Assembly: GCA_035763805.1 (NCBI GenBank)
Contig: DASUAL010000092.1
Span: 26,386 to 90,385 of the forward strand
DNA length: 64,000 nucleotides
Direction of reading: 5' to 3'
Source: Gemmatimonadales bacterium
GTDB taxonomy: Bacteria > Gemmatimonadota > Gemmatimonadetes > Gemmatimonadales > GWC2-71-9
Shown: positions 1 through 64,000 of the stretch, piece after piece
Layout of the letters: each line of letters opens with the position of its first letter
Position numbering within the stretch: position 1 is the first letter of the stretch
Program-made: the position numbers and the translations under genes
Notes under the pieces: model-generated
The model's input: only the letters and a program-made list of their open reading frames with translations
The model's database searches: none
What the model was told of the DNA's origin: nothing

Positions 1-61
1 CGCCCTCATAATTACGTTCTTTTTCAACTGGCTGCGGTGAGGCGGCCAGCCGGTTCGGCGC

Positions 62-1621
62 TCAGCCCGCAGAGCCTTCGCTGAACAGCGTCGTCACCGC
101 GGGCTTCGTAACTTTGCCGAGCGCGTTGCGCGGCAGCGCCACCACGCAGCACAGCGCCCGCGGGACCTTGTAGGGGGCGAGCCGCTCGCGGGCCCACGCC
201 TGGAGCCGCTCGAGCGTGAGCTCCTGGCCGGGCTCGAGCTCCACCGCCACGCATACCCGCTCTCCCCACTCGGCGTCCTTTACGCCCACGACGGCGCACT
301 CGGCCACGGCGGGGTGCGTGCGCAGCACGTCCTCGATCTCGAGCGCCGAGACCTTGTAGCCGCCGGTCTTGATGATGTCCACGCTGGTGCGGCCGAGGAT
401 GCGGTAGGCGCCCTGCTCGACGACCGCCACGTCGCCGCTGCGGAACCACCCGTCGCGGAACGCCTGCGCGGTGGCGTCCGGCCGCCCCCAGTACTCGCGG
501 AACACGCCGGGGCCGCGCACCTCGATCTCTCCGGGCGTACCGGCCGGCACGGGCCGACCCGCGTCATCCACGAGCCGCACCTCTACGCCCGGGAGCGCCG
601 TGCCCACGAATCCGGGGCGCCGCTCGCCGTGCAGCGGGTTCGAAAGCGCCATGCCGATTTCGGTCATCCCGTAGCGCTCGAGCAGTACGTGCCCGCTGAT
701 CTCACGCCAGCGCTCGAACGTTCGCGTGGAGAGCGCCGCCGAGCCTGAGACCATGAGCCGCATGCGGGCCGCTCCGCCCGACAGCACCCGACGTCGGTCG
801 GGCGGAGCAAGCTCCCACGCCGCGATCAGCTTCCCGTAGATCGTCGGCACCGCCATGAACAGCGTGAGGTCGCCGCGTGCGATTCGCTCCCACACCCGGT
901 CGGCGTCGAACTTCTCCGATCGGGGCGGCATTTCGCAGCACGCGCCGGCCCAGAGCGCGCAGGTGAGCACGTTGACGACGCCGTGGACGTGGTGCAGCGG
1001 GAGCACGAGGAGGATGTGATCGTCCGCGGTCCACTCCCATGCCGTGACCAGCGACGTCACCTGGGCACGGATGTTCGCGTGGGTGGTGACCACCCCCTTG
1101 GGCCTGCCCGTGGTGCCACTGGTATAGACCATCATCGCCCGCCTTCCCTCCCCCACCCCTGGGAGCTGGGAGCCGGGAGCAGTACACAACGCGTCGGGGG
1201 TGGAGATGCGGCGAGCCGAGGGTGGAAGCCGAACCTGGTCGAGTAGGGCCGCAAGGTCGGGATGGACGACGACGATCTCCACCCCGGCGTCCTGGATCAC
1301 GTACTCGAGCTCGGCGGGCGGGTGAGACGTGGCCAGGGGCACCGCGATCCCACCCGCGCGCCAGATGCCCCACTGGGTCGCGACGTAGTGGAAGCTGGAC
1401 GGTGCCAGGAAGGCGATGCGCGCCTCCGCGAGGTCGCTCCGGCCGGCGAGCAGGCGGGCGGCAACCCTGCCGGACGCGTCGAGCAGCTCGCTATAGGTGA
1501 ACGCGCCCTCCGAGGCGACGATCGCGACCCGATCGCCGCAGGAGCTGGCGCGCGCGACCAGGGGAAGCTCCGTGGAGTGCAACACGTCGGGTATGTTGGC
1601 CGCCGGAGCGGATAGCGGCAA
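62..1621 (-). CDS. AMP-dependent acyl-CoA synthetase/ligase (adenylate-forming enzyme)
   Basis: 519-aa ORF. AMP-binding motif 'MMVYTSGTTGRPKGV', 'GEIEVRGPGVFREYW', C-terminal 'LPRNALGKVTK'. Confidence 0.85.
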   Translation of the reverse strand: MPLSAPAANIPDVLHSTELPLVARASSCGDRVAIVASEGAFTYSELLDASGRVAARLLAGRSDLAEARIAFLAPSSFHYVATQWGIWRAGGIAVPLATSHPPAELEYVIQDAGVEIVVVHPDLAALLDQVRLPPSARRISTPDALCTAPGSQLPGVGEGRRAMMVYTSGTTGRPKGVVTTHANIRAQVTSLVTAWEWTADDHILLVLPLHHVHGVVNVLTCALWAGACCEMPPRSEKFDADRVWERIARGDLTLFMAVPTIYGKLIAAWELAPPDRRRVLSGGAARMRLMVSGSAALSTRTFERWREISGHVLLERYGMTEIGMALSNPLHGERRPGFVGTALPGVEVRLVDDAGRPVPAGTPGEIEVRGPGVFREYWGRPDATAQAFRDGWFRSGDVAVVEQGAYRILGRTSVDIIKTGGYKVSALEIEDVLRTHPAVAECAVVGVKDAEWGERVCVAVELEPGQELTLERLQAWARERLAPYKVPRALCCVVALPRNALGKVTKPAVTTLFSEGSAG

Positions 1622-1667
1622 GCCGTCGGGCCGTTGCCCGCGCGTGGGCCACTACCATATTCGGAAC

Positions 1668-3227
1668 ATGGCCACCCCGCCGTTGCGCGTGCTCATCGTG
1701 GAGGACTCACCGGCCGACGCGGAGCTGATCCTCCGGGCGTTGCGCACCGGAGGGTTCACGCCGGTGCACGAGCGGGTCGACACCGCCGACGCAATGCGGC
1801 GGGCGCTCGAGCGCCAGCCGTGGGACGTCGTGCTCAGCGACTACTACATGCCGGGCTTCGACGCCCGCGCCGCGCTGGAGGTGCTTCAGGCGCACGGCCA
1901 GGATGTCCCGTTCATCGTCGTGTCCGGGAGCGTGGGCGAGGACACTGCGGTCGCGGCGATGAAAGCCGGGGCCACGGACTACATCATGAAGGACCGGCTG
2001 CAGCGGCTTGCGCCCGCGGTGAACCGGGCGGTCGCGGACGCCGCCGTGCGACGCGAGCGCCGGCGCCTGGAGCAGCAGCTGCTGCAATCCCAGAAGCTCG
2101 AGGCCGTGGGGCGGCTCGCCGGCGGCGTGGCGCACGACTTCAACAACGTGCTCACGGCGATCCTCGGCTCGACCGAGCTGCTCCTCCTCGACACGGCTCC
2201 AACCGCCCCGAGACGGGAGGAGCTGGAAATCATCCGGGACGCCGGTGTGCGCGCCCGGGACCTCATCCGCCAGCTGCTCGCCTTCAGCGCCCGCCAGGTG
2301 CTCAACCCCACGGTCCTCGACCTGAACCACCTCGTGACCAATCTCAACCGGATGCTGCGCCGGCTGATCGGCGAGGACATCGCGCTGGACGCGGCCCTCG
2401 CCCCGGACCTCGGGGCCGTGCGCGCCGACGCCGGGCAGCTCGAACAGGTGCTGGTGAACTTGGCGGTAAATGCGTGCGACGCGATGCCGCAGGGCGGGCG
2501 CCTCACCATCCGGACTGCCAATGCCGAGGTCACCAACGCCGACACCCCCGCGCACCGCGACGTGCCGCCGGGGCGCTACGTCGTCCTCCAGGTGACCGAC
2601 ACCGGCGTCGGCATGGACCATGAGACGCAGGCTCACCTGTTCGAGCCGTTCTTCTCGACGAAGCCACGCGGCAAGGGGGCCGGGTTGGGCCTCGCCACGG
2701 TGTACGGCATCGCGCTGCAAAGCGGCGGTCACGTGACGGTCGAGAGCGCGCCTGGCGCCGGCGCGACCTTCCGGATCTACCTCCCGCACGTGGCCGAGCC
2801 CGTGGACCCCGTCTTCGCTCCCGGCCCCGTCGCCGCACCCGTCACCGGCACGGAGACCGTGCTCCTCGCCGAGGACGAGCCGCTCGTTCGCACCCTCGCA
2901 CGGAAGGTGCTGGAGCAGGCGGAATACCGGGTGCTCGCGGCCGCCCGGGGTGCGGAAGCGCTCGACATCGCGCAGCGGCACGACGGCCCGATCCACCTCC
3001 TGCTGACGGACATCGTGATGCCCGAGATGAGCGGCCGCGAGCTGGCGCACCGGCTCGCGGAGCTGCGGCCGGGCGTGCGCGTGCTCTATATGTCCGGCTA
3101 CTCGGACGAGGCGGTCGCCCAGCAGGGTGCGCTCGATCACGGCGCGCCGTTGCTGCAGAAGCCCTTCACGCCCGCAGCCCTGGCACAAAAGGTCCGCGAA
3201 GTGTTGGACCGGCGCGCAGCGCCTTAA
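1668..3227 (+). CDS. Hybrid sensor histidine kinase (REC - HisKA - HATPase_c - REC)
   Basis: ATG at 1668 gives 'MATPPLRVLIVEDSPADAELI..VVLSDYYMPGFD' (receiver). H-box 'VAHDFNNVLTAILG'. ATPase 'VTDTGVGMD', 'GAGLGLATV'. Second receiver 'VLLAEDEP..LLLTDIVMPEMSG..QKPF'. The upstream part of the 1497 ORF overlaps the ligase gene. Confidence 0.85.
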   Translation: MATPPLRVLIVEDSPADAELILRALRTGGFTPVHERVDTADAMRRALERQPWDVVLSDYYMPGFDARAALEVLQAHGQDVPFIVVSGSVGEDTAVAAMKAGATDYIMKDRLQRLAPAVNRAVADAAVRRERRRLEQQLLQSQKLEAVGRLAGGVAHDFNNVLTAILGSTELLLLDTAPTAPRREELEIIRDAGVRARDLIRQLLAFSARQVLNPTVLDLNHLVTNLNRMLRRLIGEDIALDAALAPDLGAVRADAGQLEQVLVNLAVNACDAMPQGGRLTIRTANAEVTNADTPAHRDVPPGRYVVLQVTDTGVGMDHETQAHLFEPFFSTKPRGKGAGLGLATVYGIALQSGGHVTVESAPGAGATFRIYLPHVAEPVDPVFAPGPVAAPVTGTETVLLAEDEPLVRTLARKVLEQAEYRVLAAARGAEALDIAQRHDGPIHLLLTDIVMPEMSGRELAHRLAELRPGVRVLYMSGYSDEAVAQQGALDHGAPLLQKPFTPAALAQKVREVLDRRAAP

Positions 3228-3344
3228 AGCGCCCGCCCCGAGCAGCGCACCAACCCCTTCGGGTTACGCAGGCGGGCTCCCAGACGTCTTTACAGGAATA
3301 CCTCGCGTTGCCTTGCACCACTCAGTCGAGCGGGATCTACGACC

Positions 3345-4406
3345 TTGGCTTCCTGCACGGTGCGGCTGCACCGGTCCTTTGTAGGCACCGACGTGACGGT
3401 GATCGTTCCCGCCTACAACGAGGCGGCGAGCGTGGCCGACACGATCCGGAGCCTCCAGGCGCAGACCGCACGGCCGCGCGAGATCATCGTGGTGGACGAT
3501 TGCTCCACCGACGGGACCGGCGACGTGGCCCGCGCGCTGGGGGTCGTGGTGGTCCGCCCGCGGCGCAACACCGGCTCCAAAGCGGGCGCCCAAACCTTCG
3601 GGCTCCGCTACGTCCGCACGCCGCTCACCGTTGCGATCGACGCCGACACGGTGCTCGCACCCGACGCCATCGAGCAGCTCTTGTCGGCGTTCGACCGACC
3701 GGCCGTCGCTGCCGCGTGCGGCTTCGTCCTGCCCAAGCGGGTCCGCAGCCTGTGGGAGCGCGGGCGCTACGTCGAGTACCTGTTCGCCTTCACCTACTAC
3801 AAGCGGGTGCAGGAGTACTACGGGAAGCCGCTCATCTCTTCCGGGTGCTTCTCGATGTACCGGACGGCGATTCTCAAAGCCCACGGCGGCTGGTCGAGCC
3901 GGACCCTCGCCGAGGACATGGATCTGACGTGGAGCCTGTACCAGGGGGGCCACGAGGTGCGCTTCGTGCCCGAGGCGCTGTGCTACCCGATCGAGCCGCG
4001 CAGCTTCACCCTCATGGGCAAACAGCTGCGGCGCTGGTCCCACGGGTTCGTCCAGAACGTGAAGCTACATTGGCGTGGGCTCCTCGCCGTGCCGTATCTC
4101 CGCTCCGCCGTGGCGGTGGCGTTCTGGGACGCGACCATCGCCGCCGCGGTGTACCTGGTTCTCCTGCCGATCATCGCGCTCGCGCTCGCGAGCCCCTGGG
4201 TGCTGCTCGGGTATGTGATCGATGCGCCGGCTGTGCTCGTTCCAGTGCTCGCCGGCGCCGCCCGGCGCCGCGAAGTCGGCCGCGCCATGGCGTGCGTGCC
4301 CGCATTCTTCGTGCTACGCACCGTGAACGCGCTGTTCTTCCTGCGCGCCGTGTGCGCCGAGCTGCTGCTCGGCCGCTCTTTAAGCGTGTACGAGAAGGGG
4401 CACTGA
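3345..4406 (+). CDS. Family-2 processive beta-glycosyltransferase (PgaC/IcaA/cellulose-synthase-like), C-terminal membrane helices
   Basis: 'VTVIVPAYNEAASV', 'IIVVDDCSTDGT', 'AIDADTV', 'LAEDMDLT', QxxRW-type 'GKQLRRWSHG', then hydrophobic helices. Start is TTG 3345 or GTG 3360. Confidence 0.8.
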   Translation: MASCTVRLHRSFVGTDVTVIVPAYNEAASVADTIRSLQAQTARPREIIVVDDCSTDGTGDVARALGVVVVRPRRNTGSKAGAQTFGLRYVRTPLTVAIDADTVLAPDAIEQLLSAFDRPAVAAACGFVLPKRVRSLWERGRYVEYLFAFTYYKRVQEYYGKPLISSGCFSMYRTAILKAHGGWSSRTLAEDMDLTWSLYQGGHEVRFVPEALCYPIEPRSFTLMGKQLRRWSHGFVQNVKLHWRGLLAVPYLRSAVAVAFWDATIAAAVYLVLLPIIALALASPWVLLGYVIDAPAVLVPVLAGAARRREVGRAMACVPAFFVLRTVNALFFLRAVCAELLLGRSLSVYEKGH

Positions 4407-4408
4407 CC

Positions 4409-6244
4409 GTGACGGTCGGGCTGCCGGGCACGGGCATCGGCGGGTTGTTCTACCTCGCGAGTGCGCTCGCCATGCCGCTGCGCGAGGTCTATCGGCGCGT
4501 GCGCGGGCGCCGCGGGCTCGGCTGGCGCGTCGTCGCCGAGCAGACGGCGATCGCCGGCGCCATCCTCGCGGGGATGTGGGCGACGGGATGGCTCCTGGGA
4601 GTGGCGTTTGCCGCCACTCACCCCGTCGTGTCGCCGGGCGCCGGGGCGCCTTCTGGCAACGTGCTCAGGACAGCGGCGGTCGTGCTGACCCTGGGCACGC
4701 TCACCGTCGTGCTCCTCGGGGTCGAGCTGCTGCGGCTCTGGGTCCACCGCGGGACCAAGCGCGAGGCCTCCCAGGCGGTGCGGCGCACGGAGCGGCGCGT
4801 GGCCGCCGGCGGGGGACGAAGAGAACGGCCAGGAGTCCTGCTGCGGGGCCTGCTGCTTCTGGTTGTGCTCGAAGCAGTCGCGGCGGCCGCCCCGGCCACC
4901 GCCGTACCGCAGCAGGCCGGCGCGTCCCCCGAGGCCGGCCGCCTCTACCGGGCGGACTCGGCGTTTAAGGCAGGAGATACGCGAGCCGCCGCACGGGAAT
5001 ACGCGGCCGTGCTGGCGGACGAGCCGGAGAATTCCCGCGCCACCTATCGGCTCGCCCAGCTGAGGCGCGCCACTGACCCCGCCGAGGCGCTGGGGCTGTT
5101 CCAGCGCTACGTCGGGCTTGAGCCGTCCGACCCCTGGGGTTACATGGCGGTGGCCGACGTGCTGGCGAGCTCCGGACGCTACGACGACGCGCTTCGCTGG
5201 TACGACGAGGCCCTGCGACTGGCACCGGGCGAGCGGGACGCCGTGGAGGGGCGCGCGCGCGTACTCGCCCGGGCCCGCGCGGCGGCGCCCGCCATCACTC
5301 CGCTCGTCGGCGGGAGCCGCGATTCGGACGGCAACACCACGTTCCGGCTCGGCGGCCTGGCCGAGCTGCCGGCCTTCGGGCCCGCCCGGGTCGGCGTCAT
5401 GGTCAGCCGCGAGCGGGTCGGGGACGGGGTGACAACGACCCACCTCGACCATCTCGCGCTCCGCGCGACGTGGCAGCGCAGGGCGGTGTTGAAGGTGGAT
5501 GCCACGGCCGGCGCGACGCGCCTCGACGCCATCGGCGCCGAGCGGCCGATCGCCGTCCCACCGGGCCCCCCCGGCGCGCGGGCCGCCGCGCCTGTGCCGG
5601 CGGCTCTCATCCCCACGGCCCAGCTCCGCGTGCGCTGGCGCGCGCCAGCGGCTGGGCCGGCCCTCGACTTCCGGGCGCTGCGCAGCGTGCTCGACGCGAC
5701 GCCTCTCCTCGTGGCTAACCGCGTCGTCCGGACGGAGGTGGGCGGCGTAGTCGAGCTGCCGGTCGCCGGATCGTTCAAGCTCCGCGCGATCGGCCGCACG
5801 GCAGTGCTGAGCGACCCCGCCCAGCGGAATCACCGGACCGCGCTCGCCGGCGTCGCGGCGCTGGCGGTGGCGTCCGGCGTCGAGCTGTCGGGCCAGTTCC
5901 ACGAGATGCGATACTCACACCCGAGCGCCGCTGGCTACTTCGCGCCACGGCTCGCCCAGGTCGTCGAGGCGGGCTCGTACGTGGAGGTCGAGACCGCTCG
6001 ATCGCTGCTGCTCGCGTTGGACGTTGGCGTGGGACTGCGCCGGGCCGCCGAGCACGGCACTCCCGTGGGGTCGTGGCGCCGGGCGCTGCGGTGGTACTCG
6101 CTTCTCGTCGTGCCACTCGGGGCCGGGCGCGATATCCGGCTCGAGCTCGACGGCGAGGATTCGGCGATCGCCAACCAGGTGGCGACGACGGGGCAGTGGC
6201 GCTACGGGTCCGCCGCGCTCTCGTTGCGCTGGCCCCTGCGCTGA
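4409..6244 (+). CDS. Membrane / TPR / beta-barrel-like protein, candidate polysaccharide export partner (PgaA/BcsC-like logic)
   Basis: GTG 4409 lies 2 nt after the GT2 stop. About 130 aa with 3 hydrophobic helices. Then an Arg-rich linker and a signal-like 'VLLRGLLLLVVLEAVAAAAPATA'. TPR-like 'YDDALRWYDEALRLAP'. About 330 aa of strand-like sequence ending 'YGSAALSLRWPLR'. An internal GTG at 4799 would give a classical signal peptide. Confidence 0.55.
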   Translation: MTVGLPGTGIGGLFYLASALAMPLREVYRRVRGRRGLGWRVVAEQTAIAGAILAGMWATGWLLGVAFAATHPVVSPGAGAPSGNVLRTAAVVLTLGTLTVVLLGVELLRLWVHRGTKREASQAVRRTERRVAAGGGRRERPGVLLRGLLLLVVLEAVAAAAPATAVPQQAGASPEAGRLYRADSAFKAGDTRAAAREYAAVLADEPENSRATYRLAQLRRATDPAEALGLFQRYVGLEPSDPWGYMAVADVLASSGRYDDALRWYDEALRLAPGERDAVEGRARVLARARAAAPAITPLVGGSRDSDGNTTFRLGGLAELPAFGPARVGVMVSRERVGDGVTTTHLDHLALRATWQRRAVLKVDATAGATRLDAIGAERPIAVPPGPPGARAAAPVPAALIPTAQLRVRWRAPAAGPALDFRALRSVLDATPLLVANRVVRTEVGGVVELPVAGSFKLRAIGRTAVLSDPAQRNHRTALAGVAALAVASGVELSGQFHEMRYSHPSAAGYFAPRLAQVVEAGSYVEVETARSLLLALDVGVGLRRAAEHGTPVGSWRRALRWYSLLVVPLGAGRDIRLELDGEDSAIANQVATTGQWRYGSAALSLRWPLR

Positions 6245-6256
6245 GCCGCTCGGCAG

Positions 6257-7249
6257 CTAGGGAGTGAAGCCCCGGACCGCGTGCGGGGCGTACGGCTTCT
6301 CGAGAGACTCCCGCTCTTGCGGGGTCAGCTTCAGCTCGAGCGCCCGCAGCGCCGCCTCGAGGTGCTCGAGCTTCGTCGCGCCCACGATCGGGGCGACGAC
6401 GCCCGGCCGGCCCAGGAGCCACGCCAGCGCGACCTCGGCCATTGTGACCCCTCTCGCAGTCGCCACCCTATGCACGGCATCCACGACCTCCCAGTCGCTG
6501 GGGTGGTCGTACAGCCGGGTTGAGTAGTCATCGCTCTCCGCCCGGGTGGTGCCGCCGCTCCGGACCTGCGCGTCGGCGGGCCGCGGTCGCGTGAGCAGCC
6601 CGCGCGCCAGCGGGCTCCAGGGGATGAGCCCCACGCCCGCGTGCAGGCAGAGCGGATTCATCTCTCGCTCCTCCTCGCGGTACAGCAGGTTGTAGTGGTT
6701 CTGCATGGAGATGAACCGCGCCCAGCCGTGCCGGTCGGATGCCGCGAGGGCGAGCACCATCCGCCACGCGGGGCCCGAGCTGGCCCCGAGGTAACGGACC
6801 TTGCCGGCCCGCACGAGGTCGTCCAGCGCCTCGAGGGTTTCCTCGATAGGCACCTCGGGGTCGAAACGGTGAATCTGGTAGAGGTCGATCGTGTCCACGC
6901 CGAGCCGCCGCAGGCTCGCCTCGCACTCCTGCAGGACGTGCTTGCGCGACAGTCCGGCCATGTTGGGGCGCGGACCCATGGGGAAGTAGACCTTGGTCGC
7001 GATAACGATCTCCTCGCGCTTCGCGACCTCGCGCAGCGCGCGACCGGTGATTTCCTCGCTCACCCCCAGCGAGTACATGTCGGCGGTATCGAAGAAGTTG
7101 ATCCCCGCCTCGACCGCTCGGCGGAAGAACGGCCGCGCCGCCTGCTCGTCGAGCACCCAGGGGCGCCAGCTCGGGGTGCCGTAGCTCATGCACCCGAGGC
7201 AAATGCGGGACACAGTCAGGCCGGTGCGACCAAGCTGCGCGTATTCCAT
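6257..7249 (-). CDS. Aldo/keto reductase
   Basis: 'MEYAQLGRTGLTVSRICLGCMSYG', 'INFFDTADMYS', 'IDLYQIHRFD', 'VRYLGAS'. ATG at 7249 chosen over the upstream extension. Confidence 0.85.
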   Translation of the reverse strand: MEYAQLGRTGLTVSRICLGCMSYGTPSWRPWVLDEQAARPFFRRAVEAGINFFDTADMYSLGVSEEITGRALREVAKREEIVIATKVYFPMGPRPNMAGLSRKHVLQECEASLRRLGVDTIDLYQIHRFDPEVPIEETLEALDDLVRAGKVRYLGASSGPAWRMVLALAASDRHGWARFISMQNHYNLLYREEEREMNPLCLHAGVGLIPWSPLARGLLTRPRPADAQVRSGGTTRAESDDYSTRLYDHPSDWEVVDAVHRVATARGVTMAEVALAWLLGRPGVVAPIVGATKLEHLEAALRALELKLTPQERESLEKPYAPHAVRGFTP

Positions 7250-7444
7250 GCAAGACCTCGGGTGGCGGAGGGAGCGCCCGCTGGGAGGCCGGTGTGTTGC
7301 CACCGGCCCTACCGAACACCATTCTAGCTGCTGCTCGCAGAGGTCGCATGATTCTCGTGGTCGGCGCTGGATGTTCCCGGTGCAGCTCGTCTCCGTGAGC
7401 GACCACGCCCGTCGCGTGGTACACCGCTGAGCGACGGGGCCGGC

Positions 7445-7909
7445 CTAGCAGCCGTGACCCTGCATCGCCGCTGCCTCCGCGAACCGGCGCGCCTCCTCGG
7501 CCAGGTCCACGTCCTGCCCCGCGAGGCCACTCAGCCTTACCGCGAGGAGCAGCTCGTACCGGAGGTCTTCGCGGGCGGGCTCGACTTGGACCGCGCGGGC
7601 GAGCGGTCCGATCGCCCGGTCGAACCACCCGCGTCGGATGTAGAGATACGCCAGCGCCGCCATCGCTTCCACGTCCAGTTCGTTCCGCTCGATCTTCAGC
7701 ATCAACGCGTCCACCTCGCGGTCCAGCTCGCTCAGCTCCGCGAGGGAGAGCGAGTCATCCCGCGCTGCGGGTGTGCCCGGCGCGATACGCGCGATGGCGA
7801 AGGGAACATCGGTTTCGCGGTTGGGCCGCTCGGGTGCCACCAGTTCTCTGCAAGCCAGCGCGAGCAGCGCGACGTGGGCGGCGACCAGCACGGGGGTGGC
7901 GGAGCGCAT
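7445..7909 (-). CDS. Secreted/lipoprotein-like hypothetical protein with TPR-like helix pair
   Basis: N-terminal 'MRSATPVLVAAHVALLALAC' signal-like segment. 'AMAALAYLYIRRGWFDRAIGPLARAV'. No family recognised. Confidence 0.5.
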   Translation of the reverse strand: MRSATPVLVAAHVALLALACRELVAPERPNRETDVPFAIARIAPGTPAARDDSLSLAELSELDREVDALMLKIERNELDVEAMAALAYLYIRRGWFDRAIGPLARAVQVEPAREDLRYELLLAVRLSGLAGQDVDLAEEARRFAEAAAMQGHGC

Positions 7910-8095
7910 ACGGTCCTCCTGCTTGAGGGTGCGCCAACGATGGTTGACGCGGGACTCCTAAGCAGGCGTGATGCCACGGGACGGGACGAGGACTGGGGCC
8001 CGTTCCGGACCAGGTCCGTGTCCCAGTAGACACTACCAGCAGAGGGGAACGTGTCCGCGGAGACACGGAGGAGGCGTGAGGCGGGGACGCGATCC

Positions 8096-10279
8096 CTACG
8101 CGGAACGCAGCTGGTCGGGCTTCACCGGCAGCTTGCGGATCCGCCTGCCGGTCGCTGCGAAGATCGCGTTGGTAACGGCGGGCATCACCGCCGACGTACC
8201 CGGCTCCCCGATGCCACCTGGCGCCTCCATGCTCTTGACGAGATGGACATCGATCGTCGGCGTCTCGTTGATGCGCAGCATGCGATAGTTGTTGAAGTTG
8301 GACTGCTCGACCCGGCCGCCCTTGATCGTGATCTCGCCGAACAGCGCGGCAGTGATCCCGAAGATGATCCCGCTCTCCATCTGCGCCCGGACCGTGTCCG
8401 GGTTCACGATGATGCCACAATCCACCGCGCAAACGACGCGATGGACGCGGACCTCCCCTTGCTTCGACACCGAGACTTCGGCGACCTGGGCGATGTAGCT
8501 CCCGAAGGCATGCAACAGTGAGATGCCGCGCCCGCTGCCCCGCGGCAGCGGCTTCCCCCAGTCTCCCTGCGCCGCGGCCAGCTCGAGCACCGCTCCGGCG
8601 CGCGGGGACTGGTCGAGGAGGGCGCGGCGATATTCGAACGGGTCCTGCTTCGCCGCCGCCGCCAGCTCGTCGATGAAGCTTTCGACCACGAAGATGTTGT
8701 GAGTGGGCCCGACGCCGCGCCAGAACGCGGTGGGAATACCGAGCGGCTCCTGGCGGACGTACTCCACTCGGATGCTGGGAAGGCTGTACGGCGGCTCCGC
8801 GGCGCCTTCCACAGCGTCGAGATCGAGGCGCTTGATCATCGCGCGGAGCCGGTGGACGCCGCCGGCCCGAATCACCCGCAGGTTCTTCGGGAACAGCTCG
8901 CTGGTCCAGCGTGCCTCGATCGACGAGCCGGCGATGCGGTGCGACCAGGCGACGGGCCTGCCGCGCGCGTCCAGGCCGGCCGCGATCCGGTCGTAATAGT
9001 ACGGCCGGTACATGTCGTGCTGGATGTCCTCTTCGCGGGTCCACACCACCTTCACCGGGCTCGCGACCTGTTGGGCGATCCGCACCGCCTGGATGATGAA
9101 ATCCACCTCCAGCCGTCGCCCGAATCCGCCGCCCAGGAGGTGGTTGTGCACCCGGACCCTGCTCCGCGGCAGACCGGTCAGCGTCGCCGCCGCCGTCTGG
9201 GCGAAGGTCGGCACCTGCGTCCCGACCCAGATGTCGCAGGCGTCCGGGCGAACGTGGACCGTACAGTTCGCCGGCTCCATCGTGGCGTGCGCGAGGAACG
9301 GCACTTCATAAACCGCCTCGAGCGTCTGGCCGGCGCTCGCCATGGCGTCGGCTACGTCGCCGTCGTCGCGCGCTACCACGCCCGACTTCTGGGACGCGGC
9401 TGCCAGCTGCTGCACGATGTCCGCGGTGCTGAGCTTCGCGTTCGGCCCCTCGTCCCACTTGATGTCGAGGGCGGCCAGGCCCCGCTGCGCGGCCCACATA
9501 TGGTCGGCGACGACCGCAACGGCGTCCTCCAGACGCACCAGCTGATGGACACCCGCGATCGCCCGTGCCTTCGTGTCGTCCACCGAGGCGAGCCTGCCGC
9601 CGAACACGGGACACGCCGCCACGGTGGCGACCTTCATCCCGGGGATCTGGACGTCGATGCCGTATTGCGCCGTGCCGTTGACTTTGGCGGGGGCGTCGAG
9701 GCGTTTGGCAGGCGTGCCGATCAGCCTAAAGTCCTTCGGCGCCTTGAGCGTGACGTTGCGCGGCGCGGGTAGTGTCGCCGCCTTGGCGACCAGGGCGCCG
9801 TACCCGAGGCTGCGGCCGGTCGGTCCATGGATTACCTCGCCGCGTGCGGCGCGGCAGGAGCCGGGCTCGACCTTCCAGGTCTGCGCCGCGGCCGCCACGA
9901 GCAGGGTGCGGGCGGTGGCGCCGGCGCGGCGCAACGGGTCCCAGTTGCCACGGACCGACGTCGAGGCACCCGTCTGCTGCACGCCGAACAGTGGGTCGGC
10001 GTACAGCTTGTCGTCGGGCGGCGCGTGCTCGAGATGGACCTGGCTGAGATCAACTTCCAGCTCCTCGGCCAGCAGCATGGGCATGGATGTGTACGTCCCC
10101 TGTCCCATTTCCACCTTGTGCATGACGAGGGTCACGCGACCGTCGTGGTCGATGCGGACGAACGCGTTGGGTGCAAACAGGTCATCCGGCTCGAGCGGAG
10201 GCAGGCGGAAGCCGAGCAACAGGCCGCCCCCGATGGCGGCGCTGGTCTCGAGGAAAGTCCGGCGGGAGACGACGTGCAT
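8096..10279 (-). CDS. Molybdopterin-dependent oxidoreductase large subunit (xanthine dehydrogenase family, IorB-like), Tat-exported
   Basis: 727 aa. Twin-arginine-type start 'MHVVSRRTFLETSAAIGGGLLLG'. 'HLLGGGFGRR', 'GVGPTHN', 'GGIGEPGTSAVMPAVTNAI' typical of aldehyde-oxidase/XDH Mo-binding subunits. Confidence 0.85.
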   Translation of the reverse strand: MHVVSRRTFLETSAAIGGGLLLGFRLPPLEPDDLFAPNAFVRIDHDGRVTLVMHKVEMGQGTYTSMPMLLAEELEVDLSQVHLEHAPPDDKLYADPLFGVQQTGASTSVRGNWDPLRRAGATARTLLVAAAAQTWKVEPGSCRAARGEVIHGPTGRSLGYGALVAKAATLPAPRNVTLKAPKDFRLIGTPAKRLDAPAKVNGTAQYGIDVQIPGMKVATVAACPVFGGRLASVDDTKARAIAGVHQLVRLEDAVAVVADHMWAAQRGLAALDIKWDEGPNAKLSTADIVQQLAAASQKSGVVARDDGDVADAMASAGQTLEAVYEVPFLAHATMEPANCTVHVRPDACDIWVGTQVPTFAQTAAATLTGLPRSRVRVHNHLLGGGFGRRLEVDFIIQAVRIAQQVASPVKVVWTREEDIQHDMYRPYYYDRIAAGLDARGRPVAWSHRIAGSSIEARWTSELFPKNLRVIRAGGVHRLRAMIKRLDLDAVEGAAEPPYSLPSIRVEYVRQEPLGIPTAFWRGVGPTHNIFVVESFIDELAAAAKQDPFEYRRALLDQSPRAGAVLELAAAQGDWGKPLPRGSGRGISLLHAFGSYIAQVAEVSVSKQGEVRVHRVVCAVDCGIIVNPDTVRAQMESGIIFGITAALFGEITIKGGRVEQSNFNNYRMLRINETPTIDVHLVKSMEAPGGIGEPGTSAVMPAVTNAIFAATGRRIRKLPVKPDQLRSA

Positions 10280-10281
10280 GG

Positions 10282-10743
10282 TCAGGCCCCCTTTGATAGC
10301 GCGGCCTGCTTAATCGCGGCGCGGATGCGCGGATAGGTGCCGCAGCGGCAGATGTTGCCCGCCATCCCCGCGTCGATGTCGGCGTCGGTGGGATGCGGCT
10401 TGCGCGCGAGCAGCGCGGCGGCGGCCATGATCTGACCGGACTGGCAGTAGCCGCACTGCACGACGTCGAGATCGAGCCAGGCTTGCTGCACGTTCCTGCC
10501 GGCGGCCGTCTCGCCGATGGCCTCGATCGTGGTGATGCTCTTTTCCGTGGCCGCGGCCACCGGCGTCACGCAGGAACGAATCGGTTGGCCGTCGAGGTGC
10601 ACCGTGCAGGCGCCGCACAGCGCGATCCCGCAGCCGAACTTGGTGCCCGTCAGGCCGATTACGTCGCGCAGCACCCAGAGCAGGGGCATGTCCGGGGGCA
10701 CGTCCACCGTGTGGGCCTGGCCGTTGACTCGCACTGTGACCAT
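10282..10743 (-). CDS. [2Fe-2S]-binding small subunit (IorA/CoxS-like)
   Basis: '[16 protein letters not shown]' and '[22 protein letters not shown]' cysteine motifs. Ends 3 nt before the large-subunit start. Confidence 0.85.
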
Positions 10744-10805
10744 GACGATGTCCCCCTGTCGTCATCAACAAGGAGCTTCACGTGCACATTCCCGTCAAGT
10801 GGGAT

Positions 10806-11498
10806 CTAGAAGGGGAAGATGATGCCCACATCCTTGAGCTTGCTGAACTCTCGGCCCGAGAACTCGTACAGCTGCGCCGGCCGGCCGCGCTCGGCTCGCC
10901 GCCCCTTCACCGGCTTCAAGATCCCGAGCAGCGCAAGCTTGCGCCGGAAGTTCCGCTTGTCGAGGGGACGACCGAGGATAGCCTCGTACACCCGCTGCAG
11001 CTCGGTGAGCGTGAAGTGCCGCGGCAGGAGCTGGAACCCCACGGTCGTGTACTCGAGCTTGTTGCGCAGGCGCTCGACCGCGTATTCGAGAATCCCTTCG
11101 TGGTCGAACGCGAGCGGAGGGTGCTTGGCGACGGGCCACCAGCGGGCCGCCCGCGCGTCGGTGCTGGCGACGAGCGGCGCCCGGTCGGAGGCGATCAGGG
11201 CGTAGTAGGCCACCGTCACGACCCGACCACGCGGGTCGCGGCCGGGGTCGCCGAAGGTAAAGAGCTGCTCCAGATAGACGTCGCGGACGCCGGTCTCTTC
11301 GGCGAGTTCGCGCAGCGCGGCGTGCTCGAGGCTCTCGCCCTCGCGAATGAAGCCGCCAGGCAGCGCCCAGCGCCCCTCGAACGGGGGCAGGCCGCGCTCG
11401 ATCAACAGCACCTGGAGCTGGTCCTCGCGCACCGTGAAGATGACCAGGTCCACCGTGACCTGGACGTCGGTGCGCGGCTCGCGCTTAGATGGCGGCAT
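10806..11498 (-). CDS. Nudix hydrolase with C-terminal winged-helix (NrtR-like regulator)
   Basis: Nudix box 'GGFIREGESLEHAALRELAEETGV'. C-terminal 'FTLTELQRVYEAILGRPLDKRNFRRKL' DNA-binding-like tail. Confidence 0.75.
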   Translation of the reverse strand: MPPSKREPRTDVQVTVDLVIFTVREDQLQVLLIERGLPPFEGRWALPGGFIREGESLEHAALRELAEETGVRDVYLEQLFTFGDPGRDPRGRVVTVAYYALIASDRAPLVASTDARAARWWPVAKHPPLAFDHEGILEYAVERLRNKLEYTTVGFQLLPRHFTLTELQRVYEAILGRPLDKRNFRRKLALLGILKPVKGRRAERGRPAQLYEFSGREFSKLKDVGIIFPF

Positions 11499-12444
11499 GC
11501 TCGAGGATGCGCGCGGGAGCTTTCACCACGAGCAGCGCGTGGTCGCGGCTGGCGCGGATGCGCGCGCTCGTTCCCGCGTTGAACTCCAGGAAGTCCGACT
11601 CGATGCCGTCGCTGAAGATGACGCCTCCCGCGGGCATGAGCGACTCGAGCCCGAGCTCGCCCCCCGGGGGAACGTAGCCCGCCACGATGCGGGCCGTCGA
11701 ATGCCGGCTGATGAACGGCTCGCGCACCGCATAAAGGAGTCGCGGGTCTTCCCAGTCGAGCCGGATGCCGCTGCCGCGCCGCCCGCCCGCGAATGCCGTC
11801 ACACCCGCCGCCATGTTGAACACCGAGGAGATCCAGCCGGTCGAGCCCGCGCCGGTGGAGACGAGCACACCGCTCGAGGATTGGGCTTCGGAGGGGGCGG
11901 CGCCGCCGGCGCATATGCGGTAGCGGGCGGAGACGTGGGTGCGGGCGCCGATGAACAGATCGTTGAACGCGAGCAGCCGCTGACCGTCGTTGAGCGTCGC
12001 CTCGGCGAGCGTCACGGACCGAGAGACTGCGCGGCCCTCGAGCACGGCCGCGACGGCGCGGCGCACCTCGGACGGCTGCCACGGCAGCAGGATCCCGTCG
12101 TAGCGCCCCGGGTCGGGATTGACGCCGACGAGCGGCTGGGCGCAGGCGTACTTGGCCACGTTCGCGACCAAGCCGTCCTGCCCCACCACCACCACGACGT
12201 CGGTCGGCGCGAAGCGGTACGTCGGAACCAGGGATCGATCCATGTACTGGCTCGGGAGGCCGAAGTCCAGCGCCCGTCGTACGACGGCGAGCGAGCGCTG
12301 GTAGGCCTCGTCCTCCGCCCCGTACTCCGCGAAGTCGCCTCCCGAATGCTCGAGATAGAACTTCGCCTGGCCGCGGGTGTGGAACCGCTGGAGCAGTTCC
12401 GCGAGCCTGGTCTTCCGGGTCACGATCACCAGCTTCTCGAACAT
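11485..12444 (-). CDS. NAD kinase-family (ATP-NAD kinase fold) protein, divergent
   Basis: 'VVVVVGQDGLVANV' (GGDG-like motif with Q), 'ATLNDGQRLLAFNDLFI', 'VSTGAGSTGWISSV'. Overlaps the Nudix gene by 14 nt. Confidence 0.65.
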   Translation of the reverse strand: MFEKLVIVTRKTRLAELLQRFHTRGQAKFYLEHSGGDFAEYGAEDEAYQRSLAVVRRALDFGLPSQYMDRSLVPTYRFAPTDVVVVVGQDGLVANVAKYACAQPLVGVNPDPGRYDGILLPWQPSEVRRAVAAVLEGRAVSRSVTLAEATLNDGQRLLAFNDLFIGARTHVSARYRICAGGAAPSEAQSSSGVLVSTGAGSTGWISSVFNMAAGVTAFAGGRRGSGIRLDWEDPRLLYAVREPFISRHSTARIVAGYVPPGGELGLESLMPAGGVIFSDGIESDFLEFNAGTSARIRASRDHALLVVKAPARILEHAAI

Positions 12445-12445
12445 G

Positions 12446-13414
12446 TCACTTCCCTCCCCCTCCCGGCGCGGGCGCGAGCAGCGACTTGAGCAGGTCGGGC
12501 GTCACGTTGAGCTCGCCGATCTTGCCGGCGTTCTCGGCCAGCTCGCGGAACGCGAGGGCGATCATGAGCTTGGGATCGGCGCCGGTAGCGCTCACCGCCA
12601 TCAGCGTGCGCCAGTCAATGGTGCGCAGCGGCTCGAGGGTGGTCTGGAGCGCATACCCGCGGGCGTCGGCATCCTGGCGATCGTTGGCGGCGCGCCGCTC
12701 GATCAGCGCGGTACGCTGCTGCTCCACGGCGATGTCGGCCGCCATCAGCGTCTCGCGGATCTGGCGCTGCTTTTCCTGGACGGCGATCTCCGTGTTCAGC
12801 TCGCTCTCTTTGATCCGGCGCTCCTGCTCGACGGCGGCGTTGCGGCGGGCATAGATCGCTTCGTCGGATTGCCGCAGCAGGCTTTCGCGCACGTCGGCCT
12901 CGAGCGCGCGGGCGGTCTCGGGCGTCGGCGTGATCCCCACGAGGCTGAGACCGAGGACCTCGACGCCGAGCATCGTGACCGCGTTGTCGTTCCGGAGGCC
13001 GTCCCGCACCGCGGCCACGAGCGCTTCCGCGCTTCCCAGGGCCTCGCGCAGCGGCCGCTCGTGGACGAAGTCCCGGGCCAGGACCTGGGTCGCCTGCACC
13101 AGGCGCTCGGGCAGCTTGGTCGGATCGTCCGAGACGTAGGCGCCGTTGGGCCGGATGCTGAAGTCGAGCAGCCCCGCCAGCCGCTTGGGGTCGGCGACGC
13201 GATAGGTCAGCTGGCCCTGGAGCGTGACCGTCTGGAAGTCGGCGGTGACCTCGGTGAACACGAACGGGAGATCCGCGCTCGCGAGCGGGACCGTGACGAT
13301 GGTCGAGGTCGGGGCGAAGTAGAAGAACGCCAGCCCGGGCCCTTCACGACGCAGCTTGCCGCGCCGGTAGTGGAGGACGTAGGTGGTGGGCGGGGCTTTC
13401 ATGTAGCCGAACAT
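12446..13414 (-). CDS. SPFH/Band-7 domain protein
   Basis: 'MFGYMKAPPTTYVLHYRRGKL..FFYFAPTSTIVTVPLASADLPF', followed by a long coiled-coil 'AVEQERRIKESELNTEIAVQEKQRQI'. Stop is 1 nt before the NADK-like start. Start is 13414 or 13426. Confidence 0.75.
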   Translation of the reverse strand: MFGYMKAPPTTYVLHYRRGKLRREGPGLAFFYFAPTSTIVTVPLASADLPFVFTEVTADFQTVTLQGQLTYRVADPKRLAGLLDFSIRPNGAYVSDDPTKLPERLVQATQVLARDFVHERPLREALGSAEALVAAVRDGLRNDNAVTMLGVEVLGLSLVGITPTPETARALEADVRESLLRQSDEAIYARRNAAVEQERRIKESELNTEIAVQEKQRQIRETLMAADIAVEQQRTALIERRAANDRQDADARGYALQTTLEPLRTIDWRTLMAVSATGADPKLMIALAFRELAENAGKIGELNVTPDLLKSLLAPAPGGGGK

Positions 13415-13515
13415 GGCGTCCTCCATTAGTGTAGCTGCGACACTAATATAGTGTCTATGAAACACTAATGTCAAACGCCGTCAACTCGTTGCCGGCCTGC
13501 AGGTTCCCCGAGGCG

Positions 13516-14322
13516 TCAGAACAGCTTCACCCCGCCCAGCGCCGCGCCGGCGTCCCGCCACCGCGCGGCGGGCTCCGTCGCGAGACAGCGGCTCACCAGC
13601 TCGCCGAGCCATGGGGGCACCGTGCGGGCCTCGTCGAGCGGCTCCGATTCCGGGGCGGGCGGCCGTCCCGTGAGCATCTCGTGCACGAGCACCCCCACGG
13701 CGAAGATATCGTCGCGCGGCCCGGGGGGAGCGCTGCCGTCCGAGCGACGCTCGGGCGCGACGTAGGCGGCGGCACACAGCGCGGCGGTCGCGACGCCCGG
13801 GGCCCGCGGGCCACCGCCCGCGAGCGAGCGCTGCACGGCATCCACCATCCCGGTGTCGGCCACCGCCGCCCGCCCCTCGGTGAGCAGCACGTTCTCCGGC
13901 TTCAAGTCGCCGTGGGCTACGTTGGCTCCATGGGCGTGGGCGAGCGCGGCCAGGATGTCCCGGAGGATGTCGACGGTCCCGCGCAGCGGGAGCTCGCCGT
14001 GCTTGAGCAGCCAGGCGCGCAGCGTGGTCCCGTCGACGAAGTGCCGAGTATGGTAGACGAACGCACCTGCCCGTCCCGCGCCGCGGGGCCGCACGAGGCG
14101 CTCGTGCCCGAGCCGGTCGGCGAGCAGGATGATCTCGCGCTCGAAGACGCCCGCGTCCACCGCCAGGGACAGCTCGGCCGGCAGCAGCTTCACTAGCAGC
14201 TCGGGACCACTGGGCAGCTCCTGCACGACGAACATACGACAGTCGCCGACCGGCCGGACCTCGCGCTCGACCCGGTAGATCGGGCCGAGGGCGGCCTCGA
14301 GCGCGCTGCGCAGATCGGACAC
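13516..14322 (-). CDS. Short Ser/Thr-protein-kinase-like protein with degenerate motifs
   Basis: 268 aa, kinase core only. 'HGDLKPENVLL' (HRD->HGD), 'VADTG' (DFG->DTG), 'YVAPER'. No GxGxxG loop. Confidence 0.6.
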   Translation of the reverse strand: MSDLRSALEAALGPIYRVEREVRPVGDCRMFVVQELPSGPELLVKLLPAELSLAVDAGVFEREIILLADRLGHERLVRPRGAGRAGAFVYHTRHFVDGTTLRAWLLKHGELPLRGTVDILRDILAALAHAHGANVAHGDLKPENVLLTEGRAAVADTGMVDAVQRSLAGGGPRAPGVATAALCAAAYVAPERRSDGSAPPGPRDDIFAVGVLVHEMLTGRPPAPESEPLDEARTVPPWLGELVSRCLATEPAARWRDAGAALGGVKLF

Positions 14323-14419
14323 CCGGGCGAGCCTCGAGTCAGGGGACAGCGCATAAGCTGGGCACGGGCGCGCCCGCCGACAAGACGCCAGGGAGTGCGG
14401 CCCGCCCGAGGCGGCCGAC

Positions 14420-14845
14420 TCAACGCGCCAGGATGTTCCGGAGGTTCTCCAGGATGCGGCTCATGTGGCGTCGCACGTTGCGCCGCTCGAAGAAGCGCCC
14501 GCGCAGCCAGGCGACGAGGGACTGGGGGACCCAGGCATCTCTCACCGTCACGGCGGTGGCTCCGCCGGACGAGTCGAGACGAAACAGGGTCTTCCACCCC
14601 TTCCGCTGGCCTCGCTCGACCCAACCGAAGGTGGCCGGTGGGTTGAAATCCACGACCTCGAACTCGGTGACGCGCCTGCCGAACCGCGCCTTGAACCGGG
14701 CGCCCCGTTTGAGTGGGGCGGCGCACTCGACCCCGTCGCATCCGGGTAGCCACTGCGGGATACGGCCGGGGTTGGTGAGGAGGGCGAACACCTCCTCGAT
14801 GGGCGCGCCCACGGACTCGATAAGGGTATGGCTCACAGGCCGCAT
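14420..14845 (-). CDS. SRPBCC (polyketide cyclase/dehydrase-like) family protein
   Basis: 'IEEVFALLTNPGRIPQWLPG..VEFEVVDFNPPATFGW' pattern. Start at ATG 14845. Confidence 0.65.
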   Translation of the reverse strand: MRPVSHTLIESVGAPIEEVFALLTNPGRIPQWLPGCDGVECAAPLKRGARFKARFGRRVTEFEVVDFNPPATFGWVERGQRKGWKTLFRLDSSGGATAVTVRDAWVPQSLVAWLRGRFFERRNVRRHMSRILENLRNILAR

Positions 14846-14899
14846 AGCGATACTCTTGGAGGAGGATTCCGCAAGGATCACGCCGCCGCCGCGCCCGGC

Positions 14900-15433
14900 C
14901 TATTCTTGGCTCCCGGGCGGCTCTTCGTCGGCGGGCGGAGTCTTGTCTCGCCCCTCGAGCGCGCGCAGTTCCTCATTGATCCGCTCCAGCTCGGTCTTGT
15001 GCCGCTGGTAAAACAGCACGTTGGCCCGTGAGATTCCGGCCGGCAGGTTGTCGAACTTGCCCTGCTGCTGCTCGACCAAAAGGGCGCCCATCGCGGCCCC
15101 CGTCATCGACATCAGGAAGACGACATATTCCCGGGTCGTCATGCCGCCGGCGTTGATGGCCCGCTTGAGGGCGGGGTACCGCTCGTAGACGGCGGCCATT
15201 TCGGCGATGGTCTCGATCGTCGCGTCGTCGGCCCCCTCTCTTTCCCGGAACGCCTCGGGCTGGGCCTGGGCGGCGGCGATCACGTTGCGCGTTGCCTGGG
15301 TGAACTTCGCGAGCGCCGCGTCGGTGAGCTGGTAGCGGGCGAGCGTTTCGTCGTCGGACTGCGCGCCGAGGGGCGCGGCGAGGATTGTGACGGCCGCCGC
15401 GGCCGCGGCAAGCAGGGGGGAGGTTGAGCGCAT
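14900..15433 (-). CDS. Secreted hypothetical protein
   Basis: Signal peptide 'MRSTSPLLAAAAAAVTILAAPLGAQS'. Codon usage consistent with neighbours. No family recognised. Confidence 0.5.
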   Translation of the reverse strand: MRSTSPLLAAAAAAVTILAAPLGAQSDDETLARYQLTDAALAKFTQATRNVIAAAQAQPEAFREREGADDATIETIAEMAAVYERYPALKRAINAGGMTTREYVVFLMSMTGAAMGALLVEQQQGKFDNLPAGISRANVLFYQRHKTELERINEELRALEGRDKTPPADEEPPGSQE

Positions 15434-15470
15434 CGTGACTCCCAGGTCGAGGTGAGTGAAATGGCCGAGG

Positions 15471-15737
15471 CTACAGAGTGATGTCGCCGCCCGGGTCCGA
15501 TTCCTCCAGGTTCCGCAACATCTCCCGGGCCCGCTGGACCCGGCGGGCCCGCTCTGCGTCGTCGATCACCGCCCGCGACCAATCAGGCGCCCGTCCGCCC
15601 TCGGTCTCGAGCCGCAGCACCATGCCTTCCCGGGATCCCGGCGGCAACCGGCCCTTAGGCACGTCGAACGTCCGGCCATCGTCACCCACGATGACGGCGA
15701 TGCGCCCTTCGAGACGATCGATCACGTAGAAGGCCAT
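15471..15737 (-). CDS. DUF3006-like small protein
   Basis: 'MAFYVIDRLEGRIAVIVGDDGRTFDVPKGRLPPGSREGMVL' matches the DUF3006 pattern as I recall it. Confidence 0.6.
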   Translation of the reverse strand: MAFYVIDRLEGRIAVIVGDDGRTFDVPKGRLPPGSREGMVLRLETEGGRAPDWSRAVIDDAERARRVQRAREMLRNLEESDPGGDITL

Positions 15738-15744
15738 AGCGGAG

Positions 15745-16317
15745 CTATTGTACCATCCCAAACCGCTTGTTGCGCGCGGTCATTTTGAGGAAGTACCGCA
15801 ACCGCTGCTCGAAGACTTCCGGCCGGTGCCTCGCGGCCGCAATCCACCCGACTCGGATGCGCTTGTAGGACTCGGGGAAGCGGCTAAAGTTCTTCCAGGC
15901 CGCGGGGTCCCGCTCGAGTCGACTGCGGATGTCCTTGGGAATCGCCCACCTCGGTTTCCGCTTCGTGTCCGTGCGGTGATCGAAGACGTGCTTGATCCGC
16001 TCGAGGCCCGCCTTGGTCATGCGTCTGGAGGTGATCAAGCGGCGCACCCGCTCGCGGTTCATTGCGGAGAGACGGCTCGTGGGCCGGCGCGGGGAGAAGC
16101 GCTGGGCGTAGCGGTCCGAGTCGATGGGCTTGAGGATGCTGTCGATCCAGCCGTAGCACAACGCCTCCTCGACGGCGTCGTTGTAGGGGATCCGGGGCTT
16201 GCCGCTGTGCTTCTTGTAGTAGACGAGCCAGATCTCCCGCGCCGTGCGGTGGTGCTTCGACAGCCAAGCACGCCATTGCGCGCGGTCTCTCGCGTAGAAG
16301 GTCTGCCCCAGTTTCAT
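15745..16317 (-). CDS. YdeI/OmpD-associated family protein
   Basis: 'AQWRAWLSKHH..EIWLVYYKKHSGKPRIPYNDAVEEALCYGWIDS..RFSPRRP'. Confidence 0.7.
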   Translation of the reverse strand: MKLGQTFYARDRAQWRAWLSKHHRTAREIWLVYYKKHSGKPRIPYNDAVEEALCYGWIDSILKPIDSDRYAQRFSPRRPTSRLSAMNRERVRRLITSRRMTKAGLERIKHVFDHRTDTKRKPRWAIPKDIRSRLERDPAAWKNFSRFPESYKRIRVGWIAAARHRPEVFEQRLRYFLKMTARNKRFGMVQ

Positions 16318-16344
16318 GTGCGCGCGAGGGCGGCGGGATTGGGC

Positions 16345-17245
16345 TCAGGGGCGCGCGTCACACGCGCAGCCCTGCGGCCGACGACACTGGTAGCTCCTGC
16401 TGATGCACGAGTTCCCGCATGCCTTCCCTCGCGTGCAGACCTTGCAGCAGGCGCGCCCGGCGGCTTGTCCCGATGCGGCGGTCGACGCTGAGTCGGCCGG
16501 AAAGGGCCGCACCGTGATGACGCCGGTCGCGGGCGCCGTTTCCGTGCTGACCACGAAACTCCCATCGCGATTGGCGAGCATCAAGACGCCGCCATCCCGG
16601 TCCGTGGGGTACACCCGAGCGCCGACGGCTTGCCACAGCGCCACCACGCGCTGACGGGTGACCGTACGAGTTCCCGGCGCCGACCGAGATCACCGCGGCC
16701 ACGGGATGCGTTCTCTCGACCCACTCGCGGCTGGTGCCGTTCCAGGTGCCGTGGTGGGCCACCTTCACGACCTGGACCCGTGGCACGGTGTCGTAGCGCA
16801 GCCAGTACGCGAGCTCGGGCAGCTCCGAGTCGCCTGTGAGGAGGGCACGAAAGTCGCCGAACTCGACCACGATGCCCACCGAGCTGTTGTTCTGATCGGC
16901 CCGATCCCCGCCCCCTTCTGCTGTCGCGGTGGCATGGGGGAGGCCGTTGTCGAGGTAGAACCGCACCACGAACTGGGACAGGATCGCCGCCATCCCGCCG
17001 ATGTGGTCCGCGTGATTATGACTGGCGACGGCGAGGTCGATGGTGTCGATGCCGAGCGCGCGCAGCCGGAGGGCGACGTCGCCCGACGGTCCGGCGTCGA
17101 TCATGGCGGTCTTGCCGCCCTCTCGGACGAGCAGCGCGTCTCCCTGCCCGACATCGAGGAAGCGCAGCTCGAGCTGCTGGCCCCAGAGCGGGAGGGCCAA
17201 CAGGAGGAATGAGAGAGCCAGGCGGACTACGGCCGATGCGCGCAT
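16345..17245 (-). pseudogene. Secreted MBL-fold metallo-hydrolase (ComEC-type beta-lactamase domain), reading frame broken near 16650-16658
   Basis: Signal 'MRASAVVRLALSFLLLALPLWG'. 'FLDVGQGDALLV', 'ASHNHADHIGG', 'VAHHGT', 'VGAGNSYGHPS'. Homology then continues in another frame ('VVALWQAVGARVYPTDRDGGVLM', ORF 16345..16647). Confidence 0.7.
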
Positions 17246-17246
17246 G

Positions 17247-19892
17247 CTACCTGAGGCCTTCCAGCGTCCAGATGTCCCCGCCCCGCGGCGTCGCCCGGTC
17301 GAACAGGACCCAACGACCGTCGGGAGACCAGACGGTGTAGTCGATCCGGATTTCCGGGTTCGGGAACTCGAAGACGCGCTGGGGAGCCTCCCCGCGCAGC
17401 GGATAAACCCACAGAACCTTGTGGTCCCGGACGTCCATGATGCGGGAGCGATCGGGGGAGAAGGACAGGTGGGCACCACTCGCGACGTCCGACAGGCGCT
17501 CGAGCCGCCCGGTCTCGATCGACACTCGATGGATCTGGATTCGGCCCGCCGGTTCCGCACGGAAGATCACCCAGCGCCCGTCCGCCGACCAGCGCATGAA
17601 GTGCCCGCCCACGCCGATGGACGTGAGCTTGCGTTGCCCCGAACCGTCCGCGTTCATCACCCAAACCTCGTGCCGGCCGTCGCGGTCGGAGTGGAACGCG
17701 ATGCGCGTCCCGTCCGGCGCGTAGAAGGGGTTGATGTCCGCTCCCGGCGCCTCGGTGAGGCGGGTGGGCGGCCCGCCGCCGGCGGCCACGGACCAGATGT
17801 CGCTGTGACCCCCGCGCGCCGAGAAGAACACGATCGTTCCGCCGTCGGGCGACCAGTTCGGCTGGTAGTCTCCGCCGGAGCCGGTCGTAACCTGGCGATC
17901 CGTGCCGTCGCCGAGCGAGCGCACCCAGATGTTCATCTCGCCCGCACGATCCGAGTTCAAGGCAATGCTGCGGCCGTCGGGCGACCAGGCGCCGCGGCTC
18001 TCGACGCGCGTGGTCCCGACGACCGGCTGGGGCTCGCCCGTCGCCCGTCCGGTGCTGGGATCGACCGGCAGGCGCCACAGGTCCGAGTCGTAGCCAAGGA
18101 TCGAAAAGGCCAGGCGCCGCCCCTCCGGATCGAGCGTGGCTTGGCCGTCGTCGCCGGCGCCCGTCGTGATCTGCTGCGCCGCCTCCACCGGGCGGCCATC
18201 GCGCCCGACGGGCAGCCGCCACAGGTTGAGCCCGCCGCCACGGAACGACGAGAAATAGACGAACGCCCTGTCGGGGGACCACACGGGATCCATGTCCAGC
18301 ACGTTGTCATCGGTGAGTCGGATCGTGGCGCGGGAGGCGACGTCGAGCACCACGATGTCGGACTTGCTCTGCTCGATGCGCCGGAACACGAGCTTCGTGC
18401 CGTCCGGGGACCAGCGCGGCGTCCCGTGCACGACGGCCTCCGAGCCTTCGGTCGAGACTTGCTGCGCGTTGTGACCGCTCGCGTCCGCGATCCAGACGCG
18501 GCGGGGTCCCGACCACCGCGCCGCGAAGGCCAGCCGGCGGCCGTCGGGCGAGTAGGCCGGATCGAACGCGTTGGCCACGATCTGCGTCTCCCGACCCGAC
18601 GCCAGGTCCAGCGTCCAGATGTCGCCCCCGTCCTGGTACCAGCCGCGGATGTCGGTGGGCTCGAGCTTGCCCCGCGCGAGGTTCGAGCGGACGAGCGCGA
18701 TCGTGCGCCCGTCGGAGGCCCAGGTGGGTTCGATCTCGTCGGCGGCGCCCCGGGTCAGCTGCCGCTCCACCCCGGTCGCGAGCGTCGTGAGGAAGAGCTT
18801 CTTGTAGCCGCCGGTCTCGGCGACGTACGCCAGGCTGCCGCCGTCGGGCGACCACGCGGGCCACTCCTCCACGCCGGCGCCGAAGGTGAGCTGCGCCAAC
18901 CGGCGCCCGAACCCCGAGGCCACGGCGCCGCCCGGAGACGCCATCCGGTCGGCGCCTTTTCCCGGCCCGGAGACGAGGAGCGCTCCGATGACGAGCACGG
19001 CGATAGCGGCCGCCGCGCCGAGCGCCAGGCGGGCGCGACGCCCCGGACTGCGCGCGGCCGTCGGGTCGAGCGCGAGCCGCTCGGCGAACTGGGCGGCGGT
19101 GAGGCGGGCCCCGGGCTCGCTCGTGAGCGCGCCACTCACTGTCTCGTCGACCTGCGGCGGGATCCCGTCGCGCACCGCAGAGACGCGCGGAGCGGGCTCG
19201 GTGAGCCGGCGGGTCAGGCTGGCCTGCGGCGTCGGTCCGCTGAAGGGCGGCTCCCCGGCGAGCATTTCGTACAGCACGCAACCGAGGGAGTAGACGTCGC
19301 TCCGCCCGTCCAGGTCGCGGTCCCCCAGCGCCTGCTCGGGGCTCATGTACGCCGGCGTCCCCATCACCAGGCCGGTCTCCGTGAGCCGGTCGACCCCCGC
19401 CACGCTCACGGCGTGGGCGATCCCGAAGTCGCTCACCACGGCGTGGCCGGCCTCGAGCAGGATGTTCTCCGGCTTGATGTCGCGGTGCACCACGCCCAGC
19501 CCGTGCGCGTAGGCGAGGGCATCCGCGACCTCGCGGGCGATGCGCGTCGCGTCCGCGACGGGGAGGCGTCGCTCACGCCCGAGCCGGCGCCTGAGGGACT
19601 CCCCCTCGACGTACGGCATCACATAGTAGAGGAGTCCACCCGCCGTGCCGGAGTCGATCAGCAGCAGGATGTTCGGGTGGCCGAGGCGCGCCGTGATTCG
19701 GACTTCACGCAGAAACCGCTCGGCACCGACCGCGGCGGCCAAGTGGGAGCGGAGAACTTTGATGGCGACTCTGCGGTCGTGCTTCAGGTCCCGCGCGAGG
19801 TACACGACCGCCATCCCGCCGGCGCCCAGATCGCCTTCGATGGCGTAGCGGCCGGCGAGGACGGACTTGAGCCGGTCCAGCTCCTCGGCCAC
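17247..19892 (-). CDS. Ser/Thr protein kinase with TM segment and TolB-like (PD40/WD40) beta-propeller repeats
   Basis: GTG start. 'GAGGMAVVYLA..VAIKVL', 'HRDIKPENILL', 'DFGIA', 'YMSPEQ'. TM 'LALGAAAAIAVLVIGALLV'. Many 'WSPDG'/'YSPDG' repeats. Confidence 0.9.
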   Translation of the reverse strand: MAEELDRLKSVLAGRYAIEGDLGAGGMAVVYLARDLKHDRRVAIKVLRSHLAAAVGAERFLREVRITARLGHPNILLLIDSGTAGGLLYYVMPYVEGESLRRRLGRERRLPVADATRIAREVADALAYAHGLGVVHRDIKPENILLEAGHAVVSDFGIAHAVSVAGVDRLTETGLVMGTPAYMSPEQALGDRDLDGRSDVYSLGCVLYEMLAGEPPFSGPTPQASLTRRLTEPAPRVSAVRDGIPPQVDETVSGALTSEPGARLTAAQFAERLALDPTAARSPGRRARLALGAAAAIAVLVIGALLVSGPGKGADRMASPGGAVASGFGRRLAQLTFGAGVEEWPAWSPDGGSLAYVAETGGYKKLFLTTLATGVERQLTRGAADEIEPTWASDGRTIALVRSNLARGKLEPTDIRGWYQDGGDIWTLDLASGRETQIVANAFDPAYSPDGRRLAFAARWSGPRRVWIADASGHNAQQVSTEGSEAVVHGTPRWSPDGTKLVFRRIEQSKSDIVVLDVASRATIRLTDDNVLDMDPVWSPDRAFVYFSSFRGGGLNLWRLPVGRDGRPVEAAQQITTGAGDDGQATLDPEGRRLAFSILGYDSDLWRLPVDPSTGRATGEPQPVVGTTRVESRGAWSPDGRSIALNSDRAGEMNIWVRSLGDGTDRQVTTGSGGDYQPNWSPDGGTIVFFSARGGHSDIWSVAAGGGPPTRLTEAPGADINPFYAPDGTRIAFHSDRDGRHEVWVMNADGSGQRKLTSIGVGGHFMRWSADGRWVIFRAEPAGRIQIHRVSIETGRLERLSDVASGAHLSFSPDRSRIMDVRDHKVLWVYPLRGEAPQRVFEFPNPEIRIDYTVWSPDGRWVLFDRATPRGGDIWTLEGLR

Positions 19893-19944
19893 GGGACGGT
19901 CCTGGAGGGGACGCCTCCAAGATAGTAGCCCAGTCTGTCCTCCG

Positions 19945-19974
19945 CCCCGGCCCCCCCCCGCCCCCCCCGCCCCC
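19945..19974. repeat. Homopolymer C/G tracts (C4, C9, C8, C5 on + strand; G-runs on the sense strand of the flanking - strand genes)
   Basis: 'ccccggcccccccccgccccccccgccccc' between the PAS-gene stop (19984) and the kinase start (19892). Confidence 0.9.
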
Positions 19975-19983
19975 AGAGGGAGT

Positions 19984-20859
19984 TCAGCCGCGGGCGCGAG
20001 CCCCCCGAACGAGCGTGGGCTGGAGGTCGGTGATGTCCCGCAGCGTCGCGACCGTGCCGATCAGCTGTCCTGCCACCACCAGCCGCGTCGTCACGACGGC
20101 GACCGCGCGCTCCTTGCCATCGGCCCGCGCCACGGTGGTTTCGAAGCGCTGCTCCTCGCCGCCGAGCGCGAGACGCTCCCGTTCGGCCACCTCCTGGCGC
20201 TGCCCGGGGGCGACGAGCTCGTCGATCGCCGTGCCCGGCAGACCGCCCGGCCGGTGGCCGAACAGCTCGGTGGCGGCGCGGCTCGCCATGAGAACGCTGC
20301 GATCGAGTGCCGTTACCACGACGGCCTCGGGAAGGGCGGCCACGATCACCCCGGCCAATTGTAGCGCGTCAAGCTCGTGGCTCGGTCCCATGAACGTCGG
20401 TCGTGCACGGGGTTGGCGCAGTCGCCAGCTGGGCCGCGCCATGACCGTTATGTGACCTTCCTGTTCGACGCAGCGCAGGCGCGTGATTGGGTCACTCCGC
20501 AGTCTGGCGGCAACATGGTGACGCTCGAGCGCGGCGATGATTTCCTCAACGCGGTAGTGGTGGAAGACTGCCTGAGAGATCAGCAAGGAGGGGGAGGGGT
20601 CACCCTGCTCGACGCGGAATAGACAGGCCTCGGCGCTGCGATCCTCGGTCACCCGCGTCTTCGCCCGAGGGAACTGCTCGCGCATCCACTGGGCCATTCG
20701 GTCGACGGATGCCTTCACGTCGACCTGGACGTGCGCGCGATCGAGCCGCGGCTGGCTTTCATCAGCGAGCCGCGCTGGCCCTGCATCCACTGCTTCTTCT
20801 CGGTTGGCGCGCAGCATCCAAGGGCTCGAGTGCGTGCTAACAACGGGCTTGGGGCGCAA
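19984..20859 (-). CDS. PAS-domain protein (C-terminal PAS, unknown N-terminal domain)
   Basis: 'LPEAVVVTALDRSVLMASRAATELFGHRPGGLPGTAIDELV..GKERAVAVVTTRLVVAGQLIGTVATLRDITD'. Start uncertain (several in-frame Met). Confidence 0.55.
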   Translation of the reverse strand: MRPKPVVSTHSSPWMLRANREEAVDAGPARLADESQPRLDRAHVQVDVKASVDRMAQWMREQFPRAKTRVTEDRSAEACLFRVEQGDPSPSLLISQAVFHHYRVEEIIAALERHHVAARLRSDPITRLRCVEQEGHITVMARPSWRLRQPRARPTFMGPSHELDALQLAGVIVAALPEAVVVTALDRSVLMASRAATELFGHRPGGLPGTAIDELVAPGQRQEVAERERLALGGEEQRFETTVARADGKERAVAVVTTRLVVAGQLIGTVATLRDITDLQPTLVRGARARG

Positions 20860-21065
20860 ATCCTGTGCCCGCTGCGTCTTAGGCGTTTAGGCCCCGGATA
20901 GGGGGCGCTCAGGCATTATTCGCGCTCACATGTAGCAATCATGCAACACTATCGTCTGAGTTTTCCACACGGAAAGTTCAAAACCCACCACCACTGTCAC
21001 TCTCGGCCCGTCCCCAATTCGGCCCTGCAAGCGCCTGTCGTCGAAGCGGTTAGTGGATCCGGAAC

Positions 21066-21094
21066 TTGACAGGTCAGCGGCGCCGTTCTACAGT
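21066..21094 (+). promoter_or_regulatory. Sigma-70-like promoter candidate (TTGACA - 17 nt - TACAGT)
   Basis: Perfect -35 hexamer at 21066-21071, 17-nt spacer, -10-like TACAGT at 21089-21094. Lies in a locally AT-richer intergenic region. Confidence 0.35.
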
Positions 21095-21201
21095 GCGTTG
21101 GAGCTTATGGCCGTCGAACTACACTGCCTAGCCACATGACTCTGCCCAATTGCCGGTGGGGCCCCTAGAACAGCCAGCCCCCTGGGCGGTACGATGGTGT
21201 G

Positions 21202-21247
21202 CCAACGCCCCCCCCGGAGCTGGTTCCGGGGGGGGCGTTGGGTTTCT
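21202..21247 (+). terminator. Strong stem-loop (16-bp perfect stem) + GTTTCT, 28 nt upstream of the HAD gene start: attenuator/terminator-like
   Basis: 'ccaacgccccccccgg' 21202-21217 pairs perfectly with 'ccggggggggcgttgg' 21226-21241. Loop is agctggtt, followed by gtttct. Confidence 0.5.
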
Positions 21248-21275
21248 AGGGGACTCACGACTCGAGGAAGGACTG

Positions 21276-22076
21276 ATGAAACGATATCTGCTGGCGAGCG
21301 ACTTCGACCAAACATTGAGCTTCAACGATTCGGGCATCGTGCTGAGCGAGCTGCTCGGGATCTCGGGCTTCCGAGACAGGGTCGCGGGACTGTCTTCCAT
21401 CCACCTCGTCCAGCAGGGGGCTGAGCTGGCGTATCTGCTGCTTCACGATCCGGAGTATCGTCGCGTGCGGCGGGAGCATCTGCTCGAGGTGGGAAAACGA
21501 GTTCGTCTGAAGCAGAACCTCGGCTTGCTATCGCGGCTGCTCGGCGAACTCGATGGCTACAGCTTTGCCTTCTACGTCATATCGGCCGCGCCCGAAGAGG
21601 TGATCCAGTCGGCCCTGGAGGGTATCGTTCTTCCGGATCACATCTACGGGACGCAGTTCCGCTACGATGCCGCGTCCGGCGAGATCCAGTCCATCGTGCG
21701 GGTCCCGGCCGGCTACGGCAAGGTGGCTGTGCTCGAGGAGCTACGCGCCAAGCTGCCGGTGAGCCACGACCGCGTCATTTACGTCGGCGACGGTGGCTCG
21801 GACGTTCACGTCATGCTCCACGTCAACCGTCTGAACGGATTCACGATCGCCGTGTCGGAGGCCCAGTACCTCACCCCGATCGCGAAGCGCACCGTGCTGA
21901 GCGACGACGCGCTCAGCGTGCTCGTGCCGATCCTCGAGGAGATCGCCGGGCACGACGCCGCCGCGATTCACGCGTTGTTCGAGTCCCACGGGTTCGTGCT
22001 TCAGGAGTGGAACAAGGTTCGCACGGACCTCCTGACCATCCGCGAGAACGACGCGGCGCCGCCGCTGGTCGCCTGA
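21276..22076 (+). CDS. HAD-superfamily hydrolase (phosphoserine-phosphatase-like)
   Basis: RBS 'gaggaagga' precedes ATG 21276. Motif I '[11 protein letters not shown]', motif IV '[12 protein letters not shown]'. Confidence 0.7.
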
Positions 22077-22168
22077 ACGAGGTACGCATCCGCCCTGAAG
22101 AGGGGTGACGGCTGTCACCGGACGAGCCCGGGAGAATCCCCAACCTTTTGCGTGAGGGAGGTTCTCCT

Positions 22169-22519
22169 ATGATCCGTACACAATGGGCCCGGCTCCGGGC
22201 CGAAGGCAGCGTACCGCTGCGGCGCGGCGCCTGGTACCGCGTGCTGCGGGTGACCGCTTCCGACGCGATTCTCAACGTGCATGAACGCAGCGTCAACGTT
22301 CCGCTCGGCATGCTGCAGATGGCGTCTCGACCGCCGACCGTGTGGGCGATCGTGCCGCGCCCGGCGAACTCTCGGGTGCCGCAGAGCTGGGGTCCCCGCT
22401 ATGCCGTGTGCCCGCACTGCCATGCGCGGGCTCGGCTCCCCCAAGGACCCGTGAACATGCGTTGTAGCCGCTGCAATGGCGTGTTCGACGTCGGGTGGGG
22501 GGATTCGTATTTCGCGTAG
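22169..22519 (+). CDS. Hypothetical protein with C-terminal zinc ribbon
   Basis: RBS 'gagggagg' precedes ATG 22169. 'CPHCHARARLPQGPVNMRCSRCNG' (CxxC..CxxC). Confidence 0.5.
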   Translation: MIRTQWARLRAEGSVPLRRGAWYRVLRVTASDAILNVHERSVNVPLGMLQMASRPPTVWAIVPRPANSRVPQSWGPRYAVCPHCHARARLPQGPVNMRCSRCNGVFDVGWGDSYFA

Positions 22520-22573
22520 TGGCGGCCGGCGGCGGAGCGGTGCAAGTTGTCGCACCGTTTCGCGGGGACTGTC

Positions 22574-23938
22574 ATGCGCTGGGCTGTGATTCCTCTCGTC
22601 CTGCTCCTCGCGGCACCGCTCGGCGCCCAGGAGCGCATCGTCGTGTTCACGAATGTCAGCGTGGCTCCCATGGACCGCGAGCGCCTGCTCGACGATCAGA
22701 CCGTCGTGGTGCGCGGCGACCGCATCGCCGAGATCGGCCCGGCGGCCGCCATTCGTGCGCCCGCGGGCGCCGTGCGCGTAAACGCGCGCGGCAAATATCT
22801 CATCCCGGGCCTCGCCGAGATGCACGCGCACGTGCCCGGGCCTCAGGCCGAGCAGCAGCTCGGCGCGGGGTACGCTGAGCGCGTGCTGTTCCTGTATCTC
22901 GCGAACGGCGTGACGACGATTCGCGGCATGCTGGGACACCCCACGCACCTCGTGTTGCGCGAGCGGCTGCGGCGCCACGAGTTGCTCGGGCCCACCCTGT
23001 ACACCTCCGGGCCGTCGTTCAACGGCGGCAGCGCGCCCGATCCCGAGACTGCGCGGCGTATGGTGGTGGAGCAGCGGGCGGCGGGCTACGACTTCCTGAA
23101 GATCCACCCCGGGCTGTCGCGCGAGACGTTCGACGCGCTGGCCCGCACGGCGGACAGCGTGGGGATCCGGTTCGCGGGCCACGTACCGGCCGCGGTGGGG
23201 CTCGACCGGGCACTCGCGGCCCGCTACGCCTCGATCGATCACCTGGACGGCTACGTCGAGCGGCTCGCCGGGTGGAGCCCCGGGGGCGAGCCGGCAGGAT
23301 TCTTCGGTTTCCTCCTCACTGACCGGGTCGACACCGCGGGGATGTTCGAGCTGGCGCGGCGCACCCGCGAGGCAGGAGTGTGGAACGTGCCGACTCAGGC
23401 ACTGATGGACGGGTTCGTGAGTCCCGAGAACCCTGAGACTCTGGGGCGGCGACCGGAGCTGCGCTATCTGTCGAAGGCACTCGTGGCGCAGTGGGTGCAG
23501 GCGAAACGCAACGCGCAGGCGCAGCCCGGCTACGACCGGGACCGCGCGCGGCGCTTCATCGCCCTGCGGGGTCGCCTGATCAAGGCGCTGCACGACGCCG
23601 GCGCCGGGCTGGTGCTCGGGTCCGACGCGCCGCAGGTGATGAACGTTCCCGGCTTTTCGGCGCATCGCGAGCTCGAGGTGCTCGTCGCGGCAGGCCTCAC
23701 GCCGTATCAGGCCCTCGCCACCGGCACCCGCAACGTCGCCGTGTACTTCGGCACGGCCGACCGCGCGGGCACGGTGGAGCCGGGCAAGGTCGCGGACCTC
23801 GTGCTCCTGGACGGGAACCCGCTCGCGGATATCGCGAACACGACGCGGATACGGGGCGTGATGGCGCGCGGGGCGTGGGTGCAGCGGGAAGAGCTCGACC
23901 GGCGGCTCGCGGAGATCGCGGCCGCATGGGGGAACTGA
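22574..23938 (+). CDS. Secreted amidohydrolase-family metallohydrolase
   Basis: Signal 'MRWAVIPLVLLLAAPLGAQE'. 'PGLAEMHAHV' (HxH), 'AGHVP', 'SIDHL', 'LVLGSDAP'. Confidence 0.8.
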   Translation: MRWAVIPLVLLLAAPLGAQERIVVFTNVSVAPMDRERLLDDQTVVVRGDRIAEIGPAAAIRAPAGAVRVNARGKYLIPGLAEMHAHVPGPQAEQQLGAGYAERVLFLYLANGVTTIRGMLGHPTHLVLRERLRRHELLGPTLYTSGPSFNGGSAPDPETARRMVVEQRAAGYDFLKIHPGLSRETFDALARTADSVGIRFAGHVPAAVGLDRALAARYASIDHLDGYVERLAGWSPGGEPAGFFGFLLTDRVDTAGMFELARRTREAGVWNVPTQALMDGFVSPENPETLGRRPELRYLSKALVAQWVQAKRNAQAQPGYDRDRARRFIALRGRLIKALHDAGAGLVLGSDAPQVMNVPGFSAHRELEVLVAAGLTPYQALATGTRNVAVYFGTADRAGTVEPGKVADLVLLDGNPLADIANTTRIRGVMARGAWVQREELDRRLAEIAAAWGN

Positions 23939-23940
23939 GC

Positions 23941-25506
23941 CTACCGCCGTTGGGCCGCCCGCTGGTGCAGCTCCCGCACGGTGCCAATCGTGTCGGCATC
24001 GGCAGGCCCCTTGTCGGGGCGGTAGCGCTTGACGCGAGCGAAGCGTAGCGCCAGGCCTCCCGGATACTGCGGGCTCTCCTGGATGTCGTTGAACGCCACC
24101 TCCACCACGAGCTCGGGCCGCACGTAAACCGTGTGAGCGTCGCGCGTGCGCTCGCGCTGGAGCAGCTCCCTCGTCTGCCAGGCGAGCATCTCATCCGTCA
24201 TCCCTTTGAACGTCTTGCCCAGCATCACGAAACCGCCCCCGCCCCCCTCCGAGTCGCGCGCCCCGAGGTGGAGGTTGGAGAGCCAACCGCGCCGGCGGCC
24301 GTGGCCCCACTCCGCCGCCAGCACCACGAGGTCGAGCGTGTGCGCAGGCTTCACCTTAAGCCACGCCGCCCCGCGCGCCCCCGCCTCGTAACCCGCGCCC
24401 AGGGCCTTCGCCATGAGGCCCTCATGGCCGGCGGCGATCGCCCGGTCGAAGAACGTTTGCGCCTCGCCCCGCTCAGCCGTCACGATGCGCGGCACGCGGG
24501 CGGCGGCCGGGACGACCCGGGCGAGCACCTCGAAGCGACCGGCGTAGGGCTCGTCCAAGAGCGCGGCGCCGTCGGCGTAGAGGACGTCGAAGAAGAACGA
24601 CGCGAGGGGCAGCTCGGCGCGCAGGCGGTCCACGTCCAGCTTGCGCCCGAAGCGGCGCATGGTCACCTGAAACGGAAGAGGGGAGCCGTCCGACCGCAGG
24701 ACGATGGCCTCGCCGTCGAGGATTGCCTCACGCACGGGAAGGCGGCGCACCGGTTCCACCACCTCGGGCACGGCCTCCGTCACGTCGTTCAGCTGGCGTG
24801 AAAACACGCGAACCTCGTCTCCCGCCTTATGCACCTGAATTCGGGCGCCGTCGAGCTTGTACTCGAACGCGGCCTCGCCGACGCGCCTGAGGGCGTCTGC
24901 GACATCGTCCGCAGCCTGGGCGAGCATCGGCTGGAGCGGGCGGAGCAGCTGGACGCGGAAGCGCGCGAGCCCCGCGGCGCCCTCGGTGAGCGCGGCGCGC
25001 GCTACGGCACCGAGGTCGCCCGCGAGCATGGCGGCGCGACGGACGGCGTTGGGGTCGAGCTCAGCGGCGCGCGCCACCGCCTCGGTGACAAGCCCCTCAA
25101 GGGCACCCTGGCGCAGCTCGCCCATCAGGAGACGGACCAGGAACTCCTGCTCTTCGGGGGCCGCGCGCCCCAGGAGCTCGGCGAGCAGCCGCTCCTTTGC
25201 CTGGGCCGACCCTTTGCCCGTCGTCGTCGCCAGGCGCTCGAGGGCCGCGTCCGTCTCGGCGAGCTCGAGGGTTCCCCGGGACCCCGCATCGCCGCCAGCC
25301 GCCCGGGAGGTTCGTGCAGCGGCCAGGGTGGCGTAGCCGATGCCGAGTCTCCCCTGGCGCGGCGCGCCCGAGAGAATACCGATCGCGATCTCGATCTCTT
25401 CCGGAGTCGTGCGTTTCAAGAGCGCCGCGAGCAGCCCGGTCTTTGCGATCCGGCCACTCGTCTCGGCGACCTGACGGGAAGTCTGAACGACGTCTTGGAG
25501 GCGCAC
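23941..25506 (-). CDS. ATP-dependent DNA ligase (three-domain, LigB/Lig1-like)
   Basis: Adenylation motif I 'FEYKLDGARIQVH', 'EGLMAK', 'WLKVK'. N-terminal DNA-binding-domain-like helices. Confidence 0.85.
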   Translation of the reverse strand: MRLQDVVQTSRQVAETSGRIAKTGLLAALLKRTTPEEIEIAIGILSGAPRQGRLGIGYATLAAARTSRAAGGDAGSRGTLELAETDAALERLATTTGKGSAQAKERLLAELLGRAAPEEQEFLVRLLMGELRQGALEGLVTEAVARAAELDPNAVRRAAMLAGDLGAVARAALTEGAAGLARFRVQLLRPLQPMLAQAADDVADALRRVGEAAFEYKLDGARIQVHKAGDEVRVFSRQLNDVTEAVPEVVEPVRRLPVREAILDGEAIVLRSDGSPLPFQVTMRRFGRKLDVDRLRAELPLASFFFDVLYADGAALLDEPYAGRFEVLARVVPAAARVPRIVTAERGEAQTFFDRAIAAGHEGLMAKALGAGYEAGARGAAWLKVKPAHTLDLVVLAAEWGHGRRRGWLSNLHLGARDSEGGGGGFVMLGKTFKGMTDEMLAWQTRELLQRERTRDAHTVYVRPELVVEVAFNDIQESPQYPGGLALRFARVKRYRPDKGPADADTIGTVRELHQRAAQRR

Positions 25507-25528
25507 GCGCGATGAATCCGGGCGGGGA

Positions 25529-25912
25529 TCAGCCGAACAGCGCGTCGAGCTGCACGACTATCCAGCGCACGGCCGCGAGCGGCCAGAGATACGCGCCGAA
25601 CAACTCGTGCAGGGGCGAGGCGTAGGCCCAGTCCCCCATGGCCTGCCGCACGTGTTGCAAGCCGTCGTCCACCGCGATGAGCGCCGCGACCAGGAGCAGC
25701 CAGGGGTGGCGCCGCCAGGCGGCCCAGCCGGCGAGGGCGAGCCCGAGGTACAGGTGGTGCCACTCGTCGAGCCGCACCGGCCGGTGCCCAGCGGTCCCCT
25801 GCTGGGATGCGGCCCAGGCCACGGCGCCGCTCGCAATGGCGATCCCGGCGGCGGCGAGGCGCGCGACCGCTTTCAGAACCAGAAGCCCTTCCGAACGCCC
25901 AAACCCCACCCG
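25529..25912 (-). CDS. Small integral membrane protein (hypothetical)
   Basis: Hydrophobic helices 'AVARLAAAGIAIASGAVAWAA', 'HLYLGLALAGWAAW', 'WLLLVAALIAV'. Start unclear (GTG 25912 or later non-ATG). The Arg-rich upstream part of the ORF overlaps the Omp85 gene. Confidence 0.4.
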   Translation of the reverse strand, partial: RVGFGRSEGLLVLKAVARLAAAGIAIASGAVAWAASQQGTAGHRPVRLDEWHHLYLGLALAGWAAWRRHPWLLLVAALIAVDDGLQHVRQAMGDWAYASPLHELFGAYLWPLAAVRWIVVQLDALFG

Positions 25913-27432
25913 GACCGCGGCGTGGCGCTCCCGAAGCGGTAGCCCATGGCGAGCTCCGTGACGTCGCTCGCGGCGAAGCGGAGCGGGACGAGACGCACGG
26001 CGAGCCCGGCGTTGCCGCCCGCCGCCTCTCGCCCGGTCGCGTCGCGGGCCCGCGCGTACTCGACGAACGGCGCCACGCCTACCCCGAGCAGCCCGGCGAG
26101 CGACTCCCTTACCACCACCCGATCCTCGACGAGCGTCCACCAGATGCTCGACCCGATGAATGCATGCGGCGCGAAGAGGCGCGGCCCCCGCTGCTCGAAC
26201 CAGAGGTCGTACGCCCCGGGCGGCCGGAGCCCGAGCATGCGACCGGCCTCACCGTGCACGATGAGCGTGTGGCCGCCGCGCCCGGTGACCACGGTAACCC
26301 GCGCGCGGGCCTGCCCTGAGTCGAGCGCTCCGGCAGCGTAGCCGCCCCAGGCGTCGAGCTGCAGGGCGGCGTGGCCCGCGGGCCATTGGGCACCGACCCG
26401 CGACCGCAGCTCGATGCCCACGCCGGCGCGCTCGGCGGGGTAGCCCCACGCCTGCGGCGCCGCCCAGACGCCGACGCGGACCGCGGGAGAGAGATCGACG
26501 TACTCGGGGCGGCCGTACGTGTTCAAGCGACGCGTGGTGCGAAACCGGATTGTCGCCAGCTCGAGGCCCGCGCCCGCCGTGGCGGACGTCCCGACGATGT
26601 ACGGATCGGTGGCGGTAGCGGACCAGCCTTCCTGGCGCCAACGGGCCCCCGCCCACAGCCGCACGAACCCCCGGCTCGTCGCGTGGGGCGCGTAGGCGAT
26701 GGTCGCGCGGAGCCGCACGGCGCGCGCGCGGGAGCCGGCCTCGCTGGTGCGCTCGCCGAAGATCAGCACTCGCTCTTCCACGGCTTCCCCATCGAGCGTC
26801 GCGGAGTGCCGTGCGGCCGCCTCGCGGAACGGCAGCCCCACGAGCCAGGCGGCGTGGCGGCCGTTCGAGAGGCGCGCGTAGCGGGCCCAGACGATCGACC
26901 CAGGGAAGCCGAGGTGGCGGGTGGAGTACTGCAGCGCGACCGCGCCGCGGTCGGGGGTCGAGCGGTAAGAGGCGAAGAGCTGGCTCGCGGTGCCGAGGAA
27001 GTTGGCGTCGAACACGCCGGCCTCCCACGTCGTGTGCGAGCCGATGCGGGTGTAGTCGGCCACCGGCCGGGCGCTCCAGCCGTCGGCGGTGGCGACGCGC
27101 AGGGCGAGCAGGCCGTCGGGCCCGAGGCGCACGGTGTCGAGCCGCACGGCGCGGAACACGCCCAGCTCCCACAGGGCGCGCTCGCTCTCGGCGACCCGCG
27201 CGGAATCGTAGCAGTCGCCGGCGCGCACGAACATCGTCCGGCGGATGACGCCGGGACGGGTGGGGATGTGGAGCGCTGCGGTGAGGCCGCCGCCGGAGAC
27301 GCCGGCGCTCTCGATCACGACGGTGTCGATCGTCGCCGCGGCGCGGCATTGCGCCGTACCGGTACCGGGTGCGGCCACGAGCGCCAGGCCCGCGGCGAGG
27401 CAAGCGTCAGCGGTCCCCGGGTGTACGCGCAC
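25873..27432 (-). CDS. Omp85/BamA-family outer-membrane protein (POTRA + surface-antigen barrel)
   Basis: GTG start overlapping the preceding stop by 1 nt. Signal-like N-terminus. POTRA-like 'TMFVRAGDCYDSARVAESERALWELGVFRAV'. Barrel-like alternating sequence ending 'GLGVRKGFWF'. Confidence 0.7.
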   Translation of the reverse strand: MRVHPGTADACLAAGLALVAAPGTGTAQCRAAATIDTVVIESAGVSGGGLTAALHIPTRPGVIRRTMFVRAGDCYDSARVAESERALWELGVFRAVRLDTVRLGPDGLLALRVATADGWSARPVADYTRIGSHTTWEAGVFDANFLGTASQLFASYRSTPDRGAVALQYSTRHLGFPGSIVWARYARLSNGRHAAWLVGLPFREAAARHSATLDGEAVEERVLIFGERTSEAGSRARAVRLRATIAYAPHATSRGFVRLWAGARWRQEGWSATATDPYIVGTSATAGAGLELATIRFRTTRRLNTYGRPEYVDLSPAVRVGVWAAPQAWGYPAERAGVGIELRSRVGAQWPAGHAALQLDAWGGYAAGALDSGQARARVTVVTGRGGHTLIVHGEAGRMLGLRPPGAYDLWFEQRGPRLFAPHAFIGSSIWWTLVEDRVVVRESLAGLLGVGVAPFVEYARARDATGREAAGGNAGLAVRLVPLRFAASDVTELAMGYRFGSATPRSGWGLGVRKGFWF

Positions 27433-28925
27433 TACACCACCTCTCCGAACATGCGCTTGTAGTGGCGGTACCAGTCGCTCTGGAATCTCTCGTCCCGATC
27501 GTAGTGCCGCTTGGCGCGGAGGAACTCAGGGAATTGCGGGTAACACGCCTCCACCTGCTCCCGCGTCGCGAACCGATGATAGGTCAAGAAGTAGCTCCCA
27601 CCGTAGCGCCTCCCCAGGTCGATGAGATGGCGGAACTCCTGCGCCGAGCGCTCCATGCCCTCCGGGCTGTGGACGACGTGCAGGTTGAAGATCACGCACG
27701 CATAGGGCTGCTTGGCCCAGGCGAGGAAACTCTCGTCGTCACGCTCGATGAGGCGGATCGTGCCGTAGATGAGATCGGTCCGGCGCGCGCGGAACCGTTC
27801 ACGCACGTCCGTGAGGAAGCGGGCCAGCGCATCCCGCGGAGCGTACATCTCGGTGATCAGCTCCGTGGCCGGCTCCGACGCACCGAGCCGCGGGGCCAGG
27901 GCGCGATGGTAATCGTCGAGGTAGGTACCAAGCTGGTGCGTGTCCGACCAATAGACCTGTCCCGAGGTGGCGAGGTAGTAGCGCGAATAAGCGTGGAACG
28001 CACGCGTACGATCGGCGTGCGCAAGGTAGATGAGCTCCTTCCAGTCGTCTTCGGACAGTTCTTTCTGTTCCTCCTGCATTGGGGTGCTGGCCGCGACGGG
28101 GCGATAACATGAGAAGACCCCCTTCCGCAGGAAGTCGGGGGAATCGGGGTCCGTGTGGTACTGGAAGTCGCCGTAGGTGAACCCCGCGGCGATGCGCCGC
28201 TCGAACGCCGGCATGAGATCCTCGATCTCCAGGACCTGCACCTGGCGCTGCACCTTTACTCTGGGCGCGAGGCGCAGGCGGACGGACGTGATCACGCCGA
28301 AGAGCCCGTACCCGCCGATCGCGAGTCGAAACAGCTCGGCGTTCTCCTCGCGACTGCACGTGCGGGGGATCCCGTCGGCGTCCACCAGCACGAACGACTC
28401 GACGTCTCCGATGAACGGCTTGAACCGCAGGCCGCGGCCGTGCGCGTTCGCCGCCAGCGCACCGCCGATGCTCAAACGGTCGGCTCCGGTCTGCTTCTGC
28501 CGGATGCCCCACGGCCGCGCCGCCCCTTGCTGCGCGTCCAGCAGATAGCGCATCAGCTCGGGCCACTGGATTCCCGCCTCGACGTCGATCAGGCCGCGGG
28601 CACCGTCGAAACCGAGCACCCGGTTCATCGACCCCATATCGACGAGCGTTGTCCCGGTGCCGAACTGTTGCCCTCCCATGGCGTGCCTGCCGCCCGTGAT
28701 GCTCAGCGGACGGCCCTCCTGCCTGGCGGTCCGGACGACCTCCACCAGCGCCTCGAGGGAGGCCGGCTTCACGACCCGGTGCACCCGGGTGGCGTTCAGC
28801 TGCGAGTGGATGTCGTTGACGACGACGCCGGGCGCCGACCCTTCGCTACCGCAGCCATAGGGTGCTAGCGCGATCGCTGCACCGGCGGTAGCGCCCACCT
28901 CGAGAAACTCACGCCGCGTCAGCAT
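27432..28925 (-). CDS. Tat-exported FAD-binding oxidase (PCMH/vanillyl-alcohol-oxidase-type)
   Basis: 'MLTRREFLEVGATAGAAIALAP' twin-arginine-type signal. 'ITGGRHAMGGQQF', 'GGALAANAHG'. The upstream part of the 657-aa ORF lies in another gene's frame. Confidence 0.8.
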   Translation of the reverse strand: MLTRREFLEVGATAGAAIALAPYGCGSEGSAPGVVVNDIHSQLNATRVHRVVKPASLEALVEVVRTARQEGRPLSITGGRHAMGGQQFGTGTTLVDMGSMNRVLGFDGARGLIDVEAGIQWPELMRYLLDAQQGAARPWGIRQKQTGADRLSIGGALAANAHGRGLRFKPFIGDVESFVLVDADGIPRTCSREENAELFRLAIGGYGLFGVITSVRLRLAPRVKVQRQVQVLEIEDLMPAFERRIAAGFTYGDFQYHTDPDSPDFLRKGVFSCYRPVAASTPMQEEQKELSEDDWKELIYLAHADRTRAFHAYSRYYLATSGQVYWSDTHQLGTYLDDYHRALAPRLGASEPATELITEMYAPRDALARFLTDVRERFRARRTDLIYGTIRLIERDDESFLAWAKQPYACVIFNLHVVHSPEGMERSAQEFRHLIDLGRRYGGSYFLTYHRFATREQVEACYPQFPEFLRAKRHYDRDERFQSDWYRHYKRMFGEVV

Positions 28926-29517
28926 GGAGCCTCCGCAAGCCAAGAAAGAGGAGCCACAGAGCCACTGCTTGGATGAGATGGTACAGCGCGTTGTGATTGA
29001 AGTAAGTGGCGTGCAGCGCGATCCTCGCCTGCTGGACCGCGGCGGCGACGAACATGAGGCCGAGCCCCGCCATGGCGACGAGCATACGCCGCTCCCGCGC
29101 GCGTGCATACGCGACGGACAACATGACCAACAGAAACACGGCCGCAGGGAGATAGAACACGATGGCGGCGCGGAAATCCTGCGTGATGAACAGCGTGAGG
29201 ACGGAATAGCCCGCAAACGCCGCGGCGGCCGCGACCGTGATGCGCCGCGCGGCGGGCGCGGGGAACAGCACTCTCGCCCCGATTGCCCAGGCGCTGAGCG
29301 CCGTGACGCCGATCGCGAGCAGGGTGATGCGCCAGAGGACCGCGTTCCCCAACATTCGGCCGTCCAGGAAGTAGCCGTGGACCGTCCCTCCAGCGAGCGA
29401 TGCAACGGACGCCGACCCGAAGAAGAGGGCGTGCTCTCTACGCTGGACCAGGTAGGCGAACAGGGCGCACTCGATCGCGAGCGCGTAGTCCGTGAGCGCG
29501 ACGTCGGGCTCGGTCAC
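28909..29517 (-). CDS. Integral membrane protein (hypothetical, about 6 helices)
   Basis: GTG 29517 overlaps the upstream stop as GTGA. Helices 'YALAIECALFAYLV', 'ITLLAIGVTALSAWAIG', 'IVFYLPAAVFLLVMLSVAY'. Confidence 0.5.
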   Translation of the reverse strand: MTEPDVALTDYALAIECALFAYLVQRREHALFFGSASVASLAGGTVHGYFLDGRMLGNAVLWRITLLAIGVTALSAWAIGARVLFPAPAARRITVAAAAAFAGYSVLTLFITQDFRAAIVFYLPAAVFLLVMLSVAYARARERRMLVAMAGLGLMFVAAAVQQARIALHATYFNHNALYHLIQAVALWLLFLGLRRLHADAA

Positions 29518-29798
29518 GTTACGGGGGCGGATGGCCTGGTGTGGTAGTGGCCTACTACGAAGAGGAAAGTCGCGAGCACGCAGTGGAAGAAGCGGCGCCT
29601 CGTAAAATCCGTCGCCACCTTCGCGAGCAAGAGGATGATGAGGACCTGCACGGGAAGCAGGATCGGGTAGGGGATGACACCCGAGTACCATTTCGTCATC
29701 GGCGGCAGAAACGGGACCTCGAACGCGGCGACCAGCGCCTGCCCGAGCACGCGCAGGACGAACAGAAACAGGAGAGACCAGAGTACGGTCGCGTACAT
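29514..29798 (-). CDS. Small integral membrane protein (hypothetical, 94 aa)
   Basis: 'MYATVLWSLLFLFVLRVLGQALVAAF', 'YPILLPVQVLIILLLAKV', 'FFHCVLATFLFVVG'. Confidence 0.5.
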   Translation of the reverse strand: MYATVLWSLLFLFVLRVLGQALVAAFEVPFLPPMTKWYSGVIPYPILLPVQVLIILLLAKVATDFTRRRFFHCVLATFLFVVGHYHTRPSAPVT

Positions 29799-29993
29799 AC
29801 CCGCGGGCCGAATCTACGACAATAGCTTGCCAGCGTCCTCTACGTGAGCCCCCGAGCCAGATCAGCTCCCCGGGGCCGAGCCAGGACAGCCACGATAATG
29901 TGGTGCCGCAGCCACATTTCGCGGACGTGTCGTCCCGGAACTCCATAGCGCGTCACGCGTGTCCTTGAGCGGCGTCAAACTTGCTCAAAATCA

Positions 29994-32663
29994 ATGATTG
30001 TTGCGAACAAGGCTCGCGGCTTCGCGAGCCTTTGTGTCCTAGCCTGCCGCGGCGAAGACCGACCGGGATCTCGGGAGAGCGCAGAGCCGAAGGTGGACCC
30101 AAGGGGCATCTCACAGCGCCGTGGCGCTCGCGACGCGAGGCTAAATCCGGCGTTCACGGCGTCGGCCTCCGACCCTCGGGAGGCACAAGCTCTCCGCCCG
30201 GCTCGGCCGAGCGTGCGGGGGAAGTTCCTGTTTATCGGGGAAGAGAAGTTTTTCATCCGTGGCGTCACGTACGGGACGTTCCGCCCGCGCGAGGACGGGA
30301 GCGAGTTCCCCGGCCCCGAGGTTGTAGAACGCGACTTCGCCCTGATGAGGGCGCACGGCGTAAACGCCGTTCGGACCTACACCGTGCCGCCGCGCTGGCT
30401 GCTCGACGCGGCCCAACGCCACGGCCTGCGCCTCCTCGTGGGCCTGCCCGTCGAGCGCCACATCGGCTACCTGAACGACAAGAAGGGCGCCCCCGATATC
30501 GAGGGTCTGGTACGCGCCGGCGTGCGCGCCTGCGCGGGTCACCCCGCGGTCCTGTGTTACGCGATCGGCAACGAGATTCCGACGCTCATCGCCCGCTGGC
30601 ACGGCCGCAGCCGCGTGGAACGCTACCTGGCAAGACTGTATCACGCCGCAAAGGCCGAGGACCCTCAGGGCCTCGTCACCTACGTGAACTACCCCTCCAC
30701 CGAGTACCTGCAGCTGCCCTTCTTGGACTTGGTTTGCTTCAATGTCTTCCTCGAGTCGCAGGTACGCCTCGAGGCTTACCTCGCCCGCCTCCACAACCTC
30801 GCCGGCGAGCGTCCGCTGGTGATGAGCGAGATCGGGCTGGACAGCCTACGACATGGCGAGGAAGCCCAAGCCCACGCCCTACAATGGCAGATTCGCACGA
30901 CCTTCGAGACGGGCTGCGCCGGGATCTTCCTTTACGCGTGGACCGACGAGTGGTACCGGGGAGGGGCCGACGTCTACGATTGGCGCTTCGGACTCACCCG
31001 GCGCGATCGCCAGCCGAAGCCGGCCCTGGCCACGGTGCGCGACACCTTCGCCGAGACGCCGTTTCCGGTGAGACCGCCGTGGCCACGCATTTCCGTCGTT
31101 GTGTGTACCCACAACGGGGGGCGGACCATTCGCGACTGCCTGGAAGGGCTGCGGGCACTCGACTACCCGGATTTCGAAGTGATCGTCGTCGACGACGGGT
31201 CCACCGACACGAGCGCGGCCATCGCGCAAAAGTACGACGTGCGGCTGATCCGTACCCCGAATCACGGGCTGAGTCACGCCCGCAACATCGGCTGGCGAAC
31301 GGCGAGCGGCGAGATCATCGCCTATCTCGACGACGATGCCTATCCGGATCCGCACTGGCTTACGTATCTCGCGGCCACATTCCGGAGCACGAGTGATGCC
31401 GGCGTGGGGGGGCCGAACATCGCTCCTCCGGGCGACGGACCGATCGCAGAGTGCGTCGCCCATGCGCCGGGAGGTCCGGTCCACGTCCTGCTATCCGATC
31501 GTGAAGCCGAGCACATTCCGGGCTGCAACATGGCCTTCCGGAGAGCGGCGCTCGAAGCCATCGGCGGGTTCGACGAGCAGTTCCGCATTGCCGGGGACGA
31601 CGTCGACGTGTGCTGGCGGCTGCGGCACAGAGGTTGGCGGCTGGGCTTCAGCCCAAGCGCCGTGGTCTGGCACCATCGCCGCAACTCGGTGCGCGCGTAC
31701 TGCAAGCAGCAGATCAGCTACGGCAGAGCCGAAGCGCTGCTCGAGCAGAAATGGCCGGACAGGTACAACGGCACCGGCCAGATCACCTGGGCCGGACGGC
31801 TGTACGGGCAAGGAGTGGCGCACGCGCTCGCCTGGCGTCGCGACCGGATCTATCACGGCATCTGGGGCTTCGCCCCGTTTCAATCCCTGTACGAACCCGC
31901 ACCGGGCGTCCTCGAATCACTGCCGCTCATGCCTGAATGGTATCTCCTCATCGCCGTGCTCGCGGCGCTTTCCCTGCTCGGCATGGCGTGGGAGCCTTTG
32001 CTCCTCGCCGTTCCTCCGCTCGGCCTCGCGACGCTCGTACCCCTGATCAAAGCCGGCGTGAGCGGCTGGCGCGCATCGTTTCCGAGCCCCCCTCGGAGCC
32101 GCGTCGCACAGCTGGGGTGCCGGATGCTCACGGCGATCCTCCACGTGATCCAGCCGCTGGCGCGTTTGTATGGCCGCCTCGAATACGGCCACACACCGTG
32201 GCGGCGGCGTGGAACGCTGGACGGCTCGTTGCCTTGGCCGATGAGCGCCGCCCTCTGGGGTGAGCGGTGGCAGGATCCCGGCGAGCGGCTCCGCACGCTC
32301 GAAACGAGGCTGCGCGCCGATGGCGCCTGCGTCCTTCGAGGGGGTCAATTCGACCGCTGGGACCTCGAGGTTCGCGGTGGCCAGCTCGGCGGCGGGAGGT
32401 TGCTCATGGCCGTGGAGGAGCACGGCGGCGGGGCGCAGCTGGTCCGGTTGCGGTGGTGGCCCAAGGGCGCGGCCGCGGCCCCGTTGCTCGTCGTCCTGCT
32501 GGCCGCCCTCTCCGGCAGCGCGGCCCTCGACGAAGCTTGGGGGGTGGCCGCGACGCTGGGCGCGACCGCGCTGTGGTGGGCGTGGCGCGCGTTCGCAGAG
32601 TGCGCGGCCGCCATGGCGGCCATCCGCCGGGCGGTTCAGCAACAGCAAGCCGGACCGCCTTGA
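29994..32663 (+). CDS. Tri-domain protein: clan GH-A glycoside-hydrolase-like TIM barrel + family-2 glycosyltransferase + C-terminal polytopic membrane domain
   Basis: GH part 'FFIRGVTYG', 'YAIGNEIP', 'VMSEIGLDS'. GT2 part 'ISVVVCTHNGG', 'VIVVDDGSTD', 'LDDDAYP', 'GCNMAFRR', 'GDDVDVCWR'. Then TM helices. Start uncertain: ATG 29994, GTG 30093 or GTG 30213; a 10-bp hairpin sits at 30009-30032. Confidence 0.75.
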   Translation: MIVANKARGFASLCVLACRGEDRPGSRESAEPKVDPRGISQRRGARDARLNPAFTASASDPREAQALRPARPSVRGKFLFIGEEKFFIRGVTYGTFRPREDGSEFPGPEVVERDFALMRAHGVNAVRTYTVPPRWLLDAAQRHGLRLLVGLPVERHIGYLNDKKGAPDIEGLVRAGVRACAGHPAVLCYAIGNEIPTLIARWHGRSRVERYLARLYHAAKAEDPQGLVTYVNYPSTEYLQLPFLDLVCFNVFLESQVRLEAYLARLHNLAGERPLVMSEIGLDSLRHGEEAQAHALQWQIRTTFETGCAGIFLYAWTDEWYRGGADVYDWRFGLTRRDRQPKPALATVRDTFAETPFPVRPPWPRISVVVCTHNGGRTIRDCLEGLRALDYPDFEVIVVDDGSTDTSAAIAQKYDVRLIRTPNHGLSHARNIGWRTASGEIIAYLDDDAYPDPHWLTYLAATFRSTSDAGVGGPNIAPPGDGPIAECVAHAPGGPVHVLLSDREAEHIPGCNMAFRRAALEAIGGFDEQFRIAGDDVDVCWRLRHRGWRLGFSPSAVVWHHRRNSVRAYCKQQISYGRAEALLEQKWPDRYNGTGQITWAGRLYGQGVAHALAWRRDRIYHGIWGFAPFQSLYEPAPGVLESLPLMPEWYLLIAVLAALSLLGMAWEPLLLAVPPLGLATLVPLIKAGVSGWRASFPSPPRSRVAQLGCRMLTAILHVIQPLARLYGRLEYGHTPWRRRGTLDGSLPWPMSAALWGERWQDPGERLRTLETRLRADGACVLRGGQFDRWDLEVRGGQLGGGRLLMAVEEHGGGAQLVRLRWWPKGAAAAPLLVVLLAALSGSAALDEAWGVAATLGATALWWAWRAFAECAAAMAAIRRAVQQQQAGPP

Positions 32664-34468
32664 TGGGAGCGACCGACCACACCGATCTGGCGATCTACCG
32701 GCGCCTCCTCGGCCAGGCGCGACGCTACTGGCCGCACTTGGCAGCGCTCTTCGCGCTCGGTCTGGTGACGACCCCCCTCGCGCTCCTGACCCCCCTTCCT
32801 CTGAAGATCGTGGTCGACTCGGTCCTCGGCTCGCGCCCGCTGCCAGGCGTGCTCGAGACCATGCTACCGGCGGCCGTGACGCGCTCCGGCACCGCAGTGC
32901 TCGTCGTCGCGGTGGGGCTACTGGTGGCCGTCGCGGTGCTCAGCCAGCTCCAGGGGCTCGCGACCACCCTGCTGCGCACCTACATCGGTGAACAGTTGGT
33001 CCTGGCGTTCCGGGCCCGGCTCCTCCACCACGTTCAGCGCCTCTCCCTGTCGTATCACGACTCGCGCGGAACCGCCGACTCGATCTACCGTATCCAGCAC
33101 GACGCACCGGCCATCCAGTACGTCGCAGTCGACGGCGTCATCCCGTTCGTGACGGCGGGCATCACCCTCACTGCGATGATCTACGTGACGGCGCGAATCG
33201 ACTGGCACCTGGCCCTCGTCGCCCTAACGATCTCCCCCTCTCTGTTCCTGCTCTCCCGAGCATACCGCGGCCGCGTGCGCGGCCAGTCGAGGACGGTCAA
33301 GAAGCTCGAAAGCTCCGCCCTGTCGATCGCTCAGGAGACCTTGGGTGCGCTTCGCGTCGTCAAGGCGTTCGGTCAAGAGCGCCGCGAGACCGAGCGTTTC
33401 GTCGCCCGCTCACGCGAGGGCCTGATGGCGCGCCTCAGCCTCGCGTTGCTCGAGGGGCGCTTCGGCATCTCGATCGGGCTCGTGACCGCGCTCGGCACGG
33501 CCGCCGTGCTGTTCATCGGAATCGGCCACGTCCGCGCGGGTGGGCTGACCCTGGGCCAGCTCCTGATGGTGATGACCTACGTGGCGCAACTGTACGCGCC
33601 GCTGAAAACCATCAGCCGCAAGACGGCCGGGCTGCAGAGCTACCTGGCCAGCGCCGAGCGCGCCTTCGCCGTGCTCGACGAAGCCCCTGACGTCCCGGAG
33701 CGATCCAACGCCCGCCCGCTCCCGCGCGCCGCCGGCGCAGTCGAGTTCCGGAACGTCTCGTTCGCCTACGACCCGGGTCGCCCGGTCCTGCACGAGGTTT
33801 CGTTCCATGTCGCTCCGGGCATGCGCGTCGCGGTCCGCGGGGCGACGGGAGCGGGCAAGACGACGCTGGTGAGTCTGCTGACCCGGTTCTACGACCCGAC
33901 CGCCGGCGAGATCCTGCTCGACGGAACCGACGTGCGCGACTACCGCCTGGTTGACCTGCGGAACCAGTTCGCGATCGTCCTCCAGCATCCCGTGCTTTTC
34001 TCCACCAGCGTCGCGGAGAACATCGCCTACGGCCGGCCCGGGGCGAGCGCCCGCGACATCGTAACGGCCGCCGAGGCGGCGGGAGCCGACGATTTCATCG
34101 TGCACTTGCCCCGGGGGTACGAGACACAGGTGGGCGAGCGCGGACAGAGGCTCTCGGGCGGCGAGCGTCAGCGCATCGCCCTGGCGCGGGCATTCCTCAA
34201 GGACGCTCCCCTCCTCATCCTCGACGAGCCGACGAGCTCGGTCGATCTGAGAACTGAAGCCGCGATCCTCGAGGCCCTGCAGCGGTTGATGCGCGGCCGC
34301 ACCGTGTTCCTGATCACGCACCGTCCGAGCACCTCGGTCAATTGCGACCTGTCGCTGCAGCTCGAACAGGGACGCCTGATCCGGACAGGTTCTGCACCGG
34401 CGCCCGTCGCCGCGAGTATGGCTCCCGAGCAGGGGACGCCGCGGAGCCCGGAATGGGGTGAGCGGTGA
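32663..34468 (+). CDS. ABC exporter, fused permease/ATPase (MsbA-type)
   Basis: ATG overlaps the upstream TGA by 1 nt. Six-helix TMD. Walker A 'GATGAGKTT', signature 'LSGGERQRIALARA', Walker B 'LLILDEPTS'. Confidence 0.9.
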   Translation: MGATDHTDLAIYRRLLGQARRYWPHLAALFALGLVTTPLALLTPLPLKIVVDSVLGSRPLPGVLETMLPAAVTRSGTAVLVVAVGLLVAVAVLSQLQGLATTLLRTYIGEQLVLAFRARLLHHVQRLSLSYHDSRGTADSIYRIQHDAPAIQYVAVDGVIPFVTAGITLTAMIYVTARIDWHLALVALTISPSLFLLSRAYRGRVRGQSRTVKKLESSALSIAQETLGALRVVKAFGQERRETERFVARSREGLMARLSLALLEGRFGISIGLVTALGTAAVLFIGIGHVRAGGLTLGQLLMVMTYVAQLYAPLKTISRKTAGLQSYLASAERAFAVLDEAPDVPERSNARPLPRAAGAVEFRNVSFAYDPGRPVLHEVSFHVAPGMRVAVRGATGAGKTTLVSLLTRFYDPTAGEILLDGTDVRDYRLVDLRNQFAIVLQHPVLFSTSVAENIAYGRPGASARDIVTAAEAAGADDFIVHLPRGYETQVGERGQRLSGGERQRIALARAFLKDAPLLILDEPTSSVDLRTEAAILEALQRLMRGRTVFLITHRPSTSVNCDLSLQLEQGRLIRTGSAPAPVAASMAPEQGTPRSPEWGER

Positions 34469-35415
34469 GTCGGCACAAGCCGGTCGCGATTCTGCACGAC
34501 GGCCTGTGGGCGCATCCGGCCGTTCAGGCCTGGATTGGGCTGCGGCCAGCGACGGTCACGCCCGAGAGCATTCACGTGCTGCGCGAGCGCAGGAGATCCG
34601 CCGTCTATCGGCTCGTCGGAGTCGGCCCGGCCGGGGCGGCCGTGATCGCCAAACGGTGCCTGCCCGCGACGGCGTCGCTCGAGCTCACGGTGTACGAGCG
34701 CATCCTCCCCCAACTGCCCGTTTCGGCCCCCCGCTGCTACGGAGCCCAGGGCGGAGACGGGCAGCCCTGCTGGCTCTTCCTCGAGGACGTCGGTGACGAG
34801 CGGTATTCCGAGTCAAACGGGACGCACGTGGCGGCCGTCTCCAGGTGGGCGGCCCTGCTGCACACGTCGGCCGCCGGTGCGGCCGCCGCCCAGGCACTTC
34901 CCGATGCGGGGCCCACCCGCTATCTCGCGCACCTGCGCGCAGCGCGGGACACGATCCAGCGACGTCTGACCACCCCCCTCACGCCGTGCGACGTCGCGGT
35001 GCTGCAGGCAATCGTCTCGCTCCAGGATCTGCTGGAATCGCGCTGGAGCTGGATCGAGCAGTCCTGCGTAGGCCTGCCAGCGACGCTCGTCCACGGCGAC
35101 TTCCAGCCGAAAAACGTGTTCGTGCGGGAGCATGCAATGGGCATCGCTTGCTATCCCATCGACTGGGAGTTTGTCGGCTGGGGCGTTCCAGCCGCCGACC
35201 TCACGCGCATCGACGTCGCCGCCTACTGGTCGGCCTCGCGGGAAGGCGGGGACGGACCAGGTCTCGAAACGGTGCGGCGGCTGGCCAACGTTGGTCAGAT
35301 CTTCCGGTTTCTCGCCGCCATCGACTGGGAGTGCGCCAGCACCCCCGCGGACCTGGAGGTCCTGCAGGTCAGCCTGGCCAATGCCGTACGGACGGCTGGA
35401 GTCACGGACTCATGA
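34465..35415 (+). CDS. Phosphotransferase-family kinase (APH/choline-kinase-like) 1
   Basis: GTGA overlap with the ABC gene. Brenner-type 'LVHGDFQPKNVFV' and 'IDWEFVGWGVPAADL'. Confidence 0.7.
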   Translation: MSRHKPVAILHDGLWAHPAVQAWIGLRPATVTPESIHVLRERRRSAVYRLVGVGPAGAAVIAKRCLPATASLELTVYERILPQLPVSAPRCYGAQGGDGQPCWLFLEDVGDERYSESNGTHVAAVSRWAALLHTSAAGAAAAQALPDAGPTRYLAHLRAARDTIQRRLTTPLTPCDVAVLQAIVSLQDLLESRWSWIEQSCVGLPATLVHGDFQPKNVFVREHAMGIACYPIDWEFVGWGVPAADLTRIDVAAYWSASREGGDGPGLETVRRLANVGQIFRFLAAIDWECASTPADLEVLQVSLANAVRTAGVTDS

Positions 35416-36461
35416 TCGCCCTCACCGATGAGCTGCGGGACGCTCTCGAAGCGAGTGGCCTGCCCGGCGCGGCGGAACTGTGCGAGGTGCTCCCTGACGT
35501 GTACGGGGGTTCCCACGTCACGGGTCACATCGTCGGCCTCCGGAGGCTGAAATCCCGCGTCTACCGCCTGCAGACCGAGGTCAGCGGCCAGGTGCGCTCG
35601 CTGGTGCTCAAACGCTCCGATCCGGGGCCGGCCCGACGCGCGCTGCTGGCCGCCCGGCGTTGGCTCCCCGCGCTCGGCCTGGGCGATCGCTGCCCACAGG
35701 TTCTGGGCACCGCCGTCGACCCGCACGGCGAATGGGTATGGCACATCTACGAAGATCTAGGCGACAGCACGCTGGATGCGGCGAAGGCGGACCGGCATCA
35801 CGTGGCGGCGGCAGTGGACTTGATCGCCGAATTACACGTGCGCTCCGCCGGACACTCCATCCTGTCGGAGTGTCGCCAGCACGGCGGTGATCTGGGAGCG
35901 GCCTACTACGCCGCGAACGTGCGCGACGCCATTCACAGGCTGGAATTGCTGCAACCTCCGCGGATCGCGCTCTCCCCGGAGCGACAGGCCGTGCGGGACC
36001 GCCTGCTCGGCCGGCTGTACGCCCTGCGTGACCAGCAGCCCCACCGCACGCGGTTGCTGGCAGACCACGGCGGTCCCGATGTGCTGCTGCACGGCGATCT
36101 CTGGACGATCAACACGTTCGTCGCCTCCGGCCCGAGGGGGCTGCGCGCCCGTCTCATCGATTGGGATCGGGCCGGCGTCGGGCCCGCGAGCTACGACCTC
36201 TCGACGTTTCTCTACCGGTTCCCGCCTGGTGAGCGGCCGTGGATCCTGGACCGCTATCGGGAGGCAGTTGCGCGCGCGGGGTGGCGCTTGCCTGTCGCAC
36301 GAGACCTGAACGTCCTGTTCGAGACCGCAGAGTGTGCGCGCTATGCAAACCACGCCATCTCGCCTGCGGTCGCCCTGTTCGAACGCGCCGAGTGGGGATT
36401 CGCCGAGTTGGCGGAGGTGGGACGATGGTTCGAGGCCTTGCAGCCCGTGCTTCCGGAATGA
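35412..36461 (+). CDS. Phosphotransferase-family kinase (APH/choline-kinase-like) 2
   Basis: ATGA overlap with kinase 1. 'LLHGDLWTINTFV', 'LIDWDRAGVGPASYDLS'. Confidence 0.7.
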   Translation: MIALTDELRDALEASGLPGAAELCEVLPDVYGGSHVTGHIVGLRRLKSRVYRLQTEVSGQVRSLVLKRSDPGPARRALLAARRWLPALGLGDRCPQVLGTAVDPHGEWVWHIYEDLGDSTLDAAKADRHHVAAAVDLIAELHVRSAGHSILSECRQHGGDLGAAYYAANVRDAIHRLELLQPPRIALSPERQAVRDRLLGRLYALRDQQPHRTRLLADHGGPDVLLHGDLWTINTFVASGPRGLRARLIDWDRAGVGPASYDLSTFLYRFPPGERPWILDRYREAVARAGWRLPVARDLNVLFETAECARYANHAISPAVALFERAEWGFAELAEVGRWFEALQPVLPE

Positions 36462-36476
36462 AAGGGGCCGGCTCGG

Positions 36477-37145
36477 ATGAAGTATCTGATCGTCAACGCG
36501 GATGACTTCGGCGCGAGCCGGGGCACGAACCGCGGGATCATGGATGCGCATCGGCAGGGCATCGTGACCAGCGCGAGCCTGCTCGTGAACGCGCCGTGTG
36601 CCGGGGCAGCGGCGGCGCTGAGCGGAAAGGTTCCCGATCTGAGTGTCGGCTTGCACCTCGCTCTCGACGATCTCGGGGACGCCGCGCTCGAGGCCGAACC
36701 GCACCGCCAGCTCTGCCGCTTTCAGGATCTCATGGGTCGCCTGCCCACGCATATCGACTCGCACCATAACGCGCACCGCGATCCCCGCGTCCTCACGCAT
36801 GTCCTCCGCCTGGCCCGCCAATACGGCCTGCCGGCCCGCGAGCACTCCCCGGTGCGCTACTGCTCGAAGTTCTACGGCCAGTGGGGCGCGCGGACGCACG
36901 CCGAGCAGATCAGCGTGGCCAGCCTTGTGCGCCTGCTGGAAACCGAGGTGCGGGACGGCGTCACCGAGCTGAGCTGTCATCCAGGATACGCGGATCCGGA
37001 TCTGCGGTCCGAGTATGCCGACGAGCGGCCGGCCGAAGTTCGTACGCTGTGCGATCCGACGCTGCCGGCGCTGCTCGCGGCCCGCAACATCCGACTCATC
37101 GGGTTTCGCGATCTCCCGGGCGTCCTGGCCGGCGCCCCCGCCTAG
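36477..37145 (+). CDS. YdjC/ChbG/HpnK-family carbohydrate deacetylase
   Basis: 'MKYLIVNADDFGASRGTNRGIMDAHRQGIVTSASLLVN', 'HIDSHHNAH', 'ELSCHPG'. Confidence 0.8.
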   Translation: MKYLIVNADDFGASRGTNRGIMDAHRQGIVTSASLLVNAPCAGAAAALSGKVPDLSVGLHLALDDLGDAALEAEPHRQLCRFQDLMGRLPTHIDSHHNAHRDPRVLTHVLRLARQYGLPAREHSPVRYCSKFYGQWGARTHAEQISVASLVRLLETEVRDGVTELSCHPGYADPDLRSEYADERPAEVRTLCDPTLPALLAARNIRLIGFRDLPGVLAGAPA

Positions 37146-37159
37146 AGGGACCGACCAGC

Positions 37160-38332
37160 GTGGCCACCGTCGTCATCTCACCCTACAACGTCGCGAATTA
37201 TCCCGAGGGAGGGGGCCACTTCTGGGTTTACATGCAGTATGCCCAGGGATTGCTCCGGCGGGGCTGCGAGGTGTACTGGCTGGAACAGTTTCGCCGCGGG
37301 GACGACTCCGACCGTGACGCACGGCTAGTCACCACGTTCTTCGAGCGGATGGCCCGTTTCGGGCTCGACGACAAGGTGCTGCTGTATTCGCTGGAGGAGC
37401 GCCCCGACGGGACGGAGGCCCCGTTCGAGTACATCGGCGTCACGCGGTCCGAGGCGGAAGCGGTCCTGCGACGGGCCGATCTCCTCCTCAACTTCCACTA
37501 TGCCATCGACCCGCGTCTGCTCGCCTGCCCGAAACGCACGGCCTTGGTGGACATCGATCCCGGCTTGCTGCAGTTCTGGATGAGCGCGGGACAGCTTCAT
37601 GTGCTCCCGCACGACGTCTACTTGACCATTGGAGAGACGGTCGGCACCCCCGCCGCCCTGTTTCCGGACTGCGGCCTGCAGTGGCATCACATCCGCTCAC
37701 CGGTTTGCCTCGAGCTCTGGCCCTACCACTATGACCCACGCTGCGACGCGTTTACCACGGTTGCCGGCTGGTGGGCGGGAGAATGGGTCAAGGGGATCGA
37801 GAACGGCAAGGACGTTTTCTACGAGAATACCAAGCGAATGTCCTTCCTGGCGTTCGCTGCGCTGCCGCAGGTCACTCCCCAGGTGCTCGAGCTGGCGCTC
37901 TATCTGGCCGACGACGACCACGCCGACCGGCAGCTCCTCGAGAGCCATCGGTGGCGCGTCCGCCACTCCCGGGAAGTGGCGAGCACACCCGAGCGATACC
38001 AGGCCTACATCCAGCAGTCACGCGGCGAGCTCAGTTGCGCGAAGCCGTCCTGCATGAAGCTCCAAAACGCGTGGGTGAGCGATCGGACCCTCTGCTACCT
38101 GGCGAGCGGGAAGCCCGTGGTGGTGCAGCATACCGGACCGAGCTCGTACCTCCCGAGCGGGGAGGGCATGTTTCGGTTTTCGAGTGTCCAGGAAGCCGCG
38201 GCCGCGCTGGAGGCGGTCAACGCCGACTACGAGCGGCACTGCCGCGCCGCTCGCGAGATCGCTGAAGCGTATTTCGATTCTAAGCGGGTCGCGGGGAGAA
38301 TCCTGAGCGCGACCCTGTCGGAGGTCCCGTGA
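37160..38332 (+). CDS. Uncharacterised protein, possibly GT-B-fold (CgeB/GT1-like) glycosyltransferase
   Basis: GTG 37160. 'VVISPYNVANYPEGGGHFWVYMQYAQGL', C-terminal 'NAWVSDRTLCYLASGKPVVVQHTG..GEGMFRF'. Family assignment tentative. Confidence 0.5.
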   Translation: MATVVISPYNVANYPEGGGHFWVYMQYAQGLLRRGCEVYWLEQFRRGDDSDRDARLVTTFFERMARFGLDDKVLLYSLEERPDGTEAPFEYIGVTRSEAEAVLRRADLLLNFHYAIDPRLLACPKRTALVDIDPGLLQFWMSAGQLHVLPHDVYLTIGETVGTPAALFPDCGLQWHHIRSPVCLELWPYHYDPRCDAFTTVAGWWAGEWVKGIENGKDVFYENTKRMSFLAFAALPQVTPQVLELALYLADDDHADRQLLESHRWRVRHSREVASTPERYQAYIQQSRGELSCAKPSCMKLQNAWVSDRTLCYLASGKPVVVQHTGPSSYLPSGEGMFRFSSVQEAAAALEAVNADYERHCRAAREIAEAYFDSKRVAGRILSATLSEVP

Positions 38333-41031
38333 TCGGGGCTGCCGCGGTCTCGGCCATGCTGCTGCAGTCCGCGGGGGTCGAAGCGTCCACCCTGCGCCAT
38401 GACAACGGGCTCCTCCCTCCCACCGTGACGGCGCTGGGGGTGAATCGATCGCCGTCGCTCGACGGCCAGCTGGACGACCCGGCCTGGGCGCTGGCCGCGC
38501 CGATCACCGAGCTGCTCCAGAGCGACCCCGATGAGGGGGCGCCCGTTTCCGAGTACACGGAGGTGCGGGTCCTCTATGCCGCAGACGCCCTGTACGTCGG
38601 CGCGCGACTATTCGACGCGGAGCCGCACGGCATCGTGAGCCGGCTCGGTCGCCGCGACGCGTCCACGCACAGCGACGAGTTCCGACTGCTGCTGGACAGC
38701 TATCACGATCATCGGACGGCATTTGAGTTCATCGTGAACCCTGCGGGCGCGAAAAAGGATGTCTTACGGGCAGGCGACGGCAGCTCCTCCGACCGGTCGT
38801 GGGACCCCGTGTGGGAGGCGGCCACGTCGGTCGACTCGCTCGGGTGGACCGTCGAGCTCCGGATCCCCTTCTCGCAGCTCCGGTTCTCGCAGGCACCGGA
38901 ACAGGTCTGGGGCGTTCGTTTCGGGCGTTGGATCGAGCGGAAGAACGAGCTCGCCCTGTTTCCCTTCGTTGCGAAAACCGAGAGCGGGCTTGCCTCGCGC
39001 TTCGCCCACCTGGTGGGACTCCACCGCATTGCGGCACCCAAGCGCCTCGAACTCCTCCCCTACGGGGTCGGACGCGGTAGCTACGATCAGCCCGAGGACG
39101 CGGGCAACCCCTTCGACGACGGCAGCACCTATTTCGGCAGCGCCGGGCTGGACCTGAAGTACGGGCTCAGCTCGAACTTGACGCTCGACGTGACCGTCAA
39201 CCCGGACTTTGGACAGGTAGAGTTGGACCCGGCATACGTCAACCTCACGGACTTCGAGCAGTTCCTCGACGAGCACAGACCGTTCTTCGTCGAAGGGACG
39301 GAGATCTTCGCGTTCGGGGGGGACGGCGGTGGGGTCAATCATTTCAGCGCCACGCCGCTGTTCCTCTACTCCCGGCGCATCGGGCGTCCCCCGCAGGGGG
39401 AGCCGACCTCTTCCGGAGATTTTGAGGACGTCCCTACGAGCACGACCATCGTCAGCGCCGCAAAGCTCACCGGCCAAACGGCCGACGGCTGGTCGGTGGG
39501 CATCCTCAACGCGGTGACCGCGCGCGAGCAGGCGAGCGTTGCCAACGTCGAGACCGGCGCCCGCTACCGGGACGAGGTCGAGCCGCCGACCAATTACTTC
39601 GCCAGCCGTCTCAAGCGGGACTCCCACGACGGCAACACCAGCGTCGGATTGCTCGCCACGGCCGTGAACCGCCGGCTCCATGCGCCCGCGCTCGATTTCC
39701 TGCCGACGGCCGCCTACGCCGCCGGCGTGGATTTCTTCCACCGCTGGGGCAGGAGCACCTACACGCTGGCCGCCAGCCTGGGCGGATCGTCCATACAGGG
39801 CGACCCGCTGGCCATCCAGGAGGCGCAGCTCTCCTCCAACCGCTACTTCCAACGTCCCGACGCGAAAAGCTTTCGCTACGTGGCGGGCCGGACCTCCCTC
39901 GCCGGCATCACCGCGGACTTTTACATCAACAAGGTCGCCGGGAACTGGCGTTGGGGGATGGCAGCGAGCACCACCACGCCCGGGTTCGAAGTGAACGACT
40001 TCGGTTTCCAGAAGCGCGTCGACCGGATCTCGGCGGCCGCCTCGCTCGGCCGCCGCTGGACCCGACCCGGCAAGCTGTTCCGGCAGGCGAACGCGTATCT
40101 CACGCTCGGCCCGAGTTGGAACTACGACGGCGATCCCATCCAGGGCACTGCCGGCGCGTTTGGTTTCGCGCAGTTCCGAAACTTTTGGTCGTTCAACTGG
40201 GGTGCACAGTACCAGGCCGCGGCCGTTGACGACCGGCTCACCAGAGGCGGCCCGCTCGCCCATAAACCAGCCGGGTGGTACGCGAGCGGCGAGCTCACCA
40301 CCGACACCCGAAAGCGGATGAGCGGCTACGCATTCGCTTCGCTCGCCGGCAACCAGGCGGGCGGCTGGCTCCTAGACGTGCTCCCACAGGTCACGCTCCG
40401 GCCCAGCGCGGCGCTGTCGCTCAGTCTCGCGACCGGATATCTCGCAGGTCACGACGTGGCGCAATTCGTCACCCGAGTGCGCGACACCACGGCCGGCGCC
40501 ACGCTAGGCAGGCGTTACGTCTTCGCAGACCTACGCCAACACAGCGGCTATGTGACGTTGCGCGCGAATGCCACGTTCTCGCCGGGCCTCAGCTTCGAGC
40601 TGTACGCCCAGCCGTTCGCATTCGCCGCGGAGTACGGCGGCTTCAAAGAGTTGCGGGCGCGCAAGACATTTTCCTTCAGCACGTACGGCCGCGACGACGG
40701 CTCGACCGTCGCACCGGGCGACACTACCGTGTGCGGCGGGGCCGGCCCGAAGGAGTGCCTGGGCATCGACCCTGACGGGGAGGCCGGACCGGCGAAGAAA
40801 TTCGCGCTCTACAACCCCGATTTCCGCACGCGCGCGCTGAGCATCAAGGCCGTGCTGCGCTGGGAGTACCGCCCGGGCTCGACGATGTTCATCGTGTGGA
40901 CCCAAAGCCGCTCGGGCTACTTCCCGTTCGAGAGCAGCTTCGCGGTGCGTCGCGATATCTGGCGGGAACTGTTCCTCGACCGGCCCACCAACGTCCTCCT
41001 CGTGAAGCTCAACTATTGGATGAGCCTGTGA
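38329..41031 (+). CDS. CBM9/DOMON-like carbohydrate-binding domain + DUF5916-type large beta-rich domain protein
   Basis: GTGA overlap with the previous gene. 'PSLDGQLDDPAWALA', 'EVRVLYAADALYVGARLFD', 'DEFRLLLDSYHDHRTAFEFIVNPAG', 'WTVELRIPFSQLRF'. C-terminal 'LLVKLNYWMSL'. Confidence 0.7.
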   Translation: MIGAAAVSAMLLQSAGVEASTLRHDNGLLPPTVTALGVNRSPSLDGQLDDPAWALAAPITELLQSDPDEGAPVSEYTEVRVLYAADALYVGARLFDAEPHGIVSRLGRRDASTHSDEFRLLLDSYHDHRTAFEFIVNPAGAKKDVLRAGDGSSSDRSWDPVWEAATSVDSLGWTVELRIPFSQLRFSQAPEQVWGVRFGRWIERKNELALFPFVAKTESGLASRFAHLVGLHRIAAPKRLELLPYGVGRGSYDQPEDAGNPFDDGSTYFGSAGLDLKYGLSSNLTLDVTVNPDFGQVELDPAYVNLTDFEQFLDEHRPFFVEGTEIFAFGGDGGGVNHFSATPLFLYSRRIGRPPQGEPTSSGDFEDVPTSTTIVSAAKLTGQTADGWSVGILNAVTAREQASVANVETGARYRDEVEPPTNYFASRLKRDSHDGNTSVGLLATAVNRRLHAPALDFLPTAAYAAGVDFFHRWGRSTYTLAASLGGSSIQGDPLAIQEAQLSSNRYFQRPDAKSFRYVAGRTSLAGITADFYINKVAGNWRWGMAASTTTPGFEVNDFGFQKRVDRISAAASLGRRWTRPGKLFRQANAYLTLGPSWNYDGDPIQGTAGAFGFAQFRNFWSFNWGAQYQAAAVDDRLTRGGPLAHKPAGWYASGELTTDTRKRMSGYAFASLAGNQAGGWLLDVLPQVTLRPSAALSLSLATGYLAGHDVAQFVTRVRDTTAGATLGRRYVFADLRQHSGYVTLRANATFSPGLSFELYAQPFAFAAEYGGFKELRARKTFSFSTYGRDDGSTVAPGDTTVCGGAGPKECLGIDPDGEAGPAKKFALYNPDFRTRALSIKAVLRWEYRPGSTMFIVWTQSRSGYFPFESSFAVRRDIWRELFLDRPTNVLLVKLNYWMSL

Positions 41032-42497
41032 GAACCCGTCGGGCTTTCCGTGAGCCCTCGGGCCAGATCGACCAGGACCCAGTAGGGCGGCGGGTATCCC
41101 TCCTCGCGCGTCAGTCGCGCCGCTTGCTCGCTCACGTGCCCGGCGACGCGTCGCTGATGAATCGTAAAACTGCGGTTACGTAGCGCCGCCGCAGGCGACA
41201 TCCCTTCCGGGATCGGGCCCCTGCGGCCCACTCGTTCGAGCATCCAACTGTAAAGCTTAGACACCCGCGCGACCGGCAAGACGTACCAGGGATAGGACAG
41301 CACCATCCCTGCCTCGGCCTGCTCGAGCAGCGCGTCGACTGCCGCGTTGTCCACGTGATCCTTGAACAGCCACTCCGCATCGCGCCATTCCGCGACCACG
41401 ACCAGCTGAGGGTCGTACTCCAGGTCGGAGGGCTCCTGCGTCTTGAAATGCCGCACGCCGAAGGACGCCAGCCAGCGGCGCAGGCCGGCCCGGGACATCG
41501 TGGAGATGCCCATCCAGAGCTCGACACCTACCTCGCGATAGACCGACGACGCCACCTCGGAGCAGAACTGTTTCGAGGGGTCGTCGTAATTCATCTCGAA
41601 ATCGTAGGGGATGTGACCCGCCCGAGCGCGCTCGAGCGCCAGCGACGCGGCTCGGTGCGGCAGCATCGGCTCTGTGGAGAGCTGCGGCAGATCGTGCCGC
41701 AGCCGCAGCACCATGATCCGCAGCTTTTTGTCGCGCAGGTACTCATCGGCGGTCGCGACCGCCACGCCCTTCTCGATGTGCGCCTGTATCACCGACGCGG
41801 CGCGGGAAGCCTCATCGACGTGCACCAGCCCGATGTGGGAGAAATTGCCGGGGTAGTCGCTGCCGCGGGCGATCAGCGCGGACGTGGGATAGCCGCCACG
41901 CGAGACCAACATGTCGCCCGAGTGGATGGTGACGCCGTGCACTTGGACGGCGGGCGTCGCCGACGGCTCGTGCGATCCCTGCACCAGCGTGACGATGCGG
42001 TCGGGATGTTGCAGCATCACCTCTTCGACGGCCGCTCGGCTGCCATAGAGCGACCGGTAGAGGCGTTCGCGGGCCGGCCGGCTGGTCAGATCCCAGCGGC
42101 GCGACTGCCACTTGACCGCGTCGCGCAGGCGGCTGTGCAGCCGGACATAGTCTCCCACCAGGCTGGGACAGGAGGCCACGTAAGGGGCGAGCGCAACGAA
42201 GCGGGCTTCCAGGGAGTCGAGCCCGGGATCGCCGGGGCCGACGACGCGGGCCAGCAGCGCGTCCGTGGCGGCGCCCAACGCCGCCATGCGCCGCGTGGTG
42301 GGCGCGCCGGAGCCGTCGCACGCGGTACGCCGGGCCCGCACGTACGTCGCCTCGAGCGCTTGCCAGAGAGAGTCCTCGTTCCACGCAAAGCTGCCGCCGT
42401 GCTCCGGCGCGTCCGGCACCGACGGCTCCGCCTCGGGAAGGGACCAGAGCAGCGCGGCACCCGCCAGCGCCACCGACACCGCGGAAACCGTCTTCAC
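41013..42497 (-). CDS. YiiX/YebB-like permuted papain-fold (C92-type) domain protein with long N-terminal region
   Basis: His-then-Cys order: 'GNFSHIGLVHV' .. 'SKQFCSEVASSVY'. Signal-anchor 'VKTVSAVSVALAGAALLW' from GTG 42497 (alternative TTG 42560). Confidence 0.6.
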   Translation of the reverse strand: MKTVSAVSVALAGAALLWSLPEAEPSVPDAPEHGGSFAWNEDSLWQALEATYVRARRTACDGSGAPTTRRMAALGAATDALLARVVGPGDPGLDSLEARFVALAPYVASCPSLVGDYVRLHSRLRDAVKWQSRRWDLTSRPARERLYRSLYGSRAAVEEVMLQHPDRIVTLVQGSHEPSATPAVQVHGVTIHSGDMLVSRGGYPTSALIARGSDYPGNFSHIGLVHVDEASRAASVIQAHIEKGVAVATADEYLRDKKLRIMVLRLRHDLPQLSTEPMLPHRAASLALERARAGHIPYDFEMNYDDPSKQFCSEVASSVYREVGVELWMGISTMSRAGLRRWLASFGVRHFKTQEPSDLEYDPQLVVVAEWRDAEWLFKDHVDNAAVDALLEQAEAGMVLSYPWYVLPVARVSKLYSWMLERVGRRGPIPEGMSPAAALRNRSFTIHQRRVAGHVSEQAARLTREEGYPPPYWVLVDLARGLTESPTGSHRLIQ

Positions 42498-42594
42498 CGC
42501 AATACCTTGCGGCCTCCCGACTCGAACGTCAATTCCGGCGGCGACGTGGGTTTCACACAAGGTTCACGCAGGCTTCACCTGCCAGTAGCGCATT

Positions 42595-42924
42595 ATGGAG
42601 CTGGTCCCGCTTCCCCGGAGGCTCGCCATGCTCGGCACTACCCTGCTCCTGCTCCTGGCACTTTTCGGAGTTTTTGCGTTCATCCTGTTGAAGGTCGAGG
42701 GGCTCGCGCTGTTCGCTCCGAAGAGCACGGGCGCCATCGCAAACTCCGCCGCGGCATACTGCACGGGCGAGTGCCGGTTGACCGACGGCCGCTGTCCGAT
42801 GACAGGCTCTCGAGAGCGCGCTTTGAACTGCCCGCTCTGGAAGTTTGTCGAGGCCGACGTCCCGACGATGCTGTACGGGAATCCGTTCGCCCACCTGCAG
42901 GCGACGGGCAGGACGGCAGCCTAG
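42595..42924 (+). CDS. Small membrane-anchored Cys-containing protein (hypothetical)
   Basis: TM 'MLGTTLLLLLALFGVFAFILL', then 'YCTGECRLTDGRCPMTG..NCPLW'. Converges on the hemerythrin gene (4-nt overlap). Confidence 0.4.
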   Translation: MELVPLPRRLAMLGTTLLLLLALFGVFAFILLKVEGLALFAPKSTGAIANSAAAYCTGECRLTDGRCPMTGSRERALNCPLWKFVEADVPTMLYGNPFAHLQATGRTAA

Positions 42925-43385
42925 GGGTGGAGCCGCTGAGCCACCGCGGCTAGACCTTTGGCCCCGAGCAGCGCCCGGGCCGCTGGAAACAGCACCTCGT
43001 TCTCCCGGTCGATATGGGCTCGCAGGAGTTCCACGATCGCGAGCGCGATTGCGGCGACCACGTGCTCCGACCCCGGCCCGTCGAGCGCGCGACCCAGGCG
43101 CTCCTCGAGCGCGCGGAGCTCGCGGTGCTCCTGGACGAACACCGCGCTGGGCGCCAGATCTTCGAGGAGGGGGAAGAGGGCAGCTTCCTCGTTCTGATTG
43201 TGCGCTCGCACGGCAGTCGTGAGAATCGTATGGACCTCGCGCATCGTGTCGAGGTGCGATTGCGGTGCCGCCCCGCCCTCGAGCGCCAGCGCGGCTACCT
43301 CGAGCCTCCGGAGCGCGCCGAGCGCCTCCTCGTGCTCCTCTTCGAACCTGCGCAACGGGTCGCCGGTCACGGTGTCACTACCCAT
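42921..43385 (-). CDS. Hemerythrin-like (HHE cation-binding) domain protein
   Basis: 154 aa. 'FEEEHEEA', 'AVRAHNQNEEAALFP', 'VQEHREL', 'LRAHIDRENEVLFP'. Confidence 0.75.
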   Translation of the reverse strand: MGSDTVTGDPLRRFEEEHEEALGALRRLEVAALALEGGAAPQSHLDTMREVHTILTTAVRAHNQNEEAALFPLLEDLAPSAVFVQEHRELRALEERLGRALDGPGSEHVVAAIALAIVELLRAHIDRENEVLFPAARALLGAKGLAAVAQRLHP

Positions 43386-44389
43386 CTGACCCCCTGCCCG
43401 CGCCGCAGCCGGTCCAGCCCCTCGTTGATGGCCGCGAGCGGCACGGTGCCGCTCACGATCGGGTCGAGCTTGATCTTCCCTGCGCGCACGAGCGCGAGAA
43501 TCTCGGGGTACTCCCCCGCGCCGCATCCCAGGCTGCCCGCGATCTCCAGCTCGTAGTACATCAGCCGCGCGGCCGACAGCTTCACCGGCTCGTGCGAGTA
43601 GCCGATCACGCAGAGCCGGCCACCGCGCCGCAGCAGGCCGAACGCGAGCTCGATCGTGCCGGGGGTGCCGATCACCTCGAACGCCACGTCCACCCCGCCG
43701 TCCGTGAGCTTGCGGACCGCCTTGTCCACCCGCTCCACGGCGCGCGGATTGACCGTCTCCGCGGCGCCGAGGGCGCCGGCGAGCTGCAGGCGCTCGTCGT
43801 TCACGTCCACCGCGACCACGCGCGCGCCGGCAGCGGCGGCACACTGGATCACGTTGAGGCCCACGCCACCGCACCCCACCACGGCCACGGTGTCTCCCAT
43901 CCGAACCCGCCCGCGGTGCTTGACCGCGTGATAGGGCGTCGAGATCGCGTCCGCGATCACGCACGCACGGTCGAGCGGGATGTCGCCGGGAACGGGCACG
44001 AGGTCCTTGGATGGCACGGCGATGTATTCGGCGTAGGCGCCGTCCACGTTGTTGCCCAGCATCACGAGGCTGCTGCACAGGTTCTCGCGCCCCTGGCGGC
44101 AGAACGCGCACCGCCCGCACGACAGCACCGCGGGGATGAGTACTCGGTCGCCCACCGCGCAGCCGTTCCCGCCAGGGCCGAGCGCCGCGACGGTGCCTGC
44201 CGCCTCGTGTCCGAGGATGAGGGGCGGCGGCTTGAACGTCTCGACGCCGTGGTCGATGTAGTGGAGGTCGGTGTGGCACAGCCCGCAGCCGACGACCTTG
44301 ATCAGGACTTCCCCCACCGCGAGCGTGGGGAGCGGCACGTCGGCGAGCTCGAGCGGGCGGTGGGGCCCGCGGAACAGCGCGGCCTTCAT
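43367..44389 (-). CDS. Zinc-dependent alcohol dehydrogenase (MDR family); Had-like candidate
   Basis: 'VVGCGLCHTDLH', 'GHEAAG', 'CGRCAFCRQGRENLC', 'VAVVGCGGVG'. Confidence 0.85.
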   Translation of the reverse strand: MKAALFRGPHRPLELADVPLPTLAVGEVLIKVVGCGLCHTDLHYIDHGVETFKPPPLILGHEAAGTVAALGPGGNGCAVGDRVLIPAVLSCGRCAFCRQGRENLCSSLVMLGNNVDGAYAEYIAVPSKDLVPVPGDIPLDRACVIADAISTPYHAVKHRGRVRMGDTVAVVGCGGVGLNVIQCAAAAGARVVAVDVNDERLQLAGALGAAETVNPRAVERVDKAVRKLTDGGVDVAFEVIGTPGTIELAFGLLRRGGRLCVIGYSHEPVKLSAARLMYYELEIAGSLGCGAGEYPEILALVRAGKIKLDPIVSGTVPLAAINEGLDRLRRGQGVRWVVTP

Positions 44390-45225
44390 GCGGCTCCTTC
44401 ACCCGTCGCGACGGGGGCGGTGGCCGCCTCGGCCGCGAGCCGCCGCAGGCGGCGTTGGCCCAGCAACGCGGCGCCGAACGCCGCCGTGAACTGCACGAGC
44501 TCACCCGGCGGCACGTTGACTGCCGCCCCGAGCGCGCTCCGGACCACATCCGCCATGCGCTCGAAGCGCAGGATGCCCCCGATGAGCGTGTACTCCGGCT
44601 CCATGCGCACCCGTTTCATGAGCTGCACCGAACGGTCCACCAGCGAGACGATCGCCCCGTGCATGATGTCGGCGGGGGCCGCTCCCTCGGAGAGCTGGTT
44701 GATCACCTCCGACTCGGCGAACACGGCGCATACGCCGGAGATCGGCACGGGGTTCTTCGATGTTGCGACGAGCGGCCCAATCTCCGCCGTCGTGTAGCCC
44801 AGATAGCGGGCCGTCTTCTCGAGGAACGCGCCGGTGCCAGCCGCGCACTTGTCGTTCAGGCGGAAGCTCTGGACCTTCCCGTCGGCGCCCAGCCGGCTCG
44901 CCTTCATCGTGTGGCCGCCCACGTCGAGCACCGTGCGCGTGCCGGGGAACAGGTGAGTCGCGCCGCGGCCGGCGGCGGTCAGGTCGGTGACGGCGACGTC
45001 GCCGATCGCCGTCTGGTGGCGACCGAAGCCGGTCGTGACCGTATAGGCCACGTCGGAGCGCGCGATCCCGGCCGCATCGAGCGCGCGCGCGAACGCCCGC
45101 TCGGCGGCCTGGGAGAGCTTGAACCCGGTCGACTCCATGGCCTGGCCCAAGATCGTCCCGTCAGCCGCGACCACCACGGCCTTCGTGTAAGTGGAGCCGA
45201 TGTCGATCCCGGCGGTGCGGGTCAT
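44386..45225 (-). CDS. BcrAD/BadFG-type ATPase subunit (benzoyl-CoA reductase alpha/delta or dehydratase-activase family), copy 2
   Basis: ATGA overlap with copy 1. '[13 protein letters not shown]', 'LDVGGHTMK', 'NDKCAAGTG', '[11 protein letters not shown]'. Confidence 0.8.
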
Positions 45226-46040
45226 GCGCGCTCCCGGGCGGGTCCGGCCGGCGCGCGGCCGGCCGCGATGCGGTCGAGGGCGAACAGGGCCGCCCCGATC
45301 GCCCCGATGAAGTGCGACTCGTCGCTCACGTTGACGGTGAGGCCGAGCCGCCGGTTGAGGGTCTCGACCATGGCGCGGTTCTTCGTCACACCGCCGGTGA
45401 ACGTGACCTCCTGCTCGATGCCGACCCGGCGGAGCAGCCCGATCGAGCGCGCGGCGATCGACTCGTGGACGCCCAGCAGGATGTCCTCGATCTTCTTGCC
45501 CTTGCCGAGCCACGACAGCACCTCCGACTCGGCGAACACCGTGCACGTGGTGCTGATCTTCACGGCGCGCTCGCCCCGCAGCGCCGTCGGCCCGAGCTCG
45601 GCGAGGGGGAGCTCGAGCGCCACCGCGGCCGCGCCGAGGAACCGACCCGTGCCGGCCGCGCACTTGTCGTTCATGCAGAAGTCCACGATCTCCCCGGTCG
45701 GCGCCACGCGGATCGCCTTCGTGTCCTGCCCGCCCATGTCGAGCACCGTGCGTGTGCGCGGGAACAGGTGCACGGCCCCGCGCGCATGGCAGCTGATCTC
45801 GGTGACCTGCGCGTTGCCGAACGTCACCTTGTAACGGCCGTACCCGGTTCCCACGACGAACTCGACCTCTTCCTCGCGCAGGTCGCCGCTCGCGAGCGCC
45901 TCGCGGAACGCCGCGTCGGCCGCCCGCATCACGTTGGCCCCGGTGTCGGCGAGCGAGCGGCCCACGATCCGCCGGGCCTCGTCGACGACGATCGCTTTCG
46001 TCTGCGTGGAACCGACGTCCACGCCCGCCGCGTACGCCAT
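45222..46040 (-). CDS. BcrAD/BadFG-type ATPase subunit, copy 1
   Basis: '[14 protein letters not shown]', 'LDMGGQDTK', 'NDKCAAGTG', '[11 protein letters not shown]'. Confidence 0.8.
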
Positions 46041-46049
46041 GCGTGCCTC

Positions 46050-47345
46050 CTACGACGCGGTCGCCTGGTGACGCCGCGCCGCCAGCCCCTCGAAGAACGC
46101 GTCGATGCGGTTCTTCATCTGCGCCTCCGACACCACGCGCCGGTCCATCATATCCGACTCGACGAACAGACTGGGCACGTCGCGCAGCGCCATCACCGCC
46201 CGCCGCGTGTCGGCGAGCCCCGTCGACACCGTGCGGCAGCTCTTGATGGGGTGGTACACGACCCCGTCCGCAGCGTGGGTGTCGATCATCTCGGCCAGCG
46301 CCTCCGTCTGGAAGAACATGCTGTCCATCGCGTGACGCACGCCGAGCAGCACGCCCTCGGCCAGACTCTCGAGCGGGCGCGCGAGGTCGTAGGCGAACCC
46401 GAGATTCGCCCCGCCCGACGCGAACCGCAGGTACGTCGAGTTCACGAACACGCCGCCCCAGTCGGTGAACAGCTCGCTGAAGCGGCGGAAGATGGGATAG
46501 CACGGCACGCCGACGAAGATGAGACGCCACTGCTCCTCGATGGCGGTCCCGATGCCGTGCTCGGCCTTGTACGCCATCTCGTCGACCAGGTCACGGAAGA
46601 ACGCCGCGCCCTCGGGCGTGCCCCGGAACCCGTTCGCCACGCCGAGGTAGATCGTGCCGTCCGAGAGCGCGTTGAAGACCGCGGGCCGGCTGCGGTTGAG
46701 CTCGAGCACGCGCTGCCACCCGGCGCTGAGCCCATTGGCGTGGCCCAGGTGCTCGCGCAGCCGGTCGACGTCGAAGCGCCGCCCCGACACCCGCTCGCAC
46801 AAGGCGATCAGCTCGCCGAGCTGCGCCTCCACGTAGCGCCGGTCCAGCTCGAAGTCGTCGCTGCCGCGCGGACTCGCGAGCCCCGCTCCCCGCGAGCCGG
46901 GCACGTCGAGCGTGAACACCGGCACCCCGTACATCCGCTCCCAGATCTCCCCCCACTTGATGTAGGTGTTGCAGGCATTGGTGCAGATCGCGAGCGCCGG
47001 CCTGGGGATCTTCCCCATCGGGTGGGCGCCACCGCGCAGCTGCGTAGCGACGTCGGCCTTCACGTACCCGCAGATGTCCGGGGAGTAGCCGTAACTCTCG
47101 GCCTCGTTCAGGTACTCGTGCGCCACGCGCCGCACGGCGGACTGCAGCGAATTGATCTCCGGGAACACGATGGGGAAATCGAACACCCGCAACAGCTCCG
47201 CGAGGCTGCCCATCACGAAGACGTAGGCGGCGCCGCGACCCTGCTCGGCGGCACTGGAGAGGCCCTGGAACCAGTCGCGGAACAGCTGCGCTCCCGCGGC
47301 GTTGCCGCGTCCCACGACGCTCCCATCCGTCACCGAACCGTTCAT
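46050..47345 (-). CDS. Benzoyl-CoA reductase / 2-hydroxyacyl-CoA dehydratase family subunit (BcrB/BadE/BzdO-like)
   Basis: 431 aa. 'DICGYVKAD', 'TNACNTYIKW', 'VYHPIKSCRTVS', 'ESDMMDRRV' as in HgdB/BcrB-family proteins as I recall them. Confidence 0.75.
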   Translation of the reverse strand: MNGSVTDGSVVGRGNAAGAQLFRDWFQGLSSAAEQGRGAAYVFVMGSLAELLRVFDFPIVFPEINSLQSAVRRVAHEYLNEAESYGYSPDICGYVKADVATQLRGGAHPMGKIPRPALAICTNACNTYIKWGEIWERMYGVPVFTLDVPGSRGAGLASPRGSDDFELDRRYVEAQLGELIALCERVSGRRFDVDRLREHLGHANGLSAGWQRVLELNRSRPAVFNALSDGTIYLGVANGFRGTPEGAAFFRDLVDEMAYKAEHGIGTAIEEQWRLIFVGVPCYPIFRRFSELFTDWGGVFVNSTYLRFASGGANLGFAYDLARPLESLAEGVLLGVRHAMDSMFFQTEALAEMIDTHAADGVVYHPIKSCRTVSTGLADTRRAVMALRDVPSLFVESDMMDRRVVSEAQMKNRIDAFFEGLAARRHQATAS

Positions 47346-47352
47346 GGTCGCC

Positions 47353-48543
47353 TCAATCGAACAGCAGGTTCTCGACGAACGTTTCGAGCTGGATCTCGAG
47401 CTGATCGAAGCTCGTCATGTTCTCCTCGAACTCGCTCACGAAGTAGGGGATCCCGCGTTGGTCGAGGGCCCGGGTGTGCACCACCAGCTCCTCCAGGCCC
47501 GGCTCGCACATCTTGGCCGACATGAGGATCGCCGCCTGCGCCCGGGCGACGTCCAGGCGCTCGAGCAGCATCCTGTCCTTCGGCTTGCGGAGGTCATGCT
47601 GCACGGGGCTGTGCGCCGAGTGGTCCACGTAGGCCCGCGCGAGACCGAGCAGCGGGTCACCCGAGACGGGGACGTCGTCCGTGATCCACCGCATGCCGAT
47701 GAGGAGGTCGTCGTCCACCACGTAGCACGAGCGGGCGATGGCCCGAAGCAGATCGAGCGGGGGCTGCTCGCAGAAGCCGCCTTCCAGGATGACCCGGATC
47801 TTGTCGTGGCGCGGCGCGGAACGGCCCTCGAGGAGCGGCAACACGGCGCGCAGCAGGTCGTTGTGCTCTTCGCGGGGGATGAGCCCTCCCAGCGCCACGA
47901 GCACGTACGCCTCGTCCGCCGCCACGAGCCACGGGCGGTCGCGCTTCAGGGCGTACAGGCGGCGCAGCAAGCCGCGGTTCTCGTTGAAGACGACGATCGA
48001 GCGCCGCAGGTCGTCGTCCGTGACCGACCGGCCCGCGACGTCCTCGAGAGCCCGCCGCAGCCGGTCGTACTCGTCGCGCAGGTAGCGCACCGCCGCTCCC
48101 GAGTTCGGGTTCTGCGGCAGGTACAGGATCCGGCACGGATAGGAGACGTTGCGGCCCCACACGGCGGCGAGGTTGCGCGCCGCGTCGCAGATCGGGTGCG
48201 TCACGAAGAGGTCGAGGTCCACTCGCCCCGCGAGTGCCAGCTCGAGCGACGTCTTGATGATCGAGCAGAGGTAGGACCCGAAGCGCGAGTCCGCCTGCGT
48301 GGGCTCGACCGGCGCGCCGCGCACCTTGAAGGGCAGCAGCCCGGCGGCGTGGGCGATCTCCTCGGGGAAATACACCTGGAAGTGGCCGACGACCTTCCCG
48401 CCCCCGTCCCGCCAGCGCTTCACCGTGGGGAACTCGGCATCCTCCACGAGCTCGCGACAGCGGGAGAGGATCTCCGAAAGCGGCTGGCCGCGCCATTCGG
48501 CGAACAGCGGCTCGGCGATGCGCTCGACGTTCGCGGCGCTCAT
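47353..48543 (-). CDS. Benzoyl-CoA reductase / 2-hydroxyacyl-CoA dehydratase family subunit (BcrC/BadD/BzdN-like)
   Basis: ATG 48543 forms an ATGA overlap with the hydratase stop. '[13 protein letters not shown]', 'SYLCSIIK', 'HPICDAARN', 'MSAKMCEPG'. Confidence 0.75.
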
Positions 48544-49298
48544 CGGTCCGCCCATGCGGGTGAGCGTTTCTCGACGAATGCGAGCAGCCCCTCGAGCGCG
48601 TCCTGGGTCGTCATCACGCTATGCAGGTACAGTTCCCCCCGCTCCCGCAGCCCGGCGGCGCTCGCCTCCGCTTCGCCTCCCCTCAGCGCGCGCTTCGCGA
48701 GCCGCAGAGTGGCGGCGGAATGCCGGGCGATCCGGCCCGCCACGGCGAGCGTCGCCTGCGCCAGCTGGTCGTCGGGAACCACCCGGCGCACGAGCCCCAC
48801 CCGCGCCGCCTCCGCCGCAGTGAGCGGATCGCCGCCGTACACGAGCTCGGCCGCGACCCCGCGCCCGACGCGCGTGGGGAGCAGGGCGCACGCCGCGGGC
48901 GGGATGACGCCGAGCAGGATCTCGGGCTGGCCGAAAACGGCGCCGTCGCCTGCGACGATGATGTCGGCGGCCTGCACCAGCTCGAACCCGCCGCCGAGGC
49001 AACGGCCTTGCACGGCCGCGATCACGGGTAGCGGAAAGGCGTCGAGGGCGGCGATCGTATCCATGAACTCGGGGATCAGCCCGGTGTGCTCGGGGGGTAA
49101 GTGCTCCCGCACGTCGGCGCCGGCGGAGAAATGCTTCCCCGCGGCCGAGAGCAGCAGCACCCGCAGCCCGGGCTCGACGGCGAGCGCGGCGAGCCCGGCC
49201 CGGAAGCGCGCGAGCACGTCCCGGGTGAGGATGTTGACCGGCGGATGGTCGAGCGTGAGCCGGCCGATGGCTCCGTCGAGCGCGCGGGTGACGGTCAT
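48540..49298 (-). CDS. Enoyl-CoA hydratase/isomerase (crotonase); Dch-like candidate
   Basis: '[11 protein letters not shown]', '[15 protein letters not shown]', '[16 protein letters not shown]'. Confidence 0.85.
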
Positions 49299-49302
49299 GG
49301 CG

Positions 49303-50025
49303 TCAGGCGGGTGCCCCCGCCCCGTTGACCAGCTGGCCGCCGTCCACGGGGAGGACGACGCCCGTGACGAATCCCGCGGCCTCGGTGCACAGGAACCGGA
49401 CGACGGCGGCGACGTCGCTCGCCGCGCCGAACCGGCCGAGCGGGGTGCGCGCGAGGGCCCGGGCCCGGATGCCCGCGGGGAGGTCCCGCGTCATCGCCGT
49501 GTCGATGAACCCGGGTGCCACGACGTTCACCGTCACGCCGTCGCGCGCCAGCTCGAGCGCGAGTGAGCGCGCGAGCCCCCCGAGGCCCGCTTTCGCCGCG
49601 GCGTAGTTCGTCTGGCCGAACGAGCCGCGCAGGCCGTTGATCGAGCTGATGAACACGAGGCGGCCCTGGCGCGACCGCCGCAGCGCCGGCGCCGCGGCGC
49701 GGGCGGTGTTGAACGCCCCCGTCAGGTTCACCGCCAGCACGTCGTCCCAGTCGGCGTCGGACATCTTCCAGCTCACCTGGTCCCGCGTGATCCCCGCCGC
49801 GCACACGACCCAGTCTACGCCCCCCCGCTCCTCGCCAAGTCGCTCCATTGCCCGGCTCATGGCCCCCCGGTCCGCGACGTCCGCTTGCTCGACGAGACTC
49901 GCCGCTCCCGCTCCCTCGGGAAACGCCAGGTCGATCCCGGCCACCCACGCGTCGCCCGCGAGCGCCTCGACGACGGCGCGCCCGATGCCCCGCCCCGCGC
50001 CGGTTACGAGAGCGGTGCGCCGCAT
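49303..50025 (-). CDS. Short-chain dehydrogenase/reductase (FabG-like)
   Basis: 'ALVTGAGRGIGRA', 'SSINGLRGSFGQTNYAAAKAG' (YxxxK), 'NVVAPGFIDT'. Confidence 0.85.
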   Translation of the reverse strand: MRRTALVTGAGRGIGRAVVEALAGDAWVAGIDLAFPEGAGAASLVEQADVADRGAMSRAMERLGEERGGVDWVVCAAGITRDQVSWKMSDADWDDVLAVNLTGAFNTARAAAPALRRSRQGRLVFISSINGLRGSFGQTNYAAAKAGLGGLARSLALELARDGVTVNVVAPGFIDTAMTRDLPAGIRARALARTPLGRFGAASDVAAVVRFLCTEAAGFVTGVVLPVDGGQLVNGAGAPA

Positions 50026-51062
50026 GCGCCGCAGAACCGATGATCCACCGGCAGCCCCGTCGCGCCGCAGCGGCCGCAGGACTTGACCGCCGCGCCCCAG
50101 GGCGCCTCAGCGGACAAACCCCGCGCGGCGCGCTCGCGCAGCAGGGCGTAGCGCGGCGCGCGCTTCTCCACGAAGGCCTGCATCCCCTCGACCGGCTCCC
50201 AGCACGCGTAGTGGAGCGCCAGCCAGTCCTGCGCGTGCCGCACAGTCGAGTGCCACACGAAATCCTTGAGGACGTTGGTCTGCTGCTTGGTATAGCGCGC
50301 GCACTCGGGGAACGACGCGAGCACGCGGCGGGCGACGTCGTCCACGAGCGCGTCGAGCCGCGACAGGTCCACGCAGAACCCGTCCTCCCCGCGCTGCGCC
50401 TTGCGGATGTCGTCGGGGGTCGCGGCGTCCACCCAAGTGTCCCCCCGCCGCACGCTGGGAACCACCCAGTTCGCGAGACCCCAAGCGAGGGCCTGCGCCG
50501 CCGGAATCGGCTCGTTGAGGTAGAGGATCTCACGCGCCCGCTTGTCGCCCACGACCAGCGGGAGCCATTGCGTCGCGCCACCGCACGCGACCGAACCGAC
50601 GTGCGTCCCCACCTGCTTCAGGTAGGCGTGCTGGGCCATCACCGTGAGATCGCAGGCGAGCTGGCTCTCGTTGCCGCCGCCCACCGCCATCCCGTTGATG
50701 CGCGCAATGACCGGCTTGCCGCTGTTGAGGATGCTCTCGATGTAGGCGCGGAACAGCGCCATGTACTTCCAGTAGTCGCGCGGGGTGGCGACGTAGGTAC
50801 TGGCGTACTCCTTGACGTCGCCGCCGGTACAGAAGGCGCGGTCGCCCGCTCCGGTGAGCACGATCACGCCCACGGCGTCGTCGAAGCTCGCATCGCGGAA
50901 GGCGGCGGCGAGCTCCTCGAGCGCGGGCGTGGAGTAGGCGTTGTAGTGCTGGGGCCGGTTGATCGTGATCCGCGCGACGCCGTCGGCCTTCGCGTACAGC
51001 ACCTCGCGGAAGGCGAACGATTCGGCGGACCGGCTGTCGAACGCTCTCGTGGTCATGGTCAC
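50004..51062 (-). CDS. Long crotonase-family protein (ring-hydrolase Oah/BamA- or BadI/MenB-like) with C-terminal zinc ribbon
   Basis: GTGA overlap with tetR. 'ITINRPQHYNAY', 'VLTGAGDRAFCTGGDV', 'INGMAVGGGNE'. Tail 'CGRCGATGLPVDHRFCGACGAPL'. Confidence 0.7.
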   Translation of the reverse strand: MTMTTRAFDSRSAESFAFREVLYAKADGVARITINRPQHYNAYSTPALEELAAAFRDASFDDAVGVIVLTGAGDRAFCTGGDVKEYASTYVATPRDYWKYMALFRAYIESILNSGKPVIARINGMAVGGGNESQLACDLTVMAQHAYLKQVGTHVGSVACGGATQWLPLVVGDKRAREILYLNEPIPAAQALAWGLANWVVPSVRRGDTWVDAATPDDIRKAQRGEDGFCVDLSRLDALVDDVARRVLASFPECARYTKQQTNVLKDFVWHSTVRHAQDWLALHYACWEPVEGMQAFVEKRAPRYALLRERAARGLSAEAPWGAAVKSCGRCGATGLPVDHRFCGACGAPLS

Positions 51063-51673
51063 CGACGGGTGAGGCCGCCGACCAGATGGGCGGCGAATGC
51101 AGCCCCGAGCTGCGGAGCGCGTAGCGAACCGTCGGGGCGATACCAGCGCGCGATCCAGTTGATGGCGCCGAGGATGGCGAAGACCGCCGTCTTGGGGTTC
51201 ACGCTGCGGAACTCCCCGGCTTTCACTGCGCGGGCGACGAGGCGCCGCAACTCCCGTTCATAGCGGTCACGCAGCGCGACGATCTCGGCCTGGTGCGCCG
51301 GGGTGAGCGCCGTGACTTCGAACGCGAGCGGTGACCCCTCGAGCGTGTCGGTCATCACGCGCACGTGCTCCCGCACCAGGTACGCCAGCCGGTCGGCGGG
51401 ACCGTCGTAGCGGGCGCGCGCCTGTTCGAGTAGGCGCGCGACTTCCACCAGGGACTCGCGGTGGCACGCGTACAGAATCGACTCCTTGTCGGGGAAGTAG
51501 TGGTACAGGGCGGTCTTGTGCACGCGGAGCCGTACGGCGATCTGGTCGAGGGTGGTGGCGTGGTACCCCTTCTCGCGAAACGCCCGCAGGGCGGAGTGCA
51601 GGATCTCGGCTCGCCGCCGGCGCCGCTTTTCCCGGATCCGGGGGGACAGCGTTGCCTGCGCGCCATCGGGCAT
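51059..51673 (-). CDS. TetR/AcrR-family transcriptional regulator
   Basis: HTH 'KGYHATTLDQIAVRLRVHKTALYHYFPDKESIL'. Confidence 0.85.
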   Translation of the reverse strand: MPDGAQATLSPRIREKRRRRRAEILHSALRAFREKGYHATTLDQIAVRLRVHKTALYHYFPDKESILYACHRESLVEVARLLEQARARYDGPADRLAYLVREHVRVMTDTLEGSPLAFEVTALTPAHQAEIVALRDRYERELRRLVARAVKAGEFRSVNPKTAVFAILGAINWIARWYRPDGSLRAPQLGAAFAAHLVGGLTRR

Positions 51674-51827
51674 CCTGGGCCTCCGAGCGGAGAAATGGGG
51701 TTGACCGGCCGTTCAAAAATTCAACGTCCGTTGAGAGAATGCAGGCTCGCGCGTGAAGGGAGGATGAAACGAGGATGAGGGGCTGCCCCACCACCGCCCC
51801 AGGCGTTGAGCTCTCGATGCGCGGGAT

Positions 51828-52313
51828 CTACAGGCCGAGCGCCAGGGCGGCCCCCTCGTGCTCCAGCAGCCAGCGCTTGCGGTCCAGGCCGCCGCCGAAG
51901 CCCGTCAGCTCGCCGCGCGCTCCGACCACGCGGTGGCAGGGGACGATGATGGGGATGGGGTTCTTCCCGTTGGCGGCGCCGACCGCGCGGGTGGTGCGGC
52001 GGTCGCCGAGGCGGCGGGCCAGCTCGCCGTAGCTCACCGTCGTGCCGTAGGGGATGGCGCGCAGGGCGTCCCATACGCGCCGCTGAAACGGCGTGCCGGC
52101 GGGGCTCAAGGGCAGGTCGAAGGTCGTGCGCGTTCCGGCGAAGTACTCGTCCAACTGTTGCCGGGCGCGCGCGAGGAGGGTGCCGGCGGGACCGCGACCG
52201 TCGGCTTCAACCCGATCCGCCCGCCGGGAGATCGGGAAGGAGACCGCGGTGAGCCCCGCGTCCGAGGCCGTGACGACGAGCTCGCCGAGGGGGCTGGGGA
52301 CGCGAATGAACAT
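51828..52313 (-). CDS. ogt: Methylated-DNA--protein-cysteine methyltransferase
   Basis: 'IPYGTTVSYGELA', active site 'IIVPCHRVV', 'GFGGGLDRKRWLLEHE'. Confidence 0.85.
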   Translation of the reverse strand: MFIRVPSPLGELVVTASDAGLTAVSFPISRRADRVEADGRGPAGTLLARARQQLDEYFAGTRTTFDLPLSPAGTPFQRRVWDALRAIPYGTTVSYGELARRLGDRRTTRAVGAANGKNPIPIIVPCHRVVGARGELTGFGGGLDRKRWLLEHEGAALALGL

Positions 52314-52329
52314 CGTGGGAGCGGTCCGT

Positions 52330-53520
52330 TCAGGCTTCGTCGTGCTTCCGACGCTTGTCCCGGTACAGGGCGCGGTCGGCCCGCTCGAGCAGGCCGGCGA
52401 CCGAGCTCAGGGTGCTCGCCTTGTGCGACGCGAAACCCAGGCTGATCGAGAGCTGATACGGGCGCGCCGCGCGGCGGTTGAACTCGCGCACCTGTCGCTT
52501 CAGTCGGTCCGCGAGGACGCCGGGGCTCTCGGTCCCCGCGTGGCGCACGAGCACCGCGTATTCGTCGCCGCCGATCCGGGCGACGAGGTCCGAGTCGCGA
52601 AACGTCTGCCGCAGGACGACGGCGGTGTCGCGCAGCGCGCGATCACCGACCGCGTGGCCCGCCGTGTCGTTCACGCGCTTGAGATCGTCCAGGTCGGCGA
52701 ACGCCACGAGCAGCGTCTCGTCGCCGCGGCGCGCGAGACGGAGATCCCGCGCCGCGAGCGTCAGGAACCCCCGCCGGTTGTACAACCCGGTCAAATCGTC
52801 GACGAGCGCCAGGTCCAGGAGCGCGGCACGGAGTCGGTTCCGCTCGATCGCGTGGCGCAGCGCCCGGGCGAGGAGCTCGCCGTCGACGGCGCCTTTCACG
52901 AGGACGTCCTGGGCGCCGGCGCGCACCGCTTCGAGCCCACGGCGCTCATCGTCCGTGTCCGAGAGAAAGAGGAATGGCACGGCAGGTGCGAGCGCGCGCA
53001 GCTCCGCGAACGTCGCGAAGCCGCGGCGGGCGGAGAGCGACATGACGAGGAGTACGACGTCGACTCCGCCCTTCGCCAACCGGGCGAGCGACGCCTGCGG
53101 CGCCGCCGCCGCCACGCCGAACTGGTCCCGGGCCGCGCCGTCCAGGAGCTCCCGCACCCAGCGGGCTTGATCGTCCTGGTCGCTCACCACCAGCACGACG
53201 GGCCTGTCGCGCGACCCAGCCTCCGCCTGGCGCCGGGGACCGCGCTGACGGCGATCAGCGCCCTGCCGCCGGTCGAGCTGATCGCGCCGCTCCTCGAGGA
53301 GCGGGACGACCTCCAGGCGGCGCTCGCCGATCCGACGCTCGATGTCACTTCGGCGGGGCGGAAGCAGCCGCCGCTCGGCGGCGTGGTGCTGCTCGCGCGC
53401 GACCATCCCATGTCTCCTGTGCTCCGGCACCTGCAAGATGGGGGACCAGCCCCCTGCTACACAATCGTGCGCATAGCCTTCATCCATCCTCCGGGGCGCC
53501 CAACCCTGCGACCTCGCCAC
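52330..53520 (-). CDS. Diguanylate cyclase (GGDEF) with pseudo-receiver domain and Arg-rich N-terminus
   Basis: 'DDLTGLYNRRGF', 'RIGGDEYAVL'. Receiver-like segment with 'VVLLVMSLS' (acceptor Asp position is Val). Start uncertain (53520/53487/53406). Confidence 0.8.
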   Translation of the reverse strand: MARSQGWAPRRMDEGYAHDCVAGGWSPILQVPEHRRHGMVAREQHHAAERRLLPPRRSDIERRIGERRLEVVPLLEERRDQLDRRQGADRRQRGPRRQAEAGSRDRPVVLVVSDQDDQARWVRELLDGAARDQFGVAAAAPQASLARLAKGGVDVVLLVMSLSARRGFATFAELRALAPAVPFLFLSDTDDERRGLEAVRAGAQDVLVKGAVDGELLARALRHAIERNRLRAALLDLALVDDLTGLYNRRGFLTLAARDLRLARRGDETLLVAFADLDDLKRVNDTAGHAVGDRALRDTAVVLRQTFRDSDLVARIGGDEYAVLVRHAGTESPGVLADRLKRQVREFNRRAARPYQLSISLGFASHKASTLSSVAGLLERADRALYRDKRRKHDEA

Positions 53521-53602
53521 CCCGCTGTCAATTCCAGCGCTGCGCCTTGACCGGCAGCGGGGCGTTCCCTACTGTGGACCACCCTCCAACGCTCTCGACA
53601 AG

Positions 53603-54235
53603 GTGACCATGCGCCGGGTTTCCCGCACGCTGGCCGCCGTCGTCTTGCTCCTCCTCGTTTCCAGCTGCGGTGGGCACAAGATCCTCGTGCCGCCGCGGCT
53701 CGACCTGCGGCCGTATGCGAAGGTCGGGCTCGTGACGTTCACCGTGGAGAACGCCAAGGGCTCGCTGCATCAGTTCGCCACCGAGCGGTTCGCCGAGCGG
53801 GTGCTGGCGGCTCAGCCGGGGATCGAGATGCTCGAGCTCGGCTCGGTCGATACCGTGCTGCAGCGGGTGGGCGAGAAGGACCTGGGCATCGCCGGCGCGC
53901 AGGCGCTGGGGAGAGCGCGCAACGTCGGCGCCGTGTTCGCCGGTCACCTGAAGGTCACGGATCCCCAGGGAAGCGGTGGGATCGCAGGGCTCCGGACCCC
54001 CCATCTCGAGGCGACGGTGCGCGTGGACCTCACGGTGCGGCTGCTGTCCAGCCAGTCGGGCGGCACCGTGTGGCGCTCGAGCGCCTGGGCTACCGAGAAG
54101 GTGGGCCAGGTCGCGCTGGTGGGCGGCCAGCTGGACTTCCAGGCGCGCGATCCGAAGCAGGCATACGGACGGATGGTGAACCGCCTCATCAATCTGGTGA
54201 CGCAGGACATGTGGTCCACCTGGCAGAAGCGGTGA
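53603..54235 (+). CDS. Lipoprotein (hypothetical)
   Basis: 'MRRVSRTLAAVVLLLLVSSCGG' lipobox-like. The antisense 255-aa ORF was rejected. Confidence 0.6.
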   Translation: MTMRRVSRTLAAVVLLLLVSSCGGHKILVPPRLDLRPYAKVGLVTFTVENAKGSLHQFATERFAERVLAAQPGIEMLELGSVDTVLQRVGEKDLGIAGAQALGRARNVGAVFAGHLKVTDPQGSGGIAGLRTPHLEATVRVDLTVRLLSSQSGGTVWRSSAWATEKVGQVALVGGQLDFQARDPKQAYGRMVNRLINLVTQDMWSTWQKR

Positions 54236-54403
54236 TCGCCAGCACCTTGCCGACTCGAGCGCCGGCGGGCTAGCTTGGGTCAGGATGACCCCCACCGCTC
54301 GTCGCGCGACCTGCTGTTGTTGTCCTCTCTATTCCCTGCAGGGAGGGTGAGCGATGACGGTGTAGGCGCGAGGGTAGCGTTTAAGTAGGCGCCAGTTCCC
54401 CGG

Positions 54404-54450
54404 ATCGGCCGCGACACTCTCCAAGAGCGTCGCGGCCGATTTCCTTTTTC
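54404..54450 (+). terminator. Intrinsic-terminator-like hairpin (12-bp stem) + T-tract, just upstream of the carbonic anhydrase RBS
   Basis: 'atcggccgcgac' 54404-54415 pairs with 'gtcgcggccgat' 54429-54440. 13-nt loop, then 'ttcctttttc'. Confidence 0.55.
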
Positions 54451-54464
54451 ATGGAGGAGGCTAT

Positions 54465-54986
54465 ATGAGCGTCATCGATGACGTGCAACAAGCGAACCGC
54501 CGGTTTGCGGAAGGCTTTCGGCTGGGCCATTTGCCCCTCCCCCCCGCCAAAAAGCTCGCCATCGTCGCGTGCATGGACGCGCGACTCACGGTCGAGCCGG
54601 CGCTGGGCCTGAAGACGGGAGACGCTCACATCATCCGCAACGCGGGCGGCATCGTGACGGACGACGTGATCCGCTCGCTCCTGATCTCACATTATCTGCT
54701 CGGCACCGAGGAGTGGATGATCGTCAACCACACCGACTGCGGGATGCTCACCTTCAAGGACGAGGAGCTGGTCGCGAAGCTGCGCGCGGAATGGGACACC
54801 ACGGCGGTGACGCCGGCTCACTTCCACGCGTTCAGCGATTTGGAGGAGAACGTGCGACACCAGATCCAGAAGCTGCAGTCGCACCCGTGGGTGCCGAACG
54901 ACATCCCGGTACGGGGGTTCATCTACGACGTCCGGAGCGGCACGTTGAACGAGGTTGCGGAGGCGGTGAGTCCGGCGATCCGCTGA
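54465..54986 (+). CDS. Beta-class carbonic anhydrase
   Basis: RBS 'ggaggagg'. 'IVACMDARL' (CxDxR), 'IIRNAGG', 'VNHTDCGM' (HxxC). Confidence 0.85.
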   Translation: MSVIDDVQQANRRFAEGFRLGHLPLPPAKKLAIVACMDARLTVEPALGLKTGDAHIIRNAGGIVTDDVIRSLLISHYLLGTEEWMIVNHTDCGMLTFKDEELVAKLRAEWDTTAVTPAHFHAFSDLEENVRHQIQKLQSHPWVPNDIPVRGFIYDVRSGTLNEVAEAVSPAIR

Positions 54987-54996
54987 GTGACGAGCT

Positions 54997-55026
54997 CCGG
55001 GAGGCGGCGATACCGCCGCCTCCCGG
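54997..55026. terminator. GC hairpin (13-bp stem, 4-nt loop) between convergent genes; no clear U-tract
   Basis: 'ccgggaggcggcg' atac 'cgccgcctcccgg', 11 nt after the carbonic anhydrase stop. Confidence 0.35.
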
Positions 55027-55305
55027 CAGTCAGATCCGTTGCCGCTCCACTTGCCGCTTCTCTCCGCTCGCTGTTGGATCGGCGCGAGGGCCGCGTTCAG
55101 GTCGGCAACCCAGCGGGGGTGGGGGCTAACACGCACTGCTCATGTCTCCCGGCGCACTTCGTGGTGCTTTTCGCTGCAGCCGACAGGCCTCGCTCACGCG
55201 ACCCCTGTGGAGCAGGGGCATGACGTCGATGATGAGAAAAGCAGAAACAGTTTGTCGAGGCCCCGGCGTTGACGCAACGCTCTGGGTGTTGCACGGATGC
55301 AACGA

Positions 55306-57435
55306 CTACTTGCGCCGCTTCGAACCGAGCAACGAATGCCTCACGATGCCGTCGGGCACCGTGTCGCCGTGCGGCACCGTGAATACCGTTTTTCGCGTCA
55401 ACCCGAAATCGAGCTCCACGACCAGGTGACTGCGGTCACGGGCCATTCGCCAGCCCCGGGATGACTTCGGCTCACCGCCGGTGGCCGTCAATGCGGCGGT
55501 CACGACCTCGTCCGGTGGATCGCTCACGGCGGCGAGCTGCGCGCAGGTGGAGCAGCGGCGCGACTGGCGGGCCGGCTCGAGCTGCCCGAGATCCGCGGTG
55601 CATACGTGCCGGCCGCAGTAGCCGCACGCCGCCCGATGTCGCGGGCACGCGTCCTTGCCGCAGATCGGACATTCCTTCACGCCGCCGAGCGAGAACGCCC
55701 GACCGTCCACGTGGCACTGCTTGCGGTGCGCCGGGCAGCCGTATGAGTCCTTCGCGTCGAGCAGTGGCTCGAGGTGGGTGACGCAGTGGCGCTCCTTGTC
55801 CTCGATGCACTCGGCCGAGTGGCCGGCGCAGACGGATCGCCCGCACGAGGCGCAGGGCCCGACCTCATCCGACGCGAACAGCGCGGCCGGTTCGACGGCG
55901 CAGGCGGCCCGATGCCGCGCACAGACCAGGCGCCGCGAGGTGTCGGTGCGGCGCAGGTGTCGCGAGCAGTGCACCTGTCCATCCACGACGCACACGGCCT
56001 GATGCGCCGTGCAGACCGACTTTTCGCAGCTGGCGCACGCCGTCACCTCGTCCACACCCACCGGCTCGTTCGTGCCGCCCTCACAGTAGCGCAGGCAGGC
56101 CGCGCACAGCCGGCGGCTTCCCTTGGGCGCGTCGGCGCCGCTCTGCTGCGCGTGCCGGTTACAGATCACCCGGCCGCAGCTGCCGCAAGGCGCGAGGCAC
56201 GCCGAGCAGGCGGTGTGCCCGCCCTCGGCACACGCACCCTCGTGCGCCGTGCAGTACTGCAGCCGGCACGACGGGCAGACCCGCGCGTGCTCCTCGCACG
56301 CCGGCTGCTCATCCACGCGACACTGGGTGATGCCGTGGTCCGCGCAAAAGTCCTCGGCACACACCGAGCAGCGATATGAGCAGGCCTCACAGCCGCAGTG
56401 GGCCTGCTTGCAGACGACGAGGGTCGCGGGCGGGCGGCCACAATGTGGACACGCCATGATCCAGGCTGCCGCACCACTCAAGGGCCGCTGCGCGCTGAAT
56501 GTTGCCCGACGCCCGCGGGCCGACTCGAGCTGCCACTCCGCCCGCTGCATCACGACGCCGGCCTCGATGAGCTGCAAGGGATGGACGATGGCCCGTACTT
56601 GATTGCGCCGCACTTCCTCGGTGCGGCGCCGCTCGCGCAGCGCCTCGACCGTTGCCATGGACTCCGGATCGCCCTGCTCCTGCAGAATCGACGCGAAGTA
56701 CCGCTCCAGCCTGGCGAGCTCGGCGGCAAGCTCCTGCTCGGCCGCGGCGCGGCGCGCGGCGACCCGCTCCGCCGACTTGTCCCGCAGATTGCCGAGCAGT
56801 AGCCGCAGCAGCTCCGCCGGCTCCCGCGCGGGGACGGCTGCCGCGTCCGCTCCGGCCGACCGATCCGCAGGTCCGACCCGGCCCGCCTCCAGGTCCTGGA
56901 ACAGGCCGGCCAGATCGTCGCCCAGCCGCGCGCCGGCCGACAGGTCATACACGTCGCTTTCCACCACGGCTTCCTCGACCCCGGCACCCGCGCGGAGCAC
57001 AACGCGCGCGATGAGTCGCCCAACCGGATGTACGACCAGCAGTGTCTTGCCCGGCCGCGCCGTGCCGTCGCGCACGGGGACCGCCAGCTCGACGCCCGCG
57101 GGATCGCTCGGGGCGGTCGGCGCCATCAGGCCGACTGAGAGGCGCGCCGCCCGCGCGCGAATCGCCTCGAGCAGCTGAGTGAGGAAGGGGCTGCCCAACA
57201 CCGCTATCTCGGCGTCCGGGTCGCGCTCCAGAGCGTCGAGCGAGAACGCCACCCGCAGCGACTCGCGGTCCCGGAAGAAGGGGCGCTCCCCCTGGGGCAA
57301 GAGCAGCTCGACGTGATCGGCACCGACGGCGGTCTGTTTCACGCCCGCCAGCCGGCAGTAGCGCTCGAGCAGCGGCCGGATGCGCGCGTCGGCGAGGGGA
57401 TCGGTGTCGCCGGGAGCGTGGGGGTGGGCCGTCAC
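55306..57435 (-). CDS. 709-aa uncharacterised protein: alpha/beta N-domain, coiled coil, about 300-aa Cys/His-rich multi-zinc-module array, small C-terminal domain
   Basis: GTG 57435 overlaps the helicase TGA (GTGA). Repeated 'CxxC-x4-C-x2-H' units, e.g. 'CSVCAEDFCADH', 'CPSCRLQYCTAH', 'CASCEKSVCTAH', 'CASCGRSVCAGH', 'CPICGKDACPRH'. The upstream part of the 863-aa ORF overlaps the helicase and is Arg/Gly-rich. Confidence 0.7.
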   Translation of the reverse strand: MTAHPHAPGDTDPLADARIRPLLERYCRLAGVKQTAVGADHVELLLPQGERPFFRDRESLRVAFSLDALERDPDAEIAVLGSPFLTQLLEAIRARAARLSVGLMAPTAPSDPAGVELAVPVRDGTARPGKTLLVVHPVGRLIARVVLRAGAGVEEAVVESDVYDLSAGARLGDDLAGLFQDLEAGRVGPADRSAGADAAAVPAREPAELLRLLLGNLRDKSAERVAARRAAAEQELAAELARLERYFASILQEQGDPESMATVEALRERRRTEEVRRNQVRAIVHPLQLIEAGVVMQRAEWQLESARGRRATFSAQRPLSGAAAWIMACPHCGRPPATLVVCKQAHCGCEACSYRCSVCAEDFCADHGITQCRVDEQPACEEHARVCPSCRLQYCTAHEGACAEGGHTACSACLAPCGSCGRVICNRHAQQSGADAPKGSRRLCAACLRYCEGGTNEPVGVDEVTACASCEKSVCTAHQAVCVVDGQVHCSRHLRRTDTSRRLVCARHRAACAVEPAALFASDEVGPCASCGRSVCAGHSAECIEDKERHCVTHLEPLLDAKDSYGCPAHRKQCHVDGRAFSLGGVKECPICGKDACPRHRAACGYCGRHVCTADLGQLEPARQSRRCSTCAQLAAVSDPPDEVVTAALTATGGEPKSSRGWRMARDRSHLVVELDFGLTRKTVFTVPHGDTVPDGIVRHSLLGSKRRK

Positions 57436-59561
57436 GCGGCGGAGTCCCCCACCAGTGGCGCCGCGGCGTCCGCCTCGATGTCCACCAGCACCAGGGGAAG
57501 CCGGTCCACCTGCGCCACGAGCACGACGGACCGTCCGGCGTCGGTCACTCCGGTGAGCCGCACCAGCGCGCCGTACTCCGGATGCTCGCCCGCCGGCTCC
57601 GGCGTCGTAACGCTCTCGATCGCCTCGAGCACTTCCTTCACGTGCACGCCGACCTTGTGGCGCTTCGCGTCCCAGCCGGTCGCCTTGACGAGCTGGCTCG
57701 TGCCGTAGCCGAGTCGCAGGCGGCCCGGGACCGACAGCGTCTGGAACCGTCGCTCGAGCCGCATGGCGTTGTCGTCCGGCGCGATGAGGGAGTTCAGTTG
57801 TTCCTGCTCCTTGCCTGCCGCGCGGCTGTGCTCGATCTCGGCGCCGATCGTTTCCACCCGGCGCGCGAAGTCCGCTTCGCTGTCGGCGGCGAGCCACTCT
57901 TCCGCCAGCCGGCCCTCGAACTGCTGCGCGCCCCCGAACTCGCCGAGGATCACGTCCAGCTCGCCCACGACCAGCTCGAACAGCTTGATCTTCTGGTCGA
58001 GCAGGCCGAGGATGTACGACTCGATGGTCCCCGCGGCGGCGAGGTTCACGATGTGGACCTCGCGCGTCTGCCCGATACGGTGGAGGCGCCCGATGCGTTG
58101 CTCGACGACCATCGGGTTCCAGGGCAAGTCAAAGTTCACGAGCACGTTGCAGAACTGGAGGTTGCGTCCTTCGCTGCCCGCGCGGGTGGCGATCAGGACG
58201 CTGCGGTCGTCCTGGTGGAAGGCGCGGATGCGCTTGTCTCGCTCGGGTGTCGAGTGAGTGCCCCAATAGACGATCGGCTTGCGACCGAGTGCCTTGACCT
58301 GCCGCTCGATCAGCTGGATGGTGGGCTTGTGGTCGCTGAAGACCACCACCCGATCCGGGGTCTCCTGCAGCAGCTCGGTGAGCACGTCCAGCTTGGCGTG
58401 GGTGTCGATCTGCCGCGCCCGCTCAGCGAGCCGGCGCGCGATCTCGCGGTACTCAGGACTGACCTGCTCTCCCTCGGCGAGGTGCTCGAGTGATTCGCCG
58501 AGCGCGCGCGAGGAGGAGCACAGCCGCTGGCGCAGGTGGATCACCGCGAGCTGCAGGATCCCCTTCCCCGTACGCCGACGGCGCCGGGCTCCGTCCTCCA
58601 CCTCCTCCTGCTCGCTGGGCTGAATGAATCCTTCCTTATACAGGCGGCGCAGGAACTGGGTGGTGCTGTCGTACAGCTCCGCCTCGGCGGGCGTCAGCCG
58701 GACCTCGGGGTGTCGGGGGCGGCGCGGCGGCAGGTCCAGATCGTCCACCACGCTGGCGCGCCGCGTGCGGACCATCACCTCGTGCGTCAGCGCGCGCAGG
58801 GCGTCGGGGTCGCGGGGAGTGCGGTGGTCGCCGGCGACCAGGTGCTGACGGCGGAACTCCGGCCAGGTGCCGAGCTGCCCCGGCCGGAGCAGCGTGACGA
58901 GGTTGTACAGCTCGCGCAGGTCGTTCTGGAGCGGCGTCGCGGTGAGCAGCAGGATGAAGTCCCGCTCGATTTTCTCGATGAACCGATACGTCGCGCCGCG
59001 GTGGCTCTTGACCTTGTGCGCCTCGTCCACGATCACGAGATCCCAGCGATGCCGTAGGATCTCCTCGGCGTGCCGGCGCGCCCGCGCGCGGTCGTGCGAC
59101 ACGATCGCCTTGGTGACGCGGTGCCAGTCGTCGGGGTCGGTCGGCGTGTCGAAGCGCTCGAAGAACTTCTCCTCGAGCTCCCCCTGCCACTGGCCCACCA
59201 GCGAGGCCGGCGTCAGGATGAGCACGCGGCGGGCGAGCCCGCGAATCGCCAGCTCCTTGTAGATGATGCTCGCCTCGATCGTCTTGCCCAGGCCGACCTC
59301 GTCGGCGAGGATCGCGCGGCCGCCCATGTGGCGCAGCACTCGCTGCGCGACGTCGATCTGGTGGGGCAGCTCCTTGATGGCGTTGGCGTCGAGGGTGATC
59401 AGGCGGTCGAAGCCGGGGACCAGGGCGATGCGTTCCGCGTCGCGCCGCAGCTCGTACCAGGCGCGCACGGCGGGGGGCTGCTTGAGCTTTTCGGCGAACG
59501 CCTGGAGGGAGCGCTCGTCAACAGCCCAGGAGTCGTCGGACAGCGGGTCGGGCAGCGTCAT
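57432..59561 (-). CDS. SNF2-family helicase/ATPase (RapA/HepA-like core) with about 170-aa unknown C-terminal extension
   Basis: Motif I 'LADEVGLGKTIEA', motif II 'LVIVDEAHKVKS', 'LLLTATPLQN', 'LIATRAGSEGRNLQ', motif VI 'QRIGRLHRIGQT'. Confidence 0.9.
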   Translation of the reverse strand: MTLPDPLSDDSWAVDERSLQAFAEKLKQPPAVRAWYELRRDAERIALVPGFDRLITLDANAIKELPHQIDVAQRVLRHMGGRAILADEVGLGKTIEASIIYKELAIRGLARRVLILTPASLVGQWQGELEEKFFERFDTPTDPDDWHRVTKAIVSHDRARARRHAEEILRHRWDLVIVDEAHKVKSHRGATYRFIEKIERDFILLLTATPLQNDLRELYNLVTLLRPGQLGTWPEFRRQHLVAGDHRTPRDPDALRALTHEVMVRTRRASVVDDLDLPPRRPRHPEVRLTPAEAELYDSTTQFLRRLYKEGFIQPSEQEEVEDGARRRRRTGKGILQLAVIHLRQRLCSSSRALGESLEHLAEGEQVSPEYREIARRLAERARQIDTHAKLDVLTELLQETPDRVVVFSDHKPTIQLIERQVKALGRKPIVYWGTHSTPERDKRIRAFHQDDRSVLIATRAGSEGRNLQFCNVLVNFDLPWNPMVVEQRIGRLHRIGQTREVHIVNLAAAGTIESYILGLLDQKIKLFELVVGELDVILGEFGGAQQFEGRLAEEWLAADSEADFARRVETIGAEIEHSRAAGKEQEQLNSLIAPDDNAMRLERRFQTLSVPGRLRLGYGTSQLVKATGWDAKRHKVGVHVKEVLEAIESVTTPEPAGEHPEYGALVRLTGVTDAGRSVVLVAQVDRLPLVLVDIEADAAAPLVGDSAA

Positions 59562-59572
59562 GCGGTGCCTGA

Positions 59573-59596
59573 GGGTCGGGGTCGGGGTCGGGGTGG
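59573..59596. repeat. Tandem hexamer tract (GGGGTC)x3 on + strand = (GACCCC)-type C-runs in the helicase 5' leader
   Basis: 'gggtcggggtcggggtcggggtgg' begins 12 nt upstream of the helicase ATG (59561, - strand). Confidence 0.9.
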
Positions 59597-59611
59597 CAAT
59601 ATAGCGGATGG

Positions 59612-59639
59612 CCGTTGGCCATTGGCCGTCGGCTGTTGG
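59612..59639. repeat. Four tandem 7-bp units CCNTNGG
   Basis: 'ccgttgg ccattgg ccgtcgg ctgttgg' contiguous, in the helicase upstream region. Confidence 0.85.
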
Positions 59640-59673
59640 GTAGGGTACGAGACGGGCTTGGCAGGAGAAAGCA

Positions 59674-59712
59674 CAAAGGGTGCGAGGGCGTTTCGGACCC
59701 TGGCACCCTTTG
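59674..59712 (-). terminator. Intrinsic-terminator-like hairpin downstream of the 123-aa gene
   Basis: 'caaagggtgc'/'gcaccctttg' 10-bp stem plus an inner 4 bp. On the - strand it is followed by 'TGCTTTCTCC'. Confidence 0.5.
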
Positions 59713-59726
59713 CGGACTACACTGCG

Positions 59727-60098
59727 TTAGACGGTCATCCCAACCGCTCTCCCAGTCACGGGAAAGACCCACGTCCTGTCGTCGACGACGAGCCGGATGT
59801 CACCGTTCGAGGAGACCAGGGCGTTGACGATGTCGTACGTGCCTGGGAAGGGCACGTTCAGCCCCTCCAGCGTCACGTCGGCCGGGAGGGGGAGGTGGTC
59901 ACCCGGACTCAAGACCCTCCTGACGCGAATCGGGCCCATGGTGCAAAAGAAGGTCTGGCCATCCGGGCTGCCGGCGAGAGCGCTGACTCTGACATTCGGC
60001 AGATCGGCCCTGACCTGTTGGCCGTGCGAAACCTGCGCTTCCTCCAACCGCTGCTTGAGCTTGAACTGCTGCGACATGGCCGTGATGCGGGCTTCCAT
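59727..60098 (-). CDS. Hypothetical 123-aa protein (no family recognised)
   Basis: ATG 60098 preceded by 'GGAGGTGG' SD. Has its own terminator hairpin. Sequence 'MEARITAMSQQFKLKQRLEEAQ..' then a beta-rich part. Confidence 0.5.
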   Translation of the reverse strand: MEARITAMSQQFKLKQRLEEAQVSHGQQVRADLPNVRVSALAGSPDGQTFFCTMGPIRVRRVLSPGDHLPLPADVTLEGLNVPFPGTYDIVNALVSSNGDIRLVVDDRTWVFPVTGRAVGMTV

Positions 60099-60338
60099 AA
60101 GCCACCTCCAACTAGGGCACCAACCTACTGCTGCAGCCGCCATGCCTCGGCTCGGCAGCAACACAGCTCGATTGCCCGCAAGGGGTTAGCCTTTTGGATC
60201 CGTTCGAATCGGTGCAGGGTGCAGCATGCCGGCGCTGGCTGAAGTGTGGTACAACTGCTACGGACGACGTGCGGCGCGGCCCAGTGCTCGTCGGCCCACT
60301 TGCACGGCGGGTCGCGGGCTCCTACTCTCTCGACGGCC

Positions 60339-60587
60339 ATGTCACCCGCAACGCGCTACATCATCCAGGTGGACCGACCCGGCGAGCAGGTCGACATGGC
60401 GGCAATCCGAGTTCTGCTCGAGGGGGCGGGGGTCGCGTTGGACCCCGCCTACGGCCCGATCCCCATCAATCCCAAGCTCGGTCGCTACGTCGTCCGCGGT
60501 ACGGCCTCGCCCGACGCGCGCGCTCGGGCCGAGCAGATTCCCGGCGTGCGCTTCTTCGCGGACACGGTCCAGGAGCCGGCTTCCTGA
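60339..60587 (+). CDS. 82-aa protein paralogous to the subtilase N-terminal (I9-propeptide-like) domain
   Basis: 'RYIIQV..VLLEGAGVALDPAYGPIPI..RYVVRGTASPDARARAEQIPGVRFFADTVQEP' aligns by eye with the subtilase 'RRIVVI..VLLDGMVKVAGVRFDEAYYPVRI..TYAVRVEIDDEDAVERLRRDRRAEFIGVFADPAVSP'. Weak RBS; alternative GTG at 60246. Confidence 0.5.
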   Translation: MSPATRYIIQVDRPGEQVDMAAIRVLLEGAGVALDPAYGPIPINPKLGRYVVRGTASPDARARAEQIPGVRFFADTVQEPAS

Positions 60588-60594
60588 CGCCGGG

Positions 60595-61905
60595 CTACGC
60601 CGTCGTTTTTCCTCGTTTCCGCCGCAGCGCCTTCAGCGCCGCCGCGGCATCGATCACACCGTAACCAAAATCGTAGTCCCAGCCGTCGCCGTGCAGGTCC
60701 CGCGCCGTCCGCTGCAGCAGACCCTTGAGCTGCGCCGGCGCGAGTCGGTTGGTGGCGAAGCGCTGGCGGAGCGCGGCCGCCACGCCGGCGGCGATCGGAC
60801 TCGCCGCCGAGGTGCCTCCGTCGGCAGGGTAGATGCCTGAGCCCGCGAAGTGACTGAAGCCTGCGAGGTCGGGCTTGCGCGAGTAGAGCGCGCCCGGCCC
60901 CTGCGACGAATAGCCCAGGCGGCGGTCCGTGACGGTGACGGCGGCGACGGTGACGACCTCAGGATGGGAGTTCGCGCCGTGGAGGCTGGCCCCGGGGCCC
61001 GTATCGCCGGCGCCGCACCTCCCGTCGGGGCAATCGGCCCCGCAGTTCCCCGCGGCGAAGAACACGTCCGCTCCCGCCGCGACCAGGGCGCCGGTGATCT
61101 GGTTGAACGGGTGCTCGGGATTGGCGCTGTAGTTGTCCGGCGAACCGATCGGTGCGTCGCTCGTGCGGTCGAACAGCCCCCAGCTATTGTTCACTACCCA
61201 CCGGCCCGGCGCGGCGCTCACCCGCTCCACGAGGTCCGCGAACGCGGCGATGGCATCGGAGAGAAACGCGGCCCAGGTCCCCGCTTGGGACTGGAGGAGC
61301 GCGTAGTCGAAGATCTGCGCGTCGGGGGCCGCGACGCGGACGTCGTACGCCACCATGGTGCCGTGGTCCGGCGCGCTCGAGCCCGGCACATAGCCCGGGA
61401 TCGGGGCCCAGCCGCCCGCGACCGGAATGCGCGAGCCGTCGATCCCCGTGTCGACCACCGCGACGTGGACGCCACGGCCGGTCAGTCCGGCCCGGCGCAG
61501 CGCCGGGACGCCGAGCCGCCGCGCCACGTCGTCCGTCTCACCGATCGGGCGACCCCCGCAATAGGGGGATGGGAACGGCGAGACGGCGGGGTCTGCGAAT
61601 ACTCCGATGAACTCGGCGCGGCGGTCGCGCCGCAGCCGCTCGACCGCGTCCTCGTCGTCGATTTCCACCCGCACCGCGTAGGTGTCCGCCCCTCCGACGC
61701 CGCCGTAGTTGAAGGCGCCCGCGGCCAGGGGGGCGAGGAGTCCGATGCGGCGCAGTATCCGGACCGGGTAATAGGCCTCGTCGAACCGCACGCCAGCGAC
61801 CTTGACCATGCCATCGAGGAGCACCCCGGCGGGCCCGAACGAGCGCTTGCGCCAGCCGTCTTGCAGGGACTCGTGGCTCCGGATCACGACAATGCGCCGC
61901 AGCAT
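60595..61905 (-). CDS. Subtilisin-like serine protease (S8), no signal peptide
   Basis: SD 'AAGGAGGG' upstream of ATG 61905. Triad 'VAVVDTGID', 'DHGTMVA', 'GGTSAASPIAAG'. Oxyanion 'VVNNSWG'. Confidence 0.85.
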   Translation of the reverse strand: MLRRIVVIRSHESLQDGWRKRSFGPAGVLLDGMVKVAGVRFDEAYYPVRILRRIGLLAPLAAGAFNYGGVGGADTYAVRVEIDDEDAVERLRRDRRAEFIGVFADPAVSPFPSPYCGGRPIGETDDVARRLGVPALRRAGLTGRGVHVAVVDTGIDGSRIPVAGGWAPIPGYVPGSSAPDHGTMVAYDVRVAAPDAQIFDYALLQSQAGTWAAFLSDAIAAFADLVERVSAAPGRWVVNNSWGLFDRTSDAPIGSPDNYSANPEHPFNQITGALVAAGADVFFAAGNCGADCPDGRCGAGDTGPGASLHGANSHPEVVTVAAVTVTDRRLGYSSQGPGALYSRKPDLAGFSHFAGSGIYPADGGTSAASPIAAGVAAALRQRFATNRLAPAQLKGLLQRTARDLHGDGWDYDFGYGVIDAAAALKALRRKRGKTTA

Positions 61906-62126
61906 ACGCCTCTTTCCCTCCTTGTAGTCGGAGGTCGGGGCGCACGTGTAGGTACCCCGAGGCCGTCCTTGTGGCATCCGCCGTCTGTCACGCTGACCGT
62001 CGGTGTTTGTCAGCTCGACAACCCCCCAGCCCCCCTGCTCAAACTCTGGCACGCCGGTCGCCTGGCGCCTCTGTGGCGCCATCACGCGGCGCCAGATTCC
62101 AACACCGTAGTCGCAAGGAGGATGTT

Positions 62127-62497
62127 ATGCGCATCGACACTGATATCCAGAAAGACGTCGTCGCCGAGCTGCGGTGGGAGCCGAGCCTTCGAGACGACGA
62201 CATCGCCGTGGGGGTCCGTGACGGCGTGGTCACCCCCGCGGGCTTCGTCGACAGCTACGCCGACAAATGGACCGCCGAGCGGGTGGCCAGCAGGGTCAAA
62301 GGTGTGAAGGCCATCGCCAACGACATTATGGAACGTCTCCGTGCCACACGACCGCATCAAGGTGAAGGTCGAGAAAGGGTGGGTGACGCTCGAGGGTGAC
62401 GATGCGCGATGCGGAGCGCGCTGCCCGTAACGCGCCCGGCGTGACCGAGGTCGAGAACAAGCTCACGGTCGACCCAGGCGTGTACGCCGGCGTGTAA
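62127..62497 (+). pseudogene. BON-domain (OsmY-like) gene disrupted by two small out-of-frame deletions
   Basis: RBS 'aaggagga' + ATG 62127. 'DIQKDVVAELRWEPSL..IAVGVRDGVVT..VKGVKAIANDI'. Homology resumes at +1 frame ('WNVSVPHDRIKVKVEKGWVTLEGD', 62341..) and again at +1 ('RDAERAARNAPGVTEVENKLTV', 62405..62497). Confidence 0.65.
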
Positions 62498-62585
62498 CGC
62501 GTCGCGCCGGAAGGGGGGTGCCGAGCCCTCGGCCCCCCCCACGAACCACTATCCGTGGCAACCGGGGAAGGATTGGTGACTCACC

Positions 62586-63059
62586 ATGTTCCAAGAGGTC
62601 TTGCTGTGGCTCTTCGTCGTCTTCAGCGGCATTGCAGTTGGCGCCGGCCTCTATGAAATGAGGATCACCGTTCCTCTGTGGTTCAGCCGTTCTGCAGAGT
62701 CCGGCATTCAAGTGAACAGCGAAGCAATGCTAAGGGCCGATGCGGGCCGGAGGTTCTGGGTCTTCGTCACGACAGTCCCGCTCACGCTGCTTACGCTGGC
62801 GAGTCTGGCAGTTGCTTGGCAACCTGCAAGTCCCAGGCATGAGTGGTGGCTCGTCGCGGCGGTGGTTACGCTGGTGGAGAGAATCGCGACGTTGTCGTAC
62901 TTCATACCAAGGGGCCTCAAATTGATGCGCGCGGACACCCTCCCACGTGCGAGGGTCGAAGCGATGGCGTCGCAGTGGATGGCTCTCAATCGCGTCCGGG
63001 CGGCGCTAGCTCTGACTGGGTGGCTCGCGGCGTTGAAGGCACTGTCCTTGCCAACCTGA
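62586..63059 (+). CDS. DUF1772 (anthrone-oxygenase-like) membrane protein
   Basis: 'LLWLFVVFSGIAVGAGLYEMRITVPLW', four helices, 157 aa. Confidence 0.7.
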   Translation: MFQEVLLWLFVVFSGIAVGAGLYEMRITVPLWFSRSAESGIQVNSEAMLRADAGRRFWVFVTTVPLTLLTLASLAVAWQPASPRHEWWLVAAVVTLVERIATLSYFIPRGLKLMRADTLPRARVEAMASQWMALNRVRAALALTGWLAALKALSLPT

Positions 63060-63071
63060 GGGCGGGCGCGA

Positions 63072-63287
63072 TCAAGCCGAGGGCGGAGGGGACGTAGGAG
63101 CCTCGCCATTGGTACGCTTGTCGTCCTCGCGCTTGCGGAACAGCCACACGAGGAAGAACGCGACTCCCACGAGCACCGCGACCTTGAGCAGGAACCCGAA
63201 AAGGGGCAGCATGAAGGCAGTGAACATTTTCCACAGGGCGACGCCGACGAGGCCGACGGCGGCGAGCTGGAGGAGGGGCTTCACCAT
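63072..63287 (-). CDS. Small two-helix membrane protein (hypothetical)
   Basis: 'LLQLAAVGLVGVALWKMFTAFMLPLFGFLLKVAVLVGVAFFLVWLF', then a charged tail. Confidence 0.45.
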   Translation of the reverse strand: MVKPLLQLAAVGLVGVALWKMFTAFMLPLFGFLLKVAVLVGVAFFLVWLFRKREDDKRTNGEAPTSPPPSA

Positions 63288-63367
63288 GGCTGAGGCTCAG
63301 GGTTGAGGATGAAGACCCTACGGCGCGGTGGCGGAATCGGTGTCAGGCACTTGAGAGCAAGCGAGGC

Positions 63368-63598
63368 GTGACCATGTTCGATTGGATCGGGTGGCTCGCG
63401 ACGGCCGTATTCGTGGGCTCCTACTTTTTTCGGCAGCCGGCGACCCTGCGTCGCGTGCAATGCCTGGGTGCAGTGATGTGGTTGGTTTACGGCGCGCTGA
63501 TCCATGCGCTTCCGCTGGTCGTCGCCAACGTGATCGTGGCCAGCGTGGCCCTCTGGTCGTCGTTCCGGGGACCGGCAGGCGACCGCGCAGGGGCTTAG
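63368..63598 (+). CDS. Small three-helix membrane protein (CBU_0592/semiSWEET-like, tentative)
   Basis: 'MFDWIGWLATAVFVGSYFF..LGAVMWLVYGALI..LVVANVIVASVALW'. GTG 63368 or ATG 63374. Confidence 0.5.
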   Translation: MTMFDWIGWLATAVFVGSYFFRQPATLRRVQCLGAVMWLVYGALIHALPLVVANVIVASVALWSSFRGPAGDRAGA

Positions 63599-64000
63599 TG
63601 GCTCGCCGCCTCTCGCCTCCACGCCTGATTCGTCCGGTCCACGTCCGCGAAGCCCTCCTTCGGATCGATCACGACCTCCGTCACCTCGGGTCGCGCGGCC
63701 ACCCGTACGAGATGGCGCCGGGCGCCGGCGAGCCAAACGTCCACGGGGACCTCGACCCACTGGACGCTCTCGTCCGCCCGCGTCACCGCGAGTCGGACGG
63801 GCATCGGCGCGAGGCCGCGATCCTCGATCACGATCTCGACTGAATCGCCCGCCGGGCGCACGGCGGCGATCGCCTGGTCCAGCGTCCACGTCTCGAACCA
63901 CCACGTACGCCAGAACCAGTCGAGATCGTGCCCCGCCACATCCTCGAACGTGTTCCAGAAGTCGTAGGGCGACGGGTGCTTGTTGAGCCAGCGGTGCCCG
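63595..64000 (-). CDS. M1-family metallopeptidase, C-terminal part (5' end outside the window)
   Basis: Frame is open to the window edge: 'GHRWLNKHPSPYDFWNTFEDVAGHDLDWFWRTWWFETW' resembles the post-catalytic region of M1-type peptidases. Confidence 0.6.
   Translation of the reverse strand, partial: GHRWLNKHPSPYDFWNTFEDVAGHDLDWFWRTWWFETWTLDQAIAAVRPAGDSVEIVIEDRGLAPMPVRLAVTRADESVQWVEVPVDVWLAGARRHLVRVAARPEVTEVVIDPKEGFADVDRTNQAWRREAASH

Follow-up and report, generated by a model that had tools for sequence, protein, structure and literature searches.

An operon predicted to encode an MBR-type aryl-CoA reductase with divergent ring-opening enzymes in an uncultured Gemmatimonadales bacterium

The stretch of DNA analyzed here (64 kb in full, hereafter the window) belongs to an uncultured, soil-type Gemmatimonadales MAG. 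On its minus strand, ten co-directional genes are tightly packed between positions 42921 and 51673 (Table 1). The original prediction had described a ten-gene operon, and all ten open reading frames are present at the sizes it gave, with domain labels that agree with Pfam (E-values of 1e-14 to 1e-63); all ten are marked as coding, with GC3 values of 0.87–0.96. The junctions are as tight as proposed: four-nucleotide overlaps join the TetR/long crotonase, short crotonase/N, Q/P and P/ADH genes, and the others are gaps of 4–9 nt, one 7-nt overlap (ADH stop/hemerythrin) and one 22-nt overlap. The neighbors outside the operon (a C92 peptidase-like protein, DUF5916, Ogt and a GGDEF response regulator) are unrelated, and the cluster is therefore self-contained. 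As anticipated, the operon encodes neither an aryl-CoA ligase nor a ferredoxin. In fact, the ferredoxin motif CxxCxxCxxxCP does not occur in the 64-kb window, which also contains no donor-regenerating oxidoreductase, and the sole AMP-ligase of the window (62-1621) is generic and lies 41 kb from the operon. We note that the N subunit, HEU5261979.1, carries the NCBI/PGAP name “2-hydroxyacyl-CoA dehydratase”.

Table 1. Genes of the operon and the putative operator, in order of transcription.
Feature	Position	Strand	Domain or best match
Putative TetR operator	51701..51735	-	palindrome TTGAACGGCCGGTCAA (51716..51701) and permuted palindrome CTCAACGGACGTTGAA (51735..51720)
TetR-family regulator, first gene, 204 aa	51059-51673	-	Pfam TetR_N + TetR_C_24
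Long crotonase (Oah-like), 352 aa	50004-51062	-	MenB/BadI/Oah group; C-terminal four-Cys zinc ribbon
FabG-like SDR, 240 aa	49303-50025	-	Pfam adh_short
Short crotonase (Dch-like), 252 aa	48540-49298	-	best NCBIfam match Dch
MbdN-like (BcrC-like, gamma) reductase subunit, 396 aa	47353-48543	-	Pfam HGD-D; PDB 9G87_B
MbdO-like (BcrB-like, beta) reductase subunit, 431 aa	46050-47345	-	Pfam HGD-D; PDB 9G87_A
MbdQ-like (alpha) ATPase subunit, 272 aa	45222-46040	-	BcrAD_BadFG; PDB 9GAI_D
MbdP-like (delta) ATPase subunit, 279 aa	44386-45225	-	BcrAD_BadFG; PDB 9GAI_C
Zn-dependent alcohol dehydrogenase (Had-like), 340 aa	43367-44389	-	best NCBIfam match Had
Hemerythrin-domain protein, last gene, 150 aa	42921-43373	-	Pfam Hemerythrin, E 1.3e-14

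By sequence comparison, each of the four reductase subunits pairs one-to-one with an orthologue (53–69% identity) in MbdN/O/Q/P, the 3-methylbenzoyl-CoA reductase of Thauera chlorobenzoica 3CB-1, whose structure is known (PDB 9G87, 9GAI); this enzyme and the mbd cluster of Azoarcus/Aromatoleum sp. CIB are the nearest known counterparts. The T. chlorobenzoica enzyme is the best PDB match for all four by a wide margin (553, 527, 409 and 288 bits): the N subunit matches MbdN at 552.6 bits (E 7e-165, 61% identity), the O subunit matches MbdO at 53% identity, and the Q and P ATPases match MbdQ and MbdP at 69% and 54% identity. Among class I benzoyl-CoA reductases, we place the predicted enzyme with the MBR (methylbenzoyl-CoA reductase) type. 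A neighbor-joining tree that contained HadC and a Bzd-type paralogue, but no canonical BcrCBAD, BadDEFG or MbrCBAD sequences, put the window N subunit with the MbdN-type sequences (200/200). The Fe–S ligand cysteines of Mbd are kept, and the alpha subunit is similarly short, lacking the N-terminal extension of BcrA (about 200 residues at the start of the BcrA model).

Of the class I assignment in the original prediction, the class itself stands; the likeness to Thauera BcrCBAD or Azoarcus BzdNOPQ does not. The BcrCBAD/BadDEFG systems, with their Dch, Had and Oah, share the C-B-A-D (gamma-beta-alpha-delta) order of the window, and their chemistry is that predicted for the window reductase. Bcr models are also the best NCBIfam match of both large subunits; for the ATPases they are the best among subunit-specific NCBIfam models, a generic activase domain model scoring higher. 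A canonical BcrCBAD was rejected, all four NCBIfam equivalog cut-offs being missed (259/421, 203/487, 207/578 and 139/313). The characterized Mbd subunits score much as the window proteins do against the canonical Bcr HMMs (221/230/222/119 versus 203/259/207/139), and Mbd and window proteins are thus equally distant from BcrCBAD. A Bzd-type enzyme was likewise rejected, with NCBIfam cut-offs missed and only 89–98 bits to BzdN/BzdO, compared with 527–553 to MbdN/MbdO. For the N subunit, the NCBIfam scores are 258.6 for BcrC (cut-off 421), 160 for HadC and 100 for BzdN.

Both ATPases carry NDKCAAGTG and a Cys preceding VFAESE, the cysteine pair that had been singled out from the sequence. When aligned with the HgdC activator (1HUX), these two conserved residues fall on Cys127 and Cys166, the ligands of the bridging [4Fe-4S] cluster in that structure. 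Each ATPase is 38–41% identical to the other Mbd ATPase (198 bits for P against MbdQ), well below the identity to its own counterpart, and Q and P are thus old paralogues, each matched to its own Mbd subunit, rather than recent duplicates.

In the O subunit, Cys92, Cys125 and Cys370 occupy the positions of the BzdO cluster ligands Cys95, Cys128 and Cys380, and Tyr94 and Tyr305 those of the thioester-binding Tyr97 and Tyr298 of BzdO (PDB 8S02; PMC11971306), a member of the same family. All of these cluster-ligand cysteines and thioester tyrosines are invariant among 66 orthologues, and we predict that O is the substrate- and catalytic-cluster-binding subunit. Beside the catalytic cluster, the window O subunit reads NACNTY where T. 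chlorobenzoica MbdO reads NYCNTF, and the position of the BzdO proton-relay His131 is occupied by Tyr. Among the six invariant cysteines of the N subunit, C93, C119 and C346 line up with cysteines of HadC and BzdN; because only three BzdN Cys positions are retained, the alignment does not predict a double-cubane [8Fe-9S] cluster.

While the reductase is closely related to a well-studied ATP-driven enzyme, the downstream enzymes, paralogues of the known ring-opening set, are the unusual part of the locus. As in Mbd, genes for a hydratase, a Zn-ADH, a long crotonase and a TetR-family regulator are linked to the reductase (PMC4424350), but the window trio is only 31–41% identical to the Mbd trio. 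The Dch-, Had- and Oah-like labels originally given are correct as best matches, since the best NCBIfam match of each protein is the corresponding benzoyl-CoA-pathway enzyme. They do not extend to orthology: all three fall below the equivalog cut-offs, which true MbdW/X/Y, and the Had and Oah of sister Gemmatimonadota loci, clear. Consequently, their roles rest on best-hit similarity and parallel gene content, and we regard the three proteins as paralogues of the known enzymes.

We propose the following roles: (I) dienoyl-CoA hydratase for the Dch-like protein, which scores 203 bits against the cyclohexa-1,5-dienecarbonyl-CoA hydratase model (cut-off 292.5), is 41% identical to MbdW, has Glu at each of the two catalytic positions of crotonases (GGGFE, GQPE) and is encoded immediately 5' of the N subunit, a position kept in loci of the window type (type A) and in those with canonical Had/Oah (type B); (II) 6-hydroxycyclohexenoyl-CoA dehydrogenase for the Had-like protein, which scores 253.8 bits against Had (cut-off 338.65), is 40% identical to MbdX, carries motifs for the catalytic zinc (C..H, GHE) and the structural zinc (CxxCxxCx7C) as well as GxGxxG, and has orthologues (54–90% identity) 3' of the P subunit in type-A, Chloroflexota and Acidobacteriota loci; and (III) ring-opening hydratase/hydrolase for the Oah-like protein, which shares 31% identity with MbdY of T. 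chlorobenzoica and scores 200.6 bits against Oah (cut-off 464), 175 against BadI and 168 against MenB. The latter is collinear with true Oah including the C-terminal region and shares its Glu132, with two Oah insertions missing; the Glu of GG(G/A)xE is common to both and is Val in MenB. Its zinc-ribbon tail, CxxC-x11-12-CGxCG, sets it apart from Mbd and occurs in 24 of 25 window-type orthologues, which span three phyla, whereas every true Oah lacks it. The SDR, whose best NCBIfam matches are FabG and acetoacetyl-CoA reductase, is missing from five otherwise identical type-A loci; we propose that it is an accessory gene, acting as a 3-hydroxyacyl-CoA dehydrogenase after ring opening.

The operon further differs from Mbd in subunit order (N-O-Q-P instead of O-N-Q-P), in lacking a ligase, a transporter, a thiolase and the small post-delta protein, and in its added hemerythrin gene. 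Relatives occur in at least 362 species genomes, and the best 80 of these are all from uncultured Gemmatimonadota, Acidobacteriota, Chloroflexota and Eisenbacteria. The relatives are flanked by PaaX-like or TetR regulators. Sister Gemmatimonadota loci place the same reductase (70–75% identity) and the same short crotonase beside Had and Oah that pass the cut-offs (482 and 566 bits), and no MbdO column distinguishes this type-B context from that of the window. Some of these loci add a true Bzd-type reductase, encoded separately, and a 2-oxoacid:ferredoxin oxidoreductase; in two Gemmatimonadota loci the Bzd-type enzyme stands alongside the MBR-type one.

We consider it probable that the operon encodes an ATP-dependent, dearomatizing MBR-type aryl-CoA reductase together with its own ring-opening enzymes, in line with the pathway first suggested for it; the host most likely opens aromatic rings anaerobically. 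Subunit orthology, the conserved cluster ligands and thioester tyrosines, the conserved synteny and the conserved operator palindrome speak for this reading. Against it stand the missing ligase, ferredoxin and donor-regenerating oxidoreductase, the sub-cut-off scores of the three downstream enzymes, and the residues near the catalytic cluster that differ from MbdO and, at His131, from BzdO. The earlier remark that this would matter in a lineage regarded as aerobic holds for a Gemmatimonadales host, although the presence of class I BCR genes in Gemmatimonadales MAGs had been noted before at the KEGG level (PMC11704145). In a model that takes T. chlorobenzoica MbdONQP and BzdNO as homologous templates, an electron from a low-potential donor, which the operon does not encode, would enter the subunit-bridging [4Fe-4S] cluster of the MbdQ/MbdP-like heterodimer and, with one ATP hydrolyzed per electron, be driven into the MbdN/MbdO-like dimer. 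There, the Cys3-ligated [4Fe-4S] cluster of the O subunit would reduce benzoyl-CoA or a close analogue to a cyclohexa-1,5-diene-1-carbonyl-CoA. The short crotonase may then hydrate the diene, the Zn-ADH may oxidize the 6-hydroxyl, and the zinc-ribbon long crotonase may add water and cleave the ring to a 3-hydroxypimeloyl-CoA-type product, with further oxidation possible via the SDR.

It is possible, though we hold it unlikely, that the same enzyme class has as its physiological substrate a benzoyl-CoA derivative (methyl-, hydroxy-, methoxy- or halo-substituted) instead of benzoyl-CoA itself; the three downstream enzymes would then serve to process the substituted diene, in the manner of the proteobacterial MbdW/X/Y or Dch-2/Had-2/Oah-2. 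A methylbenzoyl-CoA reductase is the nearest characterized relative, known MBR/Mbr systems carry dedicated Dch/Had/Oah copies (PMC4268860), and the loci with both Bzd-type and MBR-type reductases repeat the pattern of Azoarcus sp. CIB, which uses bzd for benzoate and mbd for 3-methylbenzoate (PMC4424350). The sub-cut-off scores and the near-cluster residues unlike MbdO are also consistent with a substituted substrate. However, type-B loci pair the same reductase type with canonical Had/Oah, a difference that is not mirrored by any residue of MbdO. Dedicated T. chlorobenzoica MbdW/X/Y still clear the standard equivalog cut-offs, so substitution alone does not account for the divergence of the window trio. 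The T. chlorobenzoica enzyme also reportedly reduces benzoyl-CoA.

A Rhodopseudomonas-type route, with reduction to cyclohex-1-ene-1-carboxyl-CoA followed by BadK-like short crotonase, BadH-like SDR and BadI-like long crotonase and the Zn-ADH in a side role, seems improbable. The operon does contain precisely this set (a crotonase, an SDR and a second crotonase that is MenB/BadI-like), and the BadI and MenB scores of the long crotonase lie near its Oah score; nevertheless, five otherwise identical loci lack the SDR whereas the Zn-ADH is present wherever the contig reaches, the long crotonase shares its collinearity and GG(G/A)xE Glu with true Oah, and the short crotonase matches Dch best. We judge it very improbable that this BCR/HAD-family reductase has a substrate that is not aromatic or not a benzoyl compound, for example tetrahydronaphthoyl-CoA or another alicyclic or bicyclic enoyl-CoA, or serves some other low-potential reduction, with its neighbors forming a modified beta-oxidation set: the lack of a linked aryl-CoA ligase, the non-orthologous downstream enzymes and the restriction of members to uncultured bacteria fit this, but the closest enzyme has demonstrated aryl-CoA reductase function, and in sister loci this reductase is linked with canonical Had/Oah and with a Bzd-type reductase. 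Finally, a 2-hydroxyacyl-CoA dehydratase with its activator, as in HadBC/HadI or HgdAB/HgdC and in the public PGAP name, is scarcely credible and was rejected: the superfamily fold, the Pfam HGD-D domain of both large subunits and the HgdC-like ATPase cysteines are shared, but N and O score only 135 and 100 bits with HadC/HadB (~28% identity to HadC; equivalog scores for HadB and HadC of 126 and 160 bits against cut-offs of 750 and 700), so that the large subunits do not group with dehydratases, and the window has two distinct ATPases rather than one homodimeric activator, in a ring-opening rather than an amino-acid fermentation context.

For the preferred reading, an MBR-type aryl-CoA reductase with its own ring-opening enzymes, the TetR protein is probably an acyl-/aryl-CoA-responsive repressor. 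Its best solved relatives are 3VPR and 3DCF (104–106 bits), and it is distant from MbdR (4UDS, 41.5 bits); orthologues (64–91% identity) come first in the cluster at ~30 loci. The putative operator element ends 27 nt 5' of the TetR ATG and has the form TTGAAC-N4-GTTCAA, as opposed to the MbdR-type ATAC-N10-GTAT. Allowing up to two mismatches, this is the single match in the 64-kb window. In 23 of 29 related loci the palindrome lies within 160 nt 5' of the gene for the TetR orthologue, compared with 65 matches in 1.24 Mb overall. The regulator thus has a putative conserved operator of its own, at which it would repress until an acyl-/aryl-CoA inducer binds. The hemerythrin protein, a weak NCBIfam match to the Fe–S repair protein RIC, may sense or buffer O2 or NO on behalf of the oxygen-labile Fe–S enzyme, or protect its clusters. 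Homologues lie 3' of the Had-like gene in eight related loci, and a hemerythrin gene also adjoins an MBR-type cluster in Rhodospirillales.

The four neighboring genes at the center of the operon constitute a reductase gene set of two HGD-D-family subunits and two different BcrAD_BadFG ATPases, as judged by Pfam domains and coordinates, and we name them N, O, Q, and P after the MbdN, MbdO, MbdQ, and MbdP subunits of the Thauera chlorobenzoica methylbenzoyl-CoA reductase. All ten minus-strand open reading frames of the original prediction were found, with the sizes and order proposed there, and the third-position GC of each is high, as in real genes, in a window of 70% GC. The junctions are as tight as had been described, with 4-nt overlaps or gaps below 10 nt and the exceptions of one 7-nt and one 22-nt overlap. 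Both ATPases indeed carry the previously noted motifs NDKCAAGTG and C-x-VFAESE, whose cysteines line up with Cys127 and Cys166 of the activator HgdC.

Features of the window and of related loci from other genomes
Feature	Locus	Coordinates	Strand	Domains or sequence
Operon, ten genes	window	42921-51673	-	TetR_N/TetR_C_24; ECH_1 x2; adh_short; HGD-D x2; BcrAD_BadFG x2; ADH_N/ADH_zinc_N; Hemerythrin
N subunit	window	47353-48543	-	
Palindrome 1, putative TetR operator	window	51716..51701		TTGAACGGCCGGTCAA
Palindrome 2, putative TetR operator	window	51735..51720		permuted copy of palindrome 1
Candidate ORF, 109 aa	window	42595-42924	+	
AMP-binding acyl-CoA synthetase, 519 aa	window	62-1621		
Two-subunit molybdenum hydroxylase	window	8096-11498		727-aa MoCoBD; 153-aa [2Fe-2S]
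Ser/Thr protein kinase gene	window	13516-14322		
Ser/Thr protein kinase gene	window	17247-19892		
Bzd-type reductase	L026	2713-9804		
Bzd-type reductase	L016	2833-7200		
Hemerythrin gene, 164 aa	L084	6255-6749		
SCP-x-type thiolase and ChsH2-like protein	L019	7570-9180		
2-oxoacid:ferredoxin oxidoreductase pair	L019	18439-20745		577-aa TPP/Fer4; 189-aa POR gamma
Small protein after MbdP	L050	8505-8831		
Small protein after MbdP	L082	5397-5717		

The best PDB match of every subunit is its counterpart in the T. chlorobenzoica enzyme (PDB: 9G87/9GAI). The N subunit (396 aa) matches MbdN with 553 bits and 61% identity, the O subunit (431 aa) MbdO with 527 bits and 53%, the Q subunit (272 aa) MbdQ with 409 bits and 69%, and the P subunit (279 aa) MbdP with 288 bits and 54%. 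Against HAD, Bzd, and DCCP chains of the PDB, all four score 217 bits or less. Class I reductases have been split into BCR, MBR, and BZD types (Fuchs et al. 2025, PMC11971306). The operon reductase is of the methylbenzoyl-CoA reductase (MBR) type and a new member of it. The dearomatizing class I pathway that had been predicted is thus supported, the four subunits being one-to-one orthologous to MbdN/O/Q/P, by far their closest solved relatives. We infer the activities of the operon, as well as its substrate, electron donor, and inducer, from sequence comparison; an MBR-type enzyme would catalyze the ATP-dependent two-electron reduction of (methyl)benzoyl-CoA to a 1,5-dienoyl-CoA. The gene order of the operon, N-O-Q-P, differs from the O-N-Q-P order of T. 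chlorobenzoica and equals that of bcrCBAD.

The best subunit-specific NCBIfam matches of the four subunits are BcrC, BcrB, BcrA, and BcrD of the canonical Thauera-type reductase. All of these matches nevertheless miss their cut-offs (TIGR02263/02260/02259/02261: 258.6 vs 421, 203.2 vs 487, 207.1 vs 578, and 139 vs 313). The T. chlorobenzoica Mbd subunits obtain near-identical sub-threshold scores on the same models, and the operon enzyme is therefore as distant from BcrCBAD as is the MBR enzyme. Similarly, a Bzd-type BzdNOPQ enzyme (TIGR03190-03192) misses the cut-offs with 100 vs 454, 94 vs 449, and 181 vs 380, and the large subunits score 98 and 89 bits against BzdN and BzdO. A double-cubane cluster in the N subunit was dropped as a candidate, because only three cysteine positions of the six-Cys [8Fe-9S] site of BzdN are kept there. 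A 2-hydroxyacyl-CoA dehydratase with its activator, the affiliation on which the original prediction would have fallen, also misses the cut-offs (HadB, 126 vs 750; HadC, 160 vs 700), and the large subunits score 135 and 100 bits with HadC and HadB vs 553 and 527 with MbdN and MbdO.

Each ATPase of the operon shares 38-41% identity with the other Mbd ATPase, which is below the value for its own Mbd orthologue, and the ATPase duplication is therefore old. This rules out the concern that the two ATPases might be recent duplicates of an activase, and the presence of two distinct ATPases, one an orthologue of MbdQ and the other of MbdP, also argues against a single homodimeric activase.

Subunit classing rests on curated HMM scores, PDB chains, and a neighbor-joining tree. 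In this tree of N subunits, rooted on HadC, containing a Bzd-type paralogue and built without canonical BcrCBAD, BadDEFG, MbrCBAD, HgdAB, FldBC, and LcdAB, the combined MBR-type group is separated from HadC and the Bzd-type paralogue in 200 of 200 bootstraps. Within it, a proteobacterial subclade is recovered in 154/200 bootstraps, and monophyly of the MAG sequences is weak (78/200). Among 50%-identity cluster representatives, the O subunit matches 144 proteins at E<=1e-30. The ten best of full length all stay below the BcrB cut-off, and their names are not useful. A tblastn search for MBR-type clusters on plasmids returned only Bzd-, DCCP-, or HAD-like matches of at most 29% identity.

In the O subunit, Cys92, Cys125, and Cys370 align with the catalytic-cluster ligands Cys95, Cys128, and Cys380 of BzdO, and Tyr94 and Tyr305 with its thioester-binding Tyr97 and Tyr298; all five are invariant in 66 orthologues. 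Around Cys125, every MAG sequence reads NACNTY, whereas T. chlorobenzoica reads NYCNTF. We note that Cys 93, 119, 137, 258, 273, and 346 of the N subunit are invariant in a five-sequence alignment (the window protein, three of its close relatives, and T. chlorobenzoica MbdN), and that HadC and BzdN have cysteines aligned to only three of these, 93, 119, and 346.

Two lower branches of benzoyl-CoA degradation are known, the Thauera-type Dch/Had/Oah and the Rhodopseudomonas-type BadK/H/I. The labels Dch-, Had-, and Oah-like, given at first to the short crotonase, the Zn-ADH, and the long crotonase, hold insofar as each is the best NCBIfam match; as equivalogs they do not, with 203 vs a cut-off of 292.5, 254 vs 338.65, and 200.6 vs 464.45, respectively. 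In contrast, MbdW/MbdX/MbdY of T. chlorobenzoica pass the same cut-offs (378, 541, and 568 bits) and share only 41, 40, and 31% identity with the operon proteins. The trio thus consists of paralogues, rather than orthologues, of Dch/Had/Oah. Collinear with true Oah, the long crotonase has the Glu of GG(G/A)xE (Val in MenB), but it lacks two insertions specific to true Oah. Moreover, it carries a C-terminal zinc ribbon, CxxC-x11-12-CGxCG, which 24 of 25 window-type orthologues across three phyla possess; no true Oah has it.

Comparison of synteny over 80 loci reveals two layouts around essentially one reductase. Type A, the layout of the window, reads TetR, long crotonase, (SDR), short crotonase, N, O, Q, P, Zn-ADH, (hemerythrin). 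Type B begins with TetR, Had and Oah, SDR, and a thiolase with a ChsH2-type zinc-ribbon/OB-fold protein, and continues with a short crotonase as in type A, N, O, Q, P, a small conserved protein, an HMGL-like enzyme, and a 2-oxoacid:ferredoxin oxidoreductase. With 482 and 566 bits, the Had and Oah of type B pass their cut-offs. Loci of Chloroflexota, Thermoanaerobaculia, Terriglobia, and Blastocatellia likewise combine the reductase with the window-type trio.

No column of the MbdO alignment was found to discriminate type-A from type-B loci, which makes it less likely that a different reductase product lies behind the trio; on the simplest reading, both trios would process the same kind of dienoyl-CoA. 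A route of the BadK/BadH/BadI type is likewise argued against, since the SDR is dispensable, being missing in five type-A loci, and the Zn-ADH is kept wherever the contig reaches its position. In sum, the operon differs from the known pathway in (I) a paralogous trio with a zinc-ribbon hydrolase, (II) its own TetR and operator, and (III) a hemerythrin.

Some additional genes of the compared loci deserve mention. In L019 and six to eight more type-B loci, an SCP-x-type thiolase and a ChsH2-like zinc-ribbon/OB-fold protein lie between SDR and short crotonase, a pair that resembles BbsAB or steroid side-chain thiolase/aldolase systems. An indolepyruvate/2-oxoacid:ferredoxin oxidoreductase pair downstream of the type-B clusters of L019, L022, L026, L029, and L066 could supply low-potential electrons, and the window has no counterpart of it. 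A protein of about 100-110 aa with the conserved pattern GWE..R...Y.ELGFE...C..C and no Pfam match directly follows delta (MbdP) in 17 MAG loci (L050 and 16 others) and in the T. chlorobenzoica-like contig L082. It shows about 33% identity between MAG and Thauera-type versions and is absent from the window operon.

The operon TetR belongs to the TetR_C_24 group, with 3VPR and 3DCF as best solved relatives; MbdR (4UDS) is only its 18th PDB match, at 41.5 bits. Two palindromes lie upstream of TetR and end 27 nt before its ATG, the proximal one being the sole TTGAAC-N4-GTTCAA match in the window. This palindrome is strongly enriched upstream of TetR orthologues, as 23 of 29 loci, drawn from both layouts, have it within 160 nt, against a background of 65 matches in 1.24 Mb. 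The MbdR operator is ATAC-N10-GTAT (PMC4424350), and no such site was seen in the region upstream of the operon TetR. Contrary to the mbd pathway of Azoarcus sp. CIB and T. chlorobenzoica with its MbdR-type repressor and operator, the operon possesses a different TetR and palindrome. We propose that TetR binds the TTGAAC-N4-GTTCAA site and would be released by an acyl- or aryl-CoA; the conserved operator could be used to identify the inducer, which in turn would point to the natural substrate. In other phyla, TetR is replaced by PaaX-like regulators. A scan of the operon for sigma-70 promoters and terminators gave matches at chance level.

In at least eight type-A loci, the Zn-ADH gene is followed by one for a hemerythrin homologue. 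The operon hemerythrin has weak similarity to the RIC repair protein and could plausibly sense O2 or NO, or protect the oxygen-labile Fe-S enzyme. A separate case is L084, where some 850 nt separate a hemerythrin gene from the Rhodospirillales O-N-Q-P MBR-type cluster downstream of it, which also has an AMP-ligase, Zn-ADH, long crotonase, short crotonase, and SDR; this is an independent linkage of hemerythrin and reductase.

HEU5261979.1 ("MAG TPA: Gemmatimonadales bacterium"), with which the N subunit shares 100% identity, is named "2-hydroxyacyl-CoA dehydratase" at NCBI; this is the sole operon protein whose public name was checked. When one genome per GTDB species was scanned, at least 362 species genomes, among 600 pattern matches listed, were seen to encode relatives. 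The best 80 of these (68-87% identity) are all from MAGs, with no cultured organism among them, and belong to Gemmatimonadota, Acidobacteriota, Chloroflexota, Eisenbacteria, Binatia, and Neomarinimicrobiota. "Class I BCR" genes have been recorded at KEGG level in metagenomes for Chloroflexota, Acidobacteriota, KSB1, and one Gemmatimonadota MAG, the occurrence in Gemmatimonadota being termed "rarely reported" (PMC11704145). The literature we searched contains no subtyping of these genes and no description of the features of the operon.

A genuine Bzd-type reductase is encoded directly upstream of MBR-type NOQP in two Gemmatimonadota loci, L026 (chromosome CP070815.1) and L016. Its BzdN (490 bits), BzdO (681 bits), and BzdQ (426 bits) are all above the NCBIfam cut-offs, and a 93-aa ORF and an 855-aa GltD-like Fe-S flavoprotein come next. 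These two genomes therefore hold two class I types in one locus, mirroring the bzd-plus-mbd pairing of Azoarcus sp. CIB, and Gemmatimonadota thus harbor bona fide benzoyl-CoA loci.

To our knowledge, the class I benzoyl-CoA reductases, gatekeepers of aromatic degradation without oxygen, have been investigated in only a few Proteobacteria. Uncultured Gemmatimonadota, Acidobacteriota, and Chloroflexota widely encode a close relative of the solved MBR enzyme; if it is active, lineages usually counted as aerobic heterotrophs add to the anoxic turnover of lignin-derived and pollutant aromatics. We consider it conceivable, though rather unlikely, that the MBR-type group of these three phyla, together with the zinc-ribbon hydrolase, Zn-ADH, and crotonase, forms a third, undescribed lower benzoyl-CoA branch suited to a mostly oxic life, with hemerythrin protecting or gating the oxygen-labile reductase. 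If so, such lineages would be major overlooked anaerobic or microaerobic degraders of aromatics in soil and groundwater. In mechanism the operon stays close to known enzymes, but it has ecological relevance and lends itself to experiment: the trio, its zinc-ribbon hydrolase, and the linked hemerythrin are clonable targets for asking how an extremely oxygen-sensitive enzyme runs in oxygen-exposed habitats.

The genes flanking the operon encode unrelated functions, and the operon is therefore self-contained. The lack of a ferredoxin or aryl-CoA ligase within it, as originally reported, extends to the flanks, which have no linked ligase, ferredoxin, or donor system, and no dicluster ferredoxin motif occurs within the 64-kb window. 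The AMP-binding synthetase of the window has generic acyl-CoA/malonyl-CoA synthetase models as top matches and was rejected as a benzoate-CoA ligase (214 vs a cut-off of 375 on the family model); being 41 kb away, it has no evident tie to the operon. The 109-aa candidate ORF, which converges on the operon end, has a coding-like GC3 of 0.84, a hydrophobic N-terminus, and no Pfam match. The molybdenum hydroxylase adjoins an Nudix/NrtR-like regulator, with no FAD subunit detected beside it. Finally, the two Ser/Thr protein kinase genes, one of them with a PD40/beta-propeller fusion (881 aa), appear unrelated to the operon.

Follow-up and report, generated by a model that had tools for sequence, protein, structure and literature searches.

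The closest described counterparts of the gene pair studied here are RapA and the BrxHII and BR-system helicases. RapA (HepA), the Swi2/Snf2 ATPase associated with Escherichia coli RNA polymerase, joins a tandem Tudor N-domain, the ATPase core, and the Spacer and CTD domains in one chain; the Spacer has been described as a degenerate, inactive REase fold, and the combination of an inactive REase with a coiled-coil alpha+beta domain is common to RapA, BrxHII, and the BR-system helicases (PMC12839542). BrxHII (type 3 BREX) and the BR-system helicases follow the order core, inactive REase, alpha+beta domain with coiled-coil insert, in a single chain with an N-terminal Tudor domain (PMC12839542). 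Their operons carry PglZ, an ATPase, and a methyltransferase, all three missing from the window studied here, and a zinc array is undescribed for them. Further comparisons are offered by DrmD of DISARM and by the actinobacterial SNF2 + SWIM pairs (SCO1167/SCO6262-type helicases), in which, as here, an SNF2 gene accompanies a zinc-binding partner gene. In this study, we analysed a 64,000-nucleotide stretch of a contig from a soil Gemmatimonadales bacterium (the window), where an SNF2-family ATPase gene is followed by a 709-aa partner. This pairing is described in no database; its architecture is a known one, split in two and extended by zinc fingers that are a new addition. As in RapA and BrxHII, the core, an inactive REase-like Spacer, and a CTD with coiled-coil insert are all present, and relative to RapA they are colinear; yet Spacer and CTD reside on a separate polypeptide, the partner adds a zinc array of about 300 aa and a terminal beta domain, and the SNF2 protein adds a C-terminal domain of about 120 aa. 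The components of the pair, in window coordinates, are as follows.

57432-59561, reverse strand: SNF2-family ATPase gene encoding 709 aa, coordinates inclusive of the stop codon (open reading frame and Pfam)
58047-59384, reverse strand: Swi2/Snf2 ATPase core, about aa 60-505 of the SNF2 protein (BLASTP against RapA)
57435-57791, reverse strand: Gemmatimonadota-specific C-terminal extension of the SNF2 protein, about aa 591-709 (missing in Chloroflexota and Planctomycetota orthologues)
57432-57435, reverse strand: GTGA stop/start overlap of the two genes (sequence)
55306-57435, reverse strand: partner gene encoding 709 aa, coordinates inclusive of the stop codon (translation of the GTG-started frame)
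57124-57393, reverse strand: partner aa 15-104, predicted alpha-beta-beta-beta-alpha-beta equivalent of the RapA Spacer (hhalign, secondary structure)
56476-57123, reverse strand: partner aa 105-320, predicted equivalent of the RapA CTD (hhalign, Foldseek)
55543-56451, reverse strand: partner aa 329-631, putative tandem Cys/His zinc-binding modules (motif count, conservation)
55309-55473, reverse strand: partner aa 655-709, small five-strand beta domain with basic tail KRRK (AlphaFold model)
59597-59604, reverse strand: CTATATTG motif, -10-like TATATT, ending 36 nt 5' of the SNF2 ATG

The two 709-aa frames and the GTGA junction reported in the first-pass annotation were both recovered. The partner GTG (57435-57433) overlaps the SNF2 TGA, with a Shine-Dalgarno-like run, GGGGGA, 9 nt 5' of it; the frame remains open further upstream, to 57897 (an 863-aa ORF), and conservation of the partner family begins only at about residue 10 of the 709-aa form. 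Independent gene calls place an identical 4-nt overlap in relatives. The idea of a two-gene system gains from the neighbourhoods: the SNF2 gene lies directly upstream of the partner, on the same strand, in 63/63 related loci with upstream DNA, and the adjacency is also kept in distant relatives from other phyla. SNF2 and partner are an obligately linked module, not seen apart among the loci examined. The pair was also credited with its own upstream region on account of unusual repeats; the separate region holds up, but by virtue of the CTATATTG block, which is invariant in all seven aligned upstream regions amid divergent sequence, and the repeats are not the reason. This block is likely the core promoter of the pair, judging from its conservation, although it did not pass a sigma-70 consensus scan, which needs a -35 element.

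The SNF2 protein matches Pfam SNF2-rel_dom (1.4e-32) and Helicase_C (1.1e-20), and its ATPase motifs are complete, as had been claimed: I (DEVGLGKT), II (DEAH), III (TATP), V, and VI (QRIGRLHRIGQ). RapA is the nearest relative of the core among solved structures; aa 65-504 align with E. coli RapA 155-608 in BLASTP, and the catalytic K93, E180, and R495 correspond to RapA K183, E281, and R599. The top profile matches are DrmD, BrxH, HmaA, and DpdE, the BrxH models being those of PADLOC. DISARM DrmD scores best (PADLOC 8e-70; NCBIfam DrmD_b 1.6e-69), yet its score of 235 falls short of the 950 cut-off, genes for DrmA, DrmB, DrmC, or a methyltransferase are absent from the vicinity of the pair, and the partner family is not DISARM's. 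The SCO1167 model likewise reaches 158 against a cut-off of 1200. Beyond the core, residues 505-590 form a helical region common to orthologues of other phyla. Since the Chloroflexota and Planctomycetota orthologues stop at about aa 590, the C-terminal extension, given earlier as about 170 aa, has a lineage-specific part of only about 120 aa (about 590-709). An alpha+beta domain is predicted at 623-697, with local pLDDT of 72-84 within a whole-protein model that is poor (pLDDT 52), and hhalign found no match between this extension and the RapA domains.

No curated family accounts for the partner: Pfam, NCBIfam, and PADLOC models all gave no match, and Pfam RapA_C fails to detect the partner family (E 1.8 in 1/53 members), which comprises 293 representatives at 50% identity with lengths of 546-1062 aa. 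Its AlphaFold model (mean pLDDT 91) contains every element of the anticipated layout, namely the alpha/beta region, coiled coil, Cys/His array, and C-terminal beta domain; residues 105-320 are modelled as a beta-sheet into which two long coiled-coil helices (206-253 and 257-277) are inserted. With hhalign, the partner family matches E. coli RapA (E 5e-4) and a RapA C-terminal family profile (probability 83.5%, E 8.3e-6), residues 15-246 being colinear with RapA 711-924. Foldseek of the model against the PDB retrieves RapA (8so8, 8spg, 6bog, 8t0l; E 1e-6 to 4e-5, about 305 columns) and nothing else significant. The geometry of this match is weak (TM-score about 0.17 of full length, RMSD about 11 A), as would be expected for flexible multi-domain matches, yet it is not strong evidence. 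The predicted secondary structure also fits the published account of the RapA/BrxHII accessory domains (PMC12839542). Thus, the first 310 or so residues, comprising the alpha/beta region and the Arg/Glu-rich coiled coil, are a divergent copy of the RapA Spacer + CTD and, because this half corresponds to the RapA C-terminal module, the pair reads as a split RapA/BrxHII-type Swi2/Snf2 enzyme. The hhalign and Foldseek matches rule out an unrecognizable new protein. The first-pass annotation was right that the arrangement is not that of RapA, DISARM, or the SWIM pairs: the partner has no SWIM match, and a RapA_C-like module combined with tandem C-x2-C-x4-C-x2-H modules is unlike the SWIM architecture. 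It was also right to propose a linked module, but half of the supposed adaptor is RapA-like rather than unrelated.

The remainder of the partner is dominated by cysteine and histidine. The whole protein has 46 Cys and 26 His, 45 of the Cys falling in the array, where C-x2-C-x4-C-x2-[H/D] occurs seven times (residues 329-631) and nearly all Cys and His are invariant in relatives; from the ligand count we estimate that the array could hold 14-16 Zn sites. It is modelled as short beta-hairpin/helix units (pLDDT >90) and weakly resembles Siva/LIM-like viral zinc proteins. Among close relatives, a module pair (aa 526-588) is either wholly present or wholly absent. The C-terminal domain has strands at 661-666, 670-676, 682-688, 696-701, and 704-708, with W662, R666, D667, and H700 conserved down to 33% identity; it has no hhalign match to RapA domains.

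The pair occurs in at least 70 species-level genomes labelled Gemmatimonadales or Gemmatimonadaceae, two groups of Gemmatimonadota. SNF2 orthologues are 55-96% identical in the 63 Gemmatimonadota loci and 76-96% across Gemmatimonadales species, which equals or exceeds neighbouring genes (e.g. MGMT, 64-78%). Elsewhere the pair was found in the Ca. Amarolinea genome (Chloroflexota), in a MAG of Planctomycetota, and in metagenome contigs, with identities of 33-44% for SNF2 versus 20-25% for the partner. The company kept by relatives is variable. Relatives at 39-43% partner identity either have NmeDI_C and Uma2 genes around them or show fusions with an RNase_H_2 domain and SF1 helicase, with NOV_C, Fic, SLFN-helicase, NERD, and MazG-like genes as neighbours. 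Some distant relatives adjoin BREX-type genes, with a PglZ/BrxD-type ATPase/Lhr-like helicase block on their 5' side and a HerA-FHA gene on their 3' side; some carry N-terminal Ser/Thr kinase fusions, and in others the neighbours are type I R-M genes and an IetA-like AAA ATPase. In Gemmatimonadota, the pair stands alone, strongly conserved, amid ordinary chromosomal genes.

We give about an even chance to the pair being one RapA/BrxHII-class Swi2/Snf2 translocase in two chains, most likely with a conflict/defence-type surveillance role. The first gene supplies the ATPase core and the lineage-specific C-terminal alpha+beta domain, and the second supplies Spacer + CTD in trans, then the zinc modules, then the terminal beta domain. 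Translational coupling would yield about equal amounts of both chains. By homology to RapA, the N-terminal half of the partner may dock on the ATPase lobes as Spacer + CTD do there, while the zinc fingers, as a rigid rod, and the end domain would protrude together as a targeting or sensing arm, and ATP-driven translocation on duplex DNA would displace or remodel whatever the arm holds. The most likely role, although this part is less certain, is to keep watch for foreign or aberrant complexes of nucleic acid and protein. The leaning toward defence draws on the SNF2 profile matches, the gene contexts of relatives, and the variable number of zinc modules. Against such a role in Gemmatimonadales are the high SNF2 identity, the absence of any GC anomaly, tRNA, or mobile-element gene at the locus, the ordinary neighbours, and the fact that the window holds no nuclease, methyltransferase, or other effector within or beside the pair. 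Possibly, a defence-type module became a stably inherited stand-alone pair in this lineage.

The pair may instead be a housekeeping remodeller, the lineage's RapA counterpart or an Mfd/RapA-like repair-coupled factor. It would clear DNA of RNA polymerase that has stalled or lingers after termination, or of other protein roadblocks, and the zinc modules and the terminal beta domain would stand in for the Tudor N-domain in binding polymerase or DNA. RapA is, after all, the sole structural relative of the partner and the nearest solved one of the SNF2 protein; both genes are under strong purifying selection, the zinc ligands included, across the Gemmatimonadota genomes. The GC content of the pair is also native, a conserved promoter-like motif of its own precedes it, and no effector gene is attached; its chromosomal neighbours are partly conserved, including ordinary or DNA-repair genes in close relatives (MGMT; Smr and RmuC in one of them). 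Yet the SNF2 protein has only about 60 aa before the core and hence no Tudor N-domain, scores 200 against the NCBIfam RapA cut-off of 576, and carries Q, G, E, T, T, and P at the six positions where RapA has the hydrophobic residues for binding the beta flap-tip helix of RNAP, so that the pair is not RapA itself. Given also the defence-island-like contexts and the kinase or nuclease fusions of family members, we regard the housekeeping role as a serious but rather unlikely alternative. The neighbouring subtilase, a genuine Peptidase_S8 gene as first annotated, raises a further possibility: a larger system in which this cytoplasmic protease and its small, divergently encoded partner orf113 act as effector and regulator and the SNF2-partner complex as sensor. 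This subtilase + orf113 module lies co-directionally just 5' of SNF2 in the window and in loci L006, L007, L009, L010, L014, L030, and L068, and instead directly 3' of the partner in L022 and L052 (where the match starts slightly before the partner end); in L038 and L067 it is likewise on the 3' side. Genes with a functional link would be expected to remain together through such rearrangement. We nonetheless consider such a system improbable: the subtilase is present in just 7/28 loci with both flanks and in none of the distant relatives examined, it matches the defence protease IetS only marginally (E 3.5e-4), and the promoter-like motif separates the pair from the subtilase genes. That the two genes are unrelated neighbours, the partner being a metal-storage, redox, or metallothionein-like protein, is scarcely credible; its very high Cys/His content and one weak viral fold match annotated 'prokaryotic metallothionein' would agree, but synteny and homology contradict it, since the two genes stay adjacent without exception from phylum to phylum, their stop/start overlap is kept, and the N-terminal half of the partner shares homology with two domains whose combination is known from SNF2 enzymes only.

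Two minor elements flank the pair.

55266-55303, reverse strand: two 6-bp hairpins just 3' of the partner stop, no T-run (fold energy)
59573-59594, reverse strand: (CCCGAC)3.7 microsatellite in the leader, reading GGGTCG on the forward strand (TRF)

The hairpins exist as noted earlier, but the region (-19 kcal/mol) folds no better than shuffled sequence (z only -1.2) and received no terminator call. As for the unusual repeats placed at 59573-59639, two short runs were found there, the microsatellite and a (TGGCCAT)2.7 run at 59609-59627; the former is peculiar to the window, where it expands a short conserved leader that is 12 nt shorter at this point in relatives.

In this analysis, we found a complete Swi2/Snf2 motor accompanied by a homologue of the RapA C-terminal accessory domains (Spacer and CTD), the latter on a separate, translationally overlapped and always adjacent gene. 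The first-pass annotation, made from sequence alone, had proposed a novel two-gene nucleic-acid-targeting system; its coordinates and gene models for the motor (SNF2) and the downstream zinc-array protein (the partner) are upheld by the ORFs, the GTGA overlap, the point where conservation starts and the gene calls in relatives. The pair and its leader comprise:

57432-59561, minus strand: SNF2 ORF, 709 aa, from an ORF search
57435-57433, minus strand: GTG start of the partner, giving a 709-aa product
59597-59604, minus strand: CTATATTG motif, -10-like, ending 36 nt before the SNF2 ATG

The TG of this GTG doubles as the beginning of the SNF2 TGA stop, and a GGGGGA run lies 9 nt 5' of the GTG. 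The partner frame stays open farther upstream, as an 863-aa ORF; in the alignment with relatives, conservation is seen only from around position 10 of the 709-aa product onward, and the identical 4-nt overlap appears in independent gene calls on related contigs. G+C content is about 70% across the window, the pair region showing no compositional break. The CTATATTG motif is unchanged in seven upstream regions of relatives whose sequence is elsewhere divergent, and this invariance suggests an independent transcription unit for the pair; no conserved -35 element accompanies it in the aligned upstream regions. The window leader between motif and ATG is 12 nt longer through a CCCGAC repeat expansion. 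The "unusual repeats" of the first reading are present, but amount to this (CCCGAC)3.7 expansion plus a short TGGCCAT repeat, while the hairpins described after the partner stop fold no better than chance.

By its motifs, SNF2 is a member of the Swi2/Snf2 (SF2) ATPases. It carries both lobes (SNF2-related N-lobe and Helicase_C) with motifs I, II, III, V and VI, its Pfam matches are over cut-off (SNF2-rel_dom 113 bits, Helicase_C 74 bits), and the catalytic RapA residues K183, E281 and R599 are conserved as K93, E180 and R495. RapA is its closest solved relative, SNF2 65-504 aligning with RapA 155-608. The best curated-family matches are DISARM DrmD, BREX BrxH, Hma HmaA, DpdE and RapA, and the scores, these families included, are all far under the family cut-offs. 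N-terminal to the core there are only about 60 residues, a stretch without any family match. On the C-terminal side, alignment with orthologues from other phyla separates a common helical region (residues 505-590) from an extension at about 590-709 that occurs in Gemmatimonadota proteins only; the C-terminal extension announced earlier therefore exists, but its length of about 170 aa was overstated. Neither end of SNF2 matched RapA in local hhalign comparisons, nor did hhalign detect similarity between the C-terminal domain and RapA Spacer/CTD. The SNF2 structure model, built from a shallow alignment (at least 82% identity), is poor (pLDDT 52 overall; 72-84 for an alpha+beta unit at 623-697). 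For this reason the fold search, which recovered generic SNF2 cores only, gives no reliable word on the C-terminal domain.

The partner belongs to no curated family: Pfam, NCBIfam and PADLOC yielded none for it or for any of 53 relatives (Pfam at E<0.001). An AlphaFold model built on an alignment of 53 family members (mean pLDDT 91) divides it as follows:

Partner residues ~15-104: alpha-beta-beta-beta-alpha-beta domain
Partner residues ~105-320: beta-sheet with two long inserted helices (206-253, 257-277)
Partner residues 329-631: short hairpin/helix zinc knuckles, about 300 residues
Partner residues 655-709: five-strand beta domain

The N-terminal half is not new. The partner family profile matches Escherichia coli RapA at E 5e-4 and a profile of RapA C-terminal regions with a probability of 83.5% (E 8.3e-6), partner 15-246 being colinear with RapA 711-924 (hhalign). 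Foldseek of the model against the PDB returned four RapA structures (E 1.4e-6 to 3.9e-5, about 305 columns) and, apart from RapA, no match below E 0.2. In a PDB sequence-profile search RapA matches the same region at a sub-threshold E of 0.3, meaningful only together with the hhalign and Foldseek results, with which it agrees. RapA 711-968 corresponds to the Spacer and CTD domains in the structure literature, and the topology of our model agrees with the inactive REase and coiled-coil alpha+beta pair reported in BrxHII, the type 3 BREX helicase, and in BR-system helicases (PMC12839542). On both sequence and model, the partner contains both domains of a RapA/BrxHII-type accessory module, in the right order and detectably homologous to RapA 711-968. 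The "alpha/beta region" and "Arg/Glu coiled coil" of the first reading together make up this module, placed on a second gene.

The array that follows holds 45 of the 46 partner Cys residues and seven copies of C-x2-C-x4-C-x2-[H/D]; nearly all ligands are unchanged in relatives down to 33% identity, and counting them gives an estimated 14-16 predicted zinc sites. One module pair of about 62 residues (526-588 of the window's partner) is cleanly gained or lost among close relatives, and the lengths of more remote family members lie between 546 and 1062 aa. Read from these alignments and lengths, the array grows and shrinks by whole modules. A viral fold search with the partner found only uncharacterised Cys-rich proteins of giant viruses and phages. 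We also considered the terminal beta domain as a relocated Tudor domain; local hhalign against RapA found no match and the idea is unsupported.

An exhaustive search of 1.84 billion representatives gave 293 partner relatives (representatives at 50% identity). When GTDB species, each represented by a single genome, were scanned with a narrow alignment, since broad alignments had no stretch conserved enough, at least 70 partner loci emerged, a lower bound biased towards close relatives. Nearly all are Gemmatimonadales or Gemmatimonadaceae MAGs; the few labelled with other taxa are probably mis-binned. Among the fetched loci (those of the scan plus three metagenome contigs), an SNF2 orthologue lies directly upstream on the same strand in all 63 that have DNA upstream of the partner, SNF2 being 55-96% and the partner 40-91% identical. 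Distant partner relatives at 20-25% identity, in Ca. Amarolinea (Chloroflexota), a Planctomycetota MAG and metagenome contigs, also follow an SNF2 gene, 33-44% identical to that of the window. On this evidence the two genes are an old, co-evolving unit. The sole exception found is one locus (L079, 6332-12245) in which the partner homologue comes after an overlapping 559-aa protein, which neither Pfam nor a BLAST comparison with SNF2 could match to anything, and is followed by a kinase-TPR protein.

The chief relatives of eukaryotic chromatin remodellers in bacteria are Swi2/Snf2 enzymes of the RapA type, known as an RNA-polymerase recycling factor and as BREX-like immune helicases. RapA itself binds RNA polymerase, which stimulates its ATPase. 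By score, domain content and contact residues, the pair is not RapA. SNF2 reaches 200.3 bits against an NCBIfam PRK04914 equivalog cut-off of 576, it is devoid of the tandem Tudor-like N-domain of RapA (1-107), and the homologous Spacer/CTD module sits on the partner, whereas in RapA it is part of the same chain. At the six positions where RapA uses hydrophobic side chains to grip the flap-tip helix of RNAP beta (L216, V217, L220, L229, I540, I541; PMC8501970), SNF2 has Q126, G127, E130, T139, T438 and P439, and most of the SNF2 family is likewise non-hydrophobic there. The remaining families also stay under their cut-offs: DISARM DrmD (235 bits, DrmD_b, and 198 against NCBIfam cut-offs of 950 and 610), Dpd DpdE (216 against 500), Zorya ZorD (86 against 1500) and the SCO1167 family (157.7 against 1200), whose partners have a SWIM zinc finger whereas ours matches no Pfam family. 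BrxHII shares its operon with the genes for PglZ, BrxC and the methyltransferase PglXI; the window neighbours differ (subtilase, carbonic anhydrase, GGDEF regulator, MGMT), and PADLOC found no BREX protein among those tested. DrmA, DrmB and DrmC are absent from these neighbours, and no companion genes of DISARM, BREX, Dpd or Zorya were found in the window. We also considered IetAS, which combines an AAA ATPase (IetA) with a subtilase (IetS). No AAA gene is present in the window, where a tblastn search with the AAA protein of Chloroflexota gave no match, and the subtilase encoded there reaches only E 3.5e-4 against IetS, without any qualifying stretch; because of this marginal score the idea was dropped.

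Outside Gemmatimonadales, among relatives at 20-43% partner identity, the contexts of the pair vary and are often defence-like. Two loci (L074, 3853-11549; L075, 4464-12743) share a conserved six-gene set around a Chloroflexota-type pair: an IetA-like AAA ATPase lies upstream of the two genes, and DUF2997, DUF1257 (Ycf35-like) and an NrdG-like radical-SAM activase lie downstream; SNF2 here bears a zinc ribbon at its N-terminus. This set once adjoins type I R-M genes. A DUF2997-DUF1257-ferredoxin cluster, of unknown function, is known to be conserved in cyanobacteria (PMC4284462). As tblastn with the Chloroflexota accessory genes (AAA, DUF1257, DUF2997, radical SAM, hyp429) matched nothing in the window, the latter holds the two-gene core only. 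In one distant relative a Ser/Thr kinase is fused to the SNF2 N-terminus. Another locus (L080, 1-14671) encodes PglZ, a BrxD-type ATPase, an Lhr-like helicase/exonuclease, a kinase-SNF2 fusion, a 1062-aa partner, a 525-aa protein without known type and a HerA-FHA ATPase, with overlapping gene ends up to the fusion. Judged by BREX gene order, its first three genes resemble the last part of a type 2 BREX operon. Where partner identity is 39-43%, the surrounding genes include NmeDI_C and three Uma2 genes. In another locus (L084, 4026-12082) a 1992-aa fusion joins RNase_H_2, an SF1 helicase (AAA_11/AAA_30) and the SNF2 core, and overlaps by 4 nt a partner homologue of 39% identity, amid NOV_C, Fic, SNase, MazG-like, Schlafen-type helicase and NERD genes.

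The Gemmatimonadales loci examined have the bare pair in a context that is not defence-like. In the window the relevant neighbours are:

51828-52313, minus strand: MGMT (Ogt), recurring near the pair in many relatives
52330-53520, minus strand: response-regulator-GGDEF gene, recurring near the pair in many relatives
59727-60164, minus strand: 145-aa ORF between the subtilase module and SNF2, no family match
60246-60587, plus strand: small divergent ORF, about 85 conserved residues, paired with the subtilase
60595-62085, minus strand: Peptidase_S8 subtilase, paired with the small divergent ORF
62586-63059, plus strand: Anthrone_oxy-like membrane protein, recurring near the pair in many relatives

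MGMT (14 loci), the subtilase (13) and the GGDEF regulator (10) recur in shuffled order; carbonic anhydrase, PLD, Smr and RmuC are neighbours in single loci. Since the same genes (MGMT, GGDEF, Anthrone_oxy-like) recur on varying sides and strands relative to the pair, the evidence points to a chromosomal neighbourhood that is conserved yet often rearranged, and the conservation of SNF2 equals or exceeds that of these recurrent neighbours. No tRNA or mobile-element gene occurs at the pair, whose composition is native, and searches for an Rfam family, a usable tRNA or a GC anomaly came back empty. ARAGORN called one "tRNA-???" with a 4-base anticodon (gcgc; 63799-63890, minus strand) inside window-edge ORFs, probably a false positive.

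How might such a pair work? The two chains would assemble with the N-terminal half of the partner in the RapA Spacer/CTD position; the zinc rod and terminal beta domain could form a projecting arm that selects the target, and the motor may translocate on duplex DNA, displacing or remodelling the arm-bound complex. We regard the split-enzyme architecture by itself as probable; joined to a surveillance role, the odds seem to us evenly balanced. In favour of surveillance of a conflict or defence type are the settings seen in distant relatives, the fusions to a kinase or nuclease, the variation in module number and the DrmD/BrxH-like matches. Set against these, the strong conservation in Gemmatimonadales, the ordinary neighbourhood of the pair there and the lack of an effector beside it speak for a housekeeping or domesticated remodeller whose outcome, though not its contacts, would resemble that of RapA; we consider this reading rather unlikely. 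A weaker alternative makes the cytoplasmic subtilase and the small divergent ORF part of the system: these two travel together, on either side of the pair in different relatives, yet are present in only 7 of the 28 loci with both flanks. Extending the defence interpretation across phyla, we tentatively entertain the possibility that the pair is the conserved core of an undescribed conflict/defence family, in which the accessory module split off and was fused to an expandable, invader-sensing zinc rod, with lineage-specific add-ons supplying the output. These would include a Ser/Thr kinase, an RNase H-like nuclease with SF1 helicase, HerA-FHA, the subtilase and an IetA-like AAA ATPase with DUF1257/DUF2997/radical-SAM genes.

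The architecture class is already known from RapA, BrxHII and BR-system helicases. In the literature searched we found no description of the SNF2-partner pair or of the partner family; relative to that literature and the libraries, the novelty lies in the division between two genes, the partner's large array of tandem zinc modules with its terminal beta domain, the Gemmatimonadota-specific SNF2 C-terminal domain, and the multi-phylum two-gene unit with variable add-ons. As a natural split version, whose accessory domains are on a separate protein that could be expressed alone and in which they are fused to a very confidently modelled rod of about 15 predicted zinc sites, the pair offers a direct handle on accessory-domain control of the motor and on the targeting of such motors. 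Should the defence reading be right, it adds a new system type; should the housekeeping one be, it illustrates how the same task is solved in a phylum where no canonical RapA domain set is detectable.

Two further observations concern the genes upstream of SNF2. The conserved part of the subtilase probably starts at an internal Met (MLRRIVV...), from which no obvious signal peptide is seen, in line with its earlier description as signal-less; the small divergent ORF, with no Pfam match, resembles by eye a free-standing subtilase propeptide/inhibitor (I9-like). The 145-aa ORF recurs in two related loci only, at the same position in one (L068) and about 5 kb downstream of the pair in the other (L019).

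Follow-up and report, generated by a model that had tools for sequence, protein, structure and literature searches.

A conserved chain of small predicted zinc-binding units in the partner protein of a RapA-type SNF2 ATPase from a Gemmatimonadales bacterium

In the window, that is, the stretch of 64,000 nucleotides of Gemmatimonadales DNA analyzed here, a cysteine-rich stretch at positions 55543-56451 of the minus strand is a real conserved chain of about 20 small predicted zinc-binding units. The chain occupies residues 329-631 of a 709-residue "hypothetical protein" of no known family (55306-57435, minus strand), called here the partner, which is 100% identical to a protein from a Gemmatimonadales MAG. 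A scaffold or spacer is the reading of this array that we favor. On the whole, the array could be a zinc-stapled rod with interleaved metal sites, carried by the partner of a RapA-like SNF2 motor, the two chains making up one enzyme; we consider this overall account evenly poised between right and wrong.

Residue 329 begins at 56451 and residue 631 finishes at 55543 in a gene that starts with the GTG at 57435, and the limits drawn for the array by the first-pass annotation were therefore exact. Between residues 321 and 640 there are 45 Cys, the number estimated at that time, and 18 His. The exact pattern C-x2-C-x4-C-x2-H occurs six times (at residues 356, 387, 417, 467, 528 and 589) and a variant, C-x2-C-x4-C-x2-D, is found at 604. 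The early figure of about seven modules counted only intact units and was too low, since the periodic structure comprises about 20 units of 15 residues, C-x2-C/D-x4-C-x2-H/C/D-x3, many of them partly degenerate, grouped into five super-repeats of 61 residues. Compared with 2000 shuffles, the autocorrelation of Cys had its maxima at lags 15 (z 5.0) and 61 (z 7.5). A comparison of the profile with itself showed the same period of 61, with an off-diagonal match at that offset over 206 columns (E 3e-21).

The array opens with a head (residues 329-355; 56371-56451, minus strand) of the form C329xxC332 ... C342 ... H346 C347 x C349xxC352, which contributes an extra leading CxxC knuckle and whose spacing, "20 7 8", is common to the whole family. 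In the diverse alignment (A2), C329, C332, C342, H346 and C352 are invariant. The units at residues 356-466 (56038-56370, minus strand) include one slot that has lost two elements, the CxxC of unit 432 and also the CxxH of unit 451. They are followed by the super-repeat at residues 467-527 (55855-56037, minus strand), made of four units: a full one, one with C-x2-D and C-x2-H, one with C-x2-H alone and one with C-x2-E alone. The next super-repeat, residues 528-588 (55672-55854, minus strand), is absent from about half of the close orthologues; alignment A1 presents a clean gap of 61 residues at this block, and the orthologues without it form the 16-unit class, in keeping with the length classes of 237 and 298 residues. 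The last units (residues 589-631; 55543-55671, minus strand) end in a capping knuckle, C628xxC631, both of whose Cys are invariant in 16/16 diverse members. Beyond the array there is a small C-terminal domain (residues 640-709; 55309-55518, minus strand), modeled by AF2 as one helix and four strands, with an invariant W662 (alignment A2) and a basic tail ending in KRRK. The net charge of this tail region varies from -3 to +9 across the family and is positive in most members. The AF2 fragment model of the array itself (pLDDT 90.8, pTM 0.70) has a regular strand-turn-strand pattern, which is also present in the units without ligands.

The comparison of orthologues that the first-pass annotation had asked for bore it out on both points, the maintenance of the ligands and the variation in repeat number. 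No Cys or His varies in 41 orthologues, nor in six orthologues of 33-50% identity. At the latter level the Asp residues that take the place of Cys at unit position 4 (D375, D485, D546 and D577) are likewise invariant, and across the family Asp and Cys exchange with each other at this position. The number of units differs between family members: among 142 full-length members, array lengths fall into classes of about 110, 170, 237, 267-280, 298, 356 and 398 residues, and two haloarchaeal arrays reach 632 and 809 residues. In this way array length changes stepwise across the family, from about 7 to 54 units.

Regarding the metal sites, the pattern of ligands suggests that each zinc, which we assume to be the metal although iron is conceivable, is most likely held by the CxxC of unit n together with the CxxH of unit n+1. 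With such a pairing, neighboring sites would interlock, like the cross-brace of a FYVE or B-box finger continued along the chain, and there would be about 16 predicted zinc sites using all 45 Cys. By counts made by eye on the gap strings, the CxxC of one unit has been lost three times in this array together with the CxxH of the following one. The same joint loss recurs at different positions in several distant members of the family, among them P0238 (twice), P0248, P0249/P0259 and P0277/P0280, and in the Halorhabdus protein. Furthermore, the array is bounded by an extra CxxC at its start and by an extra capping CxxC at its end, both invariant. It is possible that the sites are sequential, with four ligands within one unit binding each metal; in the same inspection by eye, no clean loss of a within-unit pair was seen, and loss of an adjacent pair was seen in one case (P0259). 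Interleaved sites would be the most economical account of the jointly lost knuckles, and they agree with a local FYVE-like structural match (1y02).

The array fits no sequence family in Pfam, NCBIfam, PADLOC or the PDB. Scans of the partner against Pfam, NCBIfam and PADLOC assigned it to no family (0 PADLOC families at E<=1), and the same scans of seven distant and diverse relatives gave the same outcome. In particular, no Pfam zinc-finger model matched the partner or these relatives at E<=1, so that a B-box, to which its sites had initially been likened, is not supported. B-box (PF00643) shares with it the sub-motif C-x2-C-x4-C-x2-H alone. A search of PDB sequences with the perfectly regular array of P0251 returned no match. 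The sole PDB sequence match to the family profile was the C2HC5 finger of ASC-1/TRIP4 (8alz_A, residues 173-219; E 0.086, non-significant); both have CxxCGxxVC...CxxCGxxVC, but ASC-1/TRIP4 is a single short domain and its Pfam model does not match the partner.

In FYVE, B-box and AN1 fingers two adjacent knuckles bind different zinc ions, and the core C-x2-C-(G)-x3-C-x2-C/H is common to these fingers and to the array units. The unit motif CxxCGxxxCxx(H/C) corresponds to the FYVE core motif, C-x2-C-G-x3-C-x2-C, which is present in several units of the array. Foldseek gave local FYVE-type matches to 1y02 (47 columns, rmsd 1.5 A, probability 0.96, E 1.4) and 2yw8 (probability 0.92, E 1.6). The lipid-binding motifs of FYVE domains, WxxD and R(R/K)HHCR, are absent from the array sequence. 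Moreover, FYVE, B-box and AN1 fingers are closed two-zinc modules of 40-70 residues, whereas the interlocking proposed here would run through about 19 slots. The best overall fold match was to tandem LIM domains (2xjy_A, E 0.022, probability 0.84), followed by 2rgt and 1rut, with no match at E<=0.001. Tandem LIM domains, as in LMO2, LMO4 and Lhx3, are elongated zinc-stapled rods of beta-hairpins and are the nearest folds to the array. The last ligand of LIM domains can be Cys, His or Asp, as in the array. However, the knuckles of LIM domains (C-x2-C-x16-23-H-x2-C-x2-C-x2-C-x16-21-C-x2-(C/H/D)) are separated by 16-23 residues and each zinc takes up about 27, compared with knuckle gaps of 7 and 8 and 15 residues per slot in the array, which has no Pfam match to PF00412. 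In addition, LIM sites are sequential and those of the array are probably interleaved. The CHY zinc-finger region of Pirh2 is a run of short beta-hairpins, each providing zinc ligands; its fold match to the array was weak and non-significant (2dkt, E 0.73) and it has only a few zinc sites. When the complete model was compared by Foldseek, resemblances to MHC-like MR1 chains (probability 0.02-0.06) and to adenovirus fibres were dismissed as chance.

Directly upstream of the partner lies the gene of an SNF2-family ATPase of 709 residues (57432-59561, minus strand), of the RapA/BrxHII type. The GTG start of the partner (57435-57433) overlaps the TGA stop of the ATPase (57434-57432) in the sequence GTGA (57432-57435, minus strand), an arrangement typical of translational coupling. 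In our own tally, the ATPase was directly upstream of the partner in 33/34 informative loci, including the haloarchaeal plasmids, and one locus (L022) contained the partner with no adjoining ATPase. In two metagenomic single ORFs, P0145 and P0177, the C-terminus of the ATPase is fused to the N-terminus of the partner. Neither the ATPase nor the N-terminal region of the partner had been covered by the first-pass annotation.

The ATPase matches the Pfam models SNF2-rel_dom (1.4e-32) and Helicase_C (1.1e-20) as well as the PADLOC model BrxHI|BrxHII (2e-68). By BLASTP it has 27% identity with E. coli RapA (residues 65-504 against RapA 155-608, E 1e-31), and the profile of its family matches RapA with an E value of 5e-41. 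It stays far under every NCBIfam cut-off (RapA, DrmD, DpdE and ZorD); for the full-length RapA model NF003426 it scored 200 bits against a cut-off of 576, and the partner had no NCBIfam match. RapA has an N-terminal Tudor domain, which the ATPase lacks: its alignment begins at residue 112 or 155 of RapA, and about 60 residues precede the ATPase core where RapA has its tandem Tudor. At the other end, the ATPase has about 130 extra C-terminal residues, so that its lack of a RapA-like C-terminal part is tentative.

The first 320 or so residues of the partner (56476-57435, minus strand) resemble, in their predicted structure, the C-terminal part of RapA. The support comes mainly from Foldseek, where the AF2 model (mean pLDDT 84) matched the RapA structures 8spg, 8t0l_F and 6bog_A with E values of 2e-6 to 7e-6, a probability of 1.0 and 305-314 aligned columns. 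The hhalign comparison of partner residues 4-285 with RapA 700-967 was weak (E 0.005, probability 7%), Pfam RapA_C did not match the partner, and subdomain comparisons by hhalign of the ATPase C-terminus with the partner N-terminus, and of each with RapA, were negative or weak. The SNF2 ATPases E. coli RapA (HepA) and BrxHII of type-3 BREX both end in two alpha+beta domains, and the published description of these domains agrees with the topology of the N-terminal region (PMC12839542). According to Foldseek and hhalign, this domain pair, one element of which is a sheet with two long helices, is present here on the partner, and the ATPase seems to have no RapA-like C-terminal part. In RapA and BrxHII, on the other hand, that part is on the same chain as the motor, and both lack the 300-residue array that accompanies it here.

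Taken together, these observations are compatible with the following model. Each unit would begin with a beta-hairpin knuckle, CxxC (or CxxD); four residues would separate it from a turn with CxxH (or C/D), three more would complete the unit, and a chain of about 20 units would make a stiff, metal-stapled rod. This rod would connect the RapA-like N-terminal region to the small beta domain at the C-terminus. Since the ATPase apparently lacks a RapA-like part of its own, the N-terminal region probably docks the partner onto it, and a RapA-like enzyme would be rebuilt from two chains. The rod could then be a scaffold or spacer whose fixed length determines how far the C-terminal domain stands from the motor, and evolution would tune this length by gain or loss of blocks of 30 or 61 residues. 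The elongated LIM-type fold matches, the length classes and the nearly neutral charge of most arrays favor such a rod or spacer. In the weakest step of the model, the pair would use ATP to remodel complexes of proteins with DNA or RNA. If the model is true, the array would surpass in length every other regular chain of zinc sites that we could relate to a solved structure, and would be a rod of natural origin tuned in fixed steps, and the SNF2 motor with its zinc-rod partner would constitute an unnamed two-gene module, in which a RapA-like enzyme is split over two proteins. The papers on RapA that were consulted barely treat the role of its C-terminal domains, and therefore a version of them on a separate subunit would, if real, make this role testable.

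The pair occurs in Gemmatimonadota and haloarchaea and also in MAGs that carry the labels Planctomycetes and Gaiellales. The locus search returned almost only Gemmatimonadota MAGs because its alignment pattern was specific for this clade, and its result is unfit to judge the patchiness of the family. A phage origin was discarded, as tblastn gave no match in 50,697 phage records. In the window the neighbors of the pair are genes for a GGDEF response regulator, a carbonic anhydrase, a subtilase, a TetR regulator and an enoyl-CoA hydratase, with no nuclease or other effector adjoining it. The type-3 BREX genes (methyltransferase, PglZ and BrxC-type ATPase) are found neither beside this pair nor at the loci of its relatives.

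Another interpretation takes the pair for a local counterpart of RapA, with a housekeeping role in the release of stalled or post-termination RNA polymerase, in which contact with the polymerase would pass from the missing Tudor domain to the rod or to the C-terminal domain. The similarity of the ATPase to RapA or BrxHII, the RapA-like N-terminal region of the partner and the wide presence of the pair in ordinary chromosomal surroundings in Gemmatimonadota are all in line with it. The N-terminal domain of RapA binds the zinc-binding domain of the polymerase beta' subunit (bioRxiv 10.1101/2024.09.28.614012), and the ATPase lacks this domain. However, some MAGs contain up to three paralogues (L018, L032 and L040 in one bin), other lineages join the pair to nucleases, a kinase or an AAA ATPase, and the archaeal copies are located on megaplasmids, so the pair looks more like an accessory system and we regard the housekeeping role as unlikely.

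The array could also be a chain of nucleic-acid-binding fingers, each unit touching a few nucleotides, that reads or measures DNA or RNA for the motor. It is the partner of a nucleic-acid-dependent SNF2 motor, stepwise length variation would suit a ruler, and the first three ligands show the C-x2-C-x4 spacing of retroviral CCHC knuckles. But the net charge of the array, which ranges from -18 to +14 across the family, is near neutral or negative in most members, and the Halorhabdus array is strongly acidic, with 120 Asp+Glu against 25 Lys+Arg. The "nucleic-acid ruler" of the first-pass annotation thus gets no backing from charge. Moreover, the array unit, C-x2-C-x4-C-x2-H, differs from the CCHC knuckle (PF00098; C-x2-C-x4-H-x4-C), Pfam zf-CCHC gave no match, and the alignments show no conserved base-stacking aromatic like that of CCHC knuckles. 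A finger chain is accordingly rather improbable.

The suggestion of a redox-sensitive switch would make the array a redox or metal sensor, in which the rod would unfold, and the motor be switched on or off, once the 45 or so thiolates are oxidized or the metal is lost. Zinc-thiolate sites do act as redox switches, for example in Hsp33 and RsrA. Genes for DUF1257, DUF2997, radical-SAM and thioredoxin proteins come after the pair in some distant loci, and in cyanobacteria those for DUF2997 and DUF1257 form a cluster with one for ferredoxin (PMC4284462). Neither the window nor the Gemmatimonadota loci have these neighbors, and a switch would require neither stepwise lengths nor the invariance of every site; we give this reading little probability.

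Still more remote would be a metal store or buffer of the metallothionein type, or a chain of rubredoxin-like iron sites: the Cys content is very high and a viral fold library gave a weak match to "prokaryotic metallothionein" (E 0.02), but the fixed spacing, the His and Asp ligands, the confident regular beta structure and the obligate linkage to an ATPase are unlike metallothioneins, and no conserved redox partner adjoins the array. Finally, an artefact of a wrong frame or of compositional noise in a genome of 70% GC, where many long overlapping ORFs cover the region on both strands, is refuted by conservation and has practically no chance of being true. Of the 8000 candidates that were scored, 496 were homologous at E<=0.001, their Cys and His being invariant, and homologues are also present in cultured haloarchaea. 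Together with a GC3 of 0.87 in the partner gene and a bias of substitutions against orthologous DNA (L012) toward codon position 3 (231, against 101 and 87 at the other two), this upholds the frame and marks a genuine conserved array of metal-ligand residues.

Returning to the rod and its motor, the operons with nucleases in other lineages suggest a role of the pair in DNA surveillance or defence. On the two haloarchaeal plasmids an Mrr_cat gene is located downstream of the pair, in Haloferax overlapping the partner ORF by 4 nt, and at one locus (L010) the gene that immediately precedes the ATPase encodes an SNase. PADLOC-DB 2.0 has no defence family for the partner, and the recurrent neighbors gave only generic AAA matches to IetA. 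Searches of the literature, of incomplete coverage, on the pairing of DUF1257 with DUF2997, on tandem zinc ribbons and on SNF2 with Mrr found no description of the partner protein. Tentatively, and with more doubt than confidence, an interlocked rod of about 7-54 units could serve as a ruler or lever arm for a split RapA/BrxHII-like motor that, with Mrr or SNase in some lineages, would form an undescribed surveillance or defence system. Since Haloferax and Halorhabdus, whose plasmid copies adjoin a gene for an Mrr nuclease, are cultured organisms, the system is testable in them.

The partner gene occupies 55306-57435 on the minus strand, where a 3' end at 55306 and a sole plausible start, a GTG at 57435, define a product of 709 residues that is identical to a "hypothetical protein" of a Gemmatimonadales MAG. 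In the sequence, this GTG and the TGA with which the upstream gene stops overlap as GTGA. The Cys-rich array (56451-55543, minus strand) corresponds exactly to residues 329-631. Counting gave 45 Cys and 18 His within residues 321-640, in agreement with the roughly 45 cysteines reported by the first-pass annotation, and the exact motif C-x2-C-x4-C-x2-H was found six times in the protein, with one C-x2-C-x4-C-x2-D variant. Compositional noise in a wrong frame had been named as one way in which this reading could fail; judging from the codon pattern, the frame is correct, since GC3 is 0.87 and most differences from orthologous DNA fall on third codon positions (231 against 101 and 87 in locus L012, for example).

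A word-indexed search, in which 8000 candidates were scored, yielded 496 relatives at E<=0.001. Among the best 120 of these 496, which were the ones listed, all source names were Gemmatimonadales or Gemmatimonadetes. The Cys and His positions of the array are conserved among orthologues: all of them are invariant in 41 of the listed relatives and, together with D375, D485, D546 and D577 (the Asp at position 4 of a unit), in six orthologues of 33-50% identity. The number of repeats does vary, as precisely one block of 61 residues (526-586) is missing from about half the close orthologues and about 30 residues are missing from another. An exhaustive profile search at E<=0.001 gave 345 cluster representatives, including full-length proteins only 20-26% identical to the window partner. 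Full-length relatives have in common the N-terminal region, the array and a small C-terminal domain in which one Trp is invariant; in the array of some of them, P0251 for example, CxxCGxxxCxxH is repeated almost perfectly. In 142 full-length members the array falls into length classes of about 110, 170, 237, 267-280, 298, 356 and 398 residues. In a separate protein, P0282 (645 aa, JGI metagenome), a short Cys module similar to the head of the array occurs four times after a ubiquitin-conjugating E2-like domain (PF00179), so the zinc module also exists outside the family of SNF2 partners.

Autocorrelation of the cysteines showed peaks at lags 15 (z 5.0) and 61 (z 7.5) against 2000 shuffles. In the 15-residue register, the array consists of about 20 units C1-x2-C4-x4-C9-x2-H12-x3, each with a CxxC knuckle (K1) and a CxxH knuckle (K2); seven units are intact, others have Asp at position 4 (CRVD, CVVD, CIED, CHVD) and some retain a single knuckle. 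Four units make up a super-repeat of 61 residues, and comparison of the profile with itself gave a match at offset 61 over 206 columns (E 3e-21). The tandem repeat described initially is thus real, but its "about 7 modules" counted the intact units only; many of the roughly 20 units are partly degenerate.

A probable pairing of the zinc ligands emerges from the way in which knuckles are lost. In the window partner, each of the three site losses removes K1 of one unit (n) and K2 of the following unit (n+1). The "long, 7, long" gaps that result are found again, elsewhere along the array, in distant members and in a Halorhabdus protein. Sequential sites, formed within each unit, are possible; when gap strings were read by eye, one case of adjacent-pair loss and no clean within-unit pair loss were seen. 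An extra leading K1 (C329xxC332) and an extra terminal cap (C628xxC631) are invariant across the family. We infer interleaved sites, in which each zinc would be held by K1 of one unit and K2 of the next, interlocking successive units, because this pairing explains both the knuckle losses and the extra end knuckles with no ligands left over; it predicts 16 zinc sites that use all 45 Cys. The proposal would continue along the chain the same scheme as the cross-brace of FYVE and B-box domains. The interleaving of zinc sites suggested earlier is accordingly favoured by the loss pattern read from the sequence.

The predicted model of residues 461-624 (pLDDT 90.8, pTM 0.70) shows a regular loop-strand-turn-strand that persists even in units without ligands. 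No PDB structure matched it at E<=0.001; the best fold matches were tandem LIM domains (E 0.022), with PHD, RBR and CHY zinc proteins ranking next, and FYVE domains fitted well over a local stretch (47 columns, rmsd 1.5 A, probability 0.96). PDB sequence searches gave one non-significant match, an ASC-1 zinc-finger, with the family profile and no match with the regular array.

The gene directly upstream (57432-59561, minus strand) encodes an ATPase with intact SNF2 and Helicase_C domains, which is 27% identical to E. coli RapA in pairwise alignment (E 5e-41 with the family profile). It also resembles DrmD, BrxH and DpdE, with scores below every curated cut-off. In the AF2 model of the partner (mean pLDDT 84), the N-terminal region comprises an alpha/beta subdomain and, after it, a beta-sheet bearing two long helices, and Foldseek against the PDB retrieved three RapA entries (E 2e-6 to 7e-6, probability 1.0, 305-314 columns). 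A profile alignment placed partner residues 4-285 on RapA 700-967 (E 0.005, low probability). As the ATPase aligns confidently with RapA only to about residue 690 and the partner N-terminus resembles the C-terminal part of RapA, the two genes together resemble a RapA-type enzyme divided between two chains, leaving aside the exact split point. The two-domain arrangement of the partner N-terminal region is just what a 2026 analysis reports for the C-termini of RapA and BrxHII; for the second of these domains it found no further homologues (PMC12839542). In a viral fold library, the full partner model matched uncharacterised giant-virus proteins (Edafosvirus, Hyperionvirus, Harvfovirus, Bodo saltans virus); these and phage protein matches had E values of 1e-7 to 1e-4 over 200-500 columns.

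By a hand tally over the loci of examined relatives plus archaeal loci, 33 of the 34 loci with enough sequence to judge carry a gene for a homologous SNF2 ATPase immediately upstream of the partner and on its strand. The exception is L022 (5953-7974), where the partner homologue has no adjacent SNF2 gene and sits between MacB/FtsX permease and OPT transporter genes; alignment of this homologue with the window protein leaves out its first 50 or so residues. In L008 one gene intervenes, and the metagenomic ORFs P0145 and P0177 run from the ATPase C-terminus into the partner N-terminus within a single reading frame. P0247 (325 aa) fuses ATPase residues 14-128 and partner residues 539-707 in a single ORF, which is either what a deletion has left of the two-gene unit or a product of misassembly. 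At L028 (3893-5941), the ATPase homologue matches as three abutting or near-abutting pieces that are not in one frame, which suggests frameshifts, whether in a pseudogene or from sequencing errors.

The array is near neutral in charge in most members and strongly acidic in one haloarchaeon, which speaks against the rod binding nucleic acid in a general way along its length; a mildly basic charge is seen in the C-terminal domain. From these charges we favour a rigid spacer or scaffold, which would stand between an ATPase-docking N-terminal region and the C-terminal domain. Neither the zinc-knuckle principle nor the SNF2 motor is new; in the libraries and papers searched, whose coverage of the literature is incomplete, we found no description of three features, namely the continuous array, its length that changes in steps, and the detached RapA-type C-terminal region as the place where it sits.

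In the window and in other Gemmatimonadota loci, the pair stands alone among ordinary genes, and synteny with close relatives is only partial; in this phylum a RapA-like housekeeping role is possible. PADLOC recognised no defence family in the partner and its recurrent neighbours beyond generic AAA matches. Elsewhere the pair is joined to nuclease genes, including an Mrr-type gene that follows ATPase and partner on haloarchaeal megaplasmids, and this favours an accessory role in DNA surveillance or defence for the family. The megaplasmid ATPase is 36% identical to that of the window (E 7e-104), and the N-terminal regions of the partners are homologous (hhalign probability 96%). In Haloferax lucentense successive ORFs (SNF2, partner, Mrr) share 4 nt at each junction, and the partner has 1245 aa with an 809-residue array. 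Another locus adds an SNase nuclease gene. Three distant versions of the pair (L001, 4559-11549; L002, 1388-7742; L007, 2267-4762) are accompanied by DUF1257 and DUF2997. In L001 and L002 the SNF2 gene is also directly preceded by a gene for a classical AAA ATPase, and L001 and L007 each contain a radical-SAM-like gene; against PADLOC, this neighbour set gave only the generic AAA matches. At the distant locus L003 (5306-7984), a Ser/Thr protein kinase domain stands at the N-terminus of the SNF2 ATPase, whose gene is preceded by a second kinase gene.

Several minor observations concern annotation and assembly. On H. lucentense plasmid pSVX82-3 (NZ_CP104744.1; L046, 5912-9649, plus strand), the intact 1245-aa ORF is absent from the gene table, which gives three small antisense "hypothetical" genes at that position; this reflects either a gap in the annotation or an incomplete table. 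MAG M3-44_Bin_147 holds three different copies of the pair (L018, L032, L040), and two contigs of MAG STL-GEM5 (L025, L026) are identical over all 14 kb compared, which points to a large duplication or assembly redundancy. In the window, a 485-aa plus-strand ORF (52093-53550) runs antisense across the whole GGDEF response-regulator gene (52330-53520, minus strand). Since Pfam domains occur only in the minus-strand product, the plus-strand ORF fits the type of spurious ORF to be expected at 70% GC. A 113-aa plus-strand ORF (60246-60587) had no match in a Pfam search and is probably a real small gene; an 81% identical sequence adjoins a subtilase homologue in L017.
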